Source of the DNA: a bacterium
Lineage (GTDB): Bacteria > Patescibacteriota > Minisyncoccia > Sungbacterales > GWA2-42-14
Direction of reading: 5' to 3'
Assembly: GCA_030649305.1 (NCBI GenBank)
Contig: JAUSFV010000006.1
Location: 32 to 64,031 of the forward strand
Length of the DNA stretch: 64,000 nt
The position numbers were made by a program, and so were the translations under genes. The notes beneath the pieces were generated by a model. It made no database searches, was not told the DNA's origin, and worked only from the letters and a program-made list of their open reading frames with translations. How positions within the stretch are numbered: position 1 is the first letter of the stretch; the number at the start of each line of letters is the position of its first letter. Shown one piece after another: positions 1-64,000 of this stretch.

Positions 1-1975
1 CAAGCCCCCGCTCATCCATTTTTTCAATCTTACCGCGCTTTGAATTCAAATCCCCCGTCACCTCCCCAAAAAATTGTTCCGGAGTTACTACCTCAACCTG
101 CATAATCGGCTCAAGCAAAACAATGCCGCCGCGACGTGCGGCCTCTTGAAACGCCATGGAACCGGCAATTTTGAACGCGGCTTCTGACGAATCAACATCA
201 TGATACGACCCGTCATACATCGTCACCTGCATATCAACCACGGGGTACCCCGCAAGAACACCCCTATCCATGGCCTCTTTCACCCCTTTCTCAACCGCGG
301 GAATATACTCTTGGGGCACAACACCCCCCTTGATTTCATTCAAAAATTCAAACCCCTTGCCGCGCTCCAAGGGCTCAACGCGTAACCAGACATGGCCATA
401 TTGCCCGCGGCCTCCTGATTGCCGAATATATTTGCCTTCTGCCTCTGCCAATTTTTTAATCGTTTCTTTGTATGCGACCCGCGGCCTCCCCACATTTGCC
501 TCAACCGAAAATTCGCGCTTCATTCTATCCACAATAATTTCCAGATGCAATTCGCCCATACCCGAAATAATGGTCTCTCCGGTCTCTATATCCCCCCTAA
601 TGTGAAATGTCGGGTCCTCGTCCCCGAGACGTCGAAGTGCAATACCCATTTTTTCCTGGTCGGCTTTTGTTTTCGGTTCAATGCGAAGGGATACCACGGG
701 TTCGGGAAATACTATTTTTTCAAGAATGATTGGGTGCTCGGGGTCAGAGAGCGTATCTCCAGTTTTTGTTGATTTCAATGCTACCAAAGCACCGATGTTT
801 CCCGCTTGAATTTCTTTTAATTCTTCGCGGTGATTTGCGTGCATCCGCAAAATGCGCCCGATCCGCTCCTGCTCACCGCGCGTTACGTTCTGAACATAGC
901 TTCCCGCGGTAAGCGTTCCCGAATATACCCGAAAATAGGTGAGCTGACCCACATATGGGTCGGTTTGTAGTTTAAATGCAAGGGCTGAGAAGGGCGCGGT
1001 ATCATCCGCCGCCCGTTCTTCTTCAGCACCCGTTTTCGGATTCGTGCCTTTGACCGGCGGCAAATCCAAAGGAGAGGGTAGAAAATCAACCACCGCGTCC
1101 AGCATCAACTGCACGCCTTTATTTTTCAGAGCGGAGCCGCAAAGCACCGGAACGATTTTTGCCGAAAGTGTCGCGCGGCGAAGTGCTGATTTTAATTCTT
1201 CATTCGTAATTTCTTTTCCTTCTAAATATTTTTCAGTGAGCGCTTCATCCGATTCCGCGATTCTTTCAACCATAGTGCGACGCCATTCCTCCGCGGTTTT
1301 TTTCAAATTTTCGGGAATATCTTCATACGATATGTTCTCCCCGTGCTCTCCGGAAAAGCGCACTGCTTTCATGCGGAACAAATCAATCACCCCGGCAAAA
1401 TCCTGCTCAAGACCGATATTTAAATGAATAGCAACAGCATTCGGAGTTAAACGCTCAAGAATTGAACGAAATGAACGGTCAAACGAAGCGCCCGTGCGGT
1501 CTAACTTATTAATAAAGCATACCCGCGGTACATGGTATTTATCCGCCTGGCGCCACACGGTCTCAGATTGCGGTTCAACTCCCGCAACCCCGTCGAACAC
1601 CACCACACCGCCGTCCAAAACACGAAGCGAACGTTCAACCTCTACGGTAAAATCAACGTGTCCGGGCGTATCAATAATGTTAATACGATATTCGTGTTCT
1701 TTTCTGCGTTTTTCTGCGTTGCCTTCTGCGTCGTTCTGCGTGCCGACATAGGTCGGCAACCAAAACGCGTTCGTTGCGGCAGAGGTAATCGTAATCCCGC
1801 GCTCGCGCTCCTGCTCCATCCAATCCATCACCGTATCCCCCTCATGCACCTCGCCGATTTTATGCGATACGCCCGTGTAAAACAAAACACGCTCGGTGAC
1901 CGTGGTCTTGCCGGCGTCTATATGCGCGATGATTCCAATATTCCTCGTTCTTTCGAGAGGATACTCACGAGCCAT
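1..1975 (-). CDS. fusA: Elongation factor G, N-terminal ~658 aa; the C-terminus runs off the window start
   Basis: Reverse translation from ATG (rc of cat 1973-1975) gives [25 protein letters not shown]..., DTPGHVDFT, ...FINKLDR: classic translational GTPase G1-G4 motifs and EF-G domain order. Confidence 0.9.
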
Positions 1976-1989
1976 ACAGTATCTATGGA

Positions 1990-2592
1990 TTATGTTATAT
2001 ACTGACCGCCGCCACCCATCCTAGGGGGAGGTTTTGATTGCGACCATTTTTGAAATGCCTCTTTCGTCAAAAGATCATCTCTAATGCCATTTTGACGCAA
2101 GATTTTTTTCATATGCCGAATCAAAAAGACTTTCATAGCGAGGATGTCTTTTTTGTTCAAAGATTCCGTATGCTCCGCATTTTGAATAGTACGAGACGTA
2201 TCCGTGATTTTTATAAGATCCGGGTCATCTGGCGAAAATCTTTTTGGATCAAACGTGTGTAATATGCCATAAAGCCACTGAAGATAGCGAAAAAATTTCT
2301 CGGGCGACTTTTGTAATTCGTACGCAAGTTCTGCCGCCTCCGACTGCAAAGGTGTTACGGTCATCTCTGTGGGAAGCGACTCAAATGCCGCACGAAGACT
2401 GGGGTCCTCATCAACCATTTTTTCAAATTCCTTTTTAACGATTTCGCCAATCGTTTTTTCCAACAACTGCTTCTCCCGCGGGGTTGCCGCGGGATCTTTA
2501 TACCACTCAAGAAAGCCGAGAAGATCTTCCGGAGAAGTTTCTTTCTCTTCCGGCTTCTTAGGCGCGTCTTGATTTTCTTCTGGTCGTTCCAT
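1990..2592 (-). CDS. Hypothetical acidic protein, 200 aa; paralog of the downstream ORF, inserted in the str operon
   Basis: Track ORF. The C-terminal segment ...[16 protein letters not shown] resembles ...SESAYEQWKQPRVPR of ORF 2623..3099. Same strand, tightly packed between rpsG and fusA. Confidence 0.5.
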
Positions 2593-2622
2593 GATTACCG
2601 CGTTTTCATTTTTAAAAATTTT

Positions 2623-3099
2623 TTACTTTTCGAAGCGAGGCACACGCGGCTGTTTCCATTGCTCGTATGCTGATTCGGAAAATAATTCGGGATTCGTATC
2701 CTCCTCCAAAAGATCTTTCCATAATGTCCTTACGGCAAAAGCCCTAAGTCGCGACAACTCCTCCGGATCCTTGCCCTGTATCCACGAATTACGAGCATCT
2801 TCGAGATCTGTTAAAAACGTTGCTTCGCGTTTTTTGATTGAGCTTGAGCCGACACCCGCGCGTATCATTTCATGAATAGAAGAAAGCCAATCTAAGACAT
2901 TGTTATACTCATTTTCATCGCGACCAAATCGAGCCGCCAGTTGTTCCTTGCTCCAAAATCCCTCCACCGCTTCTTCGCCAAGCTCCTCCGCTTTTTTTAT
3001 CAAATCGGGATTTGTACGCTCAAGCGACTGCAAATATTCCTGCGCCTTTGGGTCGCGCAGGGTCGGATCGTCTGATTCTAAACGCTCTGGTTTCTCCAT
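2623..3099 (-). CDS. Hypothetical acidic protein, 158 aa; paralog of ORF 1990..2592
   Basis: Track ORF with a shared C-terminal motif with the neighbour and an acidic N-terminus. Confidence 0.5.
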   Translation of the reverse strand: MEKPERLESDDPTLRDPKAQEYLQSLERTNPDLIKKAEELGEEAVEGFWSKEQLAARFGRDENEYNNVLDWLSSIHEMIRAGVGSSSIKKREATFLTDLEDARNSWIQGKDPEELSRLRAFAVRTLWKDLLEEDTNPELFSESAYEQWKQPRVPRFEK

Positions 3100-3249
3100 A
3101 TTATTAAAAACAAAAGCGAAGATGGTTTTTTAAAAACGCTCACCCGACGAAGTTTGCATGGTTCGCCCCATGGGGCGAAAACGAGGAGGGTGGCGAGTTT
3201 GAAATCCACGCTGGGGATTTCAAACAATTTTTAAAAAATCATCAAGCGC

Positions 3250-3717
3250 CTACCACGCAAAATGCGCGAACGCCTTATTTGCCTCCGCCATCCTATGCGT
3301 ATCCATTTTTTTCTTCACGGCATTCCCCTCGTTTTTGGATGCTGCCAAAAGTTCTTCAGCCAAGCGATGATGCATAGCTTTTCCTTTTTTCGCGCGGGCC
3401 GCTAACAAAATCCAGCGAAACGCAAGCGACATTTTCCGGGGTCCCCGCACTTCACGCGGCACCTGATAGTTAGCGCCACCCACGCGGCGCGCCTTGATTT
3501 CTAACAACGGCGAGGCATTGCGAATCGCCAAATCAAACACCGCAAGCGGGTCCTGCTTGTATTCTTTTTCAATCACGTCAAAGGTTTTATACACCACCCT
3601 CTGCGCAACGCTTTTTTTGCCGTCCTTCATGACGTAATTGATAAATTTCCCAACGGTTTCGTTAGAATACTTTACATCCGGAATTATGGGTCGTGTGATG
3701 TTTCGTTTTCTTCTCAT
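3250..3717 (-). CDS. rpsG: 30S ribosomal protein S7
   Basis: 155 aa with typical S7 sequence (…KFINYVMKDGKKSVAQ…, …VPREVRGPRK…), in the str operon position. Confidence 0.9.
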   Translation of the reverse strand: MRRKRNITRPIIPDVKYSNETVGKFINYVMKDGKKSVAQRVVYKTFDVIEKEYKQDPLAVFDLAIRNASPLLEIKARRVGGANYQVPREVRGPRKMSLAFRWILLAARAKKGKAMHHRLAEELLAASKNEGNAVKKKMDTHRMAEANKAFAHFAW

Positions 3718-3734
3718 AAATATACCCTAATAAC

Positions 3735-3800
3735 TATGCGAATGTATGCTAATGATATGCCAATATTCGCATACTATTTGCATATATTAGCATAAAAATT
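3735..3800. promoter_or_regulatory. Cluster of ATGC(G/T)AAT / ATT(C/A/T)GCAT octamers in the rpsL-rpsG intergenic region
   Basis: ATGCGAATG, ATGCTAATG, ATATTCGCATACTATTTGCAT and ATTAGCAT within 65 bp; the same motif family recurs at 52535-52640. Confidence 0.5.
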
Positions 3801-3808
3801 AGCGTGTT

Positions 3809-4219
3809 TTATTTCGGACGCTTTGCCCCGTATTTAGACCGCTGCTGTTTTCTTCCCTCAACTCCCGTCGTATCCAAAATCCCGCGCACAATGTGATAGC
3901 GCACTCCCGGCAAATCTTTTACCCTGCCCCCGCGAATAATAACCACCGAATGTTCTTGCAGTTTGTGCCCCTCGCCCGGAATATAGGCCGTTACTTCCAT
4001 GCCATTGGTCAGACGAACGCGCGCAACTTTACGAAGTGCTGAGTTTGGTTTCTTCGGCGTCATGGTTTTTACCAAAATACACACTCCCCGCTTGAATGAA
4101 GAGGGATACAATTTCGGGCGGTTTTTGAGTACGTTAAATCCGCGCGCGAGTGCGGGCGCTTTTGTCTTTTTTCGCTTTAATTTTCTGTTTCGCTTCAGAA
4201 GCTGATGAATGGTTGGCAT
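3809..4219 (-). CDS. rpsL: 30S ribosomal protein S12
   Basis: [12 protein letters not shown]… …[19 protein letters not shown]…: canonical S12. Start taken at MPTIHQ rather than the longer track ORF. Confidence 0.9.
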
Positions 4220-4420
4220 AAAATCAATGATAAATGAACAAAACGATAATAGCAAGAATATAAAAATGAGTCAAACCCCGTTACCTCAACGTGGCATGAC
4301 GCCATGCGTTTCTTTGTGAGGTGTAAATTTCCCCAGGTAATCATTTCTCGGGGTATATCTAAAATTCAATTGGGCGTAAAACGCTATGCCGTGTTGTGGT
4401 GCGGGGTCAAATGCACGAAG

Positions 4421-4442
4421 AAAAAAAGCGGGGATTCCCGCT
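4421..4442 (-). terminator. Rho-independent terminator downstream of ORF 4445..4657 (minus strand)
   Basis: AGCGGG-GATT-CCCGCT hairpin preceded on the plus strand by A7, giving a U-tract on the minus transcript. Confidence 0.5.
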
Positions 4443-4444
4443 CT

Positions 4445-4657
4445 TTAATTGTCTGTAAGAGTATATTTCTCCTCAAACGCAAGTATACAAAGCTCTGCGA
4501 GCGTCTTTATTAACCCGTCAATTGCCTCCTGCTCATCGGGAGTAGGAAAGCTTGAAATCGGATTGAAAAGCTCGGGGAGTCTCTTTTTGGCAAATTCTCT
4601 TGCCGCCTTCTCCGCTTCCGAACGCTTCATCGTCGGCTTCTGACCGCAACACGCCAT
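4445..4657 (-). CDS. Hypothetical small protein, 70 aa
   Basis: Track ORF followed by an intrinsic terminator. Confidence 0.35.
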   Translation of the reverse strand: MACCGQKPTMKRSEAEKAAREFAKKRLPELFNPISSFPTPDEQEAIDGLIKTLAELCILAFEEKYTLTDN

Positions 4658-4753
4658 TTCTGCATCCTCCTTATCACAAATATCACCAAAGAACTGCTTC
4701 CCTAAGTTATGCCAAGTAATCTGCTATGTCAAACAAAAAAGACCGACGTGGCC

Positions 4754-4996
4754 TTATTGATGCGTGAGAACGTGTGATGCGCGATAACATACGAAATAAT
4801 ATACGATTGCGCCTATGAAAGGGAGGGCGCACATAAGAAGAATCATCAAAATGTTTACGACATTTTCTGCCGGCCACATCTTGATGGTCCGGATAACCGC
4901 GTGGATAAACATCCAAAGACCGAAAAAACCCAGCACGAAAACCAGAAGAAACGCAAAAAGCCCGAATCCCGCTATAAACCACCCAATAAAGTCCAT
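4754..4996 (-). CDS. Small 2-TM membrane protein, PLDc_N-like (…LLMCALPFIGAIVYYFVCYR…)
   Basis: Hydrophobic 80-aa ORF whose C-terminal helix matches the PLD-nuclease N-terminal domain pattern (LP.iG..Yl..Gr). Confidence 0.45.
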   Translation of the reverse strand: MDFIGWFIAGFGLFAFLLVFVLGFFGLWMFIHAVIRTIKMWPAENVVNILMILLMCALPFIGAIVYYFVCYRASHVLTHQ

Positions 4997-5181
4997 GCCG
5001 AATCTCCCTCTATATATAGTATCAAAGGAACAAGCGTATTCAGAATAGCAAACCGAATATTTTTGTCAACAAAAAAGGCGCGAAAAGTCCCACAACAACA
5101 TTCCAACATTCTGCCTAAAGCCCGTTGGCTCGGCCAAGTAGGGCAGAATGTTGGAATGTTTAAAAAATGAAAAAAGGCGCA

Positions 5182-5505
5182 CTAGGTACGCCCCTTACCA
5201 AAAAAGAGATCACGATCATACACAAGGAGATCGGCCATAAGCTTGCGCAACCTTCTTGCGGCAACCTCTTTCTTGCTTCCCGTCGTAGAAATAGAAACTC
5301 CCCGCTTTTTATCATTCATACCCGTAACACAAACCACATCCGCCACATATCCCTTGTCTTCCGCGCTATAAAAGACCTGATAACTAAAAGCTTTGCATCT
5401 CCGTACGCGAACGCCACGACGCAACTCGCGAAGCAATTTTACCATGCGTTTTTTCTCCTTTTCAACGATTGTGCGAAACAGCAAGTTGCTGGCCGCAGTT
5501 TCCAC
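5182..5505 (-). CDS. Double-stranded-RNA-binding-domain-like protein
   Basis: …YVADVVCVTG…GSKKEVAARRLRKLMADLL fits the dsRBD C-terminal consensus G.G.SKKEAK.AA..AL. Confidence 0.4.
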   Translation of the reverse strand: METAASNLLFRTIVEKEKKRMVKLLRELRRGVRVRRCKAFSYQVFYSAEDKGYVADVVCVTGMNDKKRGVSISTTGSKKEVAARRLRKLMADLLVYDRDLFFGKGRT

Positions 5506-5656
5506 AGAATTTATTTTCTCGCCAATTTTCTTTCTGACAAGAAACGCACACGATGAATCTGTTGGTTGAGTGAATCCATTTTTCTATCCGCGGCAAAAGA
5601 AGCCACAGAACATACATAGCGATTGCTATAAGAACGCACGCGAGAAGAATATCCAT
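5462..5656 (-). CDS. Small membrane-anchored zinc-ribbon protein, 64 aa
   Basis: N-terminal TM helix followed by CVSC…CGNC; overlaps the upstream ORF by 44 nt. Confidence 0.3.
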   Translation of the reverse strand: MDILLACVLIAIAMYVLWLLLPRIEKWIHSTNRFIVCVSCQKENWRENKFCGNCGQQLAVSHNR

Positions 5657-5767
5657 TTTTCCTCCTTTTTCAACGATCTTATACTCTAACAGTTAAAGAA
5701 ATCCGAAAATTTGAACTGCCGTAAGTATAACAAGATTTCTGAAAGATGTCAAATAAAAAACCGCTCG

Positions 5768-5803
5768 CCTTATCGGCTAATTCGTGCGAATTAGCCGATA
5801 AGG
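5768..5803. repeat. 36-bp perfect palindrome CCTTATCGGCTAATTCG-TG-CGAATTAGCCGATAAGG (copy 1 of 3)
   Basis: Arms are exact reverse complements; lies 4 nt downstream of the M50 protease stop. Identical copies sit near 13564 and 23688. Confidence 0.8.
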
Positions 5804-5807
5804 AAAA

Positions 5808-6470
5808 TTAGAAAAAAGAAACGCCGGAAAAAATTCTGAACAACAACGATACAACCGGAAACAGCCATTGCGAGAAAAAGAAAATAAAAATCAAAAGGAG
5901 GAAAAAACCGTATTGCTGAAGAAATGTTTCAATGTTGCGCCACTGATACGGAAGCAGGGCGAATAACACTTTTGACCCGTCCAGCGGAGGAATCGGAACA
6001 AAATTAAACACCGCAAGCACGAGATTCACCAGAACAATCAAACCGAAAATTTCCGCGAGATTTTGTGTCACAAGCGAGCCGCCACCGAACACCAGCAATA
6101 CGCGAATGCCGATACCAAACACCAATGCAATGAGGATGTTGGACAACGGCCCCGCCATACCCACGAGCGCCGGCCCCCAATCATTTCGCGAACCAAACCG
6201 CGAAAAGGGATTCTTCAAATTATACGGATTATACGGCACGGGCTTTGCCCATCCGATTAAAAAGGGAGAATGCGCCAAAACGAGCAAAAGCGGCAAAATA
6301 ACCGACCCGAACGGGTCCAAATGTTTCAGAGGGTTCAGCGTCAGGCGCCCCAAATGCTTTGCCGTAGGGTCGCCAAGAAGAAGGGCAACAAACCCATGCG
6401 AAACCTCATGAATCACAACAGAAAAAATAAGAATGGCGATTTGAAAAATAGTAGGGATTGCAGAATCCAT
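5808..6470 (-). CDS. Site-2 protease-family zinc metalloprotease (peptidase M50)
   Basis: HEVSHGFVALLLGD (HExxH in a TM helix) plus LNPLKHLDPFGS; polytopic membrane protein. Confidence 0.75.
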   Translation of the reverse strand: MDSAIPTIFQIAILIFSVVIHEVSHGFVALLLGDPTAKHLGRLTLNPLKHLDPFGSVILPLLLVLAHSPFLIGWAKPVPYNPYNLKNPFSRFGSRNDWGPALVGMAGPLSNILIALVFGIGIRVLLVFGGGSLVTQNLAEIFGLIVLVNLVLAVFNFVPIPPLDGSKVLFALLPYQWRNIETFLQQYGFFLLLIFIFFFSQWLFPVVSLLFRIFSGVSFF

Positions 6471-6513
6471 AGAAAAATGATACCCTTAACGAAGTTACAA
6501 ATTACCTTACCTT

Positions 6514-6738
6514 ATGAGAATCTGTCCTATCTGCGACAAACAATCAGCAATGGCGGGAACGCGAAAACTCCTTCGCGGTCATTATAACCTGACCAAGCGC
6601 TCGCGCAAATACCCGAACCTCCAATGGGTGGTTTTATCGCCCGCGGTCTTGAAAAAACTCGGAGCAACAAAAGTCCCCCCGGGAAAACGTGTTTTAGTAT
6701 GCACCAAATGCATCAAGGCCCTCGGCAAAAAGAAATAA
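6514..6738 (+). CDS. rpmB: 50S ribosomal protein L28
   Basis: MRICPICDK…RKYPNLQW: L28 Cys pair and PNLQ motif. Confidence 0.8.
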   Translation: MRICPICDKQSAMAGTRKLLRGHYNLTKRSRKYPNLQWVVLSPAVLKKLGATKVPPGKRVLVCTKCIKALGKKK

Positions 6739-6801
6739 GCATCGCGAAGATGCTTATCTATAAAACTGTGAAGATACAATGCGGGCACAACAACAACGCC
6801 G

Positions 6802-7307
6802 CTAACATCTGCATATTAAAAGTTGTTCTCTGTGGCGCGCTATCTGATATGCCCCCGATAGGATATCCCCGCGATCACGAAGAATAACAAAGATGTCATC
6901 TGGATTGCGCCGAACCAGATACAAATAACCAAACGCCAAACCAACCGGATATAAGGGGTCATCAACCGCATAACGCGAATTTGAGTGCTGAAAAAAATAA
7001 TCTTGTAGAATCGCGTTGTGCGAATTTGGCCTTGCGTCACGCATGATTTCTCTGATGGTGATTGAGCCGGTTATTGCCGCTGATTGAAATAATTCAAGAG
7101 CCTGCGTTTCTGCTTCAAGGCCTTTTCCCAAACGAGCATATGTATCGGGCGACATCTTGCATACCAGCTTTTCGTTCTTATTCAACAATATTTCAAAATA
7201 AACAAGCTTTTTATCGGGATAATTTTTCACAACAAATTCCTGAGCCGTATCGGTGACGCGAGCCATGAATTCTTTCGGTGAAAGAACTGCAATACCTTTT
7301 CGTTCCA
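6802..7307 (-). CDS. Hypothetical protein, ~168 aa
   Basis: Track ORF; start placed at MERKGIAV… preceded by a GAGAGGG RBS. Confidence 0.4.
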
Positions 7308-7385
7308 TGGATACCCTCTCTTTTTTTACCATAGAAAGACCCAAAAAAATCGTATCATAACCGCGCGGGAAGAACAACATACAAC

Positions 7386-8888
7386 ATGAAAATTCTTGCC
7401 AAACAATTCGGGGCCGCTCCGAAAGCCGAAGCGATTGCTTTGGCGCTTTTTGAAAAAGAGGATATCGCAAAAAATCCTCTTTTCCGTCTGCTCCCAAACA
7501 ACGTGCAGGCGCTCGTAAAAAAGTTTATTTCAGGCGGAGGATTTTCGGGAAAAGAAAGCGAAACAAAAGTTCTACCAATTTTTGAAACCTCCCTCAAAAA
7601 AATAATTCTGCTTGGACGTGGAGATAAGCAAAAATGGCATCGGAGAAAAGCGCTCCTTATTCCCCGCCGCGTAATACAAACAGCAAAACAAGAGCGCGTC
7701 AAAACAATTGCAACGCACTTGGATATGCTGGGCGATAATTCAGAAGCGCACTCGTCCGCGCGCGACATCACGACAAATATGCTCATGGCGTATTTTGAAT
7801 ATCGCCGAAAAGTAATGCCGAAAGACGGGTGGCCAGAAGTTAAGGAGGTAACCCTGCTTTGCGAAAAAAAAGATGCAAAGGCCGCAACCGAAGGCATTCG
7901 CGAGGGCAACATCATTGGTGAGGAAACAAACGAAACGCGGATACTTTCAAATACCCCCGGAGGCGAGATGACGCCCGCAACCCTTGCAGATGCCGCACGG
8001 AGAGCAGGAAAAAAACACGGGGTTCGTGTTACCATTTTTGACGAGAAAAAAATGAAAGCACTCGGGTTTGGCGGAGTACTTGGCGTTGGAAAGGGTTCAG
8101 ACATTCCTCCATGCTTTATCGTTATGGAGTACCGGCACGGTGGAAAACAAAAACCGCTGGTGCTCGTCGGCAAAGGCGTTACGTTTGATACCGGAGGATT
8201 AAACCTCAAACCAAGCGAGGGAATTTATGAAATGCATCTTGATATGTCGGGGGGTGCGGCGGTAATTCATGCCGTTTCCGCAATCGCGCGCCTGAAACTC
8301 CCGTTGAATGTCGTGGGGCTCGTGCCCGCGGTTGAAAATATGCCGTCGGGTTCAAGTTATCATCCGGGTGATTTACTCAAAACGTATTCGGGTAAAACGA
8401 TTGAAGTGCTGAATACAGATGCCGAGGGCCGGGTTATTTTGGCGGATGCTTTAGCGTATGCCAAAAAATTCAATCCCTTGCTCGTTGTAGATATTGCGAC
8501 ACTCACGGGTGCCGCCATGGGCGCACTTGGCCAGCGCGTATCGGCGCTCTTTACACAAAATCAGAAATTGGAAAAAATATTTCGCGAACTTGGAACACAG
8601 AGCGGAGACGAAATGTGGCCGCTTCCCTTGTGGGACGAATACGACGCTGATATTCAGGCGACATTTGGCGATATCGCGAATATCGCGAAAACAAAATATG
8701 GCGGGGCAATTACGGCCGCATCATTCTTAAAACAATTCGTGGACGGGTACCCGTGGGTGCATTTGGATATCGCGCCGACCATGACCACGATTGAAAGCCA
8801 GCACTTGGCAAAGGGGGCATCAGGTGTTGGTGTGCGATTTTTCGTAGAGCTTGCGAAGCATATCGTGAAAAATGGGATCTCTGTATAA
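7386..8888 (+). CDS. pepA: Leucyl/cytosol aminopeptidase (peptidase M17)
   Basis: NTDAEGRVILADALAYA M17 signature; 500 aa. Confidence 0.85.
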   Translation: MKILAKQFGAAPKAEAIALALFEKEDIAKNPLFRLLPNNVQALVKKFISGGGFSGKESETKVLPIFETSLKKIILLGRGDKQKWHRRKALLIPRRVIQTAKQERVKTIATHLDMLGDNSEAHSSARDITTNMLMAYFEYRRKVMPKDGWPEVKEVTLLCEKKDAKAATEGIREGNIIGEETNETRILSNTPGGEMTPATLADAARRAGKKHGVRVTIFDEKKMKALGFGGVLGVGKGSDIPPCFIVMEYRHGGKQKPLVLVGKGVTFDTGGLNLKPSEGIYEMHLDMSGGAAVIHAVSAIARLKLPLNVVGLVPAVENMPSGSSYHPGDLLKTYSGKTIEVLNTDAEGRVILADALAYAKKFNPLLVVDIATLTGAAMGALGQRVSALFTQNQKLEKIFRELGTQSGDEMWPLPLWDEYDADIQATFGDIANIAKTKYGGAITAASFLKQFVDGYPWVHLDIAPTMTTIESQHLAKGASGVGVRFFVELAKHIVKNGISV

Positions 8889-8923
8889 TTATAATAATGA
8901 ATGAGAAGGTTCTATATTTTGGT

Positions 8924-8960
8924 CGGGGTGTAGTATATCGGCAGTACGCATGCATGGGGG
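8924..8960 (+). pseudogene. Orphan 5' half of a tRNA-Pro-like gene (acceptor CGGGGTG, D-arm, anticodon stem 5' strand, loop AUGGGGG)
   Basis: Identical to the 5' half of tRNA-Pro at 9049, including ~12 nt of 5' flank, except acceptor position 5 (G vs C). It is followed by a 12-bp hairpin instead of the 3' anticodon stem. Confidence 0.55.
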
Positions 8961-9048
8961 TGAAGCGTGAATGTCTTCACGCTTCACGGGATTACTTCCC
9001 CCTATGTTTTATTATCAAAGTAATCCCCGGCTCTTTCTGTATTTTGGT

Positions 9049-9122
9049 CGGGCTGTAGTATATCGGCAGTACACATGCATGGGGTGCATGTAGGTCGGGT
9101 TCGATTCCCGACAGCCCGACCA
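9049..9122 (+). tRNA. tRNA-Pro (anticodon GGG), CCA encoded
   Basis: Hand-folded cloverleaf: acceptor CGGGCUG/CAGCCCG, D-stem GUAU/GUAC, anticodon stem CAUGC/GCAUG with loop AUGGGGU, T-arm UCGGG-UUCGAUU-CCCGA, discriminator A. Confidence 0.8.
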
Positions 9123-9138
9123 AAATACAGAACAAAGA

Positions 9139-9174
9139 GATGTAGGCCGGGTTCGATTCCCGGCACCCCGACCA
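9139..9174 (+). pseudogene. Orphan 3' fragment of a tRNA-Pro paralog (variable loop, T-arm CCGGG/CCCGG, acceptor 3' strand CACCCCG, A, CCA)
   Basis: Its acceptor 3' strand complements the orphan 5' half at 8924, not the intact tRNA at 9049; compensatory differences appear in both the acceptor and T stems. Confidence 0.5.
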
Positions 9175-9342
9175 AAAAATTGAAGAAAAAGATGCGGGCC
9201 GGGCCTGCCCCATTAGATGCGAAGCTATCTAATGGGGTGAAATTCCCGGCAACCCCAAAATCAAACCGGACAAAAACGAACTCAAAATACGAAGAAAATC
9301 GATTTAACAAAAAACCGGTAACTAACAAAGTTTTAAATAATT

Positions 9343-10296
9343 ATGGAAGACATAATTTTTCAAATATACGGAACTTTTGTTCTGACTCTAGCAAGTTTTG
9401 TTTTACCAATTATTGCTATCGCTTTATCGGCCTTCCCCGATGGAGTTAAAACGTTAAAGCAAACCTACGCGAATGAACAAAAACAAGCAGAAAAAAATCT
9501 TAGTGATGAATTAGAAAAAAAAGAAAAATCCGAAAAAAATCTTGATTATGACCTCTTGGAAAAAAATATCCGGACTTTAAAATTAACCAAAAAGAAGACC
9601 GAGAAACGCTTATCATATTTAAATCCCAATTATATTTTATCAAAAAGCGTAATAGCGATTGGAATTTCTATTATATCTTTTTTACTTGGACTACTATTTT
9701 ATAACCTGTCTTCTTATATCATCCCGTCGTTTCTTTTTTTGCTCAGTATTGGAACTATGGTCTGGATGATTATAATTTTTTCTAACTCAATTAAAATCGT
9801 TATTGAAGCCTCGTCCGCAGTTCAAGAAATACGCAAAACCACGGAAGAAACAATAATAGAGCTCCTCGCCACCCTTGTTGATAATAGCAAAAGCAAAGAT
9901 CGGTCACTCTTTATAGAACACAAACATATTTCAACATCTTTCAACAATGAAGAGGTTAAGGAAGGAAAAGAGTATTCGTTCTCAATAAATAAAAAATATA
10001 AAATAAAAATTTCTTTGACGAATTCTAGCGAATATATGCTAAAAACGGCTGAACTCGGTTTTACTTTTCCAGCAGAATTTTTAGTTGAAGGAACAACAAT
10101 ATCTAGAACCTATACTGGCGATAAAGAAAAAATAATCAGATTTGAACACGACCACCTTCAATCTAAAGAAAGGATGCAAGAAGGTGCAATAGATATGACC
10201 TTTCTAAAAATGGGGGTATTCGATATAGAGACATTTGTTAAAGGAGAAAATCTAAAAAGAAAAACTATTAAATTTAAAATTAAAGTTATCGAATAG
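9343..10296 (+). CDS. AT-rich Lys/Glu-rich membrane protein of unknown function (probable horizontally acquired gene)
   Basis: 317-aa ORF with 3-4 TM helices and visibly lower GC than its surroundings, directly adjacent to the tRNA-Pro locus. Confidence 0.55.
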   Translation: MEDIIFQIYGTFVLTLASFVLPIIAIALSAFPDGVKTLKQTYANEQKQAEKNLSDELEKKEKSEKNLDYDLLEKNIRTLKLTKKKTEKRLSYLNPNYILSKSVIAIGISIISFLLGLLFYNLSSYIIPSFLFLLSIGTMVWMIIIFSNSIKIVIEASSAVQEIRKTTEETIIELLATLVDNSKSKDRSLFIEHKHISTSFNNEEVKEGKEYSFSINKKYKIKISLTNSSEYMLKTAELGFTFPAEFLVEGTTISRTYTGDKEKIIRFEHDHLQSKERMQEGAIDMTFLKMGVFDIETFVKGENLKRKTIKFKIKVIE

Positions 10297-10339
10297 ATTT
10301 GCATTCAAAGAACGCCAAAGCGCTAAGATTGCAAAAACC

Positions 10340-10537
10340 ATGACAATAAAACGGCTCCATCGGAGCAAAGACAATAAAATATTTGCCGGAATCATCGGGG
10401 GCCTGGGTGAATATTTTGACGTTGACCCCGTGCTATTACGCCTCATCTGGATTTTGATTGTCCTCTCCACCGCAATCGCACCGGGGGTTTTTACCTATAT
10501 TATCGCCTATTTCATCGTCCCCGAATCAAGGGGTTAA
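10340..10537 (+). CDS. PspC-domain protein
   Basis: …RSKDNKIFAGIIGGLGEYFDVDPVLLRLIWIL… matches the PspC domain consensus. Confidence 0.6.
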   Translation: MTIKRLHRSKDNKIFAGIIGGLGEYFDVDPVLLRLIWILIVLSTAIAPGVFTYIIAYFIVPESRG

Positions 10538-10544
10538 ACCGAAA

Positions 10545-10576
10545 AACAAATACCCCGAAACATCGGGGTAATATTT
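10545..10576. terminator. Bidirectional intrinsic terminator between the PspC gene (+) and the phosphatase gene (-)
   Basis: ACCCCGA-AACA-UCGGGGU hairpin flanked by an A-run and a U-run. Confidence 0.5.
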
Positions 10577-10584
10577 TAAACTTC

Positions 10585-11394
10585 TTACTCAATCATATTC
10601 GGTATCCGCGAAACAACGTTAAGCAAATCCTGATTTGAATAGCGCGGCCGCTTGATAGCGCGCCACTCGGTAATCCATACCGGATTTTCCGTCGGGCGAA
10701 TCATCCGAACCCATCCGGCATACGGGGCGAGCTTCCCGTTTTCAGGATTTCTTCGCGTATAATGCACAATCTGGCAATTCCAGATGCGGTCCTCGGGCTG
10801 TTGAGAAAAAATCAATTCTTTGAATCGCACCTGCGACATGTGCTCAATTTTGACCTGAAACGCCCGGATAACTTCTCCATGGCAAACAATAATCATCCGT
10901 TTATCACTGCATTCGCGATGCAACGTATCCAAAACCCGGTCAGCAAAAAGACAGGACTGCTTAAACGACTCGCCGTTTGAGGGCCGCCAGAAAAACGGTT
11001 CAATCTTTCGCCGGCGTATCGCATCGCCAAATTTTTCCTCACGTTCTTTCTCGGAACAAATATCCATCTCACCCCAATCGCGCTCCGTCAGATAAAAATC
11101 GCAAAGCCATTCGGCGTTCGGCAAATTAAGAAGAGCTGCCGTTTCCATGGCTCGTGTATATTCGGAAGTAACGTAGCGGTCAAACCCGGGGCCCGGCCAA
11201 AATTCTTTCCGGAGCCACGCCCCAGCTTGCTCCGCCTGCATGCGGCCAAGCTCTGTTAGGCGAAAACTAGCACTATGCCGGTCGCGAAACGCATCCGTAA
11301 AAGCGCTGTGGTCCCCCGCTTCCGAACGGCGCCGCGCAACATTTCCCTCGGATTGTCCGTGGCGGACAAGCAATAAATCTATGGGTAACGCCAT
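10585..11394 (-). CDS. Histidine phosphatase superfamily protein (phosphoglycerate-mutase-like)
   Basis: LLLVRHGQSEGN = the RHG catalytic motif. Confidence 0.65.
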   Translation of the reverse strand: MALPIDLLLVRHGQSEGNVARRRSEAGDHSAFTDAFRDRHSASFRLTELGRMQAEQAGAWLRKEFWPGPGFDRYVTSEYTRAMETAALLNLPNAEWLCDFYLTERDWGEMDICSEKEREEKFGDAIRRRKIEPFFWRPSNGESFKQSCLFADRVLDTLHRECSDKRMIIVCHGEVIRAFQVKIEHMSQVRFKELIFSQQPEDRIWNCQIVHYTRRNPENGKLAPYAGWVRMIRPTENPVWITEWRAIKRPRYSNQDLLNVVSRIPNMIE

Positions 11395-11541
11395 GATTCA
11401 AAACTCCTTTTTTGTTTATGTGCTACTTCCGCTATATCAAAAAAATAACCGCGGGTCAAATCGCGTCATATCCCACAACTTCATTCTAAAAAACTACACG
11501 CCCGTCACTGCTGACGGGCGTTTAAAACGAATGCGAGGCCT

Positions 11542-12087
11542 TCACCGCAAAACGATGAGGGCCATGGCGCCATTATAGACAAGCCCGCCCCACGCGAGAA
11601 ACGAATTACCGATTGTCCACGGCCGCGTACCCAGAAGGGTAAGACCGCAAGCAATGGCGGTATTCGCAAAAAGCCAGAAGGTCTGCGGCGCGGGGGACGC
11701 CCACATCATAACCGTCAACGGAATACCCGCGATGGTCATGGCACTGACACAGGCAATGATACCCCAATCACCCGAAAGCTTTTGCCACAAGGCGACGGAG
11801 ACCACGACACCGATGGCCGAAAATATTTCGACAGACGTCCATGCCCACGTCCCCAGAAAAAGATGCACAAGGAGAATGGACAGAGCGCCGATGGCGTACG
11901 ACAGGGCAAGCGCATAGGGCTTCCTCTCGGCAATCGCTATTGCCAGGGCGGTGATATCCAAGAGAAACCACATGAGCCAGCTTGCCGTATTCGTAGGAGC
12001 AACCGCTCCGCTCCCAACCCTCCACGCGAAATATAGCATGTTCAGGAGGGAGACAATGCCGCCGCTGTAAATCAGGAATCCATTCAT
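11542..12087 (-). CDS. Hypothetical polytopic membrane protein
   Basis: 181 aa with 5-6 hydrophobic helices. Confidence 0.45.
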   Translation of the reverse strand: MNGFLIYSGGIVSLLNMLYFAWRVGSGAVAPTNTASWLMWFLLDITALAIAIAERKPYALALSYAIGALSILLVHLFLGTWAWTSVEIFSAIGVVVSVALWQKLSGDWGIIACVSAMTIAGIPLTVMMWASPAPQTFWLFANTAIACGLTLLGTRPWTIGNSFLAWGGLVYNGAMALIVLR

Positions 12088-12319
12088 GGACCCCCTCCTT
12101 TTTTAGCCCTTTTTGGGGGCACAAAATTGTTTGGGTGCTAACTATGTATCAGCAAATATTGCTTATTATAATTATATCACAAATATTTTAAAAAGTCAAA
12201 TTTAAAAATGCCAACGGCAAAATTAAAGATGCCACAGGCAAACTCCGACCCAAAAGAAACAAACCCACCACCACGAGGGTCTTTTGTTACGTGATGACAC
12301 CAAAAAAGGAGGTGAACAT

Positions 12320-13492
12320 ATGAACGCACTCGTGTTCGGCGCAGGCAATATCGGTCGCGGATTTCTTGGTTCGCTTTTAGCGAAAGCGGGGTTTTCCGTG
12401 ACGTTCGTTGACATTGATGAAGCAAAGGTTTCCCACATCAATCATATTCAAGAATACCCGGTTTACATTGTCTCTGACACTGGCATACAGGAAGAAATCG
12501 TACGAGGAATTCGCGCAATTTCCTACTCCGATACGAGCACACTCACAAACGCGGTGGTGGAAGCCGACATCATCATGACGGCAGTCGGCAAAGAGCCTCT
12601 GGCCCGCGTTGCCGCAGGCCTTATGCACGGGCTTGTGCAAAGAATTGAGCAACGCCCCCACGCAGAAATACATATCGTAGTTATCGCCTGCGAAAATATC
12701 CAAGACAACACTGCGTATCTCCAAGCGCTTCTCTCTGCGCAAACCCCGAAACGATACCGCGAACGCATCAAAGATCTCATCAGTTTCCCGAACTGTGTGG
12801 TGGACAGAATCGTCCCGAATACGCTTCCGAAACACGCGCGAGCGCATCCGCTTGCGGTTTCGGTTGAAGAATATTTCCAGCTGGCGATTGACGGGACCGC
12901 GCTGAAAGCCCCTATTCCGAAAATACCGGGGATGGAAATTTCGTCTAACCTGAACGCAACGCTTGAACAAAAACTTTTTACTCTCAACATGGCGCACGCC
13001 ATCGTCGGCTACTACGGATACTTCAAGGGCTATCACTATATCCACGAAGCGATACATGATAAAGAAATCCACGAACTTCTCTGCGGCGCCCTTCAAGAAG
13101 TTGCCGCAATCATCACCGCACGACACCGCCATATTTCTTCCGCTGCCCAACAGCAATACGAAGAAAAGATCATGCAACGCTTCAAAAATCCCCACCTACA
13201 AGACGAAATTATTCGCGTGGCACGACAGCCAAAACGAAAACTCGGTCCGCATGACCGCTTGATACGCCCGGCGCTCCTCACCTGGGAACAAGGACGAATA
13301 CCTGCGTTTCTCGCAAGCGGCATTACCGCAGCATTGCGCTACGACTACGCGAACGATCATCAAGCGCAAGAGCTCGTATCAGAAATCAGAGAACAGGGCA
13401 TTGAACGGGTTCTCGAAACAGTTTCCGGCTTAGCACCGGACAATGAACTTGCGCGGCTCATCAAGGCAGACTTTCTCTTCCAATCTCTTTAA
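12320..13492 (+). CDS. mtlD: Mannitol-1-phosphate 5-dehydrogenase
   Basis: MNALVFGAGNIGRGF N-terminus of the MtlD family; AGGAGG RBS 9 nt upstream of ATG 12320. Confidence 0.8.
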   Translation: MNALVFGAGNIGRGFLGSLLAKAGFSVTFVDIDEAKVSHINHIQEYPVYIVSDTGIQEEIVRGIRAISYSDTSTLTNAVVEADIIMTAVGKEPLARVAAGLMHGLVQRIEQRPHAEIHIVVIACENIQDNTAYLQALLSAQTPKRYRERIKDLISFPNCVVDRIVPNTLPKHARAHPLAVSVEEYFQLAIDGTALKAPIPKIPGMEISSNLNATLEQKLFTLNMAHAIVGYYGYFKGYHYIHEAIHDKEIHELLCGALQEVAAIITARHRHISSAAQQQYEEKIMQRFKNPHLQDEIIRVARQPKRKLGPHDRLIRPALLTWEQGRIPAFLASGITAALRYDYANDHQAQELVSEIREQGIERVLETVSGLAPDNELARLIKADFLFQSL

Positions 13493-13498
13493 AAAATA

Positions 13499-13527
13499 CG
13501 GCACTCGTAACGAGTGCTGTTTTTTTA
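13499..13527 (+). terminator. Rho-independent terminator of mtlD
   Basis: GCACTCG-TAA-CGAGTGC followed by T7. Confidence 0.7.
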
Positions 13528-13563
13528 TGACCCGCCGCGTTGCTATTCTGTATCGCCGCGCTT

Positions 13564-13597
13564 CTTATCGGCTAATTCGTGCGAATTAGCCGATAAG
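13564..13597. repeat. 34-bp perfect palindrome CTTATCGGCTAATTCGTGCGAATTAGCCGATAAG (copy 2)
   Basis: Identical to the copy at 5768; located just after the mtlD terminator. Confidence 0.8.
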
Positions 13598-13651
13598 GAA
13601 AAAATAAAAATGGAACTGGTTTAAAAAAATTTTCTATGGTATCCCCAAACC

Positions 13652-13954
13652 ATGGCATGGGAAATACGTGATAAAAAACTGGGCATCTGGTTAAAACCGG
13701 AAGAAGCAATTGAGGCCCTCGAGAAACGACGAGCCGAAGGCGGTCTTACCTTTGACGAAGAAGGCCAGCTCAAAAGCCTTAAAAAGACGCTGGAAGAACG
13801 GGCAAAACAAGATATAAAAATCGCGGAACAACGAAAACGAAATGAACAAAGAATACGAATAGCCGAATCCCCCGAAGCAGTGGCCTGGAAGAAAAAGGCT
13901 GATGCGCTTCGGGAAGACGAAAAAAGAAAACACCCAGGAGGACACTATCTTTAG
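13652..13954 (+). CDS. Hypothetical charged or coiled-coil protein, 100 aa
   Basis: Track ORF followed by a hairpin and T-run terminator (13955-13995). Confidence 0.4.
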   Translation: MAWEIRDKKLGIWLKPEEAIEALEKRRAEGGLTFDEEGQLKSLKKTLEERAKQDIKIAEQRKRNEQRIRIAESPEAVAWKKKADALREDEKRKHPGGHYL

Positions 13955-14042
13955 AAAACTTCGATCTCAATCGGAGTTTTCTTTTTTTCTTATGTGTGCT
14001 ACGAATACAGCACGAACCTTAAAAAAATAAGGAGGGAAAACA

Positions 14043-14807
14043 ATGCATCCCTACATCGGTGTTACTGGATTCACCAAACTGGAAGAAGTTGCAGCGGCAC
14101 TTGAAGTATTCCCCCACAATCATTCCCGAAAACTTATGATCGGCGGGCTTGCGTCATGGAAGTCGCTCCGCGGCATTCCCCTGAAGCCAATCCGGCAAAA
14201 ACGATTCCCCGCTCCGGAACTTTTTAACAGCATATTCCCCAACGATACGCGGGCGGTCAATCTTATTCATTACAGCATGGGAGAGCGAAAAAACGACGAC
14301 GGAGCTCTTCTCGCTGATATGCTAAAAATTCACGAACTTGCCGGACCGAATTTTCAAGGATTCCAACTTAACATCGCATGGCCGGAAATTGATCAGATAG
14401 CCGAATATCGAATGGTAATGGGCTTTGACTACCGCATCGTCCTCCAAATTTCGCACGAGGCGATTGAAGCGGCGGGTGGAACGCCAAAAGGTGTCACCGA
14501 TATGCTCTCTTACTACCCGGGGTTCATTGATGACATCCTCATTGACGCAAGCGGGGGTCTTGGCAAGGAGCTGGATACGGAACGCGCACGAGAATTTCTT
14601 TCCAAAATAAACATGCGACTTGATATCGGCCTAGGTACAGCGGGCGGACTTGGCCCCGACTCATTACATCTCATAGAACCGCTTCTGGAAGAATTTCCCG
14701 ATTTGAACATTGATGCGGAGGGAAAACTTCGCACCGCCGAAAACGAACTTGCTATCGGCGCGATGAAAACATATCTTTCCAAATCCACTCAATTATTTTC
14801 CTCCTAA
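14043..14807 (+). CDS. TIM-barrel protein, possibly of the phosphoribosylanthranilate-isomerase (TrpF) family
   Basis: …ILIDASGGLG…D… and …IGLGTAGGLGPDS… resemble PRAI C-terminal motifs; AAGGAGG RBS. No other trp genes are nearby. Confidence 0.35.
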   Translation: MHPYIGVTGFTKLEEVAAALEVFPHNHSRKLMIGGLASWKSLRGIPLKPIRQKRFPAPELFNSIFPNDTRAVNLIHYSMGERKNDDGALLADMLKIHELAGPNFQGFQLNIAWPEIDQIAEYRMVMGFDYRIVLQISHEAIEAAGGTPKGVTDMLSYYPGFIDDILIDASGGLGKELDTERAREFLSKINMRLDIGLGTAGGLGPDSLHLIEPLLEEFPDLNIDAEGKLRTAENELAIGAMKTYLSKSTQLFSS

Positions 14808-14835
14808 ACGCTTCGTAAGCGAAGTGAAATCAACG

Positions 14836-14862
14836 AACTCCCGCGCATCGGGAGTTTTTTAT
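14836..14862 (+). terminator. Intrinsic terminator after ORF 14043..14807
   Basis: AACUCCCG-CGCAU-CGGGAGUU followed by U6. Confidence 0.6.
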
Positions 14863-15028
14863 ATTTTCAGCTTATATTACGACCCACACATGTGCTCATT
14901 TCCGCCAAAGGCGGACAGGCGCGCACAAATGAGCACATGTGGAAATTGCGGACAAAACCAGTTTTCTTTTTTTCTCCGATGTGCTACGAATATGGAGGAT
15001 GCTTTGAAAAAATAATAAGGAGAAAACC

Positions 15029-16021
15029 ATGCGGGAACTGCGCGTTTTTTCCGGACGAAGCAACGAACCGTTAGCACACGCAATCGCGCGCTACATTGAT
15101 TCTAAAATGAATGAGAAGCGATCAGTTTTGGGAGCCCTTGACCCGAACAGGGATTTCGCGGACGGCGAAATTTATACCCGGTACGGCGAAAATATCCGAG
15201 AAGCGGATGTCTTTATTATCCAATCCACAAACCAGCCGAATACCCACGAAGTTGAATTGAACCTCATGATCAATACCGCCGTTCTTGCATCCGCGCAACG
15301 AGTAACCGCAGTCATTCCCTACTTCGGCTACGCGCGGCAAGACCGCAAAGATAAATCCCGCGCTCCCGTTACGATCGCAAATATGGCCAGGAAAATTTGG
15401 ATAAGCGGAGCCCATCGCGTCGTATTGTTGGACGTCCACAGCAACAGTACGCCGGTCGCTTTCGCAGCGCTCAATGTCCCCGCAGACCACTTGTGGGTAC
15501 GCCCGATTTTTCTGCACCACCTCACCAAACAAGAACATATATGGAATGACATACATGATTTCGTTGTGGTAGCGCCGGATGTCGGAGCAAGCGAGCGAGC
15601 GCGCGCGTACGGAGATGCCCTTGGCGGCATCCCGCTGGTGGTCATTGAGAAGCGGCGCGTACCCGGCCATTCAAAAGTTCTGAATGTCGTAGGAGAAGTT
15701 GCGGGCAAAGATGTTTTCATGATTGACGACATGATTGATACCGGTGAGACGCTCTGCAATGCCGCGGCAAAGCTTCGCGAGCGGGGTGCGAAACGGATAT
15801 TTGTCCTCGCGACCCACGGCGTATTCTCAAAAGATGCCCTGAAGTGGTTAGAAGAATCAGAAATAGAGCGGATATTCATCACCGATTCAATTCTGCAAAC
15901 ACGTCCCCTTCCCAAAAAAATCACGGTAGTAAGCGTGGCAGAACTTTTAGGGGAGGCAATCATGCGGATTCATAGCGGTGAATCCGTAAGCTCGCTTTTT
16001 GAACACGAGTGGCTTAAATAA
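15029..16021 (+). CDS. prs: Ribose-phosphate pyrophosphokinase (PRPP synthetase)
   Basis: …VFMIDDMIDTGETLCNAA… PRPP-binding motif with Prs N-terminal architecture. Confidence 0.9.
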   Translation: MRELRVFSGRSNEPLAHAIARYIDSKMNEKRSVLGALDPNRDFADGEIYTRYGENIREADVFIIQSTNQPNTHEVELNLMINTAVLASAQRVTAVIPYFGYARQDRKDKSRAPVTIANMARKIWISGAHRVVLLDVHSNSTPVAFAALNVPADHLWVRPIFLHHLTKQEHIWNDIHDFVVVAPDVGASERARAYGDALGGIPLVVIEKRRVPGHSKVLNVVGEVAGKDVFMIDDMIDTGETLCNAAAKLRERGAKRIFVLATHGVFSKDALKWLEESEIERIFITDSILQTRPLPKKITVVSVAELLGEAIMRIHSGESVSSLFEHEWLK

Positions 16022-16029
16022 TAGTAACA

Positions 16030-16065
16030 ACGCTCCGGCTTTAGTCGGAGCGATTTTTATTTTTA
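16030..16065 (+). terminator. Intrinsic terminator of prs
   Basis: CGCUCCG…CGGAGCG hairpin followed by AUUUUUAUUUUU. Confidence 0.6.
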
Positions 16066-16080
16066 TATACCCTACATACA

Positions 16081-16122
16081 AAAATCTATTCCTAAATTCT
16101 TAAGAATTTAGGAATAGATTTT
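16081..16122. promoter_or_regulatory. 42-bp perfect palindrome AAAATCTATTCCTAAATTC-TTAAG-AATTTAGGAATAGATTTT upstream of the pilin-like gene
   Basis: Exact inverted repeat centred on CTTAAG, ~115 nt upstream of ATG 16239. Confidence 0.6.
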
Positions 16123-16238
16123 AAATAATTGCCGTCTATAAAAAATAAGTAGCTATCCACACCCGTGCATATAACCCGTACATATACGCCTCCCCCGCGT
16201 GCTATACTGAAAAAGTATTAATAATCCATCAAAATACT

Positions 16239-18974
16239 ATGAAATACATACAGAGGGGCTTTACCCTCATTGAACTCTTGGTCGTTGTCGGAATCATTTC
16301 ACTCATCGCATCCGTCGGCCTTATCTCCATGAACGAAGCGCGCGAGAAAGCGCGCGATGCCAAGCGTCTTGCCGACCTCAACGAAATTCAAAAGCTCGTT
16401 GAGTTGTATAAATCCGATAACAATGGCAACCCGCCCGGCCAGGAAGGAACCGAATACATCAATGGCGTACCGAACTGGATTCCGGGACTCTCCCCCCGCT
16501 ATATTAAAGAACTCCCATCCGACCCGCTTGATGCAGACCCCTATCAATACCACTACCAACGGGAAGGGAATGATTATGAAACCGCGGGCATTCTTGAAAA
16601 ATCGTCAAACGAAGCCTCATGTAACGATGGCGGATCGGGCGGATGCCGCTTCTTTGAAGTCGGTACAAAATTGACAATCTTTAACCCCAGTGAAGGCGCG
16701 TGGCACGCCGCGTCATCTTCGGTGCTGACCCCGGGAGACGGAGAAACCGGAACAACCACACCGCCCGACAATGGAGGCGGCGGAACCGGAACCACCACCA
16801 CAGCAACACCCGTGAGTGCCCCGACCGAAACCATTCTCGGATGGTTCAAGGGTATTACGGGTTCGGGCCCGAGTTTGAGCGGCACGTACACCCACGCATT
16901 TTATTTCAAATACAGCACCACCGTGAATCCGAATCAATCGTTCCGGGTGTATCTGAAGCGCCCGGGAGAGAGCGCCTATACCGCAGTCGCTACCTTCACG
17001 ATTCCTGTTTCCATTCCCACGGGCGGCTGCAACCCCGCGAAAGAATTCTCTGCGAACGGTTGGAAGATTGAATGCTCTACGTATCCGTATTGGCGCGTGT
17101 TCGGCCCCGCAGGAACAGCCGCAAATTACTCCACGGGAGTGTATTATGCGTATGTCGCTGCGGTGGATGAAGCCGGCACCGAAGGAACTCTGTCCCCGGT
17201 CACCCAAAATCATCTCCTAAATCAATCACTCATCACAAGCCCCGTCGGAGCCCAATCAACCACAACCCCGACCATCACATGGACGATTCCTACATGGAGC
17301 GGCATCAATATGGTCTATTGGATATCGGTCTACACGGCAGATGAAACTTCCATCTGGACGGAATCAAAAAGCGTTCTTTCGGGGACGACCACGGCGAACG
17401 CATCACTTCAATATGCCGGACCCGCCTTGAGCCCTGGCGTTACCTATTACACGAACCTCTGGGGCGAGACGCGCGAAAACCCCAACAGCACCTATGCCTT
17501 CACTATGACAAACAATATGATGCCCGCGTTTACCGTAGCAGAACCCGCGGCGCAAGGATGTCCGGTTTCCATCACATCCCTCACGCCCTCATCCGGCCCT
17601 GTCGGCACCGCAGTATATATCCGCGGAAATTGCTTCACGCCAAACGGCCAATGGACCGGCACGAACAATATCACGTTTTACACGGGCTCCGGCACCACAA
17701 GCTACGCGCATATGCAGGTATTCAATTCGCCCATTCTTGCGGACGGCAGTTTGTATTTCGGCATTCCCTATAATCTCTATAAGCCATCCGATGGCTCAAG
17801 GCCAAATGTCATTGCGGGAACCTATTACTTCATCGTCAACAACACAAATGGCACCAGCACCCCCGCGGCGTTTACGGTACCTGCCGCCCCATCTAATTGG
17901 AACAGTAGCTCATTAAATATTGACGGAGAATATCAATCTGTCGCTTGGAATGGCAATGGATATGGGGTTGTATATGGCAAAAACGGAAAAATTTACTTTG
18001 CAAAACTTGATTCAAATGGCAATAAATTAAATGAAGTAGTTCTCGCAAATGCGCCAAACTATGTTTTTTGGACCAATATCGTCTGGGATGGATCAAAATA
18101 CGGCGTTGTGTGGCCCGAAGCAAATCCGCATAATTTGCGCTTTGCTACCATGAATATTGACGGCAATGTACTTTCTAATATTCCCCTGACAGCGGGAACC
18201 GATAATGCCGACACAGAACGGCCTGCCCTCCTTTGGACCGGCAGCGAATATGTTGTTGCCTGGTCTGGCGGATGGCCGGATAATTTCAACAATCCATATC
18301 TGCCTGCACACATAATTTACTTTACAAAAATTGCTTCTAACGGACAGACAATCGTTGTAAATAAGAAAAAGTCAATAACAAGCGGAGACACACGAGCCGC
18401 AAACGGCCCCATCATTTCTTTGGCTTGGAACGGAACAAATTTCGGTGTCACATGGCAGGATATCAGAAATAGCAATGACAGCAATAACCCTGCACTGTAT
18501 TTCGCTACTTTGGACTCCGCGGGAAATAAACTAGGCAATGATATAAAAATTTCCGGAAACGGACGGGTTGGAAGCCCTAAAATTTTCGCCGACGGATCAA
18601 ATTATGCTGTTTTCTGGAGAGAAAGCAGTATTGATAATGTTAATGCAAATAGCATATACGCGACCAAGCTGGATTCGGCGGGCAATAAAATTATTCCCAA
18701 TCAAAACTTAAATACAAAAGGAGATAATGAAATGCGCCCATCAATTGCCAAAGCTGGCAGCGATTACGGTATTGTGTGGACTTCGTATCCGGAACAAAAA
18801 CTATATTTTAAATCTATAAATTCTGGTTTTGCTATGGTCCTGGATAACGAACTTGTATCGGCGACGGCTGGTGATAATGATAATGCTTATGCGGTGTGGG
18901 GTAATAACAAATATGGAATTATCTGGACGAATATCCAAAATAATCAACTGCAATTATATTTTGGAATCAAATAA
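16239..18974 (+). CDS. Large type IV pilin-like (pseudopilin) surface protein with a C-terminal 7-repeat beta-propeller-like domain
   Basis: Prepilin class III signal MKYIQRG|FTLIELLVVVGIISLIA; a Gly/Thr-rich linker; seven ~45-aa repeats of the form (N/D)G(S/T)xYG(V/I)VW…YFA(T/K)LDSxGNKL. Confidence 0.75.
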   Translation: MKYIQRGFTLIELLVVVGIISLIASVGLISMNEAREKARDAKRLADLNEIQKLVELYKSDNNGNPPGQEGTEYINGVPNWIPGLSPRYIKELPSDPLDADPYQYHYQREGNDYETAGILEKSSNEASCNDGGSGGCRFFEVGTKLTIFNPSEGAWHAASSSVLTPGDGETGTTTPPDNGGGGTGTTTTATPVSAPTETILGWFKGITGSGPSLSGTYTHAFYFKYSTTVNPNQSFRVYLKRPGESAYTAVATFTIPVSIPTGGCNPAKEFSANGWKIECSTYPYWRVFGPAGTAANYSTGVYYAYVAAVDEAGTEGTLSPVTQNHLLNQSLITSPVGAQSTTTPTITWTIPTWSGINMVYWISVYTADETSIWTESKSVLSGTTTANASLQYAGPALSPGVTYYTNLWGETRENPNSTYAFTMTNNMMPAFTVAEPAAQGCPVSITSLTPSSGPVGTAVYIRGNCFTPNGQWTGTNNITFYTGSGTTSYAHMQVFNSPILADGSLYFGIPYNLYKPSDGSRPNVIAGTYYFIVNNTNGTSTPAAFTVPAAPSNWNSSSLNIDGEYQSVAWNGNGYGVVYGKNGKIYFAKLDSNGNKLNEVVLANAPNYVFWTNIVWDGSKYGVVWPEANPHNLRFATMNIDGNVLSNIPLTAGTDNADTERPALLWTGSEYVVAWSGGWPDNFNNPYLPAHIIYFTKIASNGQTIVVNKKKSITSGDTRAANGPIISLAWNGTNFGVTWQDIRNSNDSNNPALYFATLDSAGNKLGNDIKISGNGRVGSPKIFADGSNYAVFWRESSIDNVNANSIYATKLDSAGNKIIPNQNLNTKGDNEMRPSIAKAGSDYGIVWTSYPEQKLYFKSINSGFAMVLDNELVSATAGDNDNAYAVWGNNKYGIIWTNIQNNQLQLYFGIK

Positions 18975-18990
18975 GTAAAAACGGATAATA

Positions 18991-19025
18991 AAAAAAACCG
19001 CTCCGGAAAACCGGGGCGGTTTTTG
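18991..19025. terminator. Bidirectional intrinsic terminator
   Basis: A7-CCGCUCCGG-AAAA-CCGGGGCGG-U5. Confidence 0.6.
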
Positions 19026-19030
19026 TATGC

Positions 19031-19522
19031 TCAATCAAAATCAAACGGTTCGCGGATTTTGTTCGCGATAATGCATCGCCGCAACGCTTTTTCATTCTGC
19101 AAAAATTTAAGTTCTTCGGAGGTAAAGACACTCATGGCTTCACGGAGTATATCCCATGGCGCGATTGGCACGAGTACTTTCCCGTTTTCTTCAATAAAGA
19201 ATGAATATCCTTCGCGCTCAAGACGCACCAGTAATTCGGGGTATTCTTTCACGACAGGTTCGCGATACACCAAAAAACTTTTGTTGTTTCCCTTCTTCCG
19301 CGCTTTCAAAAGCACCGCGTCTCCAGCGCCCGTTTCAAGCGGCCGAATGTATACCCAAATTTCCATGGTCTCTTCTTCCCGCGGGTCATCGGGGTCCTCA
19401 TTCATAGGACAAAACGCGTGCGCTTCTTCCGTATAGCGCGATACATCAAGTAATTGCTGGCGATACCCCGCACACCCCGCAAGCAAAACGGCGCATACCG
19501 TACTCACAATCAATCGGCGCAT
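19031..19522 (-). CDS. Putative lipoprotein, ~163 aa
   Basis: MRRLIVSTVCAVLLAGCAG: signal peptide plus lipobox LAGC. Confidence 0.5.
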   Translation of the reverse strand: MRRLIVSTVCAVLLAGCAGYRQQLLDVSRYTEEAHAFCPMNEDPDDPREEETMEIWVYIRPLETGAGDAVLLKARKKGNNKSFLVYREPVVKEYPELLVRLEREGYSFFIEENGKVLVPIAPWDILREAMSVFTSEELKFLQNEKALRRCIIANKIREPFDFD

Positions 19523-19758
19523 AATGGTATCTCCGTCTATAAAAAACTCTTTTGAGTATAACAAAATTTTCTTATTCTGTAAACCCCATTAGAACAGTAA
19601 AAAAACAAATAAACCGCGCGCTATCTATACCAATAGGCCGTCCTATTGTAATACTTATAATAGGTACAAAAAAAATTTACATTCTCGCGTACATTTCCAA
19701 TAAGCAATTTTCTAACGGGGTAAATCAAAAAAGGCGGGCAAGCCGCCTTTCAAAAAAA

Positions 19759-20439
19759 TTATGTTTTCAGAAGATCCGTCCATGGCTTTGCAATATCTCC
19801 CGCTTTGCATTTCGGACATTCTTCTTTTGTATAGACCGGAATGTCAACCTGAACGGCTGCGTAGAAATAGGGGGCATATCTGGTCTCAACCTCTTTCACG
19901 AACGAAGTAGTGCCTTTCGCGAATACCGCCCGAGCCACAACCGTGCCGCCCAGCCCCTCCACAAATGACGGAAGACGTTGACCAACGCATCGCCCCTGCG
20001 AGGATACGGTATTAAAAACAAATACCTTATCACCCGACTTGATTTCACCCTCAACCAACACATCTCCGAAACGACCAGTATCCTTATAATCCCACAGGGC
20101 ATACCGAATCCGTTTACCCAGAGGAGATTTTCCGTAGTCCGCGAACTCTTTGATGATGGTATTGGTGCCAGGTTCATTCGGCCCGAACACCACATCATAC
20201 CCGATCCGACGCGGAATAGCCCAACGAAACCAATCGGTCACAATCCACCGAACAAACCGCTCATGTTCTGCAATCGGTCGTGGGGTGAAAAAATGCGTAA
20301 GGTGCGCACCATCGGGGTCTGCGGGATATTGCACATGCGCATCAAAAAAAAAGGTATACGGCATGCCGAGCATCTGCTTTATTTGCGATAACGGAAACGA
20401 ATCGGAAACAATGGCGATATGTTCGTTATATTTTCTCAT
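19759..20439 (-). CDS. Hypothetical protein translationally coupled to the FAH gene (4-nt ATGA overlap)
   Basis: Track ORF of 226 aa with no confident family assignment. Confidence 0.45.
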   Translation of the reverse strand: MRKYNEHIAIVSDSFPLSQIKQMLGMPYTFFFDAHVQYPADPDGAHLTHFFTPRPIAEHERFVRWIVTDWFRWAIPRRIGYDVVFGPNEPGTNTIIKEFADYGKSPLGKRIRYALWDYKDTGRFGDVLVEGEIKSGDKVFVFNTVSSQGRCVGQRLPSFVEGLGGTVVARAVFAKGTTSFVKEVETRYAPYFYAAVQVDIPVYTKEECPKCKAGDIAKPWTDLLKT

Positions 20440-21326
20440 GGGTTAAGTCTTCGCGGATCGGGCATCGTAACAAAAGCAACCTCGTTTTCCAAAACTCCAA
20501 GCGCTCCCGCATCCATACGAATACTATCGCCTTCCTGCAACCACGGATATTTTGCAGGCTCAATCTCTTGACCAGTTACCGAGTCAATACGCGCGGCAAA
20601 CTCGGCAATACACCCATTCCCGATGGTACCGGATGCGAGCAGATCTCCCTTCTCAAATCCCTGATTCATCCTGCCATACCACGCAATAACTTGCGCGAAA
20701 CTCCAACACTTCTTCGCGCCGGTTTTCGGGTCATCAAAATAAATGGAACGAAAATTATCCTCACAGCGAAGATCCCATGACACATCTCTCCAATGCTTCA
20801 CGAAAAGCCGCATGTGAATATAGGGAACGCCGTTTTCATCAAAATCAAAGTTGGATGCCGGAACCATCCATGGTCCAAAACTTTTTTCAGCAATACCCTT
20901 GGATGGCGCTACGGAAAGGCGCATCGCCATATCTGACGGCTGAAAGTCGCGCGCGCTCGTATCGTTAAATATGGTGAAAAATGCGTCTCTGGTTACAAAT
21001 TCAATCGCCTCACGCTCGTCCTTGGTTTCAAACGGGTACGGAAAATAAAGACAAATTTCGAATTCATAATCGGCCTTCGTGACAAACGAAGGAAAAATAA
21101 TTGCATCGCCGTTGCCTTTTATTTTGCGCTTTTGTAAATGCGCATCATAGCCATAGGGGCGTTCATACCATTCATCCGGAAAACGCTCGCCGCGCCTCCC
21201 GCGAATTTGTTCCACATGCTTCCGAAAACCAATCATATCGCGAAGCCGCAACGACGATTCTTCGCGCACAACTTCCGCCGCATCATGATACTTTCTACAG
21301 GAATGTCTCACGCTTATCCTCCACAC
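20436..21326 (-). CDS. Fumarylacetoacetate hydrolase (FAH) family protein
   Basis: …DYEFEICLYF… and …GDLLASGTIGNG… resemble FAH-fold motifs; 296 aa. Confidence 0.65.
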   Translation of the reverse strand: MWRISVRHSCRKYHDAAEVVREESSLRLRDMIGFRKHVEQIRGRRGERFPDEWYERPYGYDAHLQKRKIKGNGDAIIFPSFVTKADYEFEICLYFPYPFETKDEREAIEFVTRDAFFTIFNDTSARDFQPSDMAMRLSVAPSKGIAEKSFGPWMVPASNFDFDENGVPYIHMRLFVKHWRDVSWDLRCEDNFRSIYFDDPKTGAKKCWSFAQVIAWYGRMNQGFEKGDLLASGTIGNGCIAEFAARIDSVTGQEIEPAKYPWLQEGDSIRMDAGALGVLENEVAFVTMPDPRRLNP

Positions 21327-21418
21327 AAGATGTCAAACAACTTACGAAATTTATACCATACTCAAATAAAAAACGCAAGAAAAAACCGCCCCGACCGTAG
21401 TCGGAGCGATTCATTGAT

Positions 21419-22633
21419 TTACTTTTTTTCTTTTTGAATCTCCCGCCACTGCCTATACCATGAAATTTCGTAATCCTTGATTTCGCATCCCTCTGCGGCG
21501 GGAAGAACCACGAGAGACGATTTCGTCTCAAGCATAATCGCAACCTGGTCAAGCCACGGGAGATTCTCCGGCTTCGGCGGATCTTCCGTACGCTGTTTAT
21601 CAAGCGCGCGGATATCCGGACCATGATAGGTTCCCGGCGGATGCAAGGTGATACACCCGTCCTGAATCTCGGGACGCACGTTGTAACCACGATGATTAAA
21701 GAGAAGCTCAGTCACATAATTCTGATGAGGATACGGAAGAGAATGCCCCCACCGAGGCAAAAACGCCTGAACGGACGCGCCCTCGTCTTCTGTCACGAAA
21801 ATCGTGAGTGCTTTCGGATCAAGATGAAAATCGGCCGAGGAAAGCGCGCGCAAATCTTTCAGATGCAAAACAAACGGATACAAATCCCCTTCCCATGCGA
21901 CTGCCGTAAACGGAGAAAATGGATACCAAAGACACGCCTCACGACCCACATGCTTCTTTACCCGAACAAAATGGTAGGGGCCGCGAAAGATATCTGCGAG
22001 AGGCACCGGTTCGGCAATCTCAAAAGCGGCGGGCGAAAAAGGATATCCGTCAACCCAATAATGCGAGGGGCGCATGATGCGGCTTGAACATTCATACAGT
22101 AAAATAAATGCGTCCCGCTCTTCAAGAAACGCGTACGTAACGCCACGCGGAATGAAAAAGAAATCCCCCTTTTCATAAGAAAGCAAACCAAAATCAGTAA
22201 AAATCTTCCCGTGTCCCCTATGCACAAAACCAAGCGTGTATGCGCCCTCATGCCGATAGATGTTATGCGCGTCATGGCGCCCGTTGAAAAGAGAGACGGC
22301 AATATCGTCCCCCACATATAACCCCCGGGGGAATTCGAGCGAATGAAGATCGTGAGATATTTTTTCGAGATCAAACGCGCGTCGTTCTAGTTTCATATTC
22401 TCCTGTTGCACAAGCAAGGAAGCCCGTGATAGAGAATCGGACTTTCGAGAATATTCGGATTGATAAACCACGCTTGGAGAATTCTCGCAAATTATCTCTG
22501 CCCCAAACTCGAGTTTATAGTTATACAAACCCTTCGGCGCGCGGCCGTTGAGCGGAAACGTAATTTTATCTTCGTATCCCTTGCGCACGCGCTTCTGATA
22601 AGGAAAGCCCGCCATAACCGGCGCGTTTTTCAT
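21419..22633 (-). CDS. hmgA: Homogentisate 1,2-dioxygenase
   Basis: ~405 aa with the HGD-type cupin core (…YRHEGAYTLGFVHRGHGKIFTDFG…GDFFFIPRGVTYAF…); AGGAGGAGG RBS before ATG 22633. Confidence 0.75.
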   Translation of the reverse strand: MKNAPVMAGFPYQKRVRKGYEDKITFPLNGRAPKGLYNYKLEFGAEIICENSPSVVYQSEYSRKSDSLSRASLLVQQENMKLERRAFDLEKISHDLHSLEFPRGLYVGDDIAVSLFNGRHDAHNIYRHEGAYTLGFVHRGHGKIFTDFGLLSYEKGDFFFIPRGVTYAFLEERDAFILLYECSSRIMRPSHYWVDGYPFSPAAFEIAEPVPLADIFRGPYHFVRVKKHVGREACLWYPFSPFTAVAWEGDLYPFVLHLKDLRALSSADFHLDPKALTIFVTEDEGASVQAFLPRWGHSLPYPHQNYVTELLFNHRGYNVRPEIQDGCITLHPPGTYHGPDIRALDKQRTEDPPKPENLPWLDQVAIMLETKSSLVVLPAAEGCEIKDYEISWYRQWREIQKEKK

Positions 22634-22774
22634 TCGCCTCCTCCTTCCAAAATTGTCAGTGAGCCACAAACTTTATTTAACAAAAATTTTAAATTTTGTC
22701 AATATAGACAAAAAACATCCCGCGGGGCACAAATATGATAATGAGAACCTTGCCAATCAAAAAAGGAGGCGTAC

Positions 22775-23614
22775 GTGAAAATCAAAAAACAGAATCTGAC
22801 ATTTGATCATATCGCTACGGTCAACGGCGCGAACGACGGATCGCTTGAGAGAACGGTGAGCCTTTTTAAGCTCCTCGGCTTTACCTCAAATATGTATGAT
22901 CGCGCAAAGGGTGTCGGAGAAGACCGTCCCGACGGAACTAAGATGCGTACCATCGTAGTCGCGCGGGACCATGTAAAAATTGCGCTCATGGAAGGGATGG
23001 ACGGGCGGAGTACGGACGGCAAACCCATTGCCTCGCAAATCACCGAATACTTTAGGCGGTTTGGTGTATGCGTCCAGCATATCGCCATTCGCTGTAATGA
23101 CCTTCAGGCGCTCGTGCAAGAATTACATAAGCGCGGCATTCGCTTCATCACGCAATACGAAAACGGAAAGCCGCAAATTCTCGTAAGCGAAGACGAGGAA
23201 GAAGGAACAGTTCTGCAATGTTTCACGTTTCCGGTTGAAGGAACATTCTTTTTTGAACTCAAACAGGTTATCAAAAAAAGAGGCGCAAAAAATATCCAAG
23301 AATTCAGGGATGCGAACGTGAAAGGACTCTGGTCAAGCATCAAGGAAGCCATTGACCAGGGCTGGCTTTTCAACGTCAATATCCGCGGTGAAAAAATAAA
23401 ATCAACCCGCGCCTACTCTCATCCCGAACTTGCGGCGTATATCAAAAAATTAGTTGCGGGAAATCCTTTGTGGGAGAGCGAGGTTGAATATATAACGCGC
23501 GTGGCTGTAGAGAAAACGAAACATGAGATGCTTAATGCGGGAACACTTATCAAGAAAGAAAATCGTCTTGAACTTCCCCTGCCACCCGTGAAAAACAAAA
23601 TCAAAGGCGGGTAA
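22775..23614 (+). CDS. Vicinal-oxygen-chelate dioxygenase resembling 4-hydroxyphenylpyruvate dioxygenase
   Basis: Two VOC-like halves (…FDHIATV…; …VQHIAIRCNDL…), divergent from hmgA. AGGAGG RBS. Confidence 0.5.
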   Translation: MKIKKQNLTFDHIATVNGANDGSLERTVSLFKLLGFTSNMYDRAKGVGEDRPDGTKMRTIVVARDHVKIALMEGMDGRSTDGKPIASQITEYFRRFGVCVQHIAIRCNDLQALVQELHKRGIRFITQYENGKPQILVSEDEEEGTVLQCFTFPVEGTFFFELKQVIKKRGAKNIQEFRDANVKGLWSSIKEAIDQGWLFNVNIRGEKIKSTRAYSHPELAAYIKKLVAGNPLWESEVEYITRVAVEKTKHEMLNAGTLIKKENRLELPLPPVKNKIKGG

Positions 23615-23654
23615 AATCCATAATCATTCGCGGAGGTGCTCCGCGAAAAACAAA

Positions 23655-23680
23655 AGGTCGCAGACATGCGACTTTTTTTC
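23655..23680 (+). terminator. Intrinsic terminator after ORF 22775..23614
   Basis: GUCGCA-GACA-UGCGAC followed by U7. Confidence 0.7.
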
Positions 23681-23687
23681 TTTTTCC

Positions 23688-23722
23688 CCTTATCGGCTAA
23701 TTCGTGCGAATTAGCCGATAAG
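23688..23722. repeat. Perfect palindrome CCTTATCGGCTAATTCGTGCGAATTAGCCGATAAG (copy 3)
   Basis: Identical to the copies at 5768 and 13564; again just 3' of a terminator. Confidence 0.8.
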
Positions 23723-24067
23723 AAAATATGCCCACACTAATTTAATTTTATATAAAACCCCCAGCGAGACAAAATAAAAACGCTGCGGGATTCCGCGGCA
23801 TTTTTATCCGCCCCGCGATTGGACAGGTTCAAAAGTTTTAGCATGAAATCACGTGGGTTGCCGCAATTTCAGCCCAAGGGCCGAAACAATGTAGGCATCC
23901 CGAAAAAGTGAGATTGTCCTAAAACCTTGACCCGCAATCAACGGAGCTTATCTTCATTATACACGAAACACAAACCATAAAACAAGACCGCTTCTGAAAA
24001 TGTTGATTATATTTTACAAATATGGTATTCTAAAATCAGAGCACTTTGTCAAAAAATGAGCAAAAAT

Positions 24068-25471
24068 ATGTGCGGATTTCTCGGCATCGCATCGCAAGAA
24101 ACCGATGTTGCGGAAGACCTCTACCTGAGCCTTTGGTCACTCCTGCATCGCGGCAAAGAAAGTTCGGGTATCGTCACCTATGACGGCGCATCCTACCATC
24201 CCGAAAAAGGCATGGGTACGGTTGAGGTAGTATTCGGAGGCGATACGCTCTCGCGTCTCAAAGGACGAATCGGCATAGGACATGTCCGCTACTCCACGAC
24301 CGGAGAAAGCTCTCTCAAAAACGCCCAGCCCATTGAGGGGTCATTCAAAAGCACGCCGTTCTGGATTGCCCATAACGGCAATCTGACAAACACGGAAACA
24401 CTCCGAAAAGAATGCGAAGAACGCGGATACTTTTTTAAAACATCAACCGACACGGAGGTTATCGCGGCTCTCATATATTTCTCCGGCGCGCCAAATTTTG
24501 AAGACGCCCTGAAACGCGCCCTGCGAAAAATTGAAGGCACCTATGCGCTGACCATTCTCTCCAAAGACACGCTGTACGCTGTTCAGGACGAAACGGGCAA
24601 TCGGCCTTTGAGTATGGGGCAAGGAAGGGGTCTTACGGTGTTTGCGTCGGAGAGTGCGGCCTTCGATGTGCTTGGCATCAAATACGTACGAGATATTAAA
24701 GTGGGCGAGATAATCGCGGTATCGCTCGAAAGTCCCCTCCTCCCCTCGGAAATTCCGTTCCGCAATCGTAAAGACGCCCCCGAACGCCCGTGTATTTTTG
24801 AATACGTATATTTTCTGCGCCCGGACAGCAAGTGGTACGAACGACGCGCCCAAGTTGTCCGAGAACATATGGGACGAATTCTATGGAAAGAATGTCCGAT
24901 TGAAGCCGATGTGATAGTGCCGGTTCCTGACTCCAGCAACTTCATGGGCGCGGGACTTTCAAAAGAATCAGGTATCCCGCTTGAGATGGCTTTATTTCGT
25001 TCGCACTATGTGGGACGAACATTCATTGAGCCCGTGCAAGCGCGGCGAACCAAAGAAATGAGAATCAAGCTGAATATAATACCCGAACTTGTTCAAGGGA
25101 AAAAAGTTGTCGTAGGAGATGATTCAATTGTGCGTGGCACCTCAATTAAACGAGCCATTTCGCTTGTTCGGGAGGGGGGTGCCAAAGAAGTCCACGTGCG
25201 CATAAGCTCTCCTCAATATATCTCACCATGCTACTACGGCATTGATACCTATCGCGTCAAAAACGAACTTATCGCGAAAAACCACGCGGGCAACATTGAA
25301 GAAATTCGAAAAGAAATCGGCGCGGATTCGCTCTATTATCTAAGCTTAGAGGGGATGAAGCGCGCCGTGACTGACGCGCGCGATGACGAACACCGCGCCC
25401 TTCAATTCTGCGACGCCTGTTTTACCGGAAATTACCACATCCCCATTCCACAAGAAATCATCACATCATAG
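24068..25471 (+). CDS. purF: Amidophosphoribosyltransferase
   Basis: MCGFLGI N-terminal nucleophile Cys, a class-II GATase domain, and a C-terminal PRTase domain (…VVVGDDSIVRGTS…). Confidence 0.9.
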   Translation: MCGFLGIASQETDVAEDLYLSLWSLLHRGKESSGIVTYDGASYHPEKGMGTVEVVFGGDTLSRLKGRIGIGHVRYSTTGESSLKNAQPIEGSFKSTPFWIAHNGNLTNTETLRKECEERGYFFKTSTDTEVIAALIYFSGAPNFEDALKRALRKIEGTYALTILSKDTLYAVQDETGNRPLSMGQGRGLTVFASESAAFDVLGIKYVRDIKVGEIIAVSLESPLLPSEIPFRNRKDAPERPCIFEYVYFLRPDSKWYERRAQVVREHMGRILWKECPIEADVIVPVPDSSNFMGAGLSKESGIPLEMALFRSHYVGRTFIEPVQARRTKEMRIKLNIIPELVQGKKVVVGDDSIVRGTSIKRAISLVREGGAKEVHVRISSPQYISPCYYGIDTYRVKNELIAKNHAGNIEEIRKEIGADSLYYLSLEGMKRAVTDARDDEHRALQFCDACFTGNYHIPIPQEIITS

Positions 25472-25561
25472 CAAACCAAAAACGGCTCCTCGCGAGCCGT
25501 TTTTTATTTTTCTATTTTTGCTATTCCCCTCCCATCTTCACCTTTAAACTTCTTCCAAGTA

Positions 25562-25593
25562 CTATTTTCTTATTCGCGCGAATTAGAAATAAG
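25562..25593. promoter_or_regulatory. Near-palindromic site CTATTTTCTTATTCGCGCGAATTAGAAATAAG overlapping the 3' end of the arsR-like gene
   Basis: Core ATTCGCGCGAAT; direct and inverted repeat of the site at 25900-25931. Confidence 0.6.
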
Positions 25594-25848
25594 AAAAATT
25601 AAGACACGAACCGCCGCAGGGAGTGAATCCGCGAGGCGATAAAAAACAGTAAGGCTGACTTGATTTCGCTCAACGATATCTAACTGCCGAAGCAAATTAA
25701 GATGTTTTGAGGTGGCAGTAAAAGATAAACGAATTGCGTCAGCAATTTCCCCGACGCTCAAAGGCCGTTTTTTCTGCAAAAGAAGTTTAATAATCGCGAG
25801 CCGGCGCTTATTCGCAAGCCCTTTTAATATTTTTTCAAGATTTTTCAT
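25570..25848 (-). CDS. ArsR/SmtB-family winged-helix transcriptional regulator
   Basis: …RLAIIKLLLQKKRPLSVGEIADAIRLSFTATSKHLNLLRQLDIVE… HTH typical of ArsR. Confidence 0.65.
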   Translation of the reverse strand: MKNLEKILKGLANKRRLAIIKLLLQKKRPLSVGEIADAIRLSFTATSKHLNLLRQLDIVERNQVSLTVFYRLADSLPAAVRVLIFLISNSRE

Positions 25849-25899
25849 ATTTTCTTTTCCATCTCTCTTCCTATCTTCTCATCTATCCCCTCTTCTCAC

Positions 25900-25931
25900 C
25901 TATTTTCTAATTCGCGCGAATAAGAAAATAG
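25900..25931. promoter_or_regulatory. 32-bp near-perfect palindrome CTATTTTCTAATTCGCGCGAATAAGAAAATAG upstream of the arsR-like gene
   Basis: Arms are reverse complements with one mismatch. Preceded by a CT-rich tract; putative operator. Confidence 0.6.
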
Positions 25932-25972
25932 GTGAACCCACGATAAGAAAAATAGAAAAAAATATTCAGGTG

Positions 25973-26578
25973 TTATTCTAGCAAACCATCCAAATTCACA
26001 TCATATAAAATATGGTCCTGCACGAGGTGATAATTGACGAGCTCGCCCTTCTTGAACCAATGCTCGATTTCTTTTTCCGCCTCCCCCACCGAACCTGATG
26101 CGTGAATCAAGTTTCTGATACTTCGCGTATCCCCGTCAGACACCTCATACGAATCTAAAACAAAATCGCCGCGAATGGTGCCGACGTCCGACGTCAACGG
26201 CTCGGTTCCTCCCACAAGCTTTCGCACGATTTTCACCGCGTGCGCCCCCTGCCACACCATCACAATCACGGGGCTTGCAGTCATATATTTTTTCAGGCGT
26301 TCCAAAATTGACGCTGTAATTTCAAGCGGGTCTTCGGACGGCGGGGTTTTCCCTTTTTCTTTGTAACTTCGAATGGTTTTCTCGCCCGTCACCCTCCGCC
26401 ACTCGGAGTCAAGAGTGTAATGTGCCTCAACAAATGCCTCATCCGGCAAAACCATTTTCATCGCGACCAATTTCAAACCGATGCGCTCAAAACGCCCGAT
26501 AATTTCGCCGACCAAAGAGCGCTGAAGCGCGTCCGGCTTAATAATAACAAGCGTTTGTTCTTTTTTGGGATGTTGCAT
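25973..26578 (-). CDS. ndk: Nucleoside diphosphate kinase (with an insertion)
   Basis: LVIIKPDALQRSLVGEIIGRFE… …GTIRGDF… …NLIHASGS…: NDK motifs. Confidence 0.8.
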   Translation of the reverse strand: MQHPKKEQTLVIIKPDALQRSLVGEIIGRFERIGLKLVAMKMVLPDEAFVEAHYTLDSEWRRVTGEKTIRSYKEKGKTPPSEDPLEITASILERLKKYMTASPVIVMVWQGAHAVKIVRKLVGGTEPLTSDVGTIRGDFVLDSYEVSDGDTRSIRNLIHASGSVGEAEKEIEHWFKKGELVNYHLVQDHILYDVNLDGLLE

Positions 26579-26589
26579 ACTATAAAAAA

Positions 26590-27474
26590 TTATTTATTCA
26601 CTACGTTATTATTCACTATAAACGATACTCCGTCGCTTTGCAACAAAATATCCCCGTCCAAATCGTTTCGGAAGATGCGCACGCCAAACGCCGCGAGCCG
26701 ATCCAATACTCCTTGATACGGGTGGCCGTAACGATTTTTGCGGCCCACTTGAATAACCGCAATCTCGGGCGAGACAGCGCGCAAAAATTCTTCAGAAGTT
26801 GAAGTTTTTGAGCCGTGGTGACCAACTTTCAAAACATCGGAATCAATAAAGACGCCCGAATATAAAAGTCGATACTCCAATTTTTCTTCGGCATCCCCCA
26901 TCAACAATACGGACGTACTCGCATACATAAGACGGCCTACAACATTCGCATCATGAATATTTTTTGGCGAGACGCCCTCAAAATTTTCAAGGGGTGAAAG
27001 CACATCAAGCGCTACTCCCCCGCCCGCATCAATACGCTCACCCACTTTTGGAATAACAACCGGAATGTTTTTCTCCCGAAGCAATGCGTGCCATTCGGCA
27101 TATTCGGGAATCGTATGATTCGCCCCCGATTCAATCACCACGCCGACATCATACCGCTTCACAACCTCAACCAACCCGTCCAAATGGTCCGCATGCGGAT
27201 GCGAGAGTACTAACACATCAATAGAGCGATCCCAAAAAGGCATTGTTTCCCCGAGTTTCGCAAGCACGGTATTATCCGGCCCGCCGTCAACAAGAATCTG
27301 ATTTCCATTTGGCGCTTCCACGAAAATCGCGTCTCCCTGCCCGATATCAAAAAAATGAACCGACAAAAGCCTGCGATGCGCTTCAGCATAAAAAACCGCA
27401 TACCAAATAAAGACACTCACAAATGCCAACACCCCAAGAAAATACCACCTTAAATTGTTCCTAGAACGTTGCAT
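26590..27474 (-). CDS. Metallo-beta-lactamase-fold protein of the ComEC C-terminal type, with an N-terminal TM anchor
   Basis: …DIGQGDAIFVE… …VLSHPHADHLDG… …VGHHGSKTS…: ComEC-type MBL motifs. Confidence 0.7.
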   Translation of the reverse strand: MQRSRNNLRWYFLGVLAFVSVFIWYAVFYAEAHRRLLSVHFFDIGQGDAIFVEAPNGNQILVDGGPDNTVLAKLGETMPFWDRSIDVLVLSHPHADHLDGLVEVVKRYDVGVVIESGANHTIPEYAEWHALLREKNIPVVIPKVGERIDAGGGVALDVLSPLENFEGVSPKNIHDANVVGRLMYASTSVLLMGDAEEKLEYRLLYSGVFIDSDVLKVGHHGSKTSTSEEFLRAVSPEIAVIQVGRKNRYGHPYQGVLDRLAAFGVRIFRNDLDGDILLQSDGVSFIVNNNVVNK

Positions 27475-27498
27475 ATTTTTTCGTCTATAAACAAGCTA

Positions 27499-27527
27499 TT
27501 GACTTTATTATAAATTACAGTTATACT
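27499..27527 (+). promoter_or_regulatory. Sigma70-like promoter TTGACT-N17-TATACT for the M50 gene at 27557
   Basis: Consensus-like hexamers with 17-nt spacing, ~30 nt upstream of ATG. Confidence 0.5.
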
Positions 27528-27556
27528 ATATATAATATAACACTGCACGAAGAATA

Positions 27557-28696
27557 ATGGAGGCGCGCATGTCTTCTTTGACAACACCAAATTCCCAAAA
27601 ACAAAGCTTTGGCTTATGGATTCTGTTGTTAAAAGTAGGAACGAAACTCATCCCGATTCTCACAAAACTTATGAAAGTGCTCCCCAAAATTATCAAGGGG
27701 GCGCTTGGCCTGAAAACCGCCGGAGCAGTCGCGAGCCTTGGATTTTATTCGCTCATATTCTCCTGGCAAATGGGAATTTCACTGGTGGCATTTATTCTCA
27801 TTCATGAATTCGGCCATCTCCTGGCAATGAAGGGATGCGGCATCAAAACAAAGGGGATTTATCTTATCCCCGGCTTCGGGGGTGCCGCGATGGCTGCGGA
27901 AAGCTTCAAGAGCGCCCGAAATGAAATGTATATCGCCATCATGGGACCGCTCTACGGGCTATTGTTCATTATTCCGGCAATTCTCCTCTATTTTTTAACC
28001 CAAAATCCAATATTTGCGGCAATAGCGAGCATTATGTCACTTATCAATCTCTTTAACTTGTTTCCGATTAATCCGCTCGATGGCGGCAGAATAATGAAGT
28101 CACTCCTGTATTCTTTGCGAGAGTCCTTAGGATTCTTCTTTATGCTGTTTTCGCTCATAGTTGCCGCATTCGCAGGATGGTATCTCGGGATGGGTCTCCT
28201 CATCCTCATATCAATCATCGGCTTTTTTGAATTAATGAATGACTATGGTCTCGAAGAGGTACTACCAAAATTTAAAGCAACTTTCTTAAGGGCTATGGGG
28301 ATATTCATTATATTCATTATGGCGTCCCCAATCAAACGAAACGCAATAAATCATTCGTGGATATCTTTTACAATTGGACTGCTCTGCGTGGGAGGAATTA
28401 CCGCGGCCTTTATCTACGATATGTGGCAAAGGGCAAAGATAGATCGTGTTCCTTTTTACTTCTATCTTTACGTCTATCCATTCCGAGTATGTATTGACGC
28501 GTTCGCGGGCATAGCAGAACTTTTCCGGATAAAACCCTGTCATCTGAAAAGGATAGATCAGTTTGCGCCAATGGCGAAAAAAGAAGTAGCATTCTACACT
28601 TTCGCGTATATCGTTACCATCATAATAATGATCGCGCTGATTCTTTACACCGACAACATCCCGGGAGCGCATCTCGCCAAAGAACTCCTGACATAA
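27557..28696 (+). CDS. Peptidase M50-family membrane metalloprotease (second copy)
   Basis: ILIHEFGHLLAM (HExxH) plus LFPINPLDGGR in a polytopic membrane protein. Confidence 0.65.
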   Translation: MEARMSSLTTPNSQKQSFGLWILLLKVGTKLIPILTKLMKVLPKIIKGALGLKTAGAVASLGFYSLIFSWQMGISLVAFILIHEFGHLLAMKGCGIKTKGIYLIPGFGGAAMAAESFKSARNEMYIAIMGPLYGLLFIIPAILLYFLTQNPIFAAIASIMSLINLFNLFPINPLDGGRIMKSLLYSLRESLGFFFMLFSLIVAAFAGWYLGMGLLILISIIGFFELMNDYGLEEVLPKFKATFLRAMGIFIIFIMASPIKRNAINHSWISFTIGLLCVGGITAAFIYDMWQRAKIDRVPFYFYLYVYPFRVCIDAFAGIAELFRIKPCHLKRIDQFAPMAKKEVAFYTFAYIVTIIIMIALILYTDNIPGAHLAKELLT

Positions 28697-28733
28697 ATAC
28701 TTCTCTACGGGCGGTTTAATGCAAACCGCCTTT

Positions 28734-30317
28734 TTAATTTTTCTGAATTATTCTGTATTTTTTAAAAACCCAATACCCTATTATGCCATACAACGGCAGA
28801 AGCAAAATGCCGTAGGAAAGCGAAAACGAAACGGACGCAAGCGGGATATTCGCGAAAAATTTTATAGCCGAGAGTTCGTACTGAAGCAATGCCCAGCTAA
28901 CCCACGAAAAAACAAATGCGAGGGGTGAGAAAATAAAACCCGAAACGGCGGTTAAAAATCCGAACAACATAGTTGCGGGAATCATAATCAATACAGCAAG
29001 GTTGCTCAAGGGGCTTATGATAGAAATGCGCCCGAAATTATAGACCAACAAAGGTAAAACCAAAACTTGTGCTGAAATCGTTGCGGTAAAAATTTCGCGT
29101 ACAAACGATTTTTTCTGCTTTCGCAAAAATCCCCGCTCATCGCGCGGCACGCGAAAAAAATCATACGCACGATACTTCATCCGCTCCATATACCCGTCAA
29201 TAATCGGGGAAACATAAATCAAGCCGAGAGTCGCCAAAAACGACAACTGAAATGCGACATCAAAGCGCAAAATCTTCGGATTTTGAAAAATCATAACGGC
29301 TCCGGCAAACACCAGCGCGTTTCGCACATGATACAGCCGCCCTTCTTTTCGCGCAACGAGCACCAAAATACCCATAATTGCCGCCCGCACGATTGATGCC
29401 GACGCCCCCGTCAAAATGGTAAACGCAACAATCCCGAAGGTTGCGAGCACAAACGACCATGAAAATGGGAGTGAGAACCACGCGAGGAATTTCAAAAACG
29501 AATCCGCGACAATGGAAATGTTGTAACCCGAAAGTGCAATGATATGGGTTGTTCCCGTTTCCGCAAACTGGTCTAATAATTCCTGCGGCATGCTTTTTCG
29601 CTCGCCCAAAATTAAGCCCGCCATGAATGACGCGTGGGGTTCGGGTAAAAATCTGCCGAGATTTTCGGAAAATTTTGATTTAAGCAGAAATAATTTCTGA
29701 TATATTGGGTTCGCCCCGCCCTCGCCGACTTTTTCAACTTCGGGAAAACGCACGAGATAAAAAATATCGTCTTTTGCCAAATACGCGCGATAATCAAATT
29801 CGTCCGTAAAATTTTCCGGCTCTTCAATCGTTCCCGAAATTTTTAAAATATCGCCGTACTGAAATTCAGGGTACGGACGCATGATAAGAAGAATTTTTGC
29901 ATCATTATCCGACGCAACCACGACCTGCTGGCTTTTTGGTTTTCGTATTGGTTCATCAATAATCGACGCTTCAAACGAGATAGATTTACTAACAATATCG
30001 GGGGGCAAAATATGGGACACCGATGAAACCTGCGCGAAACGAAACATGCCCGCGACAAATACAAGCACCATCAACGAATAACAAATAGGTTTCAAAAAAA
30101 TAAATTCGCTTATTCGCACTGATTCGTTTTTCGCTGATGTAACGCCATATATGACCCCAACGCACCCCAATACAAAAAAAGCCCATATAACGATGGGGGC
30201 AAAAGTAACAAAGGAGGCAAACACAACGCCCACGACAAACGCGACGCATAACCAGAAAAAAATTTTTGATTTAGACGGCATGCGCTTATTTGTAACGGAA
30301 AAATTCTCATGAGTCAA
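28734..30317 (-). CDS. comEC: Competence protein ComEC/Rec2 (membrane channel domains; lacks the MBL domain)
   Basis: DUF4131-like N-terminus plus a Competence domain (…THIIALSGYNISIV…) and many TM helices. Confidence 0.75.
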   Translation of the reverse strand: MTHENFSVTNKRMPSKSKIFFWLCVAFVVGVVFASFVTFAPIVIWAFFVLGCVGVIYGVTSAKNESVRISEFIFLKPICYSLMVLVFVAGMFRFAQVSSVSHILPPDIVSKSISFEASIIDEPIRKPKSQQVVVASDNDAKILLIMRPYPEFQYGDILKISGTIEEPENFTDEFDYRAYLAKDDIFYLVRFPEVEKVGEGGANPIYQKLFLLKSKFSENLGRFLPEPHASFMAGLILGERKSMPQELLDQFAETGTTHIIALSGYNISIVADSFLKFLAWFSLPFSWSFVLATFGIVAFTILTGASASIVRAAIMGILVLVARKEGRLYHVRNALVFAGAVMIFQNPKILRFDVAFQLSFLATLGLIYVSPIIDGYMERMKYRAYDFFRVPRDERGFLRKQKKSFVREIFTATISAQVLVLPLLVYNFGRISIISPLSNLAVLIMIPATMLFGFLTAVSGFIFSPLAFVFSWVSWALLQYELSAIKFFANIPLASVSFSLSYGILLLPLYGIIGYWVFKKYRIIQKN

Positions 30318-30415
30318 ATTTGCCCTCCGTCATTCCTTATTCCAATATACCAGTATACTGGTATATTGGAATGTAACCCAAAAAGAAAAAACGGCCGAAG
30401 CCGTTCATGGATAAA

Positions 30416-30778
30416 TTATTTTTTCTTTCTGGTGGGGTAAACCAACATCGCATCTTCCCCGCACTCAAGATATAAGCACTCTTCACCGATATCTTCGCAG
30501 ATCAACGCGAGAAACTTTTGAAGTTTAGGAACTTTTGTCTTCCGTTCGTTTTCCTTAAACGCAACCCTGAATTCCCGCAACTCATCATATTCTGTCTGCT
30601 CTGAAGTAAAATAGCCATAAATATTTCCCGATGCGCACGTATAACCGTTAAAATTATCCAGCAAGAAATTATGAATCGTACGCGCGATATTCTGCCGTGT
30701 TTTTGAATACTTGCGGTTGTAAACTTTAATAGAGGGGAGGAGAAAAGTCGCTCTTTTCCCGAGGTCCTCAATTTTCAT
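30416..30778 (-). CDS. Hypothetical protein, 120 aa
   Basis: Start MKIEDLGKR with AAGGAG RBS. Confidence 0.4.
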   Translation of the reverse strand: MKIEDLGKRATFLLPSIKVYNRKYSKTRQNIARTIHNFLLDNFNGYTCASGNIYGYFTSEQTEYDELREFRVAFKENERKTKVPKLQKFLALICEDIGEECLYLECGEDAMLVYPTRKKK

Positions 30779-30937
30779 TATCAACTCCTTGTTATAAAAA
30801 ACTATATAATTCGTATCAAAAGTTTTACAAATTGTCAACCCCATTAGAAAATTTGCAAAAGGCTTTCCCACACGATAATGAATCTGTAAAACGCTATCTG
30901 AATACTATGGCGAATCACTGAAAATTTTCTAACGGGG

Positions 30938-31459
30938 CTAGTACTCCAATCCCCGCTTGCCCTTGATGCCTTTTTCGTACGGATGCTTTATGTCGCGCAT
31001 CTCGGTAACCAAATCCGCAATATCAATGAAATCTTGGGGGGCGTTGCGGCCGGTGAGAATAATAGTTGGTAGTTTGTAGTGAGTAGCTTGTAGCAACGCT
31101 AAAACTTTTTCTTTTAAGATTAAACCCAAATCAACGGCGTTATTGATTTCGTCTAAAATAACAATATCCCACGCGCCCGATTCAATTTCTTTTTTTGCAA
31201 GCGCCAACCCTTCTTCCGCGGCTTTTACATGTTCCTCGCGTGGAAGCGTATCGCCCATAATTCCTACAAATCCTTTTCCCGTTTTCAGCAACTTAAAATT
31301 CGGCGCAAGTAATTTTGCGGACTCGTCTTCGCCGGATTTCCATGGACCCTTGATGAATTGTATCATCAAAACGCGCTTGCCCTCGCCAACGGCGCGTATT
31401 GCTTGACCGAGTGCCGCAGTGGTTTTTCCTTTTCCGTTGCCCGTGAAAACGTAAATCAT
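30938..31459 (-). CDS. cobO: Cob(I)alamin/cob(I)yrinic acid a,c-diamide adenosyltransferase (CobA/CobO/BtuR family)
   Basis: MIYVFTGNGKGKTTAALG…IQFIKG…ILDEINNA…LTGRNAP…: family signature. Confidence 0.8.
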   Translation of the reverse strand: MIYVFTGNGKGKTTAALGQAIRAVGEGKRVLMIQFIKGPWKSGEDESAKLLAPNFKLLKTGKGFVGIMGDTLPREEHVKAAEEGLALAKKEIESGAWDIVILDEINNAVDLGLILKEKVLALLQATHYKLPTIILTGRNAPQDFIDIADLVTEMRDIKHPYEKGIKGKRGLEY

Positions 31460-31487
31460 TGACTTTTATCTAGATTTAAAGTATAAT
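31459..31487 (+). promoter_or_regulatory. Strong sigma70-like promoter TTGACT-N17-TATAAT driving ORFs 31525..32606
   Basis: Perfect -10 hexamer and a near-perfect -35 with 17-nt spacing; overlaps the divergent cobO start. Confidence 0.6.
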
Positions 31488-31524
31488 AAAAATAAGCGAA
31501 ATTGCCCTTTGAAAGGAAAATTAA

Positions 31525-31875
31525 ATGTCCATAATGATCTTCGATCCGAATACATTTGAAAAACTCATAGAGGTAGAAGGAGAACACTATAGGCGTTTTA
31601 GGAGTAAAAGATTGTTCGGCGATAATTCTTTTGACGCGCTCCTTGAGGAGTGGGGCAAACATGATTTGGATGACCCGAAATTTAAAAACGGCCCGACATT
31701 CAGCATGGGCACTATTTATGGCGATGGCGGCTGGCACAGATATATTGTGCGCAATAGCGGAGAAATACTGTTTCTTCGGTCAGCCGCAAGGGGCTGGCCC
31801 ACCTCGGAACACGAACTATGGATTAAGAAAGCGCGAATGGTTGGTTTTCGAATTTTTCCGGAAGATCTTCCGTAG
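31525..31875 (+). CDS. Hypothetical protein X1, 116 aa
   Basis: First gene of the promoter-to-terminator cassette; no recognisable family. Confidence 0.45.
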   Translation: MSIMIFDPNTFEKLIEVEGEHYRRFRSKRLFGDNSFDALLEEWGKHDLDDPKFKNGPTFSMGTIYGDGGWHRYIVRNSGEILFLRSAARGWPTSEHELWIKKARMVGFRIFPEDLP

Positions 31876-31893
31876 CCCAGAAGGAGGCATCAA

Positions 31894-32244
31894 ATGGAAA
31901 ACCCGTGCTGTATCGCGTTGTTTACTTTCGAACCGAAAAAGATCACGGACTTTCTTGATCTTTCAAAAAATCGGCTGCCGCTTTTCAAAACCACCGTTGT
32001 CAAAACCAGAAAAGATAGGGAGTTCGGACAGGGATATCACGTGACTATCTACACTACCGAACAAATGCTCCGTTTTCTTGCAGCTAGCGGAGCAGAGATG
32101 ACCCCATATTACAAAAGTGTCTGCCCCCGAGGGCACATACTTTATTCCAACGCGCAGATGAATGCATGCGAGTGCCCCAATGGCGTATACAGAGAAAAAA
32201 TCGCGGAGGAATACTTCTACAACTCCCGCACCGACACCGCGTGA
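31894..32244 (+). CDS. Hypothetical protein X2, 116 aa (C-terminal Cys/His cluster CPRGH…CEC)
   Basis: AGGAGG RBS; possible zinc-binding C-terminus. Confidence 0.5.
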   Translation: MENPCCIALFTFEPKKITDFLDLSKNRLPLFKTTVVKTRKDREFGQGYHVTIYTTEQMLRFLAASGAEMTPYYKSVCPRGHILYSNAQMNACECPNGVYREKIAEEYFYNSRTDTA

Positions 32245-32285
32245 CCCGCGCCCCCCATCGCATAATCTAAAAAAGGAGAAACACC

Positions 32286-32606
32286 GTGAAAGTATGGCTG
32301 GACGACAACCATACGGGACAGAGACCCACTCCGCCCGGATGGATGCATGCGCATAATTTTTCAGAGCTTGTAAAACTGCTGGACGAAAATCCGGAGCCGA
32401 TTGAGGTCATGAGCTTTGACAATGACCTTGGTGATTTTGATGAACACGGAAGGGAGCGAACCGGATACTGGATCATACAATGGCTCGCCGAGAACCGACT
32501 TGATCGGTACCCGAAAAAAGTCCTTGTTCACTCCAAGAATTGCGTGGACAAGCCGAATATCCTCGGCTTTGATCAAAACGTACGAAAGCATCTGCTTTCG
32601 GAATAA
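32286..32606 (+). CDS. Hypothetical protein X3, 106 aa
   Basis: GTG start with AGGAGA RBS; followed by two tandem intrinsic terminators. Confidence 0.45.
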   Translation: MKVWLDDNHTGQRPTPPGWMHAHNFSELVKLLDENPEPIEVMSFDNDLGDFDEHGRERTGYWIIQWLAENRLDRYPKKVLVHSKNCVDKPNILGFDQNVRKHLLSE

Positions 32607-32608
32607 AC

Positions 32609-32640
32609 ACTCCCCAGCCATCACGGCGGGGAGTTTTTTT
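32609..32640 (+). terminator. Intrinsic terminator 1 of the X1-X3 cassette
   Basis: CUCCCC(A)GCC-AUCAC-GGCGGGGAG followed by U7. Confidence 0.7.
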
Positions 32641-32656
32641 ATAACTCGCCGATAAA

Positions 32657-32690
32657 ATCGCTCCGACGTATACGCCGGAGCGATTTTTTT
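32657..32690 (+). terminator. Intrinsic terminator 2 (tandem)
   Basis: AUCGCUCCG…CGGAGCGAU followed by U7. Confidence 0.65.
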
Positions 32691-32751
32691 ACCTTAAGAA
32701 AACCTTTTTTATTCTCAAGATGCGACAGCTGCATTCCTCTGGCAAAGCGAT

Positions 32752-32872
32752 GTTCTCTTGCAGACCATCTTGAGGCCGAGCGGGCATGGTCTCCGACCGA
32801 AGTCGGAGGAGCGAGGCCGAAAGCTGAGTGAGTGCGCTTCGCTGGAACGCACGAGTGTGTCTGCGAGAGGAT
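32752..32872. ncRNA. Candidate structured RNA/REP-like element, copy A (~120 nt), immediately 3' of nrdJ
   Basis: Closing helix GUUCUCUUGCAGAC/GUCUGCGAGAGGAU; inner helices AGACCAU/AUGGUCU and CUCCGACC(G)AAGUCGGAG. Copy B at ~36119 has the same architecture with compensatory substitutions. Confidence 0.35.
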
Positions 32873-32891
32873 ATTGCCGAGCCATCACACA

Positions 32892-35321
32892 TTACGCTTC
32901 AACGGGCATCTTCTGTTCTGCCTCCTTTGGCGCCCCCTTCTCCACCTCGCCCCCCAAATCAATTTCGCACACCCCCGATACGCACGCCAATTCATGCGAC
33001 CCCGATGTTTCATCATCCTCCTCGTAGGTCACAATATTTGCAAAATCAATTTCAGGAAGTTTCCCGACAAGTTCCTCATACTGCTTCTCAGTAATTTCCT
33101 CATAGGGCGAAAGTTTATAGACATGGTCTGACCGCGGCAAAAACGATAATCCTCCCAGCATCTCCCAATTTTTATAGAGCCAGTTTGCCGTATCAATCCA
33201 TTCATCCTCCCCCACCGAAATCGTGACGGAGGGATTATGCTCCGTGAAATTTTCTTTCACCATCTTCCAATATTCCAGCTGCTCGCGAGATGACAAGTCA
33301 TTCCGAAACACCGCCCCACCCGGCGCTTTCACCGGAAATTCAAGAACGTAGGTCGTTGCGGAATTCTCAAGCTGCCCCACTTCCGCGTGATACGGAAACT
33401 TCTGGTCCTTCAACATATGAAACAGGGGGTCGGATGCCGAGATGCGGATACGGCGGATATAGTAGCGCGCATGGCGCGGATGCATGCCGGATGCCGCATC
33501 CACCAACTGCGACACCGTGCCCGACGGCTTCACGCACGTTACACAGGTTGACGCGTTAATTTCAAATCGTTTCGCGTATTCACGATTCACCTCAAGGGCG
33601 CGTGAGCGCATTTTTTGCAAAACCCCCGCGTTACGTACAACCGGAGCATCCCATTGCCCCGTGATAGAAACACCCAACAACCGTTCCTCTTCGCAATTTT
33701 GTTTCCATTCTTTTGAAATATATTTAAAATTCGTGAGGGTTGACTGATAGGTACCGAGGATTGTCGCAAGACGCACTTTTTTAAGAAGCGTTTCCTCCGT
33801 ATCATCCGCACGCGCAACCACCTCGGTCAGATTGCAAAATTGCTTTGATTTCAGGACGATTTCACCGCAGGGATTCGTGCCGGCACTCCCCGAGTCCTCC
33901 GCAAACACCTTCCAGCGCCTGTTTGGAAGCTGAGCCTTGAGTCCCCCGCGATTAAAAATCCCACGCTCGCCCGTACCGCTTTTGGCAAGCGCCAACCATT
34001 CAACAAGAAAGGTCTTCGCATCGGGCTTTTCATTATACACTGCAGAATTATTTGCCATAGCGCGCTGGGGGTCCGAAAGATAAAATTGTCCTGTTTTGGC
34101 GCGCCGCATTTCCTCATCATCCAAATCAGAAAGAGAAATTAAGGCACTCCTCCGCACACCCCCCATTACGACCACTTCGCCGATTTTGCAGATAATGTCA
34201 TGCACATCAATATTCGTCAAACGCTTGCCTTGTCGCGCCAAAATTTTCGCGCGTGAAAAATCAAGAAGCGCCCGTAGGGGGTCAGGCCCAGAACTCCGTC
34301 CACCCATCGTATGAAGCCGCGCGCCCGCGAGACGCAGAAGCGAATAATCAAACGCAATATCTTTTCCCGAATACCACGCATTCAAACCAAGGGTCAGCGC
34401 ATTCCCCCATCCTTCTTTGCTATCCTCAATCACGTGTACCGGAATTTTTTTCTTTCCCTTGGCCGAGCCATCAGGATTTAGGCCGTGTCCGTTTCCGTTT
34501 TGCCGCTTGATAATCGGAAGCTTCTGAACATTTTGCGACTCCACGGAAAAACCGACGCCCGTACCGCACATCAACAAATACATAATCTCGGCAAAGTCCT
34601 TTACCTTTGATGGCGCAATAAAAGAACAATTGTACGCGCACACGTTTGTTTTTCGCGCAGCAGACCCCGCACTCCACATAAGGCGCATGGAAGGCATCAC
34701 TTCCTGACGCAACACGGCTTGCCGCAATTCCTCATATTCTTCTTCTTTCAGCTTGTCCCCGAGATTCTCGCGCATAAAATCAAAATAGCGCCCGACGGTC
34801 TCAACCCAGGTCTCACGCCTTCCCTCTCCATCCATCCAGCGCGAATACGTACGATAATAAATAAATTCGCCAAGCGGATTTTTAAAATATTGTTTGCTTT
34901 CCCGCACAAACTCATTTACTTTTTCGGGAACAAGTTTTTGGCGTTCCCGGATTTCCCCGCGCTTGCTCCGATACAAAATATAGGCCTTCGCGGTTTTTGG
35001 GAAATCCATAAGGATAAGCGCCTCCTCCACCGCGTCCTGAATTTCTTCAATGGTCGGCGTATGCGTCGGAGGATAGGTTTTCACCAATTCCTGCACCACC
35101 TTCTCCGAAATGCGCGCGGGGTCCTGCGACAAATCGCCCTCGCCAACAGCATGCATGGCTCGATACGCCGCGTTCATGATACGGCCTTGGTCAAATGGCA
35201 CAATACGGCCGTCGCGTTTCTGCACGGATATAAACGGAACCACAACTTTTCCTGATTTTCCGACGACGTTTTTGTGTGCCATACGACTTTTACTTAAAAA
35301 CTCATCTGCTTCCGGTCCCAA
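32892..35321 (-). CDS. nrdJ: Ribonucleotide reductase, class II (adenosylcobalamin-dependent, NrdJ-like)
   Basis: Active-site NPCGEI motif, C-terminal Cys pair (…ACVSGVCEID…), ~800 aa single chain. The true start is probably at the internal Met (MAHKNVV, 35282). Confidence 0.7.
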   Translation of the reverse strand: MGPEADEFLSKSRMAHKNVVGKSGKVVVPFISVQKRDGRIVPFDQGRIMNAAYRAMHAVGEGDLSQDPARISEKVVQELVKTYPPTHTPTIEEIQDAVEEALILMDFPKTAKAYILYRSKRGEIRERQKLVPEKVNEFVRESKQYFKNPLGEFIYYRTYSRWMDGEGRRETWVETVGRYFDFMRENLGDKLKEEEYEELRQAVLRQEVMPSMRLMWSAGSAARKTNVCAYNCSFIAPSKVKDFAEIMYLLMCGTGVGFSVESQNVQKLPIIKRQNGNGHGLNPDGSAKGKKKIPVHVIEDSKEGWGNALTLGLNAWYSGKDIAFDYSLLRLAGARLHTMGGRSSGPDPLRALLDFSRAKILARQGKRLTNIDVHDIICKIGEVVVMGGVRRSALISLSDLDDEEMRRAKTGQFYLSDPQRAMANNSAVYNEKPDAKTFLVEWLALAKSGTGERGIFNRGGLKAQLPNRRWKVFAEDSGSAGTNPCGEIVLKSKQFCNLTEVVARADDTEETLLKKVRLATILGTYQSTLTNFKYISKEWKQNCEEERLLGVSITGQWDAPVVRNAGVLQKMRSRALEVNREYAKRFEINASTCVTCVKPSGTVSQLVDAASGMHPRHARYYIRRIRISASDPLFHMLKDQKFPYHAEVGQLENSATTYVLEFPVKAPGGAVFRNDLSSREQLEYWKMVKENFTEHNPSVTISVGEDEWIDTANWLYKNWEMLGGLSFLPRSDHVYKLSPYEEITEKQYEELVGKLPEIDFANIVTYEEDDETSGSHELACVSGVCEIDLGGEVEKGAPKEAEQKMPVEA

Positions 35322-35330
35322 AAGTACAAA

Positions 35331-35378
35331 ATTGCCACTTTGTGAAGATGACGGTTACCCGCCTCACAAAGTGGCAAT
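35331..35378 (-). promoter_or_regulatory. Leader hairpin plus U-tract (attenuator-like) in the nrdJ 5' region
   Basis: 15-bp perfect stem AUUGCCACUUUGUGA…UCACAAAGUGGCAAU with an 18-nt loop, followed on the minus strand by UUUUGUACUUUU. Confidence 0.45.
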
Positions 35379-35497
35379 ATATAGATTTGTGATCATGAAA
35401 GTGATCGCGTTTTTAAGTTGTTTAAGAGATTATATTTTTATCATACGCCTTCCGAAAAAGGATATCAAAATTTTTCTGTGGATAACTCCGAAAATTG

Positions 35498-35526
35498 TTG
35501 ACAAAAATTAACAAAAATGCTATATT
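35498..35526 (+). promoter_or_regulatory. Sigma70-like promoter TTGACA-N17-TATATT for the small secreted-protein gene
   Basis: Consensus -35 with 17-nt spacer; a 12-bp GC hairpin (35575-35603) sits between the promoter and the RBS. Confidence 0.5.
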
Positions 35527-35612
35527 AAAATCCATCAAAGTTCGTTGAGAGGGCTAAACGCCTATTGGCGTCGCCCGAACACGCCCGAGGGCGTGTTCGG
35601 GGGAGAATAAAA

Positions 35613-35840
35613 ATGAAAAAAATAGCATGCGTAACGCTCGCACTCGGAATCATGTTTGTTTCACGGGGTGTTTTCGCCGAAGAAAGGCCACCGATTCTTC
35701 AAAATCCAGAAAAAGACACCCCCACAATTGAAAGAACAGAACAAAAACCCGAGCAAACTATCATCAAAAGAGTGGCAATCAACGAAGACGGCACAATCAC
35801 AATCTATTACGAGGGCAGCGACAACGCTCCCTCACAATAA
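35613..35840 (+). CDS. Small secreted protein, 75 aa (signal peptide MKKIACVTLALGIMFVSRGVFA)
   Basis: GGGGGAG RBS and an N-terminal signal peptide. Confidence 0.45.
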   Translation: MKKIACVTLALGIMFVSRGVFAEERPPILQNPEKDTPTIERTEQKPEQTIIKRVAINEDGTITIYYEGSDNAPSQ

Positions 35841-35975
35841 CCAAAAACCCCGACGGACAACCGACGGGGGTTTTTATTTTTCTATTTCTATTGAAGTCGG
35901 ACTTCAATAGAAACTCCAACAAATCTCCCTCCTCCCCACAAAAATCGTTTTACGATACGCCCCTAGCATTTGGTA

Positions 35976-36006
35976 TATTCTTTTTGAGACCATGAGGCGG
36001 CAATGC
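35976..36006. repeat. Partial copy (5' ~30 nt) of the A/B element
   Basis: UUCUUUUUGAGACCAUGAGGCGGCAAUGC matches the copy-B 5' end; followed by a 44-bp perfect hairpin. Confidence 0.4.
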
Positions 36007-36022
36007 AACACGATGCTCTAAT

Positions 36023-36066
36023 AAAAATGTAGCTATATTTGCGATAGCAAATATAGCTACATTTTT
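36023..36066. terminator. 44-bp perfect hairpin (20-bp stem AAAAAUGUAGCUAUAUUUGC, loop GAUA) with A/U runs built in; bidirectional terminator-like
   Basis: Exact inverted repeat seen in the sequence. Confidence 0.55.
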
Positions 36067-36118
36067 CTAAAACAACCAAACAAAAAAGGCGTTTCTCTGA
36101 CGCCCTTCCAAATTCCGA

Positions 36119-36239
36119 TATGTTCTTTCGAGACCATGAGGAGGCAATCCAGCCCGGTCTCCGACCGCAGTCGGAGTGGATTACCGACGACTGAACGAAG
36201 TAGGGCGCCCGGCCGAGCGAGCGTGTCGAGAAAGAACAT
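36119..36239. ncRNA. Candidate structured RNA/REP-like element, copy B (~120 nt), immediately 3' of ftsZ
   Basis: Closing helix AUGUUCUUUC/GAAAGAACAU; inner GAGACC/GGUCUC and CUCCGACCGCAGUCGGAG. Homologous to copy A with compensatory changes. Confidence 0.35.
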
Positions 36240-36252
36240 GGCGAAATCTACA

Positions 36253-37359
36253 CTATTTCTTCCGACGGAGAAACGCCGGCACCGAATCCCACTCTGACTC
36301 TTCCTCCTGTGCGGGTTTCACCGCTCCATTCATGGGCTTCACCGGAGACGCTATGCCGTTCGTCGCGGGCTTGCGCAATTCGGGTGCCACCGCGCGCGCG
36401 CCATTCCCGTTAAATCCTGTTGCAATAACCGTAATTTTAATTTCGCCTTTTTTCAGGCGCTCATCATGCACCGCGCCGAAAATCAACTTCGCGTTCGTAT
36501 CAACAGATTCAGTAATAATTTTCGCGGCTTCATTAATCTCCCACATGGTCAAATCCGGACCGCCTGATACGTTAAAAAGCACTCCGCGGGCGCCGTTGAT
36601 GGAAATATCAAGCAGGGGCGAGCTGATTGCAGCCTGTGCCGCCTGCATATGCCGGTTCTCGCCCGACGCAATGCCAACCCCCATCAAAGCGCTTCCCGTA
36701 TCCTCCATCACCGCGCGCACATCCGCAAAATCAACATTCACCAACCCCGGCATCGTAATCAAATCTGAAATTCCGCGAACGGCATGTTGTAACACCTCAT
36801 CGCAAATTCTGAACGCAGCAAGAAGCGGCGTATTCCGCTCAATCATATTTAAAATCCGATCATTCGGAATCGTAATTAAAGCGTCCACCTTGTCTTTTAA
36901 TCTCGCCCAACCCTCCTCGGCAATTTTTCCTCTTTGATTTCCTTCAAAGGCAAAGGGCTTTGTCACAACCGCAACCGTTAAAGCACCCGATTCTTTCGCG
37001 GCCTCCGCGACAATGGGTGCCGCACCCGACCCTGTTCCTCCTCCAAGTCCGCATGTAATAAAAACCATGTCAGAGCCCTTCAGCGCCTCGTGAATTTCGT
37101 CGCGGTTTTCTTCCGCCGCCTGCCGCCCGATTTCGGCATTCATCCCCGCCCCCAACCCTTTCGTCAGATTTTTTCCAATGTGGATTTTGCTGGTCGCTTT
37201 ATTGTGATGCAATGCCTGCGCATCCGTATTAATCGCAATAAAATTCACGCCGTGAATTTTGGCGTCCATCATACGGGTGATGGCAGACCCACCGGATCCG
37301 CCCACGCCCACAACTTTTATTTTCGCGTAGGTTTCTATGTCGGGTTTTACTTGTGGCAT
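36253..37359 (-). CDS. ftsZ: Cell division GTPase FtsZ
   Basis: GGGTGSGAAPIVAEAA tubulin signature; NTDAQAL; start taken at MPQVKPD…. Confidence 0.9.
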   Translation of the reverse strand: MPQVKPDIETYAKIKVVGVGGSGGSAITRMMDAKIHGVNFIAINTDAQALHHNKATSKIHIGKNLTKGLGAGMNAEIGRQAAEENRDEIHEALKGSDMVFITCGLGGGTGSGAAPIVAEAAKESGALTVAVVTKPFAFEGNQRGKIAEEGWARLKDKVDALITIPNDRILNMIERNTPLLAAFRICDEVLQHAVRGISDLITMPGLVNVDFADVRAVMEDTGSALMGVGIASGENRHMQAAQAAISSPLLDISINGARGVLFNVSGGPDLTMWEINEAAKIITESVDTNAKLIFGAVHDERLKKGEIKITVIATGFNGNGARAVAPELRKPATNGIASPVKPMNGAVKPAQEEESEWDSVPAFLRRKK

Positions 37360-37373
37360 TTCCTTAAGCTCAT

Positions 37374-37404
37374 TAAGTAAATTAAGCACGTTAAGTAAAT
37401 TAAG
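37374..37404. repeat. Tandem direct repeats TTAAGTAAATTAAG (x2) with flanking inverted TTAAGCA/TGCTTAA motifs upstream of ftsZ
   Basis: Two 14-mers 17 nt apart, then GCTTAACTTGCTTAA…CTAACTTGCTTAACTCGCTTA. Confidence 0.5.
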
Positions 37405-37488
37405 TCCCGCATGCTTAACTTGCTTAATACGCCTAACTTGCTTAACTCGCTTATTTTAATGTATTCTTTCCCGAAATCCGAGGCAATA

Positions 37489-37517
37489 TTGACAAAAAAA
37501 ACGCCATATGCTACACT
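37489..37517 (+). promoter_or_regulatory. Sigma70-like promoter TTGACA-N17-TACACT upstream of prcB
   Basis: AATATTGACAAAAAAA… with 17-nt spacing, ~60 nt before ATG 37575. Confidence 0.45.
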
Positions 37518-37574
37518 ACCCGTAACATACGGCTCTTCGAAAACCGAATAAAAACCCAACACCAGGAGGCAAAA

Positions 37575-38432
37575 ATGAATATTCCAGCAGAGTTTAGAAA
37601 CTTCTCACCATCTTCACTACTTGAAACACCCGAACTCCAAAACTTTATCAAAAATCGTCAAGCCGGACTGAATGAGATGCCTCGTGACATTCTTGAGAAA
37701 ATGGCGGGAATCATCCGCAGTTCCACCGTGCTCACGGGCATCACGTTTGATGGCGGGGTTATCGCGGGCGCCGATGGGCAGTCAACCGATACACGGGGAC
37801 TTGAAATCGCTGATGACCAAGCCCCGAAATTGCACCAGGTGGCGCCACATACCGTTATCGGCATGACGGGCTCGTCCGCCCAATGCGATGAACTAGCGCG
37901 AATCATTGAAGAGGTGCTACGCGTTGATGAAGCAATCAATCAATTCGCAGACACCCCCCTTACCACAGAAGGCACCGTAGGAAGAGTGTCTATGGTAGTC
38001 AGACAAAATCTTCCTCTCGTCGCCTACTATGGCCTTATCGCCATCCCCCTCCTTACCACCATCAACAAGGAAACCGGGGAAGGAAAGGTGTATCATTACG
38101 ATGCCGTGGGAGGATATTCTGACGCCACCGAAGGATTTTGGGCTGATGGTTGCGGGGGCCCGAATGCGAAAGGAATATTCCGAGGAAACACAAAAGATAT
38201 TGCGAAGGGACTTTCAAAAGACGCCGCCATCATGCTTACCGTACACGCGCTCGCAAAGACATGCCATGTCAATGCCGGATGCGGAGGTAAGCTCCTCGTA
38301 AAAGTCATCACCAAGCAAGACGGCATCGTTGATGTATCTCAGGACCGAATCGCGGAAATCTGCAAAGAACTCGGTCCGCGGGTGATCGGAACATATGGCC
38401 TTGGATACCCCTACGCAACCCCCAGGGAATAG
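37575..38432 (+). CDS. prcB: 20S proteasome beta subunit (PrcB-like, with ~49-aa propeptide)
   Basis: Mature N-terminus TVLTGITFDGGVIAGADGQ (Thr1 Ntn-hydrolase). C-terminal …DGIVDVSQDRIAEICKEL resembles actinobacterial PrcB …DGAVDVPESRIAEL. Confidence 0.75.
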   Translation: MNIPAEFRNFSPSSLLETPELQNFIKNRQAGLNEMPRDILEKMAGIIRSSTVLTGITFDGGVIAGADGQSTDTRGLEIADDQAPKLHQVAPHTVIGMTGSSAQCDELARIIEEVLRVDEAINQFADTPLTTEGTVGRVSMVVRQNLPLVAYYGLIAIPLLTTINKETGEGKVYHYDAVGGYSDATEGFWADGCGGPNAKGIFRGNTKDIAKGLSKDAAIMLTVHALAKTCHVNAGCGGKLLVKVITKQDGIVDVSQDRIAEICKELGPRVIGTYGLGYPYATPRE

Positions 38433-38444
38433 GAGGAAAAAATC

Positions 38445-39236
38445 ATGAGACTGTTCCCGGAAAGCGACTATCAATCAAAATCGAACCGAGACAGGTTCGA
38501 ATCGCTCAGAGGCATAATCGAAAATCAACCGCCCCTTGTAGCACTTGCGTATAAAGAAGGACTTTTATTCATGAATTTCGGCACACGACATGATTTCCGC
38601 CGAATTGCTCCGCTCAACGAAGGGAATACCTTAGTATTCGGAGGCGTTGGCAACCGAGGCGATATAAAGGATCTCCACACGAATGGATGGGTAAACCCGG
38701 CAATGCGCCGCCTCTATGCGTGCCTCCCCAGCAATTCAAAAGAGATATCGGGGCGCGTCATTAGCGACGGAATCGCGGATCTTATGCGTTCACGATTTAG
38801 CTTTGTATTCTCGGGACCTTTCATCGCCGAAATTTTCATTGCAGAAGTCGGAGAATCAAATAACGTTATCTACCATATCCAGACCGACGGAAACACATGT
38901 ACCCACGATGATTTCCTCGCGTTGGGAGCCAGAAACTACTGCGCCAATAATCCCCTCCGTTTAAGAGTCGTGAGAAGCGCTGTGGACTCAAGTGTGGGGA
39001 CACAAATCCAAGAAGCAAAGGAAAAAATTGAACTGTGCGCGATTGAACAATACCTTGAAGAGAATCCGCCAAACCCCTCTCAGAGCCTTGAAGAGGCGCT
39101 GAAACTCGGTGATGTTTTGAAAGAATTCTATGTCCGAGAAATCAGCGGAGAGGAAGATCCGGAAAAGACAAAGATGCCTGTTAGCTACAACATTCTCGAA
39201 AGAGGAAAGGGGCTCTTTGTCCATTCAGACAAATAA
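38445..39236 (+). CDS. prcA: 20S proteasome alpha subunit (PrcA-like)
   Basis: …RDRFESLRGIIENQPPLVALAYKEGLLFMNFG… aligns with mycobacterial PrcA …[32 protein letters not shown]…. Confidence 0.75.
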   Translation: MRLFPESDYQSKSNRDRFESLRGIIENQPPLVALAYKEGLLFMNFGTRHDFRRIAPLNEGNTLVFGGVGNRGDIKDLHTNGWVNPAMRRLYACLPSNSKEISGRVISDGIADLMRSRFSFVFSGPFIAEIFIAEVGESNNVIYHIQTDGNTCTHDDFLALGARNYCANNPLRLRVVRSAVDSSVGTQIQEAKEKIELCAIEQYLEENPPNPSQSLEEALKLGDVLKEFYVREISGEEDPEKTKMPVSYNILERGKGLFVHSDK

Positions 39237-39322
39237 TTTAAATGAAAAAGCCCATCCCATATGCGATGCATAGGGATGGGCTATTTATTTTGAGAATTTT
39301 ATCTTTATCACCTTATCTTTAT

Positions 39323-40063
39323 CTAAAAACGGGATTGCTCTTTGAGACCTTTCTTATCCGATTTCGCGCTCAATTCCGCCTTCGCTTTCTCTAAAAAGAA
39401 GTATGTCGCAAGGAGGTTTTCTTTATATTCCTCGTAGGTCGCGCTGTCGGCAAAACCATACTGCACGATTTCTTCCCCCTTCAGCAGGGTCGGCTTCTCC
39501 CGATTGCTTAAATCGGCGAGGTAGCGCGCCTTGTCAAAAGGCTTATCAGCGCGCGAACAAAAGGATGCAACGCGATCGGCAACATTCTGTATCATTTCCC
39601 GAGCACCCTCATCGTGTTCTTTTTTTGCTTTATCGAGTTCTTCCTGCGACGCATACTGATGTTCCGGAACGAATCTCGGAAACCCGAGCGCAAAAAAGGT
39701 ATCCGGCGTAACATACCGCTTCTCGCCTGCCGCAAACACCAGCTGGCCGAAGAGGGCTTGCGTGCCAATTGCAAACGTGTCAACCGGACGCGGAGAAGTT
39801 TTGATGGCTGATACAATCTGAAACGCGTCAAAAAGCGGCGCGTCCACCTGCTTGATCACAAGCTTTGTCCGAACAAAACCCTTCGGAACCACAATGCTCG
39901 GGGAAGCCAATGGCTCTGTCAGACCAAACCAATTCAGTCGGGTTACCAGAGAATTTGCAGAAGGATTCAAAACTGGCCCCACGGGAAACTGGAGTTCCGA
40001 ACCAAGTTCGGTAATCCAATAACCCTTCAAATCATCGAGCCAACTATCGCCCTGTCGCTCCAT
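39323..40063 (-). CDS. Hypothetical protein in the Pup-proteasome locus, 246 aa
   Basis: GAGGAGG RBS; no recognisable domain. Confidence 0.45.
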   Translation of the reverse strand: MERQGDSWLDDLKGYWITELGSELQFPVGPVLNPSANSLVTRLNWFGLTEPLASPSIVVPKGFVRTKLVIKQVDAPLFDAFQIVSAIKTSPRPVDTFAIGTQALFGQLVFAAGEKRYVTPDTFFALGFPRFVPEHQYASQEELDKAKKEHDEGAREMIQNVADRVASFCSRADKPFDKARYLADLSNREKPTLLKGEEIVQYGFADSATYEEYKENLLATYFFLEKAKAELSAKSDKKGLKEQSRF

Positions 40064-40083
40064 GTTTTCTTCCTCCTCTTTGA

Positions 40084-40803
40084 TTACTGCGACCGCCCCG
40101 GCTTCATATCCTTGATGGCGGGGGCACCCCACGATGTATACAACTTCTCAGCCATTCGAATACCCTCTTGTTCGCCCTTTGTCTCGGCCTGAAACATCGC
40201 TCGCATCAAGGCACCCAAGAAAATAGCCTTTTTCGTTTTCATGTCCGGTGCGCGTTCAATCATGGGCCACAAAATCCCTAACACGCGCGCAATAAGATTT
40301 GGATTATATTGCGTCCAAAATGCCGCCTTAATCTCTTCTTTGTCCCGAGAAGACAAACCGTGTAAAAATATTTCGTTTGCCTCCTCCATGGATACCGCGG
40401 GCCAAGAAAAGTAAGGAACCAAAGCGTCGTTCGTAATAATCTTATGCATTGCATAAAGTTGAGAACCCGCAACATGACTAAATGAATCAATTACGCCGAG
40501 TAATTCGTGTGCCGCATCTGAAACCGATGGCCGCTTCTGGTCAAGCGACACGATAACTGGTCGCAATACCAGATCAACCGCAGAACGATTTGCATCGGTA
40601 AACACATGAGCACTCGCATGATCCATGCGCCGTTCCGCATCAGACATCTCAACATTCGTCCAAAGATTCAAAAGAACGTTCTCAAAAAATGCGGAGCGCT
40701 CTTCCGAAGAAGACAGCTCACCAAGATGCTTGAGAATATCGCGCGAGCGCTCCCCCGCCGTATCATACGTTCCGTGAATAATTTCCTCGGCTCGATTTTT
40801 CAT
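40084..40803 (-). CDS. Hypothetical protein in the Pup-proteasome locus, 239 aa
   Basis: AAGGAGAAAAGGGGGAG RBS; no recognisable domain. Confidence 0.45.
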   Translation of the reverse strand: MKNRAEEIIHGTYDTAGERSRDILKHLGELSSSEERSAFFENVLLNLWTNVEMSDAERRMDHASAHVFTDANRSAVDLVLRPVIVSLDQKRPSVSDAAHELLGVIDSFSHVAGSQLYAMHKIITNDALVPYFSWPAVSMEEANEIFLHGLSSRDKEEIKAAFWTQYNPNLIARVLGILWPMIERAPDMKTKKAIFLGALMRAMFQAETKGEQEGIRMAEKLYTSWGAPAIKDMKPGRSQ

Positions 40804-40830
40804 TGTTCTCCCCCTTTTCTCCTTTGTGAG

Positions 40831-41310
40831 TTATGAATCCGGATTCGTTTCTTGTCTTCGTGTTGCTTCAAACATGCGCGGGTCTTCCTCGCGAAATTTC
40901 TCAAACAACTTCTGATATTGAGGTGTCTCCCGCATACGTTCAACATCGGGATACGCGCACATAACGCCTCGTTGCGGAGCAACATATCCCTCGCCCCCCA
41001 TGAGTCCGAGCACCGGATCTCGATCTTGATCAATGAGTATAATCGTATGCTGGCGTTCTTTGGTTTCTGGATTAAAACGCGTAATTTTTTCAAAATTACC
41101 GGAAGACCACGAATACTTATGAAAGGGGCACCGCTCACATGCCGAAAGGTCAATAATCCACCCAGGCGCTCCGTTGGTAATCTCTTTTGGACAAGGAATG
41201 CCAAGTGATGAGGTCGCATTATCAACCACCGAAATAGAAAGAGGGTCTTCACCATTTCTCGTATTGATGGCGCGCTCAAGCCGCCCGATCGCATCTACCA
41301 CATCAGCCAT
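40831..41310 (-). CDS. Hypothetical Cys-cluster protein in the Pup-proteasome locus, 159 aa
   Basis: AAGGAG RBS; contains CPKE…CERCPFH. Confidence 0.45.
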   Translation of the reverse strand: MADVVDAIGRLERAINTRNGEDPLSISVVDNATSSLGIPCPKEITNGAPGWIIDLSACERCPFHKYSWSSGNFEKITRFNPETKERQHTIILIDQDRDPVLGLMGGEGYVAPQRGVMCAYPDVERMRETPQYQKLFEKFREEDPRMFEATRRQETNPDS

Positions 41311-41534
41311 TTTGTTTTCTCCTTTTCAAAGACCAGCCGGAAATTAAAAAGAGGGTAGTGTTTACGCGCCCAAATCTAATTCCCGCCTACGTGCTAGGAA
41401 TAGACTGGGGGTAACAACTACCCTTGCCCTTTTCTTTCCGCCTTGTAAGTTACCCGCATTGTAGCAAAACCGAAAAAATCTGTCAATAGTTCGCGGACAA
41501 ATAAAAAGGGGCTCAAAGCCCCTTGAAGATATAG

Positions 41535-43151
41535 CTATACTCCATCCGGAAAACGAACGCGTTGAAACGCCCCCGGATTCGGATCAAACGGATCCTCATC
41601 ATATTCGGTAACGACATCGGGCGACCAACCCCTTCCGGACTTAGGATAATATCTGAGATAATTCCAGCCCACTTCCATAAGATCCGCGTTCGTATGCCCC
41701 CGGAGTGCTGCAATCCTCTTATCCCGCGCTTCCGCGCGCGTTCCCGAAGGAGCATGATTTTTCGCGTGCAGAATCTCCGATTCCGAAACAATCAACGCGA
41801 CAAGCCCTTTTTGTACGAGTTTATAATACAGACCCTTATCGCGCCGCACATCATGAAAAAAATTATCAAAAAACTTCATACGGCCCCATGCATCCGTTTT
41901 GCTCGTAGTTCCGCTTTTCGTAATAATTTCAAGCGGGAGTATCGGAGCGCTTTCAAACGAATATCCGTTTCGTTCCATGTCGGGCAGAATCCAGTAATGC
42001 AATTTCGCGGCCCACCCGACGTAGGGCGCTAAAATTTCCGCGCATTCGAGGGGAGAGCGCGCCCGCTCAAACGCTTCAATCAAAAAAATATATTTTTGAA
42101 GGCCGTCCTCTTCCTCGTTGCTCCAGAGAACCGGGGAACCGCTCCGCGCCGCCTCCCGAAACAGCGATGCCTTGTACGCAAGAATCGGCTCAAGATACAG
42201 CTTCCGATGCAAACGTACCGCGTCATACTCCTCATTCTGAAAACGAAATGTTTGATGCTCGCTTCCCCACCACATAGTCCGTGTTTGCATGTATGCCAAT
42301 TCGCGCGAAAAGCGCCCCGAGTCTTTTTTATAATCCTCTTTGCGAAGCACCCGACCCTCAATCATGCGAAGCAGGATCCCGAGAATCACGTTGGGTACAT
42401 ACATCTGCCATTCGCACATTGATGAATCAAGACCGATAATCTGAAGGCGCCAGTACTCGCGGCGGTCCGCAAGCGGCTCATCGCACAAAAGCACCATGGG
42501 GCGCATTGGTGCCGTGGATGATGTTCCCGAAAGCCGGTCCACAAACGGAGCGCGCTGGGAGAGCGAATACAAAAGACGCCCCCCATTGGTAACCCATACC
42601 AGCCCCGACCCCGTCATCCACGAGCTTGAAAAAAGAAACGGACCGAGAATGGGTAATGCCTCATCATAGGACACTTCGCGAATATTCAGGGGAAGATTAT
42701 AGTGATTCCCCCACGAAACATAGTGCGTACGAGAACGATAATCCCGGGTGTCCGGAGACCAGCGTTCGGAATTCATGTTGGTATTATTTTTAAAAAACGT
42801 ACAGCCCCCGAAACGCGCGAATTTGGCACGAATGCGCGATGCGGGCGATCCCTGTATATTCAGCGTTGCGGCAATATCCTCAAGAATACGCTCGCCCGCT
42901 TTTCCCCATGCAACAAGGTCGTAGACACTTCCGCATTCGGGAGTCGAAATTTCAAAATGATTTCCGGTATCCCAATATGCCCGTCCGCCGTTTGCGAGAA
43001 AATCTGATTTTACGGGAAGAATCCGCGCCCCATCCCTCATCTGCGGCCGCAAGGATTCCACGGCGTCATGAAGTTTAGCCCAATTATCCCCAAAAATTTC
43101 CATCGGAAAAAAAGCGGTTTCGTTCTCCATACCCCAGATACGCTTTTGCAT
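41535..43151 (-). CDS. pafA: Pup ligase PafA (Pup_ligase/PafA-Dop family)
   Basis: MQKRIWGMENETAF… and …FLANGGRAYWDTGNHFEISTPEC… correspond to PafA MQRRIMGIETEFG… and …[27 protein letters not shown] RBS. The PafA-versus-Dop assignment is by N-terminal similarity only. Confidence 0.6.
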   Translation of the reverse strand: MQKRIWGMENETAFFPMEIFGDNWAKLHDAVESLRPQMRDGARILPVKSDFLANGGRAYWDTGNHFEISTPECGSVYDLVAWGKAGERILEDIAATLNIQGSPASRIRAKFARFGGCTFFKNNTNMNSERWSPDTRDYRSRTHYVSWGNHYNLPLNIREVSYDEALPILGPFLFSSSWMTGSGLVWVTNGGRLLYSLSQRAPFVDRLSGTSSTAPMRPMVLLCDEPLADRREYWRLQIIGLDSSMCEWQMYVPNVILGILLRMIEGRVLRKEDYKKDSGRFSRELAYMQTRTMWWGSEHQTFRFQNEEYDAVRLHRKLYLEPILAYKASLFREAARSGSPVLWSNEEEDGLQKYIFLIEAFERARSPLECAEILAPYVGWAAKLHYWILPDMERNGYSFESAPILPLEIITKSGTTSKTDAWGRMKFFDNFFHDVRRDKGLYYKLVQKGLVALIVSESEILHAKNHAPSGTRAEARDKRIAALRGHTNADLMEVGWNYLRYYPKSGRGWSPDVVTEYDEDPFDPNPGAFQRVRFPDGV

Positions 43152-43221
43152 GCAATCTCCTCTTTGATAAAGAACCAACCTGCTTTCACAATATCAGAAT
43201 CGGCGCATAAGGGAAATATTG

Positions 43222-43255
43222 ACAAAAAAAATAATGAGGCCTAAGAGGCCTCATT
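43222..43255 (-). terminator. Intrinsic terminator after pup (minus strand)
   Basis: AAUGAGGCCU…AGGCCUCAUU hairpin followed by U8 on the minus strand. Confidence 0.65.
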
Positions 43256-43305
43256 ACTATAGAAAAATCTGTTGCGTATTATTAGTAATTAGTTATCTGT
43301 TCGGG

Positions 43306-43521
43306 TTATTCTCCGCCCCGCTGAACGTAGCTCTTCACAAATTCTTCAGCGTTTTCTTCCAAAACTTCATCAATTTCATCCACTAAATCATCCAAATCCT
43401 TCTTTAATTTTTCGGTCTTTTTCTTTTTCTCTTCCTCTTTCGTATCGTCTTTTTTTGGAGTTTCCTCAACCTCTTTTTTCTCTTCGGGTTTTTCTTGTTT
43501 CTTCTTTTGTTCCTGACTCAT
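43306..43521 (-). CDS. pup: Prokaryotic ubiquitin-like protein Pup (C-terminal GGE)
   Basis: …DLDDLVDEIDEVLEENAEEFVKSYVQRGGE is near-identical in pattern to M. tuberculosis Pup …LLDEIDDVLEENAEDFVRAYVQKGGQ. 71 aa, Lys/Glu-rich disordered N-terminus, strong RBS. Confidence 0.85.
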   Translation of the reverse strand: MSQEQKKKQEKPEEKKEVEETPKKDDTKEEEKKKKTEKLKKDLDDLVDEIDEVLEENAEEFVKSYVQRGGE

Positions 43522-43607
43522 GTTTTTTCCTCCTCCCTAAATCAATTTTGTTATACAAAATTAATCGGGCGACCAATCGGCAAAGCCGATTGGTTTAGCC
43601 TTTCTTG

Positions 43608-45257
43608 CTATTCATCATATTCAGGATACGGAGTACGATGGACAGAATAAATGCTTCCGCATTTTTTCGCAATACCCGCGCCAAGCGCACGCCGCAAAAA
43701 TTCATGCCGATCCGCGCCGAGAAGAAGTGGTGCATACTCCGCTTCGGTCATCAGAGGATTTGAACAATCAATTTCATAATATGCGTTTTCCTCCGGAACC
43801 CACACGTCTATCTCCGCCCAATGCCATCCCTGCACGTGCGGCTCAAACAAACGCTGTACCGCGACCTGAAAGCCGGAGCGCGTCGGCGGGGATTCAGAGA
43901 CCGCGCGCGCGATATCGGCATCGCTAATAATCCGATGCTCCCGATGCTTTTCTTGAACGAATTTTTGAAAAAATATGCTTTTTGCGGGGTCGATATTTCC
44001 ATAGCTCCGGTCAAGGCTGATTGCTTTATGCGAACAGAAAGAATCAATCTTGCCGCGCGCCATCAATTCCTCTATGACACCGCGTTTCGTCACCCAATCC
44101 AACATCCCGATACAATCACCGGAATTTCTCCGAAGTTTTTTAACAACATCAAGCCCGAGCGCCACCGCTTCATCATACTCGGGTTCCCGAATACCATACT
44201 CCGCACAATACCTCCCCATAAGCGTTATATATTCTTCAAGAAGATCAAGGGGTAAACAGGATTCTTTGCGATTTCGCATAGAAATTTTTTCTTGAAACGC
44301 GAGGTCCCGCGAAATCTTCCAAAACGCTCTCACGGGATCCGTCAGTATAAACTGACCGCCGAGAAATTCGTCCTCAAGCATCTTTAAATGAATTTCGGTA
44401 AGGGCAATCGTAAGAAAATAGGCGGTCTCACACATGTTTTGATCTGCTGTAATCACATGCAGACGGCGATACAGCGCTGCATCCGCATACGGCACGTCGC
44501 GCGTATTCATTAGGGGCCGTTTGCTTAGTGTGGGATATGTCTCCCCTAGTCCCATCGTACCGATGCCCGCCAACTCCGAAAAAAAATCCGCGCGCTGAGA
44601 AATCTGGAAGTCGCACCACGGGAGCCCCGTCACAAGCCGATTATGGCTTCCCACCTTTCCTTGGCCGTTAAAAATCTGACGGAGTACGAGCCACGGAATC
44701 GTACGTTCAATCAAGGCGCCCCACGGCACGACACGCCGCATAAGATAATTATCATGATGCGCATAGCTTACCGAAAAATCGGCGAGCAGCTCAGGAGATA
44801 CATCAAGAAACGTTTCCCCGCGGCCCAGCGCAAAACCATAATTATTTTTTGATAACAAAAAACCGGTTCCCGCTTCGCGATGGCGTTCTGTCAAAAACCG
44901 TATGATGCGGTCAGCAGCTTCATAGTGCGCGAGTTTCTCTTTGGGTGTGCGGCAAAGGGCGATTGAGAGTTCCGGATGCGCCCCGTCCACATACAATCGC
45001 GCGCCATTCGCAAGAAGAATATTTGTTTCGCGCCACGAGCGTTCCGTAAAATAGGTATGGCTATGATCTTCCCCGTCCGCAAGGCGCGGCCGCGAATCCC
45101 ACAAAGAAAAACTTCCGCCCGAAAGCCACTCGGGCCTGATACGCGACACAAACTGCCACGCGAGATCAGCGGGACTCTGTGAAGAATCCGGCGAACTGAT
45201 CCCATATTCTATTTCGCTTCCCCCATATTTTGGTATCGAGCGCGATTCACGGGGCAT
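43608..45257 (-). CDS. dop: Dop (depupylase/deamidase of Pup) of the PafA/Dop family
   Basis: …[14 protein letters not shown]… and …[19 protein letters not shown]… …[31 protein letters not shown]… parallel Dop RIMGTEVEYGISSP…, [47 protein letters not shown]. Confidence 0.65.
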   Translation of the reverse strand: [549 protein letters not shown]

Positions 45258-45371
45258 ATTTCCTCCCCTTTCTTTATATGTATATATGTAAAGCAACTTA
45301 TTTCATGCTATCACGGCCACTCCAATGAAAAAAGCCCACGACCTCGGTCGGGGGCTTTTGGATGTAATGAG

Positions 45372-47351
45372 TTATAGGTAATGTCCGACCGAAACTGTCT
45401 CAACTTTCTTATCCTCCCCTTCTCGGGGAAGAATACGAACATTCACGATTCGGCCCTTCTGCTTGCCGATAACACTGGCCCACTCTTGGGGGTTCGTAGT
45501 GTTAGGCAAGTCTTCGTTCTCTTGGTATTCTTTAATCGTCGCGTCACGAAAATCAGAGAATGTCAGCCCCTTCTTGCCTCCCGCAATCAATCGTTTGACC
45601 GCGCTTTTCTTTGCGCGAGTCATAATGGACTCAATGATAGCGCCGGACATAAAATGCCGGAAGTGCATGGTTTCCTGTTTCCCATCCGCATAGGTAAGTT
45701 CGACAAATCTGCTCCATTTTTTAGAATCAGGGGTAAGCCCCCAAATTTCAATCGCGGTCCGCTGAATAAAATATTTTGCCATATCCTCCAAAAGAGGGGT
45801 GCCGTTTGTATCACGACGAATAGGAAACTTCATGATTTTGAGGTCAACATCATTTCGCGCATCATTCGTGGGGTCGCAATCGTAAAACTTACGCGGATGT
45901 CCGTTACGGTCTGCCGGAATATAGTTTCCCTCTGTATCATAGAATTTCGGATTCACATAATCAGAACCAACAAGACAAAATGGAAGTTCCGGCACGCAAT
46001 AAATCTTGAGAATTTCCTGAATGCCGCGAAAATCAGGACGGTCAATTTTAATTTTTACGTCAAATCGTCCGGGCCGCAGAACCGCAGGGTCAATCAAATC
46101 CTGCCGGTTGGATGCACCAATCACGATGACGTTTTTCAAACCCTCAACACCATCAATCTCCGCCAAAAACTGCGGTACGATGGTTGACTCAACGTCCGAA
46201 GAAATTCCCGAACCGCGCGTCCGAAACAAACTGTCCATTTCGTCAAAGAAAATAACGACGGGAGAGCCGTCTCCTGCCTTCTCACGCGCCCGCGTAAAAA
46301 TATCACGAATTTTACGCTCGGTTTCACCAACCCACTTCGTAAGAAGTTCCGGACCTTTGATATTAATAAAGTAACCCCGAACGGATTGTCCCGTTTTTGC
46401 GGCAATCTGTTCGGCCAGAGAATTCGCAACCGCCTTTGCGATAAGTGTTTTACCGCATCCCGGAGGACCATACAACAGTACGCCCTTGGGCGGTGCCAGT
46501 TTGTGTTCCTTGAAATGTTCCGCGTAGAGATAGGGAAGTTCAAGCGCGTCGCGAATTTCTTCAATCTGTGCCCCAAGTCCGCCGATGTGCGCGTAGGTAA
46601 TATCCGGCACCTCCTCCAGGAGGAGGTCTTCGGTATCACTCTTTGGAAGCTTCTCAAGTACGAGACCTGAGCGCGCGTCAAATAACAGATGGTCGCCCTC
46701 TTTCAGAACGACGTCTTTCAAAGAATCCGCAATCTCAACAACCCGCTCCTCATCCTGACGCACTTCAATCTGCACACGCCCATCATTCAGGCGGCTTTTC
46801 ATCGTGACTACTTCGCCCTGCCCGTCAAAGCCAAGCGCCTCAACCACATTGAAGGCCTCATTCAAAATAAGTTCCTGGCCCCTCCGAAGAGACCTGCCGT
46901 CAAGAGAAGGATGCAGATTAACTTTCAACTTTCTACCCGCCGCATAAATAACGGCTGTGCCGTCTTCATTCAACAAAGAAAAAATACCGTAAGAATTAGG
47001 AGGCGCTGAAAGCTTTTCCACTATCTCGCGGAGTTCCACGATCTCTTTTTTCACTTCCTGCAAGATCTCGGTGAGTTTCTGGTTTTGAGCAAAAGCCGTT
47101 ATATTTTGTTCAAGCAACGGCTTTTCCAATCTTGCTAATTCTTGCTCCTGCGCCACAATCTGTTCGCGAATCCGCTCGGCCTTTTCCAAAGTATCGCCCC
47201 GGGCATCCGCGCGTTTATGCAGTCTTCTTAATTCCGCGTGAAGTTCTTGAAGTCGTATATGAATCGCGTGGAGCTTCGCGCCAAACGCGTCAAGCGATTG
47301 ATTGCGCGGATCTTCATTCGGCATACGCCACCTCATTTCGTCTGTCAACAA
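45372..47351 (-). CDS. arc: Proteasome-associated AAA ATPase ARC/Mpa
   Basis: N-terminal coiled coil, OB domains, Walker A GVLLYGPPGCGKTLIAKAVANSLA identical to Mpa; ends …VGHYL, cf. the Mpa C-terminal GQYL docking tail. Probable start at Met 47324 (AGGTGG RBS). Confidence 0.8.
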   Translation of the reverse strand: MLTDEMRWRMPNEDPRNQSLDAFGAKLHAIHIRLQELHAELRRLHKRADARGDTLEKAERIREQIVAQEQELARLEKPLLEQNITAFAQNQKLTEILQEVKKEIVELREIVEKLSAPPNSYGIFSLLNEDGTAVIYAAGRKLKVNLHPSLDGRSLRRGQELILNEAFNVVEALGFDGQGEVVTMKSRLNDGRVQIEVRQDEERVVEIADSLKDVVLKEGDHLLFDARSGLVLEKLPKSDTEDLLLEEVPDITYAHIGGLGAQIEEIRDALELPYLYAEHFKEHKLAPPKGVLLYGPPGCGKTLIAKAVANSLAEQIAAKTGQSVRGYFINIKGPELLTKWVGETERKIRDIFTRAREKAGDGSPVVIFFDEMDSLFRTRGSGISSDVESTIVPQFLAEIDGVEGLKNVIVIGASNRQDLIDPAVLRPGRFDVKIKIDRPDFRGIQEILKIYCVPELPFCLVGSDYVNPKFYDTEGNYIPADRNGHPRKFYDCDPTNDARNDVDLKIMKFPIRRDTNGTPLLEDMAKYFIQRTAIEIWGLTPDSKKWSRFVELTYADGKQETMHFRHFMSGAIIESIMTRAKKSAVKRLIAGGKKGLTFSDFRDATIKEYQENEDLPNTTNPQEWASVIGKQKGRIVNVRILPREGEDKKVETVSVGHYL

Positions 47352-47430
47352 GCTTTTTTTAATGTATCACAGCAAATTCATACGCGCAACTAATTGAAAA
47401 AACGGCTTATTTGTGATATCTTTGGGCAAG

Positions 47431-47502
47431 GCCCCCGTAGCTCAACGGATAGAGCAATCCCGTCCTAAGGGAGAGATGGGAGTTCAATTCTTCCCGGGGG
47501 CA
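47431..47502 (+). tRNA. tRNA-Arg (anticodon CCT)
   Basis: Hand-folded: acceptor GCCCCCG/CGGGGGC, D-arm GCUC-AACGGAU-GAGC, anticodon loop GUCCUAA, T-arm GGGAG-UUCAAUU-CUUCC, discriminator A; CCA not encoded. Confidence 0.7.
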
Positions 47503-47532
47503 TTGATATGCTATAATACTTGTATTCACATC

Positions 47533-48606
47533 ATGGCTACATCTTACGAACAACAAATTATAGATGCCATAAAAAAAGCCCTCCCCGCGGTGGTCAGTAT
47601 TGTGGTAAGTAAAGACCTTGAAGATATTAAGAAGAGTAACCCCTTCGGATATTTTCAGCTTGGCCAGGAAGCTCCCGCAGGAGAAGAAATTCCGGAATCG
47701 GCACTTGATGAGCTCCCGCGCACGAAAGAAGGAAAAATCAAAGTCGGCGGCGGCTCCGGCTTTATTGTTTCACACGACGGACTCATTTTGACAAATAAAC
47801 ACGTCGTAATGGACCCAAGCGCTGAATACAGCATTATTACCGCAACTGATGACCTCTATCCCGCGCGCGTACTCGCGCGCGACCCGATTAATGATGTCGC
47901 AATTCTCAAAATTGAAGCGGAAAAAGAAACCTTGCCCGTCATTCCCATCGGCGACTCAAATACGGTAGAACTTGGACAAAGCGTCATTACCATCGGAACG
48001 GCTCTCGGCGAATTCCAGAATACCGTCTCCACCGGCATTGTATCAGGCCTCTCGCGATTTATCACCGCCGTCACGGATTTGATGGGCCATCAGGAACGCC
48101 TGCGCGGCCTTATTCAAACGGATGCCGCGATTAACCCGGGAAACTCTGGGGGGCCCTTAGTGAATTTAAAGGGTGAGGCCATTGGCATTAATTCGGCTGT
48201 GGTATTTGGCGCGCAAAACATCGGCTTTGCCATTCCCATCAATAAAGTAAAAGAAGACCTTGATGCCTTTCGTAAATTCGGAAAAATCTCAAAACCCTTT
48301 CTTGGCATCCGCTATCTTTTGATCAACAAGGCCATCCAGAAAAAATTCAACCTGCCCGTTGATGCAGGCGCCATGATCCTGCGCGAGCACGGACCGGATT
48401 CGCACGGCATCGTTCCGGGAAGCCCCGCCGAAAAAGCTGGCCTCAAGGACTACGATATTATCCTCGCGTGCAACGGCAAGCTCCTCTCAGAAAAAACGAC
48501 CCTGGAAGATATCCTGGATTCGGTTGCCATCGGCGACACGGCTTCGCTCACCATCCTCCGAAACGGAAAGGAGGCTGAATTAAAAATGATGGTAGGAGAG
48601 CGGTAA
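47533..48606 (+). CDS. HtrA/DegP-family serine protease with a PDZ domain
   Basis: …GSGFIVSHDGLILTNKHVV… …GNSGGPLVNLKGEAIGINS… catalytic triad context plus a C-terminal PDZ. Confidence 0.8.
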   Translation: MATSYEQQIIDAIKKALPAVVSIVVSKDLEDIKKSNPFGYFQLGQEAPAGEEIPESALDELPRTKEGKIKVGGGSGFIVSHDGLILTNKHVVMDPSAEYSIITATDDLYPARVLARDPINDVAILKIEAEKETLPVIPIGDSNTVELGQSVITIGTALGEFQNTVSTGIVSGLSRFITAVTDLMGHQERLRGLIQTDAAINPGNSGGPLVNLKGEAIGINSAVVFGAQNIGFAIPINKVKEDLDAFRKFGKISKPFLGIRYLLINKAIQKKFNLPVDAGAMILREHGPDSHGIVPGSPAEKAGLKDYDIILACNGKLLSEKTTLEDILDSVAIGDTASLTILRNGKEAELKMMVGER

Positions 48607-48647
48607 TACCACGCAAGGCGCAAAGCGCTTATCGCAAAGCGCCGACG

Positions 48648-49058
48648 ATGCGCGCTTCGCGATTTGCAATTTGCTACATTATGTTTTTTTTATTATATCT
48701 CCGCTGGCACTACACGGCGGGCCTCCGCACTGCCGCTTTCAACGCCCTCGCCTATCCGATGGCGTTTTTAGAATATTTTTCAGTACCGCATCTTTCACGA
48801 ACCCTCTTTTCCACGTGGCACCACGACCTCATGAGCTATGGCCGAGGGTTTGACCCGGCGGATTTTTTGTGGGTGCTTGCCGGAAACATTCTCTCGCGCA
48901 TTATTGGTTCAATCGTTCGCGTCATTACCATCGCCATCGGAATTTTCGTAAGCGCCGCCGCGTTTTTCGCGCGGGCGCTTTTTCTTTTTCTTTGGATTTT
49001 CCTTCCCGTGCTTATCCCCTTCTTTTTTCTGCGAGGCCTCTTACTTCTATTCTTTTAG
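48648..49058 (+). CDS. Hypothetical membrane protein
   Basis: 136 aa with hydrophobic C-terminal helices. Confidence 0.35.
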   Translation: MRASRFAICYIMFFLLYLRWHYTAGLRTAAFNALAYPMAFLEYFSVPHLSRTLFSTWHHDLMSYGRGFDPADFLWVLAGNILSRIIGSIVRVITIAIGIFVSAAAFFARALFLFLWIFLPVLIPFFFLRGLLLLFF

Positions 49059-49064
49059 ATCACC

Positions 49065-51479
49065 ATGCGCTTTTCTTCCTCACAATTTTCCGCAGCGGTC
49101 CTGCTTGATCGCGCCCTCCCCGAATCCCTCCTCCGCACCCTCAAAATCTTTTCGGGGATTTTTGCGCTAGGAGCGCTTGCCGTGGATATCCAAATGGGCG
49201 CGCAAAATGTCGCGCTCGGCATTTTCCTTGTTAGCGCAAGCTTCTTTTTTACCTTTTCCCTTCTTTCCCAATTCGTCCAAAGCCAAAAATCAAATCTCCC
49301 CCGCATTCTTCCGCTGTCCCTCGGAAGTGCGGAGGAAGAAACAAAACGAATCACGCTCTGGCGCAACTATTGTGATTTTGAAAGTACAGCCATCGTCTCT
49401 CGCGCGTCCGCGCTTTCAGTTTCATCACTCGGGCTTCAGCTTCTGAAAAGCCATTTTGGCCGCTTTTTTCTTGAACGAACCGGCATACAAAAAGAGGCAT
49501 TTCTTACCGCACTTTCGGATACTTCTTCACTTGATGAAAGCCGGTTTGCCGAAGCCCTGCTTCGCGAAGCCATTCACGCGGGGCATCCAGCGATACGCCC
49601 CTCCGACATCCTTACGGTTCTCACCCGCGCGTCGGATCCGTTGAAAAAGCTTATGTCCGGCGCAAACCTTCAGGAAAAAGATTATCCGGCGCTTGCGCAA
49701 TGGTATGAAATCGGAAAAGAACATACTCGCCGCCGCTCGTTTCTCGAAACGCTTATTGCCGCACCGGGCATCGGAAAGACATGGGCATTCTCCTATACCC
49801 CGCTTCTTGACCAATTTTCCAAAGAACTAAACGTAGCGGCGGGGAAAGAATACCTCCATATTGCCGCGCATAAAAAAGAAATAACATTTCTTGAAGAAGC
49901 GCTCTCAAAATCGGAGAACGCGAATGCCATTCTCGTGGGAGAACCGGGTGTCGGGAAAACAACCATCATCAAAGGACTTGGAAAGCGAATTCGAGAAGGA
50001 CGAAGTGCCGCGGCACTCAACTATAAACGCTTGGTACTCATTGACATGAATGCGGTGATTTCGGAAAAAAATTTCGGCGACCTTGCGGGGATTCTCACGG
50101 CAATCCTACGGCAGGCCGAAAGTGCAGGAAACGTCATTCTCGCGATAGACAACATAGAACAATATCTTATTCCGGGGTCCCCCGTAAATGTGTCCGAAAT
50201 TCTCTTGCCATTCTTAAAATCATCCCGCATCAACATCATCGGAACGGCAACGCGGGGGGGCTATGAAAAATCAATAGCGCAAAATTCCCTCATGCGCTCT
50301 CTTTTTGAAGTCGTTTCCGTTGAAGAACCCGGCAAAGAAATGATGATTACGATTCTCGGGGACATTTCTCTCCATCACGAAAAACAATACGGAGTGCGCG
50401 TGCGATATCAAGCGCTCAAAAAAATCTATGAATACGCCGCGTCCTTCTCCTCAGATATTCCCTTTCCCGAAGCCGGACTTGAGGCGCTTGAAGAAATATT
50501 TGTTGCATCCGCAAAAAGGGGGGGCTCTATCGGAGAAGAAGAAGTATCCTCGATCTTTAGTGAAAAAAGAAAAGCCCCGATTGGGGTACCCGAAGAAAAA
50601 GAAAAGGTGATGCTACTTTCTTTAGAAACGGAGCTTGGAAAACACATTGTTGACCAGCGCGGAGCGCTTCTGGCTCTTGCGAACGCCTTACGCCGCGCGC
50701 GGGCCGGAGTCGTATCGCGCAACAAACCCCTTGGCACGTTTCTTTTTCTCGGCCCCACGGGAGTCGGAAAAACCGAGACCGCAAAAGCGCTTGCTCGACA
50801 TTACTTCGGAGGGGAGAACGCCATGGTACGCTTTGATATGTCCGAATATCAAAATCCGGAAGATACGGCGCGCCTCATTGGGTCGGAACAGGGGGGTATT
50901 GCGGGCGCCCTTTCCTCCGCAGCGCACGAACATCCGTTTTCTTTGATGCTCTTTGATGAAATTGAAAAAGCACATCCGAATATCCTGAATCTCTTTTTGC
51001 AAATTCTTGATGAGGGGCGCCTCACGGATGCGTTTGGAAAAACCGCGTCTTTCAAAAACGCAATTCTCATCGCGACCTCAAACGCGGGTGCCGAATTTAT
51101 CCGGCAGGAACTTTCGCATGGAAGAAATAACTATGAATCACTCCAAAAAGACCTTGTTGATTTCGTGCTCCGCGAAGGCATATTCAAACCGGAATTCCTG
51201 AACCGCTTTGACGGCGTTATTGTATTCAAGCCACTCTCGCCGGAAGAGGTCAAAGAAGTCGCGCGCCTCATGCTTGGAGCCCTTGGAGAGCGCCTGAACG
51301 AACAGGGATACGAACATGAAATAACCGAGGAAACGCTTAGAACTGTTGCCGCAAAAGGATATAACGAAACGTTTGGTGCCCGCGAATTGCGGCGCGTCAT
51401 CCAGGACGATGTGGAATCACGCATCGCGCGGGAAATTCTGGAGGAAAAATATCAGAAAGGAGACACGATACAAATATAA
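49065..51479 (+). CDS. Clp/Hsp100-family AAA+ ATPase (two nucleotide-binding domains) with an N-terminal hydrophobic segment
   Basis: ILVGEPGVGKTTIIKGL (D1 Walker A) and FLFLGPTGVGKTETAKALA (D2 Walker A) plus a ClpB_D2-small-like C-terminus. Confidence 0.75.
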   Translation: MRFSSSQFSAAVLLDRALPESLLRTLKIFSGIFALGALAVDIQMGAQNVALGIFLVSASFFFTFSLLSQFVQSQKSNLPRILPLSLGSAEEETKRITLWRNYCDFESTAIVSRASALSVSSLGLQLLKSHFGRFFLERTGIQKEAFLTALSDTSSLDESRFAEALLREAIHAGHPAIRPSDILTVLTRASDPLKKLMSGANLQEKDYPALAQWYEIGKEHTRRRSFLETLIAAPGIGKTWAFSYTPLLDQFSKELNVAAGKEYLHIAAHKKEITFLEEALSKSENANAILVGEPGVGKTTIIKGLGKRIREGRSAAALNYKRLVLIDMNAVISEKNFGDLAGILTAILRQAESAGNVILAIDNIEQYLIPGSPVNVSEILLPFLKSSRINIIGTATRGGYEKSIAQNSLMRSLFEVVSVEEPGKEMMITILGDISLHHEKQYGVRVRYQALKKIYEYAASFSSDIPFPEAGLEALEEIFVASAKRGGSIGEEEVSSIFSEKRKAPIGVPEEKEKVMLLSLETELGKHIVDQRGALLALANALRRARAGVVSRNKPLGTFLFLGPTGVGKTETAKALARHYFGGENAMVRFDMSEYQNPEDTARLIGSEQGGIAGALSSAAHEHPFSLMLFDEIEKAHPNILNLFLQILDEGRLTDAFGKTASFKNAILIATSNAGAEFIRQELSHGRNNYESLQKDLVDFVLREGIFKPEFLNRFDGVIVFKPLSPEEVKEVARLMLGALGERLNEQGYEHEITEETLRTVAAKGYNETFGARELRRVIQDDVESRIAREILEEKYQKGDTIQI

Positions 51480-51491
51480 TTTAAAATTTCT

Positions 51492-51528
51492 AAAAAGCTG
51501 CTCCGACTTAAATCGGAGCAGTTTTTTA
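51492..51528 (+). terminator. Intrinsic terminator after the clp-like gene
   Basis: CUGCUCCGA-CUUAAA-UCGGAGCAG followed by U6. Confidence 0.7.
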
Positions 51529-51542
51529 TCTACAGTTTATAT

Positions 51543-51571
51543 TTGACATCAAGTTGTCCTATTGCTATATT
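51543..51571 (+). promoter_or_regulatory. Sigma70-like promoter TTGACA-N17-TATATT
   Basis: Consensus -35 with 17-nt spacer, upstream of the gene at 51608. Confidence 0.5.
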
Positions 51572-51607
51572 AAAATGAGTTCTTCAAACTCTTCGGAGGA
51601 GAAAAAG

Positions 51608-51988
51608 ATGGTCGAAATGAAACGACTGATTTTTGGAGAAGGGCTTATGTCTCCTTCTCTCGACGGAAGTAAACGGTTTACGATTCGAAAATACCGCGAA
51701 GGTTCGCATGATTTCACGAAAGGAGAAATTATCAAAGGCGAATTCAAAGACGGATTAACCATTCTTCTCCAAATTACTGAGGACACCAAAAAAGGCACAT
51801 TCAATGATTTAAAGAAACAAAAACGAGATCTGAATAAGAACGGCTATTATTTTGACAAGCAGTACTTTGATGATTTAGCCGCATGGTACCCGGACCTCAC
51901 CTGGGATGATGTAGGCGCGATCGTTTTCTTTGAAATCTTAAAAGTGAACGGCGTTTCTGTCGTAAGCATCAATGAACACACAAAGTAG
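51608..51988 (+). CDS. Hypothetical protein, possibly ASCH/PUA-like
   Basis: GGAGGAG RBS before ATG 51608; …GSKRFTIRKYREG… motif. Confidence 0.35.
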   Translation: MVEMKRLIFGEGLMSPSLDGSKRFTIRKYREGSHDFTKGEIIKGEFKDGLTILLQITEDTKKGTFNDLKKQKRDLNKNGYYFDKQYFDDLAAWYPDLTWDDVGAIVFFEILKVNGVSVVSINEHTK

Positions 51989-52086
51989 AACCCGACAATG
52001 TCGGGCTTTTTTTATAAAACAAAAAAACTCCCATACGGGAAGCTTTGCATCTTACAAATAGAAATGGATAGCTAACCTCCAGTTTA

Positions 52087-52476
52087 TTAGGATATACCAA
52101 GCAATTTTTTTATCTCTGTCACAATCTCGCCCGGCAACGTATTTGCCTTGATGAAATACCGCGCGACTTTAAGGCGCTCGGCATCCTCGGTGTGGTGGGG
52201 ATCGGAAAGATTGGAAAGAATAATTACAATGGTATCCTTTCCCTCGGGAAGCGCCCGGACATCCCCGACGAACTCAATCCCGTTTTTCACAGGCATCAAA
52301 ATATCCACGAGAAGCAGGGCGGGGTGTTCTTTCTTGAATACCGCAAGCGCCTCCTCTCCGTTTTTTGCAACAAAAAGTTCCGCAAATCCCTCTTTTATGA
52401 TTGCGTCAGACAGGAGCTGAATCATAAAATCATCATCTTCGGCAAGGAGTATTTTGTATTTTGTTGATTCTGCCAT
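52087..52476 (-). CDS. Single-domain response regulator (CheY-like receiver)
   Basis: KILLAEDDDFMIQLL…LLLVDILMP…: receiver-domain Asp pocket. Confidence 0.75.
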   Translation of the reverse strand: MAESTKYKILLAEDDDFMIQLLSDAIIKEGFAELFVAKNGEEALAVFKKEHPALLLVDILMPVKNGIEFVGDVRALPEGKDTIVIILSNLSDPHHTEDAERLKVARYFIKANTLPGEIVTEIKKLLGIS

Positions 52477-52534
52477 GGTTGTAGTATATCACATAGTATT
52501 ATTTAAAAAAGCAGGGTGTGTATAAAACAGATGA

Positions 52535-52640
52535 TGCCAATTTACAAATCTCATGCCAATAATGCGAATTGCAAATCGTAACCGGTATTCGCAATTTGTA
52601 GATTTGCATACTATTCGCATCACATTGGCATCATACTTGG
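52535..52640. promoter_or_regulatory. Cluster of ATGC(C/G/A)AAT / ATT(G/C/T)GCAT octamer motifs between ftsA and the response-regulator gene
   Basis: ATGCCAAT x2, ATGCGAAT, TTGCAAAT, ATTCGCAAT, ATTTGCAT, ATTCGCAT, ATTGGCAT and TTGGCGAAT within ~100 bp. Confidence 0.5.
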
Positions 52641-52652
52641 CGAATTACTTTC

Positions 52653-53888
52653 TCACGGCAAAAAATACGACAACCAATTCTTCACCCCTGATACCACCCT
52701 CCCGAGCGATGTCGTATAAAAATACGGGTCTTTGCCGGAGGAACGATTCAGGTGCCATGCAACAAGACCAAGTGCCACCGGAATCTCCGACAAAAAATCA
52801 TGCGCCTCACCCGCTCCCTCAAGAAAATCGGATTGCGAACCAATTTCAACCGGAAGCCGGAGTTCGCGCTTTGCCAACTCCACAATCCCCGGAATCCGTG
52901 ATGCCCCGCCGATCAGCACCACCCCCGCGGGAAGCAACCCCATACGATCCACGCGCTTCAGCTCCTTCATGCCGAGTTCAAAAATATCCCGAAAGCGCGC
53001 TTCAATAATTTCAGCCAAATTCCGCTGGGGGAAAAGTGCCGGGTCATCAGGAATAAATTCGGCAAGTTTGATAACTTCGCGCTTGGAAAATACCTCGGGC
53101 AGAGAGTGGCCGAAACGAAGCTTAATGGCTTCTGCCGTGCTCACAGCCGTTTTTAAACCAATCGCGATATCGTTCGTAATGTGATTTCCCCCGACAGGAA
53201 ATACTCCGGCACTCAAAAGGCGCCCCTCTTCATACACGGCAAAATCCGACGTACCCGCGCCGATATCAAGCAACATCACCCCGAGTTCTTTCTGCCGTTT
53301 TGAAAGCGCTGCCTCTGATGCGGCAAGCGGAGAAAATACCACGTCCTCAACGGTAACACCTGAGGACTCAATACATTTAAGCAAACTTGCAACGGCAGAA
53401 CGCAGGCCGTCAATAATGAGCGCGTCCGCCTCAAGACGAATACCCACCATCCCGACGGGATCCTTAATGCCGCCCTCGTTATCAATCCGAAATTCTTTCG
53501 GAATAATGTGAACGATGTCGCGATTCGGATTTTTCGGAGCCAAATTTTCTGCGGCAGTAAGAACGCGCTTCACGTCATCGTCAGAAATTTCGCCGTCAGC
53601 CCTTCCCACCGCGACAACTCCGCGCGACGTAAAAGAACCCATATGCGTCCCGCCGATACTCGCGATACACGAACGAATCTTCACGTTTGAGGAGCGCTCC
53701 GCCTCTTTCAAGGATTTTTTTACAGCGGAGGAAACCTCGTCAATGTCAGCCACCGCACCCCTTCGCATGCCAAAAGCAGGTACACGGCCGAGCCCGAGTA
53801 CCCTGATTTTTTCTTTCCCCGTCCGCTCGCATACCAACGTCGTGACACTATTCGTTCCGATATCAATTGCGGTTATTATGCTTCGCAT
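52653..53888 (-). CDS. ftsA: Cell division protein FtsA
   Basis: ITAIDIGTNSVTTLV… actin-fold N-terminus with FtsA architecture; start at ATG 53888. Confidence 0.8.
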   Translation of the reverse strand: MRSIITAIDIGTNSVTTLVCERTGKEKIRVLGLGRVPAFGMRRGAVADIDEVSSAVKKSLKEAERSSNVKIRSCIASIGGTHMGSFTSRGVVAVGRADGEISDDDVKRVLTAAENLAPKNPNRDIVHIIPKEFRIDNEGGIKDPVGMVGIRLEADALIIDGLRSAVASLLKCIESSGVTVEDVVFSPLAASEAALSKRQKELGVMLLDIGAGTSDFAVYEEGRLLSAGVFPVGGNHITNDIAIGLKTAVSTAEAIKLRFGHSLPEVFSKREVIKLAEFIPDDPALFPQRNLAEIIEARFRDIFELGMKELKRVDRMGLLPAGVVLIGGASRIPGIVELAKRELRLPVEIGSQSDFLEGAGEAHDFLSEIPVALGLVAWHLNRSSGKDPYFYTTSLGRVVSGVKNWLSYFLP

Positions 53889-53982
53889 AATACTCGACAC
53901 CAATACACAAATCGCTCACGAATGTCACGAATACGATTTTTCATTAGTGTCATTCGTGCCCATTCGTGTGTTTGTGTCGGGC
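53886..53982. repeat. ~95-bp element R1 (CAUACUCGACACCAAUACACAAA…CACGAAUGUCACGAAUA…GUCAUUCGUGCCCAUUCGUG…), between ybeY and ftsA
   Basis: ~90% identical to R2 at 55332-55425; begins at the ftsA start codon and contains a bipartite hairpin of CACGAAU/AUUCGUG repeats. Confidence 0.7.
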
Positions 53983-54360
53983 TTACCAAAATATTTTTGC
54001 AAGAATTCGCCCTTCCAGCTTCTCAAACTTCTTCGCTGCCGCACCCCCCCCTTCATGATGTATCCCACCTAAGTGCATCATACCATGCACCGCCATCCAT
54101 GTCATCTGATATTTGTACGTATTTCCTTGCGCTTTTGCCTCTTTTTTTATAACGTCCGGACACACCAAAATCTCGCCGTATTCGGAGCCGTAACGGAATG
54201 ATAATACATTCGTTGGTTTGTTTTTTTTGCGGTAACGGCGATTTAATTCCTGCGATGTTTTCTTGCTAATTTCAATAAAAGCTACCTTTCGTGGTAGCTT
54301 TTTTTTAAGGTATTTCGGAAACAGCTTGACAAGTTTTTTTACAACAGATAAGCTATCCAT
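53983..54360 (-). CDS. ybeY: Endoribonuclease YbeY
   Basis: …MTWMAVHGMMHLGGIHHE… HxxxHxxGxxH zinc motif. Start at internal Met 54360; the longer track ORF is unlikely. Confidence 0.75.
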   Translation of the reverse strand: MDSLSVVKKLVKLFPKYLKKKLPRKVAFIEISKKTSQELNRRYRKKNKPTNVLSFRYGSEYGEILVCPDVIKKEAKAQGNTYKYQMTWMAVHGMMHLGGIHHEGGGAAAKKFEKLEGRILAKIFW

Positions 54361-54389
54361 AGCACACTCAAAATAAAATAGGAGAAGTA

Positions 54390-54590
54390 ATGAAAAGTGC
54401 GCGACACACCTTGCTCGAAATGCTAGATGAGAACGGCGGGAAAATGAACTTAAAGGAAATTGAAAAAAGGATGCGAGCTGCAAAATGTGTAGGAAATGGC
54501 GTAGAACCAATAGACGTCGTTCACGCTGCCGGCAGAGACGGTCAGTTAATTTATGACCCAAAAACACAAACCGCCACTCTTATTTATTGA
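54390..54590 (+). CDS. Hypothetical small protein, 66 aa
   Basis: AGGAGAAG RBS, followed by an intrinsic terminator (CCGCAUUUUU…AAAAAUGCGG plus U6). Confidence 0.4.
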   Translation: MKSARHTLLEMLDENGGKMNLKEIEKRMRAAKCVGNGVEPIDVVHAAGRDGQLIYDPKTQTATLIY

Positions 54591-54845
54591 AAACTAATGT
54601 TTTTATCCACCGCATTTTTAACAAAAAAAATGCGGCTTTTTTATTTCCCCAAAACTTTTTTCACCATACTCCCCCCCCAAAAAAAACGGGGGGAAGAAAA
54701 GAAATCCTTTTGGCGGAGCTCTCGCAGGCAGAAAAAGCTTGGTTTTTTGTGAAACAAAAATTTTTCTGCCGAGAGGCAGTGGTGCTCGCCCGCAGGAGGC
54801 GGGCAACCACGATCCGACAAAAAGATTTCTTTTCTATACCAAACT

Positions 54846-55334
54846 CTATCCTAGCACTTTCTTCACTACTCTACTCACCCGATCCCCCGACGCCTGCCCC
54901 TTCGCGCGTTTCATAATTTCTCCCATAACACGGCCAAAATCTTTTTGCGTGACCTCACCAAGCCCGCCCACAACCTCGCCAACAATTTTTTCAAGCTCCT
55001 CGTCCGACATCTCCTCGGGCAAGTACGATTGTAGCATTACAAGTTCGCGTTTTTCACGCTCCGCCGCCTCCTGCCTTCCGCCTTTTTCATACCCCTCAAT
55101 CGCATCTTTTCGTTTTTTTGCCTCCGTGCGAATTGTCTCAACCATTTCCTCATCCGTCAATTGCGATTCTTTTTCCAGATTCTCCGTACCCCCCCTTTTG
55201 CTTAATTTGGTTCGTTTCTCAATCTCCCGGTTCCGAACCGCGGCAAGCAACATCCGAAGCGTTGAAAGCAAATCGCCCTCGTGTTCCCTAAGGGCTTTTT
55301 TCGCATCATCTTCTATTTTTTGTTTTAGCGTCAT
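54846..55334 (-). CDS. yqeY: GatB/YqeY-domain protein
   Basis: …DLLSTLRMLLAAVRNREIEK… YqeY pattern; sits in the conserved rpsU-yqeY neighbourhood. Confidence 0.65.
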   Translation of the reverse strand: MTLKQKIEDDAKKALREHEGDLLSTLRMLLAAVRNREIEKRTKLSKRGGTENLEKESQLTDEEMVETIRTEAKKRKDAIEGYEKGGRQEAAEREKRELVMLQSYLPEEMSDEELEKIVGEVVGGLGEVTQKDFGRVMGEIMKRAKGQASGDRVSRVVKKVLG

Positions 55335-55425
55335 ACTCGACACCAATACACAAAATTTTCACGAATGTCACGAATAACGATTTCCCGTTAGTGTCATTCG
55401 TGCCCATTCGTGTATTTGTGGCGGG
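55332..55425. repeat. ~95-bp element R2 (paralog of R1) between rpsU and yqeY
   Basis: Begins at the yqeY start codon; same CACGAAUGUCACGAAUA…GUCAUUCGUGCCCAUUCGUG core. Confidence 0.7.
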
Positions 55426-55426
55426 T

Positions 55427-55657
55427 CTATCCGCGGATTTCCTCATCCAATTTGCCAAGCTTAATCAGCCTTCTTTTCTCTTTAATCACCCCCATTCGCC
55501 GAAGCGCGCGGTCTTTTGTGGCGCGTTTACTTGGCGGCGGTTGATAAAAGCGCCCCCGGCGCGCCCGAATCAAAATACCCGACTGCTGGACTCTGCGGGT
55601 GAACCGACGGAGCATTGCCCCGATAGTCTCATGATTTTTTCGTTTGACGTACACCAT
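55427..55657 (-). CDS. rpsU: 30S ribosomal protein S21
   Basis: MVYVKRKNHETIGAMLRRFTRRVQQSGIL…RRGRFYQPPSKR…: S21 pattern. Confidence 0.75.
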   Translation of the reverse strand: MVYVKRKNHETIGAMLRRFTRRVQQSGILIRARRGRFYQPPPSKRATKDRALRRMGVIKEKRRLIKLGKLDEEIRG

Positions 55658-55667
55658 AACAATAAAA

Positions 55668-55773
55668 TTTCTAATTATTAATTTCTAATTAACCTAATCA
55701 AATCCCAACAAAATTAGACATTCAGGGGTTAGGCATTTATTAGAAATTAGGTCAATTAGGAATTAGACATTTG
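55668..55773. repeat. ~106-bp element RA with ~30-bp terminal inverted repeats (TTTCTAATTATTAATTTCTAATTAACCTAAT … ATTAGAAATTAGGTCAATTAGGAATTAGA)
   Basis: ~85% identical to RB at 56171-56277; MITE/REP-like. Confidence 0.65.
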
Positions 55774-55816
55774 AAGACATGCGATAATTCTCCAAACTCC
55801 AAATCCTTCAAGCGAT

Positions 55817-56170
55817 TCATACGCGATACTCGTCTGGATTATCCTCCCTCCCCCATCCTCCGAGCAAATGCAGATGCAAATGATCAATCACCTGCCCCCC
55901 CTCTCTGCCTACATTAAATACTAATTTATATCCTTTCAAGCCCTTCTCTGCGGCAATCTGTTTTGCGCGATAGATTAATTTTGCAATCATGTCGCTATGA
56001 TTTTCCTGCAAATACGCGATGGACTCAACATGTTCTTTTGGAATCACAAGAATATGTACGGGGGCAGATGGCCGAATGTCTTTGAAGGCCTTAATTTCGC
56101 CGTCCTCATACTCAATCTCGGACGAAACCTCGCCCTGCGCAATTTTACAAAAAATACAATCTGAATACAA
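55817..56170 (-). CDS. HIT-family (histidine triad, Hint-like) protein
   Basis: …CIFCKIAQGE… and …IDHLHLHLLGG… histidine triad; apparent TTG start. Confidence 0.75.
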   Translation of the reverse strand: MYSDCIFCKIAQGEVSSEIEYEDGEIKAFKDIRPSAPVHILVIPKEHVESIAYLQENHSDMIAKLIYRAKQIAAEKGLKGYKLVFNVGREGGQVIDHLHLHLLGGWGREDNPDEYRV

Positions 56171-56277
56171 TTTCTAATTACTAATTTCTAATTGACCTAA
56201 ACAAATCACAAACCCCAATTCACAAAATTAGTCATCGGGCATTGATTAGAAATTAGATCAATTAGGAATTAGACATT
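56171..56277. repeat. ~107-bp element RB (paralog of RA) between hisS and the HIT gene
   Basis: The same TIR-bearing element; the two copies flank the HIT gene as direct repeats. Confidence 0.65.
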
Positions 56278-56326
56278 TGCAAACACCGATAAACGAATAT
56301 GCCTCTCTGCAAACATCCTACACCCC

Positions 56327-57745
56327 CTATCGCTTCAGCTTCTTTTTGAGTGTTTCTACCATTTTCTCCCGCAAAATCGTCTCCTGAATTCCCGACGACA
56401 TCTCGCGGATGATAATCGTACCGTCAATCGCCTCTTTTTGACCCAAAATCAGCGAATACTGGGCCTCATTCTTATCTGCAAGCTTTAATTGCGACTTAAC
56501 ACTCGCCTTTCCGATTGATTCCCCGACCGGAATATTGGCATTTCGCAACTCCTCCATAATACGGAAACTTTTCTTTTTTGCAAGGTCTCCCAACTGAACA
56601 AAAAACACTTTCTGCCGAGAACTTCCCGTGCGTATTCCCCGCTGTTTCAAAACCGCGACAAGGCGCTCAATCCCGAGAGCCCCCCCCACCGCGGGCGTGG
56701 GACGCCCGCCGATCATCTCAACAAGCCCGTCGTAGCGCCCGCCCGATCCCAAAGCAAGCAATCTTTTTTCGGGGATACCCTCGGAGACCTTCTCCGGTTC
56801 TTTCTCTTTCTCTACCACGACTCCCTCATCATGAATATTGATTTCCGGACTAACTATTTCTGCCGCTATTTCCGTAGGTTTAGGAGGAGCACTATGCGAA
56901 ACATTCTCATCAAGAAATATTTCAAAAACGGTTCGCGTATAATAATCAAGCCCGCGCACCAGATGCGGATTTAAGTGATACGGAAGGCCATCTTCATCGA
57001 GAAATTCGAGGAGCAATTTGAAATGATCCTTGCACGCCTCACACAGGTGCTCAATCATCTGCGGCGCTCCTTTTTTCGCGATCTCGCATTTTTCTTCCTT
57101 GCAATCAAGCAAACGCAGAGGGTTTGTTTTATACCGCTCCTTACAATCCTTACACAAACCCTTGATGCGCGCGCGATAATATTGCACCAAGAGCGAACGA
57201 TATCCGGGGCGGCATGCACTACAACCAATGCTATTTACATGAAACACAAAATCCTTAATACCAAGCTCCTGAAGCGCTACAGAGAAGACGTGCATAACTT
57301 CCACGTCAGCGATAACGGATTCATCACCAATATTCTCAAGCCCCCACTGATTAAATTCCCGAAACCTCCCTTTTTGCGGTGACTCATGCCGGAAAAACGC
57401 ACCAAAATACCAAAATTTCACGGGATGCGGTTCGCTAACCAAGCCGTTTTCAATATAGGCGCGGGCAACGGACGCCGTACCCTCGGGACGCAAAGTCAAC
57501 GAATCACCCCCGCGCGTACGAAATGAATACATCTGTTTCTCAACGATATCGGACGTTTCCCCAACCGCGCTCAAAAAAAGTTCCGTATCTTCAAAATGCG
57601 GCGTTGCAATCCTCCCGTAGCCGTAATACGAAGAGAGTTCATGCGAAACTTTCCGGAGCTTATCCCAATAGGGCTGCAGGGGAGGCAAAATATCATGCGT
57701 CCCGCGCGGCGCCTGAAAGGGTTTTTGTTTTGGTTTTTTGGTCAT
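56327..57745 (-). CDS. hisS: Histidyl-tRNA synthetase (with a Cys-rich zinc-ribbon-like insertion)
   Basis: …APRGTHDILPP… …LRPEGTASVARAY… class II HisRS motifs; insertion CSACRPGY…CKDCKERY…CKEEKCEIA…CEAC. Confidence 0.8.
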   Translation of the reverse strand: MTKKPKQKPFQAPRGTHDILPPLQPYWDKLRKVSHELSSYYGYGRIATPHFEDTELFLSAVGETSDIVEKQMYSFRTRGGDSLTLRPEGTASVARAYIENGLVSEPHPVKFWYFGAFFRHESPQKGRFREFNQWGLENIGDESVIADVEVMHVFSVALQELGIKDFVFHVNSIGCSACRPGYRSLLVQYYRARIKGLCKDCKERYKTNPLRLLDCKEEKCEIAKKGAPQMIEHLCEACKDHFKLLLEFLDEDGLPYHLNPHLVRGLDYYTRTVFEIFLDENVSHSAPPKPTEIAAEIVSPEINIHDEGVVVEKEKEPEKVSEGIPEKRLLALGSGGRYDGLVEMIGGRPTPAVGGALGIERLVAVLKQRGIRTGSSRQKVFFVQLGDLAKKKSFRIMEELRNANIPVGESIGKASVKSQLKLADKNEAQYSLILGQKEAIDGTIIIREMSSGIQETILREKMVETLKKKLKR

Positions 57746-57794
57746 AATAATACGAATATACAAATATACACTAATTCACGAATCTGCTTAAAAA

Positions 57795-58391
57795 TTAATC
57801 GGAAACAACACCAATCTTTGAAAGAGGCCAGGCCCGAATAAGCGCCCTTCCCGTAATAAACCGCCTGTCCAACGTCCCCCATCTCCGCGAATCCGAACTG
57901 AATTCCCGGTTATCTCCCATAACAAAATATTCTTTATCGGAAAGTTTTACCTCCGTATCACCGTTCGTGCGAAGCCCTTCGGGCAAATAGGGCTCCGGCA
58001 AAACAAAACCATTCGGCTGTTCATCATTTTTAATCCAAACCTCCCCATTGCGGATCTCAACGCGCTCATTCGGAAGCCCGATAACGCGCTTAATAAAAAA
58101 TTGCTTCGGCTGGAGAGGGTAGCGAAATACCACGACTTCGCCCCGTTCCGGCGCGCGGAAAAAATAATATGACGCCTCATCAATAATCAAATACTGCCCG
58201 TCTTCAAACGTAGGGTCCATGGATGCGCCATTCACAATAAAGGGCTGCGCAATAAAATAGCGGATGGGCAAAGCTACTGCCACCGCCACAATCAATACCT
58301 TAAAAAATTCAAATGCTTCGGCGCCCCACCCCCCTCCTTCCTCCTGCGGAGCCTGCTCCGTGGGGTTTTGTCCTATTGTTTTTTCTTCCAT
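57795..58391 (-). CDS. lepB: Signal peptidase I
   Basis: …IVNGASMDPTFEDGQ… (SMxPT) and …GDNREFSSDSRRWG… S26 signature. Confidence 0.8.
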   Translation of the reverse strand: MEEKTIGQNPTEQAPQEEGGGWGAEAFEFFKVLIVAVAVALPIRYFIAQPFIVNGASMDPTFEDGQYLIIDEASYYFFRAPERGEVVVFRYPLQPKQFFIKRVIGLPNERVEIRNGEVWIKNDEQPNGFVLPEPYLPEGLRTNGDTEVKLSDKEYFVMGDNREFSSDSRRWGTLDRRFITGRALIRAWPLSKIGVVSD

Positions 58392-58463
58392 TCTTCAGAT
58401 TATACGAGAAAATTTCATTCTGTGCAATACCACCGAGACAAAAAACGTGTTATACTATGGCTT

Positions 58464-59021
58464 ATGACATATCTTCTCGTCGGCCTCGGGAATTCGGGGA
58501 AAGAATATGAAAACACGCGGCATAATGTGGGCCGAGAAATATTGAAAGGATGGCAGAAAAAAAACGGCCTGCCCGATTTTGAATTTAATAAAAAGTTGAA
58601 TGCGCTCGTGACAAAGAGCAAAAAATGCGTCATCGTGCTTCCCGAAACATTTATGAATAGATCGGGGGCTGCAACGGGGGCGGCCGCGCGATTTTTCAAA
58701 ATAAAACCAAGGGGTATTGTTATCCTGCATGATGATGCCGACATGGAACTTGGCCGCACCAAACTCTCCTTCAACCGCCACTCGGCAGGACACAAGGGCG
58801 TTGAATCAACAAAACGCGCCCTCGGCACGTGGGAATTCTGGCGCCTCCGCATCGGCATCCAAAAAAAGAAACGCGTGGATGCCATGAAACTTGTGTTGCA
58901 AAAATTTTCTCCCGCGGAAGAAATACAACTTAAAAAAACAAGAAAAAAAATATTCGCCGGGCTTGATATGATCCTCTCCGACGGCCCCAGCCACGCGATG
59001 AACTCCATGAATCAAAATTAG
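58464..59021 (+). CDS. pth: Peptidyl-tRNA hydrolase
   Basis: MTYLLVGLGNSGKEYENTRHNVG… Pth N-terminal signature. Confidence 0.85.
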   Translation: MTYLLVGLGNSGKEYENTRHNVGREILKGWQKKNGLPDFEFNKKLNALVTKSKKCVIVLPETFMNRSGAATGAAARFFKIKPRGIVILHDDADMELGRTKLSFNRHSAGHKGVESTKRALGTWEFWRLRIGIQKKKRVDAMKLVLQKFSPAEEIQLKKTRKKIFAGLDMILSDGPSHAMNSMNQN

Positions 59022-59051
59022 AAAAACCGATCGCGCGTGATCGGTTTTCGT

Positions 59052-59303
59052 TTAATAACTTGCTTCTCTGCGCTTCCGAAGCCATACACCGAAAATGCAT
59101 CCTACGGGAATGCCCGCCATAAACCATACGGCTGAAATCATAAAACTTGCTTTTGTGTCGAATCCGGCAAAATGAAACAGGACCGCGAAAACGACAACGG
59201 CAAAACAGATTGCGGTAAAAAGAGAAAAAAGAAACATCAGACGCCCCCGTTCCGCAATCCTTATTATTCCCCTTGTTCTGCTTTCTCGGAAACCAGCCGC
59301 CAC
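59052..59303 (-). CDS. Hypothetical small membrane protein
   Basis: Track ORF, hydrophobic. Overlaps another hydrophobic ORF (59264..59467) in a different frame, so a frameshift or a single gene is possible. Confidence 0.3.
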   Translation of the reverse strand: MAAGFRESRTRGIIRIAERGRLMFLFSLFTAICFAVVVFAVLFHFAGFDTKASFMISAVWFMAGIPVGCIFGVWLRKRREASY

Positions 59304-59536
59304 AACCTATATGACGCATCAGTCGCGGAGAACAAAACACAAATAAAGAGCAAAATGTACAATGGACTAAAATTATGCCTTAGGGCGCTCTCAAGGCCGG
59401 AGATGCCAACAATAAGAGCAGAAACAATAATCCATCCCCGCAGAAACCATACATCCCCGAACCTCATAGTATTTATCTCCTTTCTTAAAGAACCTTGCTT
59501 TTTTGCTAAATCTAAAATATCATAAACGAATAAGAA

Positions 59537-61513
59537 ATGTCAAACGCGCCGCCGAATACAAAAAAGACAGAGGCGGCACAAGAAATATCAGAAGTCATGA
59601 TTGCCGCCATCACCCCCCAATTTTTGGAACGGGGTGTTTTGTGGTTCCAAGAAAATGAAAAACAAATCAAAGAAGCGCTCAAAACAAAGGCATTCTGGAA
59701 GGACAACATCGCAATTCTTGAAAAAGACCTTGTTATAAAACCATCGGAACTTCTGCGCCGCCTTACTGATTTCGGGTATGAGCGGACGAATATAATATTC
59801 GGCAAGGGCGAATTTGCAAACCGCGGAAATATCATTGAGGTATGGCCGATTAATACCGACCAGCCATTCGCGGTTGAATTTTTCGGAAACCGAACTGAAC
59901 GCATCATGCCCGCGCTCAAAAAAGAAACGCCGGCAATCAGGACGAAAGCGCTCAAAACCGAAAGCGGGCTCAAGCGGCTAAAGGCGGGCGATTATCTTGT
60001 CCATCTTGACCACGGCATCGGCATTTTTCGTGGGATAGAACATAACTATTTTTTGATTGAATACGCTCCCCCGCGCCTAGGGGCCAACCCCGACATGCTA
60101 CGCGTACCGCTCGCACAGGAAAAAAAACTCAATCTCTATATCGGATTTGAAACGCCAACCGTGCATCGTCTTGGCGGAAGTACGTGGGCGACGACCAAAC
60201 GAAAAATAAAAGAAGGAGCGGAAAAATTAGCAAAAGAACTTCTTGCCCTTTATGCCACGCGCGAAACAGCCTCGCGCCAACCGTATTACGCCGACCATAT
60301 GGAGCGGACATTTGCGGATGCGTTTCCCTATACAGAGACGCCCGACCAAAAACGCGCGATTGAAGAAATTTACGGAGATTTAGAAAAAGAAAAACCCATG
60401 GACAGGATTCTATGCGGAGATGTCGGATTCGGGAAAACCGAAGTTGCCATGCGCGCCGCCTTCCGCGCGATTCTCAACGGCAGGCAAGTCGCGATAATAG
60501 CGCCCACCACGATTCTTGCCTCCGAACACGAACGCACATTTTTGGAACGCTTTAAAAATGTTCCTGTCCGCATTGCCTCACTTTCACGCCTCACCCCGTC
60601 CAAAGACATAAAACGCATTCTCCGCGAGTGCGATAATGGCGGTATTGATATCCTCATCGGAACGCACCGCCTGCTTTCCCGCGATGTTTCATTTAAAAAC
60701 CTCGGCCTCGTAATCGTTGACGAAGAACAGCGATTCGGCGTCAAACAAAAAGAGCGCTTTAAGCATCTGCGAAGCAATGTTGATATTCTGAATCTCTCGG
60801 CAACCCCGATTCCGCGCACACTCCATTTAGCGCTTACGCATCTCCGCGATATCTCGCGGATTGATACGCCGCCCGAAGGGCGTATGCCCATAAAAAATTT
60901 CATACTTCCCCGCTCCATAAAAACCATACGGCGCGCCATTGAAAATGAACTCTCAAGAGGCGGGCAAATTTATTTTCTCCATAATCGGGTAGAAACCATT
61001 GAGATAATGCGAGAAAAACTTCTTCGGGCACTTCGCGCGATTCCCCACGCGAAAATTGAAATCATCCACGGCAAAATGAATGAGCGCGCCATGCTCCGGG
61101 CGCTTGAGCGCTTCCGAAACAAAGAATGCAATATTCTCCTTGCGACAACCATCATTGAAAACGGCCTTGATTTTTCAAACGCAAATACGCTGATTGTGGA
61201 TAACGCGGTGCGCCTCGGCCTTTCACAGGCGTATCAAATCCGCGGCAGAATCGGACGGGGTGACAGGCAGGCATACGCATATTTTTTCTACAAATCACAC
61301 CATCTCACCGAAAAAGCCCTGCGGCGGCTTGCGGCATTACAAGAATTTGAAGAACTCGGCTCGGGCTACGACATTGCCCTACGCGACTTGGAAATCCGCG
61401 GAGCCGGCAATATTCTCGGCCGGGAGCAATCGGGAGCAATTAACCGAGTCGGGCTCAATCTCTACTGCCAGATTCTTGCCGATGCGGTTGAACAATTAAA
61501 AATAAGAAAATAA
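59537..61513 (+). CDS. mfd: Transcription-repair coupling factor (Mfd), short form lacking the N-terminal UvrB-homology domains
   Basis: …GDVGFGKTEVAMRAAF… …VIVDEEQRFGV… …LEIRGAGNILGREQSG… (TRG motif) in a 658-aa protein. Confidence 0.8.
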   Translation: MSNAPPNTKKTEAAQEISEVMIAAITPQFLERGVLWFQENEKQIKEALKTKAFWKDNIAILEKDLVIKPSELLRRLTDFGYERTNIIFGKGEFANRGNIIEVWPINTDQPFAVEFFGNRTERIMPALKKETPAIRTKALKTESGLKRLKAGDYLVHLDHGIGIFRGIEHNYFLIEYAPPRLGANPDMLRVPLAQEKKLNLYIGFETPTVHRLGGSTWATTKRKIKEGAEKLAKELLALYATRETASRQPYYADHMERTFADAFPYTETPDQKRAIEEIYGDLEKEKPMDRILCGDVGFGKTEVAMRAAFRAILNGRQVAIIAPTTILASEHERTFLERFKNVPVRIASLSRLTPSKDIKRILRECDNGGIDILIGTHRLLSRDVSFKNLGLVIVDEEQRFGVKQKERFKHLRSNVDILNLSATPIPRTLHLALTHLRDISRIDTPPEGRMPIKNFILPRSIKTIRRAIENELSRGGQIYFLHNRVETIEIMREKLLRALRAIPHAKIEIIHGKMNERAMLRALERFRNKECNILLATTIIENGLDFSNANTLIVDNAVRLGLSQAYQIRGRIGRGDRQAYAYFFYKSHHLTEKALRRLAALQEFEELGSGYDIALRDLEIRGAGNILGREQSGAINRVGLNLYCQILADAVEQLKIRK

Positions 61514-61533
61514 ATAAGAGCGGATAACCGCTC

Positions 61534-62460
61534 TTATTTTTTCTTCAACTCGGATGGAAGTGGCGCGTTCGGCACCACACCGATCCCATGAATTTTTGTT
61601 TGCATATTGCCGACAAAATACTCAAACGCGGTAATTTTCAAAAAAGAACCGTCCGGAAGGGGAAATACGATTTGTCCGATCCCCTTGCCGAATGACGTGC
61701 CGCCGGCAACACAATATCCCCAATCTTTCATGGTTCCGGCAACAATCTCGGAAGCAGATGCCGAGTGCATATCAATGACTACACATACTGGAATATCGCG
61801 GAAGATGCCGGGGGGATTTTCTAGGTCATATTCTTTCCGCACGGCTTCCACGTCGTACACCATATCACCTCTCGTTCGAAAACGAAGCGTAAGAAAACGA
61901 TCACCCTCGCGCGCAAAACGATACAATACCTTTAGCGCCCCCTCCACCGAACCTCCGCCATTCATACGAAGATCTATATACAGTCGGGTAGCGCCACGCG
62001 AGAGAAGTTCAAACGCACGCGCCTCAAATTCTTTATCAGTATCATCATGAAACGCAGGGATATACAGTATCCCTGTTTTGTTTTTTATTGTCACGACAAT
62101 AGGCAGACGGTGATCTTCACCATAGTACTCCCACTCATCAGAAGAGTAGGTCCTTGCGTATTCATCGCCGCAATATTCTTCCGCATCGCGATCCTTCTCC
62201 CGTTCCTCATACAATTCGCGCACGCACGCATCAATATTAGATGGAAGGCGCAACATGTCTTTTTCCACATGCGCGCGTATTTCTTGCAACACATCGGATA
62301 CATCCGCGTTCTTCGTACTGTTAACCCCGCAAACACCGCCAGATACAGCACAAGCAGAATTTTCATTCCATTTCAATTCCGCCCCATCCGCTCCGAATGC
62401 AGCCGGTAAAAATGATATCCCCACAATCAATGCCGCGCGGAATAAAAAAGTCCATCGCAT
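61534..62460 (-). CDS. S41-family C-terminal processing peptidase (secreted)
   Basis: Signal peptide MRWTFLFRAALIVGISFLPAAFG; …RLYIDLRMNGGGS… S41 motif. Confidence 0.7.
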   Translation of the reverse strand: MRWTFLFRAALIVGISFLPAAFGADGAELKWNENSACAVSGGVCGVNSTKNADVSDVLQEIRAHVEKDMLRLPSNIDACVRELYEEREKDRDAEEYCGDEYARTYSSDEWEYYGEDHRLPIVVTIKNKTGILYIPAFHDDTDKEFEARAFELLSRGATRLYIDLRMNGGGSVEGALKVLYRFAREGDRFLTLRFRTRGDMVYDVEAVRKEYDLENPPGIFRDIPVCVVIDMHSASASEIVAGTMKDWGYCVAGGTSFGKGIGQIVFPLPDGSFLKITAFEYFVGNMQTKIHGIGVVPNAPLPSELKKK

Positions 62461-62557
62461 GGAAAACCTCCTCCAGCATATCAAAGAACAAAACTGTTTT
62501 TACCATACAACAAAAGAAAAAAATAAAAAAGCCTCAACGAGGCTTCTCCTATACGCA

Positions 62558-63316
62558 TTATCCGGAAAACTCAAAAAGGACTAGTATCTCCTTCCCCGGC
62601 TCAACAATAACCTGTAGTTTTTTCTCACCAAGTGTCTCATGCCACACCCTGAGAGTGCGCTTTCCGGCGGGAACACCCCGCAGAATAAAGGTACCCCCCG
62701 CATCGCTCAGCGCATACAAAGAATGCTCCGAAACAACCACCCATCCCAACATCCACGGATGGACATCGCACGCCATCTTGAAAATACCCGCGGCATCAAA
62801 TTTTACCTGCATCGTTTTCTTAAATTTTGGCTGAGCGGCATTGTGCGAACCCGCATGAAAATTATGGAGAATACCGTCCGGGTTTTTCACCTCAACAATT
62901 CCCCCAACGGGCACCAATACCACATGCGGGTCAAACCAACATCCTTTCTGGTCAAGCACGACCGGTTTTCCCGGAGGAGGAAGCACTTGTATATGAGCGA
63001 GATCTGTCACCGATGCAACAACAAAACGAACGCCGCCATCCTTCCCGACTACAAGTGACTCGCTCGTCTTTGCCTTACCGCAAATATCCGTGTCTTTGGT
63101 CACGCTGATTACTGCGGACTGTGGCGGCATTCCTTTATACCGCACCTCTCCGATAATGGTACCAAAGCCGCTTTCCTGCTCCGGCGGTTTAGGACCGCTC
63201 GGCGCAATCGTGGAAGGTGGCGTGTCAGGCGGCTGTGGAGGTAGAGCATCCGGCCCGCTACCGCAAGAAATTACCGAAAAACACAATACCGTAAGAAGCA
63301 CTCGTACCAATCGCAT
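62558..63316 (-). CDS. Lipoprotein with a cupredoxin (type-1 copper, amicyanin-like) domain and a C-terminal beta-sandwich
   Basis: Lipobox VISCG; ligand pattern …HNFH… and …CDVHPWM… (Cys-x2-His-x2-Met spacing as in amicyanin CTPHPFM). Confidence 0.5.
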   Translation of the reverse strand: MRLVRVLLTVLCFSVISCGSGPDALPPQPPDTPPSTIAPSGPKPPEQESGFGTIIGEVRYKGMPPQSAVISVTKDTDICGKAKTSESLVVGKDGGVRFVVASVTDLAHIQVLPPPGKPVVLDQKGCWFDPHVVLVPVGGIVEVKNPDGILHNFHAGSHNAAQPKFKKTMQVKFDAAGIFKMACDVHPWMLGWVVVSEHSLYALSDAGGTFILRGVPAGKRTLRVWHETLGEKKLQVIVEPGKEILVLFEFSG

Positions 63317-63434
63317 GGCTTCCTCCTGAGCAGTGCAAAACAAAAAAGAGCCGTTTCTATGGTATCGCGCCATGTTAAAAAGTCAAGAAAAAAGCCGTCT
63401 TGGAAAACGGCTCATAATGCTTTATTGTCTTATT

Positions 63435-64000
63435 TCATTTTTTTCTTTCTGGCAATGTAACGAACCAGATCAAAGGAACTGCGAGGAGCGTGAAGAAGGC
63501 ACTGATATAGACAAACAACCGCAGAATTAAGACGCGCGTTGGATCTGCCAAAAAACTCCCGTCACCGCCCCACCACGTCAAGAAATGCCACGACGCGAGA
63601 TCAATTTTATAATCATAGACTGACTTATAGAACCACCCGCCAAGCCAATCGGACATCGTGATCCTCGAAAAATTGATCACCGACATAAACCACGCATAGG
63701 TAATCGCTTCTCTGCCCTGCTTCGAGATATCTGCCGCAACTGCAAGCGGTATCTGAACACTCGGCGCACCGAAAAGATTGAAAAAGATGCCCGAGAGAAT
63801 CGCCACCACCGCGAAATTGATTGGAATAAACGAAAAAAGCTTATACCCGGGCGGAAGGTAATACAAGTAACTGACGAAGAGCCCGCATGCGCCAAGCGCA
63901 ATAGAAAAATAGAGGAGCGGCTTTCTGGAAACCCCGGGATACCGACGAAGAAAATAGAAATAACACACAATACCGATCGCGCCGAACAGATCACCGATCC
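63435..64000 (-). CDS. Hypothetical membrane protein (may continue beyond the window end)
   Basis: Track ORF with several TM helices; no in-frame stop before the window edge. Confidence 0.3.
   Translation of the reverse strand, partial: IGDLFGAIGIVCYFYFLRRYPGVSRKPLLYFSIALGACGLFVSYLYYLPPGYKLFSFIPINFAVVAILSGIFFNLFGAPSVQIPLAVAADISKQGREAITYAWFMSVINFSRITMSDWLGGWFYKSVYDYKIDLASWHFLTWWGGDGSFLADPTRVLILRLFVYISAFFTLLAVPLIWFVTLPERKK

Follow-up and report, generated by a model that had tools for sequence, protein, structure and literature searches.

Two near-identical near-palindromes of about 32 bp, sharing the core ATTCGCGCGAAT, bracket a gene of the ArsR/SmtB family in the window, by which we mean the whole 64-kb stretch of DNA that was analyzed (Table 1). 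The copy at 25562-25593 reads CTATTTTCTTATTCGCGCGAATTAGAAATAAG and the copy at 25900-25931 reads CTATTTTCTAATTCGCGCGAATAAGAAAATAG; both were found exactly where a sequence-only reading of this DNA had placed them. The upstream copy widens to a 40-bp palindrome (25896-25935) with 22-nt arms that are 95% complementary, and its center lies 67 nt before the arsR ATG and 41 nt past the stop codon of ndk, the upstream neighbor of arsR on the same strand. The downstream copy codes for the last seven residues of the protein (LISNSRE) and contains the TAA stop, which bears out the overlap with the 3' end of the gene that the same reading had described. In gene orientation this copy is asymmetric, with a left arm (CTTATTTCT) that is coding and degenerate and a right arm (AGAAAATAG) that is intact, and in the window it faces a convergent gene (purF) and a terminator. 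Exact matches to ATTCGCGCGAAT occur in the 64-kb window only at these two places flanking arsR. When up to one mismatch was allowed, 7 matches were found against 0.72 expected, a number that none of 100 shuffles reached. An 18-mer, CTWATTCGNGCGAATWAG, is present at five places, namely the two arsR sites and three palindromes that we call type A.

Table 1. Positions of the arsR locus features and of other palindromes in the window.
Feature	Position	Strand	Remarks
Upstream operator (putative)	25899..25932	.	Full palindrome CCTATTTTCT(A/T)ATTCGCGCGAAT(A/T)AGAAAATAGG
Leader between operator and ATG	25849..25898	-	Purine-rich on the coding strand; the CT-rich tract of the sequence-only reading
arsR-like gene	25570..25848	-	92 aa; non-metal ArsR/SmtB-family winged-helix protein
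Downstream operator (putative)	25562..25593	-	Overlaps 7 C-terminal codons and TAA
Bidirectional intrinsic terminator	25478..25504	.	Shared by the convergent purF and arsR genes; ~55 nt past the downstream operator
Type A palindrome	5768..5803	.	5 nt past the stop of an M50 peptidase gene (5808-6470, minus)
Type A palindrome	13564..13597	.	After the terminator of a mannitol-dehydrogenase-like gene; 55 nt before ORF 13652-13954
Type A palindrome	23689..23722	.	Directly after the terminator of gene 22775-23614; 334 nt before purF
42-bp perfect palindrome	16081..16122	.	Layout ATTC-N4-ATTC-N4-GAAT-N4-GAAT, core ATTCTTAAGAAT

The product of the bracketed gene matched Pfam HTH_5 (ArsR; E=4.9e-10) and HTH_20 (3.7e-8), in agreement with the ArsR-like identity first given to it. 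A profile built from the protein and its relatives matched HlyU in the PDB (2.9e-14) and also Lmo1102, NolR, PagR, CzrA, SmtB and CadC; the best matches were HlyU, NolR and Lmo1102 (PDB 3jth, 4omy/4on0 and 9t6t), with E values of 2.9e-14 to 1e-9. A distant match (E 0.006) was to 7txm ('Transcriptional regulator'), which we take to be RexT. The AlphaFold2 monomer model (pLDDT 87.5) shows the ArsR fold (alpha1-alpha2-alpha3-alphaR-beta1-beta2-alpha5), with helices at residues 2-11, 14-26, 32-39, 43-55 and 78-89 and strands at residues 59-64 and 67-72. Residues 43-55 form the recognition helix, which starts F43-T44-A45-T46-S47-K48-H49. Winged helix-turn-helix fold and sequence similarity both place the protein in the ArsR/SmtB family. 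Metal-sensor ligands of the alpha3N or alpha5 kind were not found in it: cysteines are absent from the protein and its only histidine (H49) is located in the recognition helix, so that there is no canonical metal site. The protein database yielded 378 homologs, the named ones being from Parcubacteria/Patescibacteria, and across Parcubacteria/Paceibacteria the regulator measures 86-92 aa (85-86 aa in one stop configuration). The dyad symmetry of the sites would fit a dimer of the ArsR-like protein. The window contains neither a second copy of the arsR gene nor a second ArsR paralog.

Computational comparison with related genomes showed that the arrangement is conserved, that protein and site co-vary, and that the upstream site lies close to a predicted promoter. 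A scan with one genome per species returned 450 relatives, from which 80 loci were kept; together with the window these make 81 loci, the 80 being from as many Parcubacteria/Paceibacteria (GTDB) species, and genes in the related loci were called with a crude longest-ORF caller. The core ATTCGNNCGAAT is located 20-208 nt upstream of the arsR start (median 49) in 75 of the 81 loci, at the arsR stop or up to 43 nt past it in 72, and at both ends of arsR in 68. Most loci that were scored as missing a copy carry one-base variants, or a copy that is split by an insert. Other matches to ATTCGNNCGAAT numbered only 50 in 1.2 Mb, about 1 per 24 kb. The sequence-only reading had made its operator proposal depend on the presence of the palindromes at orthologous loci, and there they are present. 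The genes flanking arsR vary between species, and the module itself is therefore the kept unit. In 79%-identical relatives both sites are invariant and the ndk-arsR synteny is kept, while the intergenic flanks differ in sequence and length.

The downstream site overlaps the arsR stop codon in two frames, with the site center at -8 from the stop in 30 loci and at +5 in 23 loci. In the former, the ORF runs through the left arm to a TAA or TAG stop in the right arm and the proteins end in SNSRE; in the latter, the TAA of CTAATTCG is the stop itself and the proteins are 85-86 aa long. Because the ORF of the 30 loci reads into the left arm, the SNSRE tail is the operator read as codons. The confidence of the AlphaFold2 model collapses at the C-terminus (pLDDT 44 for the final block, residues 91-92), which fits this origin of the tail. 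A recurrent annotation oddity, the C-terminal SNSRE of many such proteins, is thereby explained.

As its second option, the sequence-only reading had suggested that the gene is carried on a small unit bounded by inverted repeats. Such a mobile or recombination unit could be an element of the MITE or REP/RAYT kind, or a cassette array with attC- or dif-like sites. In REP/RAYT systems, a gene for a Y1 transposase is flanked by dispersed extragenic palindromes that are found preferentially at gene 3' ends and seldom in divergent promoter regions. The arsR gene, too, has on either side a member of a dispersed family of palindromes that usually lie at gene 3' ends and rarely in divergent regions; four loci (L108, with ~10 sites in 4 kb, L118, L087 and L030) contain arrays in which every small ORF has a site after it, and some of the neighbors are of the accessory type (GNAT, Fic, NUDIX and toxin genes). 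However, the sole ORF between the sites is that of the ArsR protein, an 86-92 aa winged-helix protein in which Pfam, the PDB profile and the AlphaFold2 model revealed no catalytic or transposase-like domain, and a Y1 transposase is lacking. Copy number is low, and unlike species-specific REP sequences the motif is conserved across all sampled species. The flanks of the five 18-mer copies do not align beyond the palindrome, which led us to reject an extended repeat or MITE. The recurrence of the arrangement over 80 species and the synteny kept in the 79%-identical relatives likewise speak against mobility. No recombinase, Phage_integrase included, is among the commonest families adjoining arsR, and the motif consensus contains no attC boxes (RYYYAAC ... 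GTTRRRY), that is, no R'/R'' consensus. Two scans of viral contigs found nothing, and a phage origin was rejected. Many directly repeated recombination sites would also be expected to destabilize a 1-Mb genome. Collectively, these data make a mobile unit extremely improbable and do not support the second option of the sequence-only reading.

The full site is composed of four ATTC/GAAT elements, TATT(C/T)-TCT-WATTCG-NN-CGAATW-AGA-(G/A)AATA, in which position 11 from the dyad is the C of the outer TATTC repeat. Residue 44 of the protein (the X in LSF[X]ATSKH), the second residue of the recognition helix, is Lys in 48 proteins, Thr in 26 and Arg in 5. With Lys at residue 44, the base at position 11 is C in 171 of 182 half-sites (G in the other 11); with Thr it is T in 86 of 94 (C in 6, A in 2), and with Arg it is G in 9 half-sites and C in 7. 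Closely related proteins can differ in both partners: L055 (Thr, base T) is 66-70% identical to L065, L060 and L046 (Lys, base C), and L002 and L017 (Lys, base C) neighbor T-type proteins at 69-72% identity. On a neighbor-joining tree built without the residue-44 column, with changes placed by parsimony, there are 6 changes of residue 44 and 6 changes of the site, and 4 of them share a branch, out of 156 branches. T46, S47 and H49 are invariant, as is ATTCG, and the sites of the five K48R proteins have non-CG dyads only (7/7, versus 36/143). The protein of the window has Thr44, and both of its flanking sites bear the T signature CTATTTTCT, the upstream one on both arms. These correlations between helix and site indicate that the ArsR-like protein very probably binds the near-palindrome motif.

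In non-metal ArsR/SmtB regulators it is the alpha4 helix that reads the inverted-repeat operator; base-specific contacts are made in NolR by the N-terminal part of the recognition helix, and RexT, whose operator is ATTCG-N15-CGAAT, has a Lys there that is proposed to read guanine (PMC8960804). Our data predict a specificity code in which Lys44 would read TATTC and Thr44 would read TATTT, a code that is accessible without cultivation, by means of recombinant protein and synthetic DNA. Counting against the binding model, residues 44 and 48 cannot both touch bases that are 10 bp apart within one helix and one register, and the inner ATTC repeat does not vary with residue 44.

Alternatively, the palindromes could act as mRNA hairpins (terminators, stabilizers or processing sites), with arsR merely one of their carriers. 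They are indeed self-complementary and often lie directly past stop codons; moreover, long perfect palindromes with different outer arms exist, and one compensatory change was seen, in L026. Yet it is the primary sequence that is kept and not the pairing, since position 7 is complementary in only 12-42% of cases, and the outer-left arm is degenerate. A terminator scan called neither of the arsR-flanking sites, whose right flanks are A-rich, not T-rich, without a U-tract. Canonical terminators are separate from the sites (25478-25504, 13492-13526 and ~23657-23688), and type A copies lie past such terminators, beyond the likely transcript end. Near the sites we found no tRNA and, in an Rfam search, no known RNA family. 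The co-variation with a DNA-recognition helix has no explanation at the RNA level. We regard a function as RNA elements as very improbable.

In the orthologs, the upstream site is usually a full palindrome, with positions 11-15 complementary in 62-90% of sites, and is followed by a canonical, often TG-extended, TATAAT -10 box. TATAAT-like hexamers near the upstream sites are more numerous on the forward than on the reverse strand (75 versus 39), and they start 18-19, 27-30, 36 or 48-49 nt from the site center. The center would thus be at about -30, -40 or -50 from the transcription start, with an overlap of the -35 element or spacer in the commonest classes. In many loci the TATAAT is found 6-7 nt before the ATG, and the mRNA of many orthologs would therefore be leaderless. 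A sigma-70 promoter scan of 25300-26100 found no promoter in the window, which has no recognizable -10 box between site and ATG and lacks ~22 nt that carry TGTAGAAT in the close relatives L202/L203. The overlap of predicted operator and promoter was thus seen in the orthologs and not in the window genome. Because the upstream site of the orthologs is a full palindrome adjoining a TATAAT box, it is very probably an autoregulatory operator of the gene, and the position of the site makes autorepression the most likely sign of this control.

Taken together, these comparisons make it probable that both near-palindromes are binding sites of the ArsR/SmtB protein that is coded between them, with autorepression at the upstream site and a possible barrier role for the 3' site. 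According to this model, a small ArsR regulator of 86-92 aa without a metal site, conserved in Parcubacteria/Paceibacteria, would bind both flanking sites. Two dimers may occupy one full four-element site, as its layout suggests. On the upstream full palindrome, the protein would shut off its own transcription. The downstream site would be a second, asymmetric one that keeps only the outer repeat on the downstream side. Asymmetric sites of this kind cluster around arsR, usually just 3' of a co-oriented gene, where the bound protein might, with low confidence, form a barrier or insulator at the ends of transcription units. The proposal of the sequence-only reading that the sites are operators of the ArsR protein is strongly supported by the conserved arrangement, the residue co-variation and the -10 box next to the upstream site of orthologs. 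The downstream site is not a promoter operator: it shows no -10 association and, in the window, lies opposite a convergent gene and a terminator.

The downstream and dispersed sites have the consensus TCTCTAATTCGCGCGAATAGG(A/C)GAATAG, in which only the right outer repeat is preserved, the left one being degenerate. Among sites without coding overlap, 43 of 50 have a perfect right outer repeat and 12 of 50 a perfect left one. The degeneracy of the left arm as a by-product of coding overlap was rejected, since sites separated from the upstream gene by more than 40 nt are asymmetric as well. When metagenomes were scanned with the directional 20-mer, 120 loci were obtained, and 17 of ~110 directional sites adjoin an arsR gene. 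At non-arsR sites, the motif points the same way as the left gene in 53 of 57 cases and as the right gene in 39 of 49 (ORFs of at least 100 aa), against a baseline of ~73% for the co-orientation of adjacent genes. With a 60-aa caller, 11 dispersed sites are in convergent regions and 2 in divergent ones. Frequently, a dispersed site adjoins the stop codon of the gene before it (-8, +5 or +14/15). Site density falls ~15-fold with distance from arsR, from 1.3-1.5 per 10 kb within 1 kb to 0.08 at 7-10 kb; extrapolation from such local densities gives perhaps a few tens of downstream and dispersed sites per genome.

Several functions for these sites were considered and rejected. The motif does not behave as a promoter: around downstream and dispersed sites, -10 boxes are neither enriched at any offset nor placed at a fixed one. 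Nor does it substitute for or partner intrinsic terminators: these lie within 150 nt on either side of only ~12% of sites, and a terminator follows 8% of arsR downstream sites compared to 17% of gene ends, which is no pattern. A coherent regulon was rejected because the genes after arsR and beside dispersed sites are heterogeneous, with each family (FolD, PolA, MgsA, GNAT, Fic, DnaJ, M50, RF-1 and toxins) seen 1-3 times, and a DNA-repair or nucleotide-metabolism regulon was dropped on the same ground; such functionally mixed neighbors would be unusual in a classical regulon. DNA looping was not retained either, as the distance between the upstream and downstream sites gave only a weak signal of helical phasing (R 0.2-0.29). 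With low confidence, we infer that a bound-protein barrier or insulator at transcription-unit ends best fits the distribution of the downstream and dispersed sites.

A stronger form of this idea would make the complexes polar barriers, and gene switches only secondarily, that block RNA polymerase or replication forks at gene ends, in the manner of RTP-Ter or mitochondrial mTERF, with the upstream autoregulation holding the protein at a constant level. The RTP of B. subtilis is a small winged-helix dimer that acts at asymmetric, bipartite, polar Ter sites of ~30 bp; the rtp gene adjoins its own Ter sites and is autoregulated through them, and there are ~9 sites near the terminus. The sites described here are, similarly, oriented, asymmetric and ~30 bp long, with the gene adjoining its sites, and their clustering around arsR recalls that of Ter sites around rtp. 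The intrinsic asymmetry, the co-orientation of the upstream neighbor, the occupation of convergent and rarely of divergent regions, the lack of promoter association and the mixed neighbors all agree with a polar barrier. The G-rich strand is the one that carries the motif in 43 of 47 loci and the one that carries arsR in 60 of 67, compared to 73% of genes generally, but GC skew and gene orientation are confounded in these short loci, and the motif-strand bias is not separable from gene orientation. Discordant cases are too few to tell an effect of transcription from one of replication, canonical terminators already precede two of the three type A sites of the window, and the protein belongs to the ArsR and not the RTP family. 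Moreover, RTP sites lie near the terminus, as opposed to perhaps a few tens of sites spread over the genome here; in the window, GC skew is negative throughout and shows no switch that would signal a replication terminus. A polar barrier of this kind appears unlikely to us.

We give similarly little credence to a lineage-wide 'punctuation' of Parcubacteria/Paceibacteria genomes, in which the sites would be directional barriers to RNA polymerase or replication forks and not a defined regulon. The full operator on its own promoter would then keep the level of a minimal ArsR-fold protein constant, and perhaps a few tens of directional three-repeat sites just after genes would be occupied. On top of this would come paralogous pairs of protein and site, those of the type A and ATTCT-NN-AGAAT classes.

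In its basic outline, the system that we favor, an autoregulated ArsR-family protein with an inverted-repeat operator, is of an already known kind. SmtB/CzrA-type 12-2-12 operators are imperfect inverted repeats with a 2-bp center that overlap the regulator's own promoter and bind more than one dimer per site. The predicted operator resembles them in its 2-bp center and its place at the regulator's own promoter, whereas here a metal site is absent, no gene for efflux or sequestration is adjacent, and the gene has a site at either end. HlyU, NolR and Lmo1102 share the fold and the lack of metal ligands. Compared to them, the present protein, at 86-92 aa, is shorter, the operator has four repeats over 32 bp, a second site sits on its own stop codon, and the dispersed sites are directional and 3'-proximal instead of upstream of a defined gene set. 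RexT of Nostoc uses the identical half-site words ATTCG/CGAAT, but with a spacing of N15 in place of N2 and without the extra outer repeats, and it senses H2O2 via cysteines, which are absent from the protein here. What is new is the bracketing of the gene by sites, the two-frame overlap with the stop codon, and the directional, 3'-proximal dispersed sites. A literature search found neither the core 12-mer nor such a regulator in Parcubacteria/Patescibacteria.

Candidate-phyla-radiation bacteria cannot be grown alone and their gene regulation is almost a blank; the present data offer for them a concrete, widely conserved, predicted regulator-operator pair. ArsR repressors are not usually deployed with bracketing and directional 3'-proximal sites, a setting that hints at a role as barrier or insulator in very compact genomes.

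The three type A palindromes of the window are identical and perfect over 34-36 bp (CCTTATCGGCTAATTCGTGCGAATTAGCCGATAAGG), and they share the core CTAATTCGNGCGAATTAG and the inner 18 bp with the arsR sites. Positions 12-10 of type A are CGG, with G at position 11, while the own sites of the Thr44 protein have TTT. The suggestion that the 34-bp palindromes are further sites of the same regulon is therefore unproven, since only the inner core is shared and position 11 is G and not T. Long perfect palindromes with non-T outer arms also occur in other T-type genomes (L004 and L014), and one MAG codes for two paralogs of different type (L024 and L062). The palindrome class with core ATTCTTAAGAAT, to which the 42-bp palindrome belongs, recurs near arsR in about ten other loci, and the copy in the window represents a related operator class, probably for a paralog. 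The simplest reading is that type A and the other palindromes make up a small superfamily of operator classes served by paralogs.

Between prs and a pilin-like gene, the window carries a 42-bp perfect palindrome whose four ATTC/GAAT repeats are laid out as in the ArsR operator, but whose core, ATTCTTAAGAAT, differs. Palindromes with this core were found again near arsR in related loci from other genomes and metagenomes, with four copies in L047 and others in L059, L071, L109, L146 and further loci. The window palindrome probably serves a paralogue as its operator.

Coordinates of palindromes, split operators and the gap upstream of purF
Feature	Position	Sequence	Location or content
42-bp perfect palindrome	window 16081-16122	AAAATCTATTCCTAAATTCTT / AAGAATTTAGGAATAGATTTT	between prs and pilin-like gene
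Inverted repeat	window 5097-5160	AACATTCCAACATTCTGCC / GGCAGAATGTTGGAATGTT	arms 26 nt apart; immediately 5' of ORF 5167-5556
Long perfect palindrome	window 30339-30372	ATTCCAATATACCAGTA / TACTGGTATATTGGAAT	22 bp before the start of 527-aa ORF 28734-30317
Long perfect palindrome	window 36023-36066	AAAAATGTAGCTATATTTGC-N4-GCAAATATAGCTACATTTTT
Split upstream site	L009 about 9885-9950
Split downstream site	L014 about 8440-8500
330-nt gap	window 23722-24055		5' of purF; -10-like TATATAAAA and terminator-like hairpin
Terminator-like hairpin	window about 23781-23806	GCTGCGGGATTCCGCGGC, then ATTTTTA	in gap 5' of purF

Copies of the ArsR motif also lie beside other genes. In six metagenome loci (L083, L115, L130, L147, L151 and L196), the directional form of the motif precedes a gene whose conserved product is about 575 aa long; the copies of this protein are 35-55% identical to one another and are without a Pfam match. 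In all six, the stop codon upstream of the motif falls 14-15 nt before the motif centre. Within the window, a copy of type A, the 34-36-bp perfect palindromes that have their inner core in common with the arsR sites, lies 5 nt past the stop of an M50-family peptidase gene (5808-6470), and M50 peptidases account for 2 of the 57 genes directly upstream of dispersed metagenome sites. The motif is densely arrayed in L108, where about ten copies occur within 4 kb (1990-5830), with arsR and small unannotated ORFs (59-143 aa) between them; three of these copies are spaced 71-80 bp apart with no intervening ORF.

L009 and L014 come from different genomes, and in each an insert of about 31 nt, CCTCCTTCG-N9-CGGCGGGCA-GCG, interrupts the operator precisely at the dyad; the two inserts are similar but lie in opposite orientations. 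They could be copies of a very small insertion element with the centre of the palindrome as its target, or the interrupted sites could represent a spaced variant of the operator.

In many Paceibacteria (e.g. L038, L073, L041, L030 and L061), a TG-extended TATAAT box ends only 6-7 nt 5' of the arsR ATG, and the arsR mRNAs of these bacteria would therefore be leaderless.

The gap upstream of purF, with its promoter-like and terminator-like elements, may encode a leader, an attenuator or a small RNA; it matched no Rfam family at the gathering score. The two long perfect palindromes at 30339-30372 and 36023-36066 have no sequence kinship with the ArsR motif. The arms of the inverted repeat at 5097-5160 are similar to a palindrome found 5' of arsR in L047.

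Follow-up and report, generated by a model that had tools for sequence, protein, structure and literature searches.

We found in the window, by which we mean the whole stretch of 64,000 nucleotides (64 kb) analysed here, a previously uncatalogued family of elements that is non-coding, forms a three-way junction of about 135 nt and is absent from Rfam 15. The family behaves like the known interspersed structured repeats and orphan non-coding RNA motifs, and its architecture, loops, placement and TAG bias match no described family that could be tested. The pattern of substitutions among the copies strongly supports selection on the fold, for structure rather than by simple duplication of sequence. 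We infer that the element acts as RNA, on which strand it does so, and that its role is one of stabilising or processing transcripts.

Read on the GGUCUCCGAC-bearing strand, which is the + strand in the window, the consensus is a three-way junction with a median full length of 135 nt. The closing helix P1 (about 20-26 bp) varies most in sequence. Tandem G.A mismatches in a CGAG/CGAG context, followed by a G-C clamp, often interrupt or cap it, and both flanks therefore read GAGCGA. The first arm is composed of P2, P3 and P3b, of which P2 is short, with a 3-nt bulge (GCA or GGA). P3 comprises about 10 bp and occurs in two forms: subtype 1 (copy A, for example) shows the conserved GCCGAGCGG/GAGCGAGGC with G.A mismatches, and subtype 2 (copy B, for example) accepts any perfect helix. 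Between P3 and P3b lies a conserved unpaired bulge of 7 nt, GC(A/U)UGGU (GCWUGGU). The hairpin P3b is usually CUCCGAC-N4-GUCGGAG, reads UUUUUGU-GAAA-ACAAAAA in copy C, and is different in copy D and several copies from metagenome-assembled genomes (MAGs). A junction of 3-5 nt then leads to P4, a two-part stem with the loop CGCUGGR, and to the 3' strand of P1. The same three-way junction was obtained from about 46-50 single-sequence folds.

The covariance model located four full copies per 64 kb, all four of them on the + strand. The preliminary description of this DNA had recorded two copies, A and B; both are real, and they are joined by two more full copies (C and D) and one truncated fragment. 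Copy A, including its outer P1 (GGCAA...TTGCC), extends over 32741..32878 on the + strand and scores 85.5 bits (E 5e-25). It belongs to subtype 1, its P3 being the conserved pair of strands with G.A mismatches. The conserved 7-nt bulge GCATGGT (32784..32790, +) stands directly 5' of hairpin P3b, CTCCGAC-CGAA-GTCGGAG, with 7 bp and a tetraloop (32791..32808, +), and the conserved P4 loop CGCTGGA is located at 32840..32846 (+). The end of copy A is separated by 14 nt from the stop codon of nrdJ (TAA, 32892-32894, minus strand). Copy B (36116..36243, +; 63.9 bits, E 4e-18) is of subtype 2, with an ordinary Watson-Crick helix GGCAATCCA/TGGATTACC as P3 and a degenerate P4 loop, CGCCCGG; it ends 9 nt from the ftsZ stop (TAG, 36253-36255, minus strand). 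Copy C (54695..54835, model match 54705-54827, +; 59.3 bits) has TTTTTGT-GAAA-ACAAAAA as P3b, fully compensated with respect to A and B, and ends 10 nt from the yqeY stop (TAG, 54846-54848, minus strand). The most diverged, copy D (3116..3249, model match 3124-3242, +; 22.9 bits, E 5e-5), has TCGCCC..GGGCGA as P3b and takes up the 150 nt that separate rpsG (3250..3717, minus strand) from the following gene on that strand (2623..3099); the rpsG stop codon, TAG at 3250-3252, is 0 nt from its clamp. The truncated copy, a B-like 5' fragment at about 35975-36012 (+), reads TTTGAGACCATGAGGCGGCAATGCAAC against TTCGAGACCATGAGGAGGCAATCCAGC in copy B, with the 12-mer GAGACCATGAGG in common, and its score of 7.8 bits is under the model threshold.

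The preliminary description had located A and B correctly, and the hairpin CTCCGACCG(A/C)AGTCGGAG (18 nt, CTCCGACCGNAGTCGGAG) was found exactly at both sites, 32791-32808 and 36159-36176, with no match in 100 shuffles of the window. Its positions for the two elements were right, but their extent was too short, since P1 reaches 32741-32878 in A and 36116-36243 in B. The closing helices are indeed complementary, with pairing-preserving differences between A and B. The hairpin that had been called conserved is identical in A and B but carries a different, still complementary sequence in C and D; it therefore covaries too. An inner helix of the GAGACC/GGUCUC type had also been proposed, and this is not a feature of the family, because GGU lies in the unpaired bulge GCWUGGU and CUC in hairpin P3b. 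Such a helix, or a pseudoknot between J1/2 and the bulge, was rejected, as the complementarity of J1/2 to the bulge was no better than that of shuffled J1/2; complementarity of ACCAU to AUGGU is found in A, B and a few relatives. On either strand, copies A and B out-fold their dinucleotide shuffles, with z of -3.8/-3.2 for A and of -2.8/-2.8 for B.

The reverse complements of the window copies would be 3'UTR or intercistronic RNA of rpsG, nrdJ, ftsZ and yqeY. Directly downstream of the reverse complement of B, an intrinsic terminator was found on the minus strand at 36083..36109 (GGCGTCAGAGAAACGCC then TTTTTTG), so that this reverse complement falls within the 3'UTR of ftsZ. Two terminators, each a hairpin with a T/A run, are located at 32604..32690, between a plus-strand cREC_REC gene and copy A. 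The second of these, GCTCCGACG..CGCCGGAGC, has runs on both sides, so that nrdJ transcripts would cross the reverse complement of A before ending. Terminator-like hairpins sharing the CUCCGAC stem were also seen elsewhere in the window, at 16026, 21382, 32655 and 51494.

By its gene content the window resembles a Patescibacteria (CPR) genome. The proteins encoded in the window include ComEC, FtsZ, FtsA, NrdJ, BtuR, a cREC receiver domain, S7/S12, YbeY, YqeY and HisRS, and the proteins nearest to its FtsZ come from Sungbacteria and Parcubacteria.

With GGTCTCCGACNNNNGTCGGAG as search seed and one genome per species scanned, at least 118 loci were found. About half of the matches listed were Patescibacteria MAGs in which the hairpin stood within a common context of about 130 nt. 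The taxa included Saccharibacteria, Paceibacterota, Colwell-, Wolfe-, Nealson-, Lipton-, Uhr-, Collier-, Harrison- and Sungiibacteria, and others, and the conserved unpaired motifs span Saccharibacteria to Parcubacteria and Microgenomates. A covariance model (R1) was built from the homologs with a hand-specified structure and Infernal realignment; MAFFT/RNAalifold alone recovered only P3 and P3b. A search of this kind had been suggested in the preliminary description, and it found homologs across Patescibacteria MAGs: R1 gave at least 87 matches in 70 sources, comprising 69 distinct full-length elements, some of them without the seed hairpin. Beyond the window, at least about 70 further copies were present in Patescibacteria MAGs by the covariance model.

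Near-identical cores were found across loci in some genomes, such as Colwellbacteria JACOXB01 (L008, L014, L083, L093 and L109) and CAZRYK01 (L099 and L115-117); L099 and L116 are mosaic, with the distal P4 alone swapped. Head-to-head doublets about 21 nt apart were found in one genome. A relative with 90% FtsZ identity has an element after ftsZ at the corresponding position and in like orientation, and all its helices differ in sequence; at the ftsZ site of more distant relatives there is no element, so that presence varies among the FtsZ-syntenic relatives. Through 2.9 million viral contigs we found one match, which was hairpin-only and unrelated; a phage origin was rejected on this essential absence.

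Compensatory (double) changes were found at 43 of the 44 modelled pairs in the model alignment of 83 distinct sequences. Cells were paired in 82.7% of cases, against 37-47% when the partners were slid by 1-3 columns and 56.9% in shuffles. Double-change cells numbered 896 against 298 in shuffles, the covariation score was 0.447 against 0.08-0.14 when slid, and none of 500 shuffles reached the observed covariation. Because the model alignment is fitted to the structure, two independent checks were made. On an ungapped MAFFT alignment not fitted to structure, the covariation of P3 was clear; and the top 18 column pairs by mutual information were all predicted base pairs. Multiple helices covary above both the shuffled and the slid controls, as in conserved structured RNA or ssDNA motifs generally, and the selection on structure that had been suggested from two copies holds over the homologs. 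One covariation is non-helical: bulge position 3 varies with the last base of the P4 loop (UA 27, AG 25), which reflects a tertiary contact or else marks a subfamily.

The elements are placed at gene ends. The stop codon of a convergent ORF was found within 120 nt of the same end in 46 of the 69 elements, and within 14 nt in 28 of these 46; at the opposite end the stop distances were evenly spread with no clustering. The adjoining end is the 3' end on the GGUCUC strand, with a gap of about 0-14 nt to the stop of the opposite-strand gene. The position directly downstream of minus-strand genes, first remarked for A and B, is thus general in the family. Of the downstream ORFs, 44 run on the strand opposite to the element and 21 share its strand; divergent intergenic regions hold only 7 of 58 elements. 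About one third of the copies are in the other orientation, e.g. L067, L068 and L093 within co-directional gene runs. The spacer of copy D, which has the usual orientation, lies within a co-directional gene pair. The adjoining genes are housekeeping or highly expressed, and outside the window the partners include five aminoacyl-tRNA synthetase (aaRS) genes and those for S7, S12, L11, S21, IF3, LepA, GroES, RNase Y, TopA and RecG. In 46 of 69 elements it is the C-rich strand that bears GGUCUC, a bias confounded with gene orientation, and a replication-linked orientation was rejected for this reason.

The adjoining stop codon is TAG in 16 of 29 cases (55%), against 68 of 337 (20%) for the other stops of these loci (Fisher p 8.6e-5); this enrichment suggests a coupling of the element to the end of the gene. 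CTA was found beside the element in 19 of 35 cases with a gene ending there and in 2 of 32 without. As it occurs only where a gene ends, the TAG belongs to the junction of gene and element and not to the element itself.

The evidence on the acting strand is divided. The GGUCUCCGAC strand, which runs antisense to the adjoining gene about two times in three, has the more stable fold in 46 of 53 elements (mean -76.1 vs -69.9 kcal/mol). Its mismatches comprise 225 G.A and 31 C.U, whatever the orientation of the neighbours, and the thermodynamically optimal form of tandem G.A (CGAG/CGAG) is found at the P1 base and in P3. Flanked G.U and A.C pairs numbered 35:10 in single-sequence folds and 36:23 on the model alignment, where the bias was in P1 only; the raw count on the model alignment was 103:82, and this wobble evidence is ambiguous and uncorrelated with neighbour orientation. 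The complement is the mRNA-sense strand in two thirds of cases, and in this reading 10 of the 58 elements show cUNCGg tetraloops, compared with 1 in the forward reading. Fold energy and G.A motifs point to the + strand; the complement is favoured by the gene context, the position of the terminator and the UNCG loops. The preliminary description had folded the + strand, which is antisense to the genes that the element follows. A role in the 3'UTR would for that reason fall to the reverse complement. The three roles it had offered, a 3'UTR stabiliser, a REP-like element and a small RNA family, all remain candidates.

We place first, as a tentative preference short of an even chance, a cis-acting RNA module at mRNA 3' ends and intercistronic sites. 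The element would be transcribed within the mRNA of the neighbouring housekeeping gene, in the window always as its reverse complement, and would act in cis between the stop codon and the terminator or next cistron. A very stable junction, with a helix of 20-26 bp starting about 0-14 nt past the stop, would block 3'-to-5' exonucleases, and/or the closing helix would be a processing stem for a double-strand-specific RNase; the conserved unpaired bulge and the P4 loop would dock a conserved cellular factor. This proposal is ranked first because in it alone is transcription essentially guaranteed by the layout of genes and terminators, and it also accounts for the position, the housekeeping neighbours and the coupling to the stop codon. 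Counted against it are the better fold, the G.A motifs and the G.U excess on the opposite strand, the mixed orientation and the missing U-tract. Since about one third of the copies are in the opposite orientation, a cis RNA tied strictly to one strand would leave some copies unexplained. No explanation fits every fact; the cis-acting module is followed by a trans-acting small RNA, and this by a REP- or attC-like folded ssDNA.

The second explanation, which we consider doubtful, is a gene for a trans-acting small RNA transcribed from the GGUCUCCGAC strand (+ here), with P1 as a processing or protective stem. The better folding of this strand (46 of 53), the excess of flanked G.U over A.C, and two features typical of folded RNAs, purine-rich junctions and sheared-type G.A motifs in tandem, are in its favour, as is the fact that the strand-specific features are kept whatever the orientation of the neighbours. 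The covariation of bulge position 3 with the P4 loop hints at a compact tertiary fold. A promoter could fit in the 20-120 nt of spare sequence found regularly on the 5' side, but no conserved promoter was recognised: -10-like hexamers at -23..-16 from P1 occurred 17 times, an unconvincing excess over the 10 of the control, and a consensus scan of the window revealed no sigma-70-like promoter ahead of the + strand copies. Nor is the element followed by a terminator. At copy B the expected promoter position is taken by the minus-strand terminator, copy D is only about 20 nt from a divergently placed start codon, and head-to-head pairs just about 21 nt apart leave no room for promoters of their own. 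Moreover, the UNCG loops favour the other strand, and transcription would head straight into the convergent gene.

A partner for such an RNA can be imagined. The UGG motifs in the bulge GCWUGGU and the loop CGCUGGR may bind a conserved partner, either a protein or the NCCA 3' ends of tRNAs, which we hold to be as doubtful as the small RNA gene itself; NCCA binding is mooted because a 7-nt bulge beside a capped hairpin recalls the T-box antiterminator. The adjoining genes are enriched for aaRS and ribosomal proteins. The antiterminator likewise has a helix, a 7-nt bulge with UGG on its 5' strand and a short capped hairpin, and several neighbours of the element are aaRS genes. However, the T-box bulge is UGGNACC with UGG at the other end, and the element has no Stem I or specifier and no competing terminator, and lies downstream of genes and not in 5' leaders. 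A T-box was thus rejected on the bulge, the position 3' of genes and the lack of an Rfam match. A TM7x transcriptome preprint states that there are no validated small RNAs.

Third, and somewhat more doubtful still, the element may be a folded ssDNA of the REP/BIME or attC kind, on which a transposase or recombinase acts, or acted before the element was domesticated, by reading its structure together with the conserved bulge and loop. It would have been inserted beside gene ends, and any effects on RNA would be by-products. The four copies in 64 kb, the near-identical cores at many loci in JACOXB01 and CAZRYK01, the truncated copy, the mosaic of L099 and L116, and the variable presence among FtsZ-syntenic relatives agree with mobility. 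The inverted head-to-head doublets resemble REPINs and BIMEs, and, as with REPs, the copies stand in either orientation and are scarce in divergent promoter regions. As in integron attC, it is the bottom strand relative to the upstream gene that folds better, and it adjoins or overlaps the stop codon of that gene; G.T and tandem G.A pairs stabilise DNA too. Yet the unpaired motifs are conserved phylum-wide, whereas REP/RAYT pairs are species-specific, and since all helices differ among the four window copies there was no recent spread in the window. We found neither conserved terminal repeats nor a target-site duplication, the GAGCGA direct repeat being an extension of the helix; CTA stands beside the element only at gene ends and so is not an insertion target; and RYYYAAC/GTTRRRY core sites are absent. 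The 40 window proteins scanned include no transposase, integrase, reverse transcriptase or RAYT-like gene product. The better-folding strand in the window is the C-rich one, which was taken as the template of the leading strand and is the template of transcription; it is thus the one least exposed as ssDNA. The family is also essentially absent from viral contigs.

Comparison with the known repeats shows how far this likeness goes. The REP/BIME/REPIN elements of Proteobacteria, associated with RAYT, are also interspersed multi-copy structured extragenic repeats at gene 3' ends, found between co-directional or convergent genes and rarely in divergent promoter regions, in both orientations and as inverted doublets. 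REPs are transcribed into 3'UTRs and stabilise the upstream mRNA, and the element may be alike in this respect. REPs within about 15 nt of a stop codon affect translation termination. REPs differ in being simple imperfect palindromes of 20-40 nt with a species-specific consensus, a 5' GTAG, usually hundreds of copies and a RAYT gene of the Y1, IS200/IS605-like type; the element is a three-way junction of about 135 nt with three helical arms, its helices differ within one genome and among the window copies, and its unpaired motifs are conserved across the phylum. A REP palindrome was rejected on its length, arms and differing helices.

Correia/NEMIS MITEs of Neisseria and other MITEs share a length of 100-160 nt, paired ends in a long stem, an intergenic position and co-transcription with neighbours, and the Correia stem is a substrate of RNase III. 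MITEs have conserved terminal inverted repeats and target-site duplications, unlike the element, whose terminal helix is the most variable and which has no duplication. A MITE was rejected accordingly: the P1 arms are least conserved, and the GAGCGA repeat consists of G-C and C-G pairs with tandem G.A that extend P1. The integron attC site resembles the element in a conserved structure with variable sequence, a length of 57-141 nt with a sometimes branched terminal structure, a place directly after or overlapping the stop of the upstream ORF, and a bottom strand that folds best. It differs in R''/R' core sites and cassette arrays, both absent here, and no integrase was found nearby; the element flanks core housekeeping genes (ftsZ, rpsG, nrdJ, aaRS) and has conserved internal motifs that attC lacks. 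An attC site was rejected as the stem ends read GCGAGC.., GCCCGG.. and the like, not RYYYAAC/GTTRRRY, and the copies are dispersed after core genes.

A parallel to the processing role proposed for the cis-acting module is found in RNase III stems (of the rRNA operon and phage T7 R1.1 type), which are about two turns of duplex with small internal loops between cistrons or after a stop. By analogy, cleavage would leave a protective 3' structure or free the enclosed RNA. Those stems differ in being simple irregular hairpins or in enclosing rRNA, while the stem of the element encloses a conserved junction of about 90 nt with conserved loops.

The idea that nothing special is present, i.e. an intrinsic terminator of the usual kind, an inverted repeat that arose by chance and was duplicated once, or a small minus-strand ORF, draws on the CUCCGAC-stem hairpins elsewhere in the window and on minus-strand ORFs of 67 and 60 aa over A and B that both contain LRLRSET, but it is very improbable and these readings are excluded, since LRLRSET is the translated hairpin, the rest of the ORFs is unrelated, C and D have no such ORFs, 43 of 44 pairs covary over phylum-level divergence, and separate canonical terminators stand after A and B.

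Several other identities were considered. Protein coding was rejected because the ORFs over A and B share just LRLRSET and the substitutions are pairwise compensatory; nor is the element a piece of a mobile-element ORF, and its homologs covary. An intrinsic terminator was rejected because in either orientation no T-run follows and no A-run precedes the outer stem, and scanning placed terminators beside the elements and none on them. With no U-tract after it, the element does not qualify as a canonical terminator. A guide function of the P1 arms was discarded, since no interesting 12-mer match to them turned up elsewhere in the window. At the gathering threshold, Rfam 15 revealed only two tRNAs in the whole window, and a permissive search (E<=10) of 32600-33000 and 35900-36350 gave no match over A or B, the neighbouring terminator hairpins alone being matched. 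The families covered included hammerhead, twister, pistol, hatchet, T-box, Y RNA/YrlA, 6S, tRNA, HEARO and riboswitches, so that the Rfam comparison suggested in the preliminary description gave no family for the elements. ARAGORN found only tRNA-Pro (9049-9122) and tRNA-Arg (47431-47502) in the window and none on the elements; a tRNA or tRNA-like identity was rejected, as both ARAGORN and the Rfam tRNA model were silent there. The complement reads as a 7-bp hairpin followed by ACC(A), a resemblance to the tRNA end only. No description of the element was found in the literature, a search for the literal motif included.

A more far-reaching proposal, which we regard as improbable, is a new Patescibacteria-specific class of functional RNA tied to translation termination and tRNA ends. 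In one form of it, the mRNA-sense strand may give a tRNA-acceptor-like end, a 7-bp hairpin with ACCA after a preferentially UAG stop; in another form, the RNA of the opposite strand may expose two UGG motifs docking NCCA 3' ends. If it were true, this would be a phylum-wide RNA device without counterpart in model bacteria.

Patescibacteria (CPR) represent a large share of bacterial diversity and have tiny genomes with very short intergenic regions; to our knowledge, almost none of their non-coding elements have been characterised. An element kept at such cost in small genomes probably does something important. The covariance model would improve the annotation of thousands of CPR MAGs. The family provides a testable candidate for the formation, protection or processing of mRNA 3' ends in Patescibacteria, or alternatively a candidate trans-acting RNA or class of ssDNA element, either of which would be new.

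Two loci of the same MAG, L099:7049-7345 and L116:880-1176 (L-numbers denote loci in other genomes, from the one-genome-per-species scan for the P3b hairpin), were compared, and their flanks and cores were identical, each carrying an inverted head-to-head pair of the element. The sole difference lay in the distal stem of P4, the arm capped by CGCUGGR, which is AUUGC/GCAAU at one locus and CUCAC/GUGAG at the other, complementary in each. Judged from the sequences, this swap suggests recombination among element copies. At several loci a DnaA-box-like 9-mer, TTATCCACA or TTATCCCCA, was located 1-3 nt past the GAGCGA flank of the element (L042:~4400, L095:~4090, L084:~510, L090:~1290 and L030:~1795), and three of these loci belong to one Saccharibacteria genome.

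A different structured repeat, named type 2, was also observed, with only the GGU + CUCCGAC-N4-GUCGGAG module in common with the element. It is predicted by folding to form a four-way junction (z -4.8 to -6.3), and its closing helix is conserved in sequence, AUCCUCCCCUUUCGAAGG / CCUUCGAAAGGAGGGGAU. MAG STB_112 alone contained at least five copies (L004:3659-3778, L023, L032, L047 and L086), and further loci were L003, L013, L069, L079 and L107.

Four stand-alone, terminator-like hairpins in the window (16026-16055, 21382-21411, 32650-32690 and 51494-51523) have the stem (G)CUCCGAC...GUCGGAG(C), nearly identical to that of P3b; on sequence, the P3b stem seems to be a recurrent module of this genome. 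This same hairpin was also found within a 23S rRNA gene of locus L051. Another conserved hairpin, CTTATCGGCTAATTCGTGCGAATTAGCCGATAAGG, occurs at 5761-5833, 13556-13628 and 23681-23753, every copy followed by an A-rich tail, and these hairpins are a small repeat or terminator family of their own.

Around copy C, the region including the yqeY gene is bracketed by two direct-repeat pairs of 87-92% identity (53882-53981 / 55325-55425 and 55661-55779 / 56164-56285). A near-consensus divergent promoter pair, 35498-35526 (+) and 35468-35440 (-), composed of TTGACA-17-TATATT with extended -10 and TTGATA-17-TATGAT, separates nrdJ from an ORF of 91 aa on the plus strand, which had no Pfam match. The plus-strand unit of this ORF runs to a perfect 20-bp bidirectional hairpin (36024-36067), just ahead of copy B.

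The window also contained a Pup-proteasome-like gene cluster (37575-47351), including two proteasome-subunit-like genes (37575-38432 and 38445-39236), two Pup-ligase family genes (41535-43178 and 43608-45296) and one gene (45372-47351) for an Mpa/ARC-like AAA ATPase that carries OB domains; such a cluster is unusual for a CPR-like genome. The lone intact tRNA-Pro(GGG) gene (9049-9122) is flanked by tandem partial duplications of its 5' and 3' halves (repeat families D7, D13 and D15), and both ARAGORN and Rfam revealed one tRNA only in the region 8909-9191.

Among the element-bearing loci, TAG accounted for 55% of the stop codons abutting the element, against a background of 20% at their other stops (p about 1e-4); in the window such stops are at 3250-3252, 36253-36255 and 54846-54848. 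The abutting TAG often reads on as TAGG(C), into the G-C clamp of the closing helix P1. This excess could come from structural overlap, or could be linked to RF1/UAG termination.

Follow-up and report, generated by a model that had tools for sequence, protein, structure and literature searches.

What do the three genes between pafA and prcBA in this uncultivated bacterium do? To our knowledge, work on the Pup-proteasome has been done almost wholly in Actinobacteria, where PafBC, Bpa, and Cpa are the only known extra partners. Here, the slot 3′ of pafA is filled by three other genes, which we refer to as A, B, and C. The initial annotation described them as genes of unknown function that may encode lineage-specific proteasome-associated factors, regulators, or substrates. 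We analyzed them in the window (the whole 64-kb stretch of DNA) and in the relatives that database searches returned.

The A-B-C locus and its transcription signals

The initial annotation had called three ORFs, and all three are real and lie on the minus strand. Their products are recorded as MDO8600164-166 (locus tags Q7R73_00905-00915). The three genes and the convergent proteasome genes are as follows:

Gene A, 40831..41310, minus strand: 159 aa, acidic, soluble; first gene of the operon
Gene B, 40084..40803, minus strand: 239 aa, soluble, with no Cys and 8 His
Gene C, 39323..40063, minus strand: 246 aa, a divergent ClpP-family homolog without the catalytic triad
prcB, 37575..38432, plus strand: convergent with the trio
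prcA, 38445..39236, plus strand: convergent with the trio

The gaps between the genes, described earlier as 20 to 30 nt, measure 27 nt (A-B) and 20 nt (B-C). Each gene has a canonical Shine-Dalgarno (SD) sequence, as had been claimed, with duplex energies against the anti-SD of −8.9 (A), −10.9 (B), and −11.9 (C) kcal/mol. Against the baseline of all ATGs in the window (5.7% reach −8 kcal/mol and 2.6% reach −10 kcal/mol), three consecutive strong SDs are well past chance, and their strength equals that of the SDs of pup, dop, prcB, and prcA. Codon-usage log-odds were above zero in the called frames alone, at 0.22 to 0.25 bits per codon for A, B, and C. These scores at least match those of prcB and prcA and mark the genes as host-like, or native. 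An overlapping ORF (40800..41294, 164 aa) was ruled out as a shadow frame by SD and coding-frame evidence. Over 6.7 kb, the window and its close relative L003 differ at only 11 positions, which is not enough to measure selection on B and C from strain variation.

The following transcription signals flank the trio:

Intrinsic terminator, 41498..41524, minus strand: directly 3′ of the stop codon of pafA, AAGGGGCTTTGAGCCCCTT and then a T-run
Promoter, 41458..41486, minus strand: sigma-70 type, TTGACA-17-TACAAT, with an extended −10 TG
Bidirectional terminator hairpin, 39245..39290, not assigned to one strand: AAAAAGCCCATCCC-N14-GGGATGGGCTATTTATTTT, an inverted repeat with a T-run on both strands

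The hairpin of the pafA terminator (41524..41506) has an 8-bp stem with five G-C pairs and a T-rich tail. A hairpin with a T-run is also found at the equivalent site 3′ of pafA in L002, another lineage that carries gene A. The promoter matches the consensus at 11 of 12 positions and was the top match of an 11-kb scan; it, too, is present in L002 (TTGACA-17-TACAAT). At the other end, the hairpin at 39245..39290 is common to the convergent units A-B-C and prcBA. From the terminator and the promoter, we concluded that A-B-C is transcribed apart from pafA, as a three-gene operon of its own. The earlier placement between pafA and prcBA is correct as a position, but prcBA is on the plus strand and the trio makes up a distinct transcription unit.

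Within 14 kb lie mpa, dop, pup, pafA, the 20S genes, HtrA, and a ClpB-like ATPase. The Mpa homolog ends in GHYL, unlike the products of A, B, and C. Because genes are packed densely in this genome, adjacency by itself weighs little.

Gene A with its leader, and gene B

Gene A forms the conserved core of the locus. Two homologs were found in the databases searched, giving three lineages in all (the window, L001, and L002). In each, A is the first gene, with the same leader in front of it and a gene of a protease family after it (B and the pseudo-ClpP C in the window, Lon in L001). The A protein is 72% identical in L002, and its dN/dS is 0.09 to 0.15 at a dS of about 1.3; we concluded that A is under strong purifying selection. 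The Cys cluster noted by the initial annotation comprises four Cys and two His (C40, C58, C61, C118, H64, and H88, in the pattern C-x17-C-x2-C-x2-H ... H ... C), all of them invariant in both homologs. There was no match to A in Pfam, NCBIfam, PHROGs, the PDB, phages, or plasmids, no DNA- or RNA-binding domain was recognized in it with Pfam and NCBIfam, and it has no similarity to the N-terminal portion of the Lon protein of L001. The sole PADLOC line, to Cas12e at 9.9 bits, was read as noise. AlphaFold2 run on the three-sequence alignment gave a pLDDT of 39, too low for use. We concluded that A is a new protein family.

On the partial contig of L002, the gene order is pafA-A-B. The ORF in the place of B begins MEHRAEEI, compared to MKNRAEEI for B; it overlaps with the A stop codon. 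In L001, an SD-led Lon gene comes 32 nt after A, and a terminator is found only 3′ of Lon, making a two-gene operon; the Pup context is not visible there. The synteny with pafA that the initial annotation proposed to check in relatives recurs in L002 as pafA-A-(B), but A is found with Lon in L001. Since the databases searched yielded only three lineages with A and two proteins of the C type, synteny statistics are anecdotal.

The region between the promoter and A contains a further conserved feature:

5′ leader, 41311..41451, minus strand: roughly 140 nt, conserved and structured, preceding A

The leader is predicted to form a long imperfect hairpin (about 41443..41335) followed by a short hairpin (about 41332..41318) in which a UCUUU tract pairs with the SD site (41324..41319). 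Its minimum free energy is −49.7 kcal/mol (z, −3.1), compared to −40.5 kcal/mol for the other strand. An 80-nt core is 96% identical to that of L002, whereas the synonymous sites of the adjacent coding sequence are 39% identical. We concluded that the conservation of the leader far exceeds the neutral expectation. The apical hairpin is retained in L001, where one U-A pair has become C-G, and predictions for all three lineages contain the SD-masking hairpin. The structural model is based on three sequences with a single compensatory change. Computed accessibility of the SD shifts only modestly with temperature.

Other identities for the leader were rejected. It is not a small ORF, since the reading frame differs between the window and L002. 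It is not a known RNA family: Rfam 15, searched over 36000..48000 at an E value of ≤1, gave no match over 41311..41451, and nothing reached the gathering score in the whole window, in L001, or in L002. Nor is it a repeated regulon element, as nhmmer located the leader and its hairpin just once in the 64-kb window. A 24-nt leader pattern had no match in JGI metagenomes. The leader resembles SD-masking RNA thermometers (fourU and ROSE) and autoregulatory leaders in that a weak U-rich/SD hairpin comes after a stable 5′ hairpin, upstream of protease-type genes. Unlike thermometers, it is conserved over about 80 nt of the long hairpin, which is far beyond the needs of a thermometer, and its predicted temperature response is weak.

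Gene B is an orphan: no homolog or domain was found in the databases searched, including 1.84 billion cluster representatives, and ClpP-type profiles did not match it. Neither A nor B has a recognizable fold. More generally, word-index protein searches with A, B, and C returned the queries themselves plus the two A homologs. No matches were obtained when the A profile and PafA were searched against 185,579 species genomes, when the A profile was searched against JGI metagenomes and viral contigs, or when A, B, C, and the L001 genes were compared with the window proteins by all-against-all BLAST. PHROGs contained no match for A, B, or C, and tblastn of A and B against phage and plasmid records was also negative. 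A phage, defense-system, or plasmid origin of the trio was ruled out by the PHROGs, PADLOC, and phage/plasmid searches. Homology to housekeeping families, the check named in the initial annotation, was not found either: B has no homolog, A has two, and C has one distant relative. The relatives come from sequencing runs SRR22388351, SRR22388041, SRR29054608, and SRR13727527. We concluded that A, B, and C are lineage restricted and occur in almost no other sequenced organism.

Gene C and the ClpP family

To say that the trio resembles nothing known would be wrong for C, a homolog of ClpP, which belongs to a protease system other than the proteasome. Taken alone, C matched Pfam CLP_protease (PF00574) with an E value of 0.004 and 17.4 bits (cutoff, 20.2), aligned with ClpPs in hhalign at 45% probability, and had no BLASTP match to E. 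coli ClpP. Exhaustive HMMER searching of 1.84 billion representatives identified a sole relative, P0006 (E = 2.9e-5), which scores 42.3 bits against CLP_protease and is 29 to 32% identical to C, with the ClpP structural core kept. When C and P0006 were combined, the hhalign probability rose to 95%, and their profile had 93 matches in the PDB at an E value of ≤1; all 60 of the matches listed are ClpPs (best, 1.8e-6). By tblastn, C matched phage ClpPs (E = 2e-4), with which it has a PVDTFAxG core in common; ClpP genes of Bacillus phages were the only phage or plasmid matches. The link to the ClpP family becomes firm only through the intermediate relative P0006, and we concluded that C is a ClpP homolog, but an outlier.

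The core that C shares with ClpP (family S14) extends from the central helix as far as the C-terminal YG[FL]xD motif, whereas the N-terminal 65 residues and the 35-residue C-terminal tail of C are unrelated to ClpP and the triad and SPGG motif are replaced. In the alignment, Leu104 stands at the Ser position (GTQALFG, compared to GxAASMG in ClpP), Gly stands at the His position (ALGFP, compared to MIHQP), EKPTL is found where ClpP has the Asp of RD[RN]F, and APLF takes the place of the SPGG oxyanion motif; hhalign puts the active-site columns at the same places. Since the catalytic residues are all replaced, C cannot be a classical serine peptidase. C and P0006 have in common several elements not found in canonical ClpP (FGQxxFA, GFAxS, and an N-terminal GxW...L.S.L.F), which suggests that they form a maintained subfamily and are not products of random decay. 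P0006 stands by itself on its contig, with neither A, B, nor a protease or proteasome gene nearby.

The NCBI annotation starts C at a GTG at 40132 (269 aa). This start has no SD (−2.7 kcal/mol) and was also rejected on coding-frame evidence; the ATG at 40063 is preferred. AlphaFold2 on the single sequence of C gave a pLDDT of 36, too low for use. Clp ATPases dock to ClpP through a loop of the IGF/IGL type. The window encodes a single Clp-type ATPase (49065..51479), and it contains no [LIV]G[FL] loop in the stretch from TSNAG to FKPEFLNRFD.

Triad-less subunits with the ClpP fold are known as ClpR in cyanobacteria and plastids, where selection maintains them as structural members of a protease ring (PMC6508832, PMC7966870). 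C is likewise a triad-less ClpP homolog. Unlike C, which is far more divergent, ClpR is clearly ClpP-like and coassembles with known ClpP partners. C also differs in coming from an uncultivated nonphotosynthetic bacterium, where its gene and two orphan genes adjoin the proteasome genes.

Possible functions of the trio

Since C is in a protease family, the link of the trio to proteolysis is real. That link is to ATP-dependent proteolysis generally and not demonstrably to the Pup-proteasome. The initial proposal of lineage-specific proteasome-associated factors is partly supported, namely by the lineage specificity, by the pafA-A-(B) order in L002, and by the protease family of C. In our preferred reading, to which we give a probability of about 0.4, A-B-C would be a lineage-restricted accessory module for ATP-dependent proteolysis under leader control. 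The trio would encode accessory components of protein degradation, not enzymes. C may be a noncatalytic ClpP-type ring or scaffold subunit, like ClpR in mixed ClpP/R cores, or alternatively a gating or competing ring. A would bind zinc and regulate that proteolysis or serve as an adaptor in it, and it may also feed back on its own leader; B would be a lineage-specific partner. Since the U-rich tract of the leader can mask the SD, translation is probably under leader control. Proximity to pafA and prcBA would then represent clustering of proteostasis genes and would not argue for physical association with the proteasome.

It is also possible, if doubtful, that the trio consists of unrelated neighbors, i.e., a young orphan set and a decayed ClpP paralog with a role outside proteolysis or with very little role. 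An extremely narrow distribution, the loss of every catalytic residue from C, the orphan status of B, the separate transcription unit, and the dense genome would all be consistent with this. Yet A has a dN/dS of about 0.1, leader and promoter are conserved well beyond the neutral rate, strong SDs and native codon usage are found in all three genes, and the structural core of ClpP is retained by C and P0006 at 29 to 32% identity. Moreover, A adjoins a protease-related gene in three of three lineages.

A direct role with the proteasome, through binding of any of the three proteins to the 20S core, Mpa, or the pupylation enzymes, seems distinctly unlikely. For instance, C might form a sevenfold ClpP-like ring that caps or gates the alpha ring, or A and B might be substrate adaptors or assembly factors; the ring of ClpP and the alpha ring of the proteasome are each sevenfold symmetric. 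The trio lies between pafA and prcBA and has a terminator in common with prcBA, its SDs are as strong as those of pup and prcBA, and pafA-A-B is kept in L002 despite near-saturated synonymous sites. It also occupies, directly 3′ of pafA, the slot of pafBC in Actinobacteria (PMC8223512). However, PafBC is accessory and not required for degradation itself, indicating that genes 3′ of pafA can be dispensable for degradation (PMC8223512). Unlike PafB and PafC, the three proteins contain no HTH, WYL, or WCX domain, in agreement with the initial annotation, and no Bpa match was found either (Pfam and NCBIfam, E ≤ 1). The trio has its own promoter, with the pafA terminator in between, and is not cotranscribed with pafA. 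The boldest comparison is with Bpa/PafE, an ATP-independent ring-shaped activator, in that C could be a ring-forming nonenzymatic partner of the 20S core. Bpa/PafE has a C-terminal GQYL docking motif (PMC8223512), whereas A, B, and C end in NPDS, GRSQ, and QSRF, respectively; the lack of GQYL had been noted before, none of these ends is HbYX-like, and there is no sequence similarity to Bpa/PafE. Furthermore, A is paired with Lon in L001, and P0006 has no adjacent proteasome gene.

We consider it similarly improbable that the trio is a stress-response unit in which A is a zinc-dependent nucleic acid-binding regulator of protease genes that autoregulates via the leader, the leader is a thermometer-like or protein-bound translational switch, and B and C are the regulated cargo. 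Lon and Clp genes are classic members of heat shock regulons, and A and its leader are conserved jointly while the cargo varies (B and C here, Lon in L001). The 96% identity of the leader core over 80 nt and the U-rich tract/SD hairpin predicted in three of three lineages also fit such a switch. Against this, A has no recognized DNA- or RNA-binding domain, the computed effect of temperature on SD accessibility is modest, the single leader copy in the 64-kb window reveals no regulon, and no Rfam thermometer or riboswitch matched. Very improbable is the version in which A-B-C is a hitherto unknown accessory module of the bacterial proteasome, with the dead ClpP-like C as a sevenfold ring that docks on the sevenfold 20S alpha ring, gates it, or competes there, or that links machinery of the Clp and proteasome types, the candidate zinc protein A and B as adaptor or regulator, and a new class of structured mRNA leader as the switch.

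Even if A, B, and C are mere neighbors of the proteasome genes, the family and start codon of C are corrected in the annotation and the operon structure is defined. A and its leader make a compact, strongly selected protein/RNA pair beside protease genes and are a candidate new regulator. C, as judged from its sequence, resembles the rival protease ClpP without its chemistry. If C acts together with the proteasome or with machines of the Lon or Clp type, it would represent a new mode of regulation for compartmentalized proteases and an example of a pseudoprotease outside plastids and cyanobacteria.

The transcription unit downstream of pafA

The initial annotation placed three genes, here A, B and C (together, the trio), between pafA and prcBA and suggested that they may be novel proteasome-associated factors, regulators or substrates. 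The features of the region are as follows.

Features of the region
45372..47351, minus strand: mpa/arc
43608..45296, minus: dop
43306..43521, minus: pup, product ending in GGE
41535..43178, minus: pafA, start probably ATG 43151
41524..41506, minus: post-pafA terminator, G+C-rich hairpin then T-run
41486..41458, minus: trio promoter, TTGACA, 17 nt, TACAAT, with TG upstream
41311..41451, minus: 5' leader of gene A, ~140 nt (L002, 272..418; L001, 1..98)
40831..41310, minus: gene A, 159 aa
40084..40803, minus: gene B, 239 aa
39323..40063, minus: gene C, 246 aa
~39245..39290, both strands: bidirectional hairpin terminator common to the trio and prcBA
38445..39236, plus: prcA, convergent with the trio
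37575..38432, plus: prcB, convergent with the trio

The three ORFs were confirmed as annotated, with gaps of 27 nt (A-B) and 20 nt (B-C). Their Shine-Dalgarno (SD) duplex energies against the anti-SD (A, -8.9; B, -10.9; C, -11.9 kcal/mol) are on par with those of pup, dop, prcB and prcA; 5.7% of window ATGs reach -8 kcal/mol and 2.6% reach -10. With a codon model built from 14 confident window genes, A, B and C scored positive in the called frame only (0.22-0.25 bits per codon). From these energies, the spacing and the frame signal, we conclude that A, B and C are real, native genes. A 164-aa ORF overlapping the trio is a shadow frame by SD and coding-frame evidence. We also rejected GTG 40132 as the start of C (NCBI MDO8600164.1, 269 aa): it lacks an SD (-2.7 kcal/mol versus -11.9 at ATG 40063), and an independent gene call likewise favoured ATG 40063. 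The extension (40064..40132, minus) would overlap gene B by 49 nt.

The trio is co-directional with arc-dop-pup-pafA on the minus strand, as first described, but prcBA is convergent on the plus strand. Because a terminator follows pafA and the trio has its own promoter, the top match across an 11-kb promoter scan, the trio stands apart from the pafA transcript. The promoter position gives gene A its ~140-nt leader. We conclude that the three genes form an operon of their own, one that looks well expressed, and are no extension of the pafA transcript.

The Pup-proteasome locus (36253..47351; host MAG G+C, ~47%) is atypical, with the order arc, dop, pup, pafA, inverted, convergent prcBA, and terminators after pup as well as after pafA. 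The C-terminus of Mpa is GHYL in place of GQYL, and PafA (130 bits; cut-off, 551) and PrcA (31 bits; cut-off, 139) are very divergent.

Several noncoding elements were also seen. The ftsZ-prcB intergenic region (37364..37457) holds arrays of TTAAGY and GCTTAAC units in inverted orientation, with 9- and 18-nt periods, directly upstream of a prcB promoter (TTGACA-17-TACACT, 37489..37517); they could form a large hairpin or serve as an operator array. On the plus strand, a segment of 20 nt, GG[CA]AATATTGACAAAAAAAA, recurs nearly unchanged at the prcB promoter (37482..37501) and in the pup-pafA spacer (43212..43231), where it overlaps the pup-terminator T-run and would point antisense to pup. Downstream of ftsZ, a perfect 20-nt inverted repeat with a 4-nt spacer (36023..36066; AAAAATGTAGCTATATTTGC / GCAAATATAGCTACATTTTT) is probably a terminator or protein-binding palindrome; its weak microRNA Rfam match is spurious.

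Protein C and ClpP

Used alone, C gave a sub-threshold match to Pfam CLP_protease (E=0.004, 17.4 bits; cut-off, 20.2), weak ClpP matches in the PDB, Bacillus phage ClpP genes by tblastn (E=2e-4), and 45% probability (E=2e-4) by hhalign against three canonical ClpPs; BLASTP against E. coli ClpP gave no match. When 1.84 billion cluster representatives were scanned exhaustively with HMMER, a single relative emerged, P0006 (252 aa, 32% identity, E=2.9e-5), whose CLP_protease match reaches 42.3 bits (E=9.4e-11). The profile of C plus P0006 had 93 PDB matches at E<=1; among the matches listed, 60 of 60 were ClpP (best, 1.8e-6), and hhalign probability was 95% (E=3.5e-8). The PVDTFAxG core of C also occurs in IMG/VR phage ClpPs. 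Together, these matches argue that C is a genuine but extreme ClpP homolog.

Catalytic columns in the alignment of ClpP, C and P0006
Nucleophile Ser: ClpP GxAASMG; C GTQALFG (Leu); P0006 GINGSFG (Ser kept)
His: ClpP MIHQP; C ALGFP (Gly); P0006 RLQKP (Gln)
Asp: ClpP RD[RN]F; C absent; P0006 absent
Oxyanion motif: ClpP SPGG; C APLF; P0006 APML

Judged from this alignment, classical triad use would be impossible for C; the Ser is the sole catalytic feature retained in P0006. C and P0006 share FGQxxFA, GFAxS and an N-terminal motif that are not found in ClpP, which suggests a maintained non-catalytic subfamily. The AlphaFold model of C was unusable (pLDDT 36).

Gene A and its leader in relatives

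Near-identical copies of the locus occur in other samples (L003 and L004). Two contigs of other lineages, recovered from a single sequencing run, carry homologs of A: L001 (79% identical) and L002 (72%). Queries with the A profile, PafA and the leader pattern yielded no further loci in GTDB species genomes or JGI metagenomes. In L002 a pafA 3' end (49% identical across 41 aa, E=5e-9) is followed by a terminator, then by the same promoter and leader as in the window, and then by the A homolog, whose stop codon is overlapped by an ORF beginning MEHRAEEI (B begins MKNRAEEI). L001 starts within the leader; A is followed by 32 nt with a strong SD and then full-length Lon (605..3319; TIGR00763, 650 bits), with a terminator after Lon only. 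Before its usual N-domain, this Lon has an additional N-terminal segment resembling a Cys4 zinc ribbon (CPKPGC...CMKC). A thus adjoins pafA in two of three lineages, the third contig ending before any upstream gene, and A leads an operon with protease-family-related cargo in all lineages seen.

From promoter to ATG, the window and L002 agree at 145 positions, differ at 28 and are gapped at 11. An 80-nt core of the leader is 96% identical, versus 39% at synonymous sites of the adjacent gene, which are near saturation between the compared lineages; the stretch from the pafA stop to the promoter showed no conservation. We conclude that the leader is under selection. Its mRNA strand folds into a long hairpin (-49.7 kcal/mol, z=-3.1; opposite strand, -40.5), and L001 keeps the apical hairpin, in which one U-A pair is replaced by C-G, a compensatory change. 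In all three lineages a YCUUUG tract is predicted to pair with the SD site as a short hairpin. These three sequences give a strong conservation signal and weak structural proof. The leader, a candidate for a new cis-regulatory RNA, matched no Rfam family and occurs once in the window.

The A family keeps its four Cys and two His without exception, and dN/dS is 0.09-0.15 at dS ~1.3. Protein A is acidic and soluble; its AlphaFold model was unusable (pLDDT 39). A had no match in Pfam, NCBIfam, PHROGs, PDB, phages or plasmids (a 9.9-bit PADLOC match is noise), and profile, protein, PHROGs, PADLOC, phage, plasmid and ClpP-type profile searches found no homolog or domain for B. The trio had been described as of unknown function and possibly lineage-specific; A and B do belong to no known family, but remote-homology search made C a ClpP homolog. 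We conclude that A, a Cys/His-cluster protein, is under constraint and is linked to protease-family genes.

Relation to the proteasome and proposed functions

Direct partnership of the trio with the proteasome is possible: the pafA-A-B order is conserved between the window and L002, and the trio fills the slot after pafA that pafBC takes in Actinobacteria (PMC8223512). However, the trio promoter is independent of pafA, A is in an operon with Lon in L001, and P0006 is isolated, its gene alone on a 3-kb contig. Nor do A, B and C have GQYL or HbYX tails, the lack of GQYL having been recorded initially. The proteasome-factor reading is partly supported. Mpa, Dop, Pup, PafA, the 20S genes, an HtrA-type protease and a ClpB/ClpA-like ATPase make the surrounding 14 kb a proteostasis cluster, and hence the adjacency may be thematic clustering of proteostasis genes.

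Adjoining the HtrA-type protease gene (47548..48606), 49065..51479 (plus) encodes an 804-aa ClpA/ClpB-like double-AAA ATPase with a hydrophobic, transmembrane-like N-terminal segment. It had no Clp_N domain match and no IGF/IGL-type ClpP-docking loop, and looks like a Clp-family unfoldase of an unusual, membrane-anchored kind.

The functions proposed for the trio are inferential. C would form a non-catalytic ClpP-type subunit or ring, for which ClpR offers a precedent (PMC6508832, PMC7966870). A could be a regulator or adaptor that binds zinc and possibly acts on its own leader, and B could be a lineage-specific partner. C is encoded with two proteins of no known family, behind a conserved unclassified leader, in a divergent Pup-proteasome locus, and its sequence points to a ClpP-family variant that is new, very rare and non-catalytic.

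Follow-up and report, generated by a model that had tools for sequence, protein, structure and literature searches.

The hisS, HIT-family, rpsU and yqeY genes lie in this order on the minus strand of the 64-kb stretch of DNA that was analysed as a whole (hereafter the window), and each of the two spacers around the HIT gene holds one copy of a palindromic repeat, named RA and RB (Table 1). This placement, already contained in the original prediction, is borne out by the coordinates and the ORFs. The gene names are backed by Pfam assignments on the syntenic orthologues of two relatives (L065 and L148), where tRNA-synt_His, HIT and YqeY domains are found and an ORF of rpsU length lies between HIT and YqeY. 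The best homologues of the hisS product are metagenome proteins with 76-83% identity, followed at about 60% by proteins of Candidatus Sungbacteria and other Parcubacteria, which places the source of the window among the CPR/Patescibacteria. The sole possible start codon of the HIT gene is a TTG, and its two T's are also the final bases of RB; no Shine-Dalgarno sequence was found before the ATG of rpsU.

Table 1. Features of the hisS-HIT-rpsU-yqeY region, in positions of the window
Feature	Position	Strand	Basis or remark
Second R2 copy, directly upstream of ftsA	53882..53985	-	Repeat search, folding
yqeY	54846-55334	-	ORF
R2 copy, rpsU-yqeY spacer, ending at the yqeY start	55325..55425	-	Hairpin, -33 kcal/mol, z -4.8
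rpsU, S21-like, 76 aa	55427..55657	-	ORF; ATG follows RA by 10 nt (transcribed strand)
RA, ORF-less IVS-type palindromic element, HIT-rpsU spacer	55661..55787	.	Repeat alignment, folding, nhmmer
RA arms	55668-55708 and 55732-55779		TTTCTAATT.. units (+ strand) and ..AATTAG units
RA centre	55709-55731		
Short stretch between the HIT stop and RA	55788..55816	-	Contains TTTGGAGTTTGG
HIT-family gene, 117 aa, between RA and RB	55817..56170	-	ORF; orthologues with PF01230
RB, second ORF-less copy, hisS-HIT spacer	56164..56292	.	Repeat alignment, folding, nhmmer
RB arms	56171-56211 and 56238-56285		
hisS	56327..57745	-	ORF; stop precedes RB by 34 nt (transcribed strand)

RA and RB had been described as two direct repeats of about 85% identity with terminal inverted repeats, and both features held on realignment. 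Identity was 81% overall in a gapped local alignment (105 of 130 columns), and mean column identity was 86% in a MAFFT alignment. The arms are 90-92% identical, and two in-register blocks were returned by a repeat search (55661-55708 with 56164-56211, 90% identical; 55732-55779 with 56238-56285, 92% identical). The inverted repeats are imperfect in both copies, matching in 36 of 48 aligned columns in RA and in 30 of 38 in RB, with small gaps. The predicted position of the repeats was correct and their predicted length too short, as the repeat was found to reach about 20 nt further on the high-coordinate side. Read on the transcribed strand, arrays of CTAATT-type units make up the left arm and arrays of AATTAG-type units the right arm. 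The centre of RB, read on the minus strand, is CCCGATGACTAAT, and it is similar to CCCAATGACNAAT, the junction found where the protein gene of the full-length elements described below has its start codon. The 9-mer TTTCTAATT occurs nine times in the window against 1.27 expected, an approximately sevenfold enrichment, and four of these nine occurrences lie inside RA and RB. A 35-mer of the right arm is confined to RA and RB within the window, with none expected.

Each of the two repeats was predicted to fold, on either strand, into one long AU-rich hairpin with a stem of 30-45 bp, and at most one in 200 shuffled sequences folded as well. For RA the folding energy was -26.3 kcal/mol on the minus strand (z -3.8) and -24.3 kcal/mol on the plus strand (z -4.1); for RB the corresponding values were -32.1 kcal/mol (z -4.0) and -23.4 kcal/mol (z -4.8). 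The same comparison of strands was extended to the wider family described below. Sense and antisense stems proved equally stable among 73 ORF-bearing loci (39 vs 33, p 0.4), and G-U pairs numbered 433 vs 443 at the same loci. The transcribed strand was favoured in 14 of 24 ORF-less copies, a weak trend. Thus, neither strand stability nor G-U pairing gave a signature of RNA-level selection over these 73 ORF-bearing and 24 ORF-less loci, and the equal stability of sense and antisense stems gives no sign of selection on RNA rather than on DNA. Such strand symmetry fits young palindromes or recognition at the DNA level at least as well as functional RNA. A scan of 53500-58500 for intrinsic terminators lists nothing at RA or RB, and no Rfam covariance-model match at E <= 1 was obtained over 52000-60000 except for a chance snoRNA match elsewhere. 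A role as an intrinsic (rho-independent) terminator was rejected on the lack of a scan call and on the AU-rich 30-45-bp stems, which contrast with the short G+C-rich stem followed by a T run of such terminators. A sigma-70 promoter role was likewise rejected: RA contains one weak promoter-like match (9/12), and the spacing from the terminal TAGAAA box to the ATG is inconsistent between the copies.

RA and RB are not the only hairpins of this operon. The R2 copies have arms of tandem CACGAATG / CATTCGTG units and share the hairpin layout of RA and RB with another unit sequence, and R2 probably belongs to the same element class. CGAATG/CATTCG-type arms, in turn, flank four-helix-bundle (4HB) genes at three other loci (L145, L137, L089). 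Comparison of R2 with these flanks returned a short shared motif only (z 4.1 in one comparison), and on this sequence comparison a tie between them is suggestive. The short stretch between the HIT stop codon and RA may be the remnant of an older element of yet another unit 'dialect'.

RA and RB are not private to this genome, and a family of related copies was found in others. The GTDB species representatives, one genome per species, were scanned for an arm 22-mer with 21 specified bases, which matched 64 loci in other genomes, compared with about 0.3-3 chance matches estimated from base composition. The label of 46 of the 64 loci is CPR, and these span many different phyla: Saccharibacteria, Levyi-, Nealson-, Roizman-, Curtiss-, Davies- and Woesebacteria, as well as Doudna-, Berkel-, Magasanik- and Liptonbacteria, CPR2 and Parcubacteria. 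The remaining loci include Omnitrophota and MAGs labelled Gammaproteobacteria (labels as recorded). About six of the 64 look like chance or coding matches, three of these six being one homologous Spiroplasma gene. Nearly all the other loci have a common layout, in which a CTAATT array and then CCAAT-like units precede a short centre, and ATTGG-like units and then an AATTAG array follow it, with a number of 7-8-nt units (CTAATTN / AATTAGN) that varies among the copies. No match to the arm 22-mer was found in viral contigs.

The copies are dispersed and multiple within genomes. Several genomes have two or three 22-mer matches on separate contigs, and some 8-kb loci contain two or three copies, with up to three within 2.5 kb. 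Copies in adjacent spacers around genes unrelated to HIT were observed at L016, L046 and L005, L016 being another case of a single gene bracketed by two copies, and one contig (L017) carries both an ORF-less and an ORF-bearing copy. Where both neighbouring genes were callable, ORF-less copies were found to fill the spacer, lying -15 to +13 nt from the upstream stop codon, with 3 to 23 nt left before the following start codon. The two orientations are about equally common, and the ends of the copies are an A-tract and a T-tract. One ORF-less copy (L021) lies inside an insertion of about 480 nt in a CPR 23S rRNA gene, near model position 2590.

In 7 of the 64 loci, tblastn revealed that the arms stand about 400 nt apart around an ORF for a 4HB protein of about 120 aa. 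This protein matches PF05635, '23S rRNA intervening sequence protein' (E about 1e-13), and TIGR02436 (E 3e-21), with PDB 2RLD as a related structure. Its ORF begins 8-11 nt past the 5' arm and is followed by the 3' arm, within a few bases of which the next host ATG is reached. To avoid circularity, metagenome contigs were also searched with the protein only; the best 80 of 555 loci were kept, of which 73 were distinct and had adequate flanks, so that the result applies to this 4HB subfamily. Among these 73 loci (from the best 80 of 555), 55 have at least two CTAAT units within 100 nt upstream together with at least two ATTAG units within 120 nt downstream, and 45 have at least three of each; the reverse arrangement, with ATTAG units upstream, was not found at any of the 73. 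The two flanks of the gene pair with each other (median -40 kcal/mol, z -4.1). At the same 73 loci, a co-directional gene lies upstream in 68, its stop codon a median of 49 nt before the 4HB ATG, and another lies downstream in 58, starting a median of 73 nt after the 4HB stop codon. A few 4HB homologues have other arm units (CCGAAAT, CGAATG, TTCCAAT). The arm dialect co-diverges with the 4HB protein to a small extent (mean identity 68.4% vs 64.3%).

The flanks of 54 loci found by the protein alone were used to build nhmmer profiles, and these profiles detected RA and RB alone in the 64-kb window, at E 4e-14 to 8e-7. The matches to RA were E 4.5e-14 and 7.8e-7 on the plus strand and 1.6e-8 and 3.6e-8 on the minus strand; those to RB were 3.7e-14 and 1.7e-8 on the plus strand and 3.2e-11 and 2.4e-10 on the minus strand. 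Slightly better scores were obtained on the plus strand, so the orientation of RA and RB is probably opposite to that of the operon. RA and RB are themselves ORF-less, the PF05635 ORF belonging to other members of the family, and tblastn found no 4HB gene in the 64-kb window. The search for further copies proposed with the original prediction has a twofold answer: the profile search of the 64-kb window gave no third RA/RB copy, and several other CPR genomes have two or three matches.

The gene order lepB-hisS-HIT-rpsU-yqeY...ybeY-ftsA is kept in relatives, and the spacers differ. L065, with a hisS product 82% identical, has neither RA nor RB; its spacers of 79 nt and 45 nt contain other short-unit hairpins, and its rpsU orthologue lies at 4103-4342. 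In L066 (hisS 77% identical), a CTAATT element is present at the position of RA, and the position of RB is occupied by a different hairpin of AAACGCAA/TTGCGTT units. The hisS-HIT gap of L148 (hisS 62% identical) is 1 nt, and the spacers of L149 contain GACATG/CATGTC hairpins. The orthologous spacers are thus not empty, as other tandem-unit hairpins are found there. In L150 (hisS 82% identical), a full-length 4HB element occupies the lepB-hisS spacer. By eye, the 12-mer TTTGGAGTTTGG was seen to be common to the 3' arm of this L150 element, upstream of hisS, and to the stretch at 55788..55816 of the window.

Orthologues of the HIT gene with PF01230 were found at the same position in relatives without the element. 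The original prediction had entertained the possibility that the HIT gene was mobilised between two copies, and this part fell: since the hisS-HIT-rpsU-yqeY synteny is kept without the element (L065, L148, L149), HIT is a resident gene and not cargo. It looks 'bracketed' because RA and RB lie in two neighbouring spacers. In the comparison of orthologous operons proposed at the same time, the presence of the copies varied, L065 having neither and L066 only the one at the RA position. Because the orthologous spacers differ, the hairpins do not represent a regulatory RNA conserved at this locus. Conservation of one sequence across orthologous loci was not found and the presence of the copies varies between relatives, so the mobile-element reading survives.

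We regard as probable, taken as a whole, the account that RA and RB are non-autonomous, ORF-less copies of a palindromic IVS-type element widespread in CPR bacteria. The identity of the family and the derivation of RA and RB from the ORF-bearing form can be stated with high confidence. Genuine mobility, for which the distribution of the copies argues, is favoured somewhat less firmly than the account as a whole, and RNase III processing of the hairpins, proposed by analogy, is held only tentatively.

Other explanations of the two repeats have to be weighed against this account. In one, the hairpins serve the host as intercistronic RNA, in attenuation or termination, mRNA stabilization or start occlusion, and have spread by selection for function and not by selfish mobility. 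This would suit hairpins that always lie in transcribed spacers, end 0-23 nt from the next start codon and have A-tract and T-tract ends as in bidirectional terminators; the transcribed strand of RA and RB also folds better than its complement, and a long hairpin of some kind is present in almost all spacers of the operon, both in the window and in relatives. However, the sequence of the orthologous spacers is not conserved, the hisS-HIT spacer of L148 being absent altogether, the two orientations are about equally frequent, and no excess of G-U pairs on the sense strand was detected. The silent terminator scan, stems unlike those of canonical terminators and the lack of an Rfam match point in the same direction, as does the full-length form, with arms 400 nt apart around a selfish-looking ORF. 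We therefore consider a host-serving origin unlikely. The original prediction had offered, as its second reading, intercistronic hairpins that control the operon; such an effect is possible as a consequence of insertion, but not as conserved locus-specific RNA, given that the orthologous spacers differ. Less likely still is the local generation of palindromes by replication slippage and hairpin-templated repair in repair-poor CPR genomes, with the dialects arising by convergence or gene conversion. Arms composed of arrays of 6-8-nt units in variable copy number, the change of unit from spacer to spacer and from relative to relative (CTAATT, CGAATG, ACAAT, AAACGCAA, CTGAAT, GACATG) and the equal pairing of both strands are all in keeping with such a process, and the number of heptamers also varies between strains in the Coxiella element (PMC4990558). 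Convergence does not account for the joint recurrence, at unrelated loci in many CPR phyla, of an arm with 21 specified bases and of 4HB genes that are 61-79% identical, nor for the detection of RA and RB at E 1e-14 by profiles built from unrelated loci. Slippage in situ may nevertheless explain the changing unit dialects.

A classical MITE would derive by internal deletion from an IS that encodes a transposase, keep the terminal inverted repeats (TIRs) of this IS, be mobilised in trans and be flanked by target-site duplications (TSDs). RA and RB resemble one in being small and ORF-less, with TIRs, and in being present or absent between relatives; as to copy number, there are two copies in the window and two or three 22-mer matches in several other CPR genomes. 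The ORF between matching arms was, however, the 120-aa 4HB in 7 of 7 genome loci and in 55 metagenome loci, and never a transposase, and there were no matches in viral contigs. In the test for direct repeats, the 64 loci gave 0.64 against 0.66 in a shuffled control, so that no TSD stood out from the background; the boundaries are fuzzy, with low-complexity ends and with duplex-defined ends that ran into the flanks. No recognised transposase or recombinase is associated with the element. The partner ORF is a PF05635 four-helix bundle with no transposase domain, and a MITE in the strict sense is very improbable. The broader proposal of a MITE-like element that had inserted twice holds in part: there are two small, ORF-less, palindromic and dispersed copies, whose presence varies and which have ORF-bearing relatives with the same arms, but no transposase partner and no TSD was demonstrated. 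There is hardly any likelihood left that HIT is the cargo of a composite element or gene cassette, comparable to a composite transposon or an integron cassette. Two copies in direct orientation do flank a single small gene, but HIT lies between hisS and rpsU in L065, L066, L148 and L149 with no element, with one copy or with a 1-nt gap, and copies in adjacent spacers surround unrelated genes as well (L016, L046, L005). The cassette reading was accordingly rejected as refuted by the conserved hisS-HIT-rpsU synteny.

Among known systems, the intervening sequences (IVSs) of rRNA genes are the closest to the palindromic element. IVSs with an S23p / 23S_rRNA_IVP ORF are found in Coxiella, Leptospira and Brucella, and ORF-less ones in Salmonella and others. 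In Coxiella burnetii, helix 45 of the 23S rRNA carries a selfish IVS of 428 nt with an S23p ORF from the protein family of the 4HB; this IVS has a terminal inverted-repeat stem of 28 bp, within which RNase III excises it, and tandem heptamers of varying number adjoin the ORF (PMC4990558). The distribution of 23S IVSs is sporadic, and ORF-less short forms exist (PMC4990558). In a survey of CPR rRNA genes, 23S_rRNA_IVP ORFs were reported, as were many short insertions that lack an ORF, at IVS sites (PMC11270868). The CPR family shares with 23S IVSs a terminal stem of about 30 bp, tandem heptamers, an optional PF05635 ORF of about 120 aa and ORF-less forms, and one member lies inside a 23S insertion (L021). 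Unlike 23S IVSs, RA, RB and nearly all the copies lie between protein-coding genes of housekeeping operons and not in helix 25 or 45; the CPR copies are also many, spread across many phyla and built from common CTAATT/AATTAG arms, and RNase III excision is assigned to them by analogy.

RA and RB are also similar to the small palindromic repeats of other bacteria. The Correia elements of Neisseria, the ERIC/IRU sequences of enterobacteria and the REPINs of Pseudomonas are imperfect palindromes of 100-150 bp in transcribed intergenic regions, multi-copy and in both orientations, which form hairpins in mRNA; transcripts of Correia and ERIC are reportedly processed by RNase. The likeness lies in the small palindromic intergenic hairpins, the two orientations and the copy number. 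These repeats are tied to a DDE or RAYT transposase or have no known partner, and each is confined to a genus or family. To our knowledge, their arms are not arrays of 7-8-nt units, and we know of no full-length form with a PF05635 gene.

Diversity-generating retroelements (DGRs) are common in CPR bacteria. Their Avd accessory proteins belong to the same Pfam family, PF05635 (see also PMC10053308). The element-encoded protein thus falls into the same four-helix-bundle family as Avd; unlike in DGRs, no reverse transcriptase, template repeat or variable repeat was found beside the elements examined, in which the 4HB is a solitary ORF within a hairpin. TIGR-Tas systems are short repeat-rich RNA-coding loci in CPR bacteria, some variants of which form hairpins, and their arrays consist of tandem 36-nt units (edge-spacerA-loop-spacerB) with two spacers, beside a gene for a Nop-domain Tas protein (PMC12045711). 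A TIGR-Tas array was rejected for RA and RB, whose unit period is 7-8 nt and which are solitary hairpins with hisS, HIT and rpsU as neighbours and no Tas gene nearby.

For the palindromic IVS-type element, the following mechanism is proposed. The full-length element of about 0.5 kb consists of a 5' arm of CTAATT-type 7-8-nt units, the gene of the 4HB protein of about 120 aa and a complementary 3' arm of AATTAG-type units, and the ORF-less form keeps the two arms and a short centre and is predicted to fold into the 30-45-bp AU-rich hairpin. Elements of either form sit exactly between a stop codon and the next start codon, in either orientation. RA and RB may have arrived by two insertions, or by one insertion and subsequent local copying or gene conversion, and would be co-transcribed with the operon. 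By analogy with rRNA IVSs, RNase III would cut the hairpin without religation, so that the operon transcript would be split between cistrons, which would be harmless. Harmlessness of the cut would in turn explain why the elements are tolerated only in the tips of rRNA helices or in introns and in intercistronic gaps. The length of the stem (at least 20 bp) is compatible with excision by RNase III. The four-helix-bundle protein, a relative of Avd, is the only candidate for an element-encoded factor in movement.

A wider hypothesis, to which we give only a small chance, is that these elements constitute a pervasive, so far undescribed class of transposase-free mobile elements in CPR bacteria, defined by a hairpin of 7-8-nt unit arrays and by a pentameric 4HB (Avd/S23p-like) as the sole gene. 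The class would include the classical rRNA IVSs and would settle wherever a transcript can be cut harmlessly and left unjoined: between cistrons, at the tips of rRNA helices and in the loops of introns. Recognition of the arrays by the 4HB protein would drive the spread, possibly via an RNA intermediate and a reverse transcriptase acting in trans, as Avd does in DGRs, and RA, RB and R2 would be three relics of this process. No paper was found in the literature on the element between protein-coding genes, on its arm sequences, or on it as a CPR MITE, REP or hairpin. What is new relative to the classical IVS is the intercistronic location, the copy number, the conservation of the arms across phyla and the abundance of ORF-less derivatives.

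Where rRNA IVSs and S23p come from, whether and how they move and what purpose they have are questions dating back to about 1990 (PMC4990558). With its hundreds of copies, in two forms and with presence or absence in close relatives, the family brings these questions within reach of comparative genomics and simple biochemistry. It also suggests a general rule, namely that such elements live where the cutting of RNA does no harm. In CPR genomes, entire intergenic spacers are taken up by the elements, which contain stop codons in all frames and can supply or displace start codons, as at the TTG of HIT. They also create spurious ORFs, so that gene calling and operon prediction are affected across a very large and little-understood part of the bacterial tree. 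Finally, an arm sequence common to many phyla could serve to trace horizontal exchange among CPR bacteria.

A second family of hairpin repeats, R2, is present in the window in two copies, each a hairpin of ~100 nt, which are 87-90% identical to each other. The arms consist of tandem CACGAATG / CATTCGTG units, and the folding energy is -33 to -34 kcal/mol (z -3.8 to -4.8). R2 is similar in architecture to RA and RB, the two CTAATT/AATTAG hairpin elements that flank the HIT gene, but differs from them in its repeat unit. CGAATG-type arms were found to flank the four-helix-bundle (PF05635/TIGR02436) genes of three loci from other genomes or metagenomes (L145, L137 and L089); the direct likeness between these flanks and R2 is limited to a short motif.

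Tandem units recur in a perfect inverted repeat, whose arms contain AACATTC units and which ends 6 nt ahead of the ATG at 5167. The intergenic hairpin CTTATCGGCTAATTCG-NN-CGAATTAGCCGATAAG may represent a terminator-like repeat family. Tandem direct repeats of another kind, with a tRNA T-arm-like sequence (GGTCGGGTTCGATTCCCGAC), occupy positions 8910-9191, where 8910-8959 is 94% identical to 9035-9084 and 9088-9139 is 85% identical to 9140-9191; these are probably adjacent, putative tRNA genes.

Repeats, structures and insertions in the window and in two loci from elsewhere, with examples of genes preceded by a TATAAT-like box
Feature	Location	Strand	Remark
R2 copy	53882-53985	minus	ends at ftsA start codon
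R2 copy	55325-55425	minus	ends at yqeY start codon
Perfect 19-bp inverted repeat, AACATTCCAACATTCTGCC ... GGCAGAATGTTGGAATGTT	5097-5160		z -5.7
Perfect 16-17-bp hairpin, CTTATCGGCTAATTCG-NN-CGAATTAGCCGATAAG	5768-5803, 13564-13597, 23689-23722		intergenic, 3 copies
Short palindromes, TTTCTAATTCGCGCGAAT..	25566-25589, 25896-25935		related to the 16-17-bp hairpin
Multi-branched structure, 150 nt	54696-54845	minus	directly downstream of yqeY stop
Genes with TATAAT-like box	57795-58391, 58464-59021, 52087-52476, 3250-3717		examples
Full-length PF05635 element	L150 482-853 (JGI Ga0620836_024778)		between lepB and hisS; relative, hisS 82% identical
~480-nt insertion in CPR 23S rRNA gene	L021 2660-3140 (JBBTRE010000037.1)	minus	near model position 2590

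The arms of the L150 element are of the TCCAA / TTGGA type, and its 3' arm has the 12-mer TTTGGAGTTTGG in common with window positions 55788-55816, which adjoin RA. In L021, a CTAATT/AATTAG hairpin lies at about 2780-2900, inside the 23S rRNA insertion; a group I intron did not come up at the gathering threshold. Typical CTAATT elements were also observed on nine metagenome-assembled contigs labelled Gammaproteobacteria, Pseudomonadales or Proteobacteria (L004, L010, L039, L040, L043, L047, L055, L064 and L011), one of which carries the four-helix-bundle gene within its element, and in the Omnitrophota loci L050 and L063. The flanks of L047 are similar to those of a Levyibacteriota locus (L020). 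Either the nine contigs have been mislabelled or misbinned, or the host range of the CTAATT element extends beyond CPR.

When all gene starts in the window were tabulated, a Shine-Dalgarno-like motif, in most cases a strong AAGGAGG, was found at only 20 of the 53 genes, and many of the genes lacking it have a TATAAT-like box 6-12 nt 5' of the ATG. This pattern suggests that leaderless or very-short-leader mRNAs are widespread.

The structure downstream of yqeY folds at -65.6 kcal/mol (z -7.05), with none of 200 shuffled sequences folding as well, and matches no Rfam family at E<=1. Possible identities are a small RNA that has escaped annotation and a further composite palindrome. In the relative L065, a HicA-toxin gene is inserted between yqeY and ybeY (4940-5696), accompanied by a small ORF upstream of it and an extra reverse-strand ORF, and the window has at this position a different small ORF plus the structured region. 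Between yqeY and ybeY, the operon has a hotspot for small insertions.
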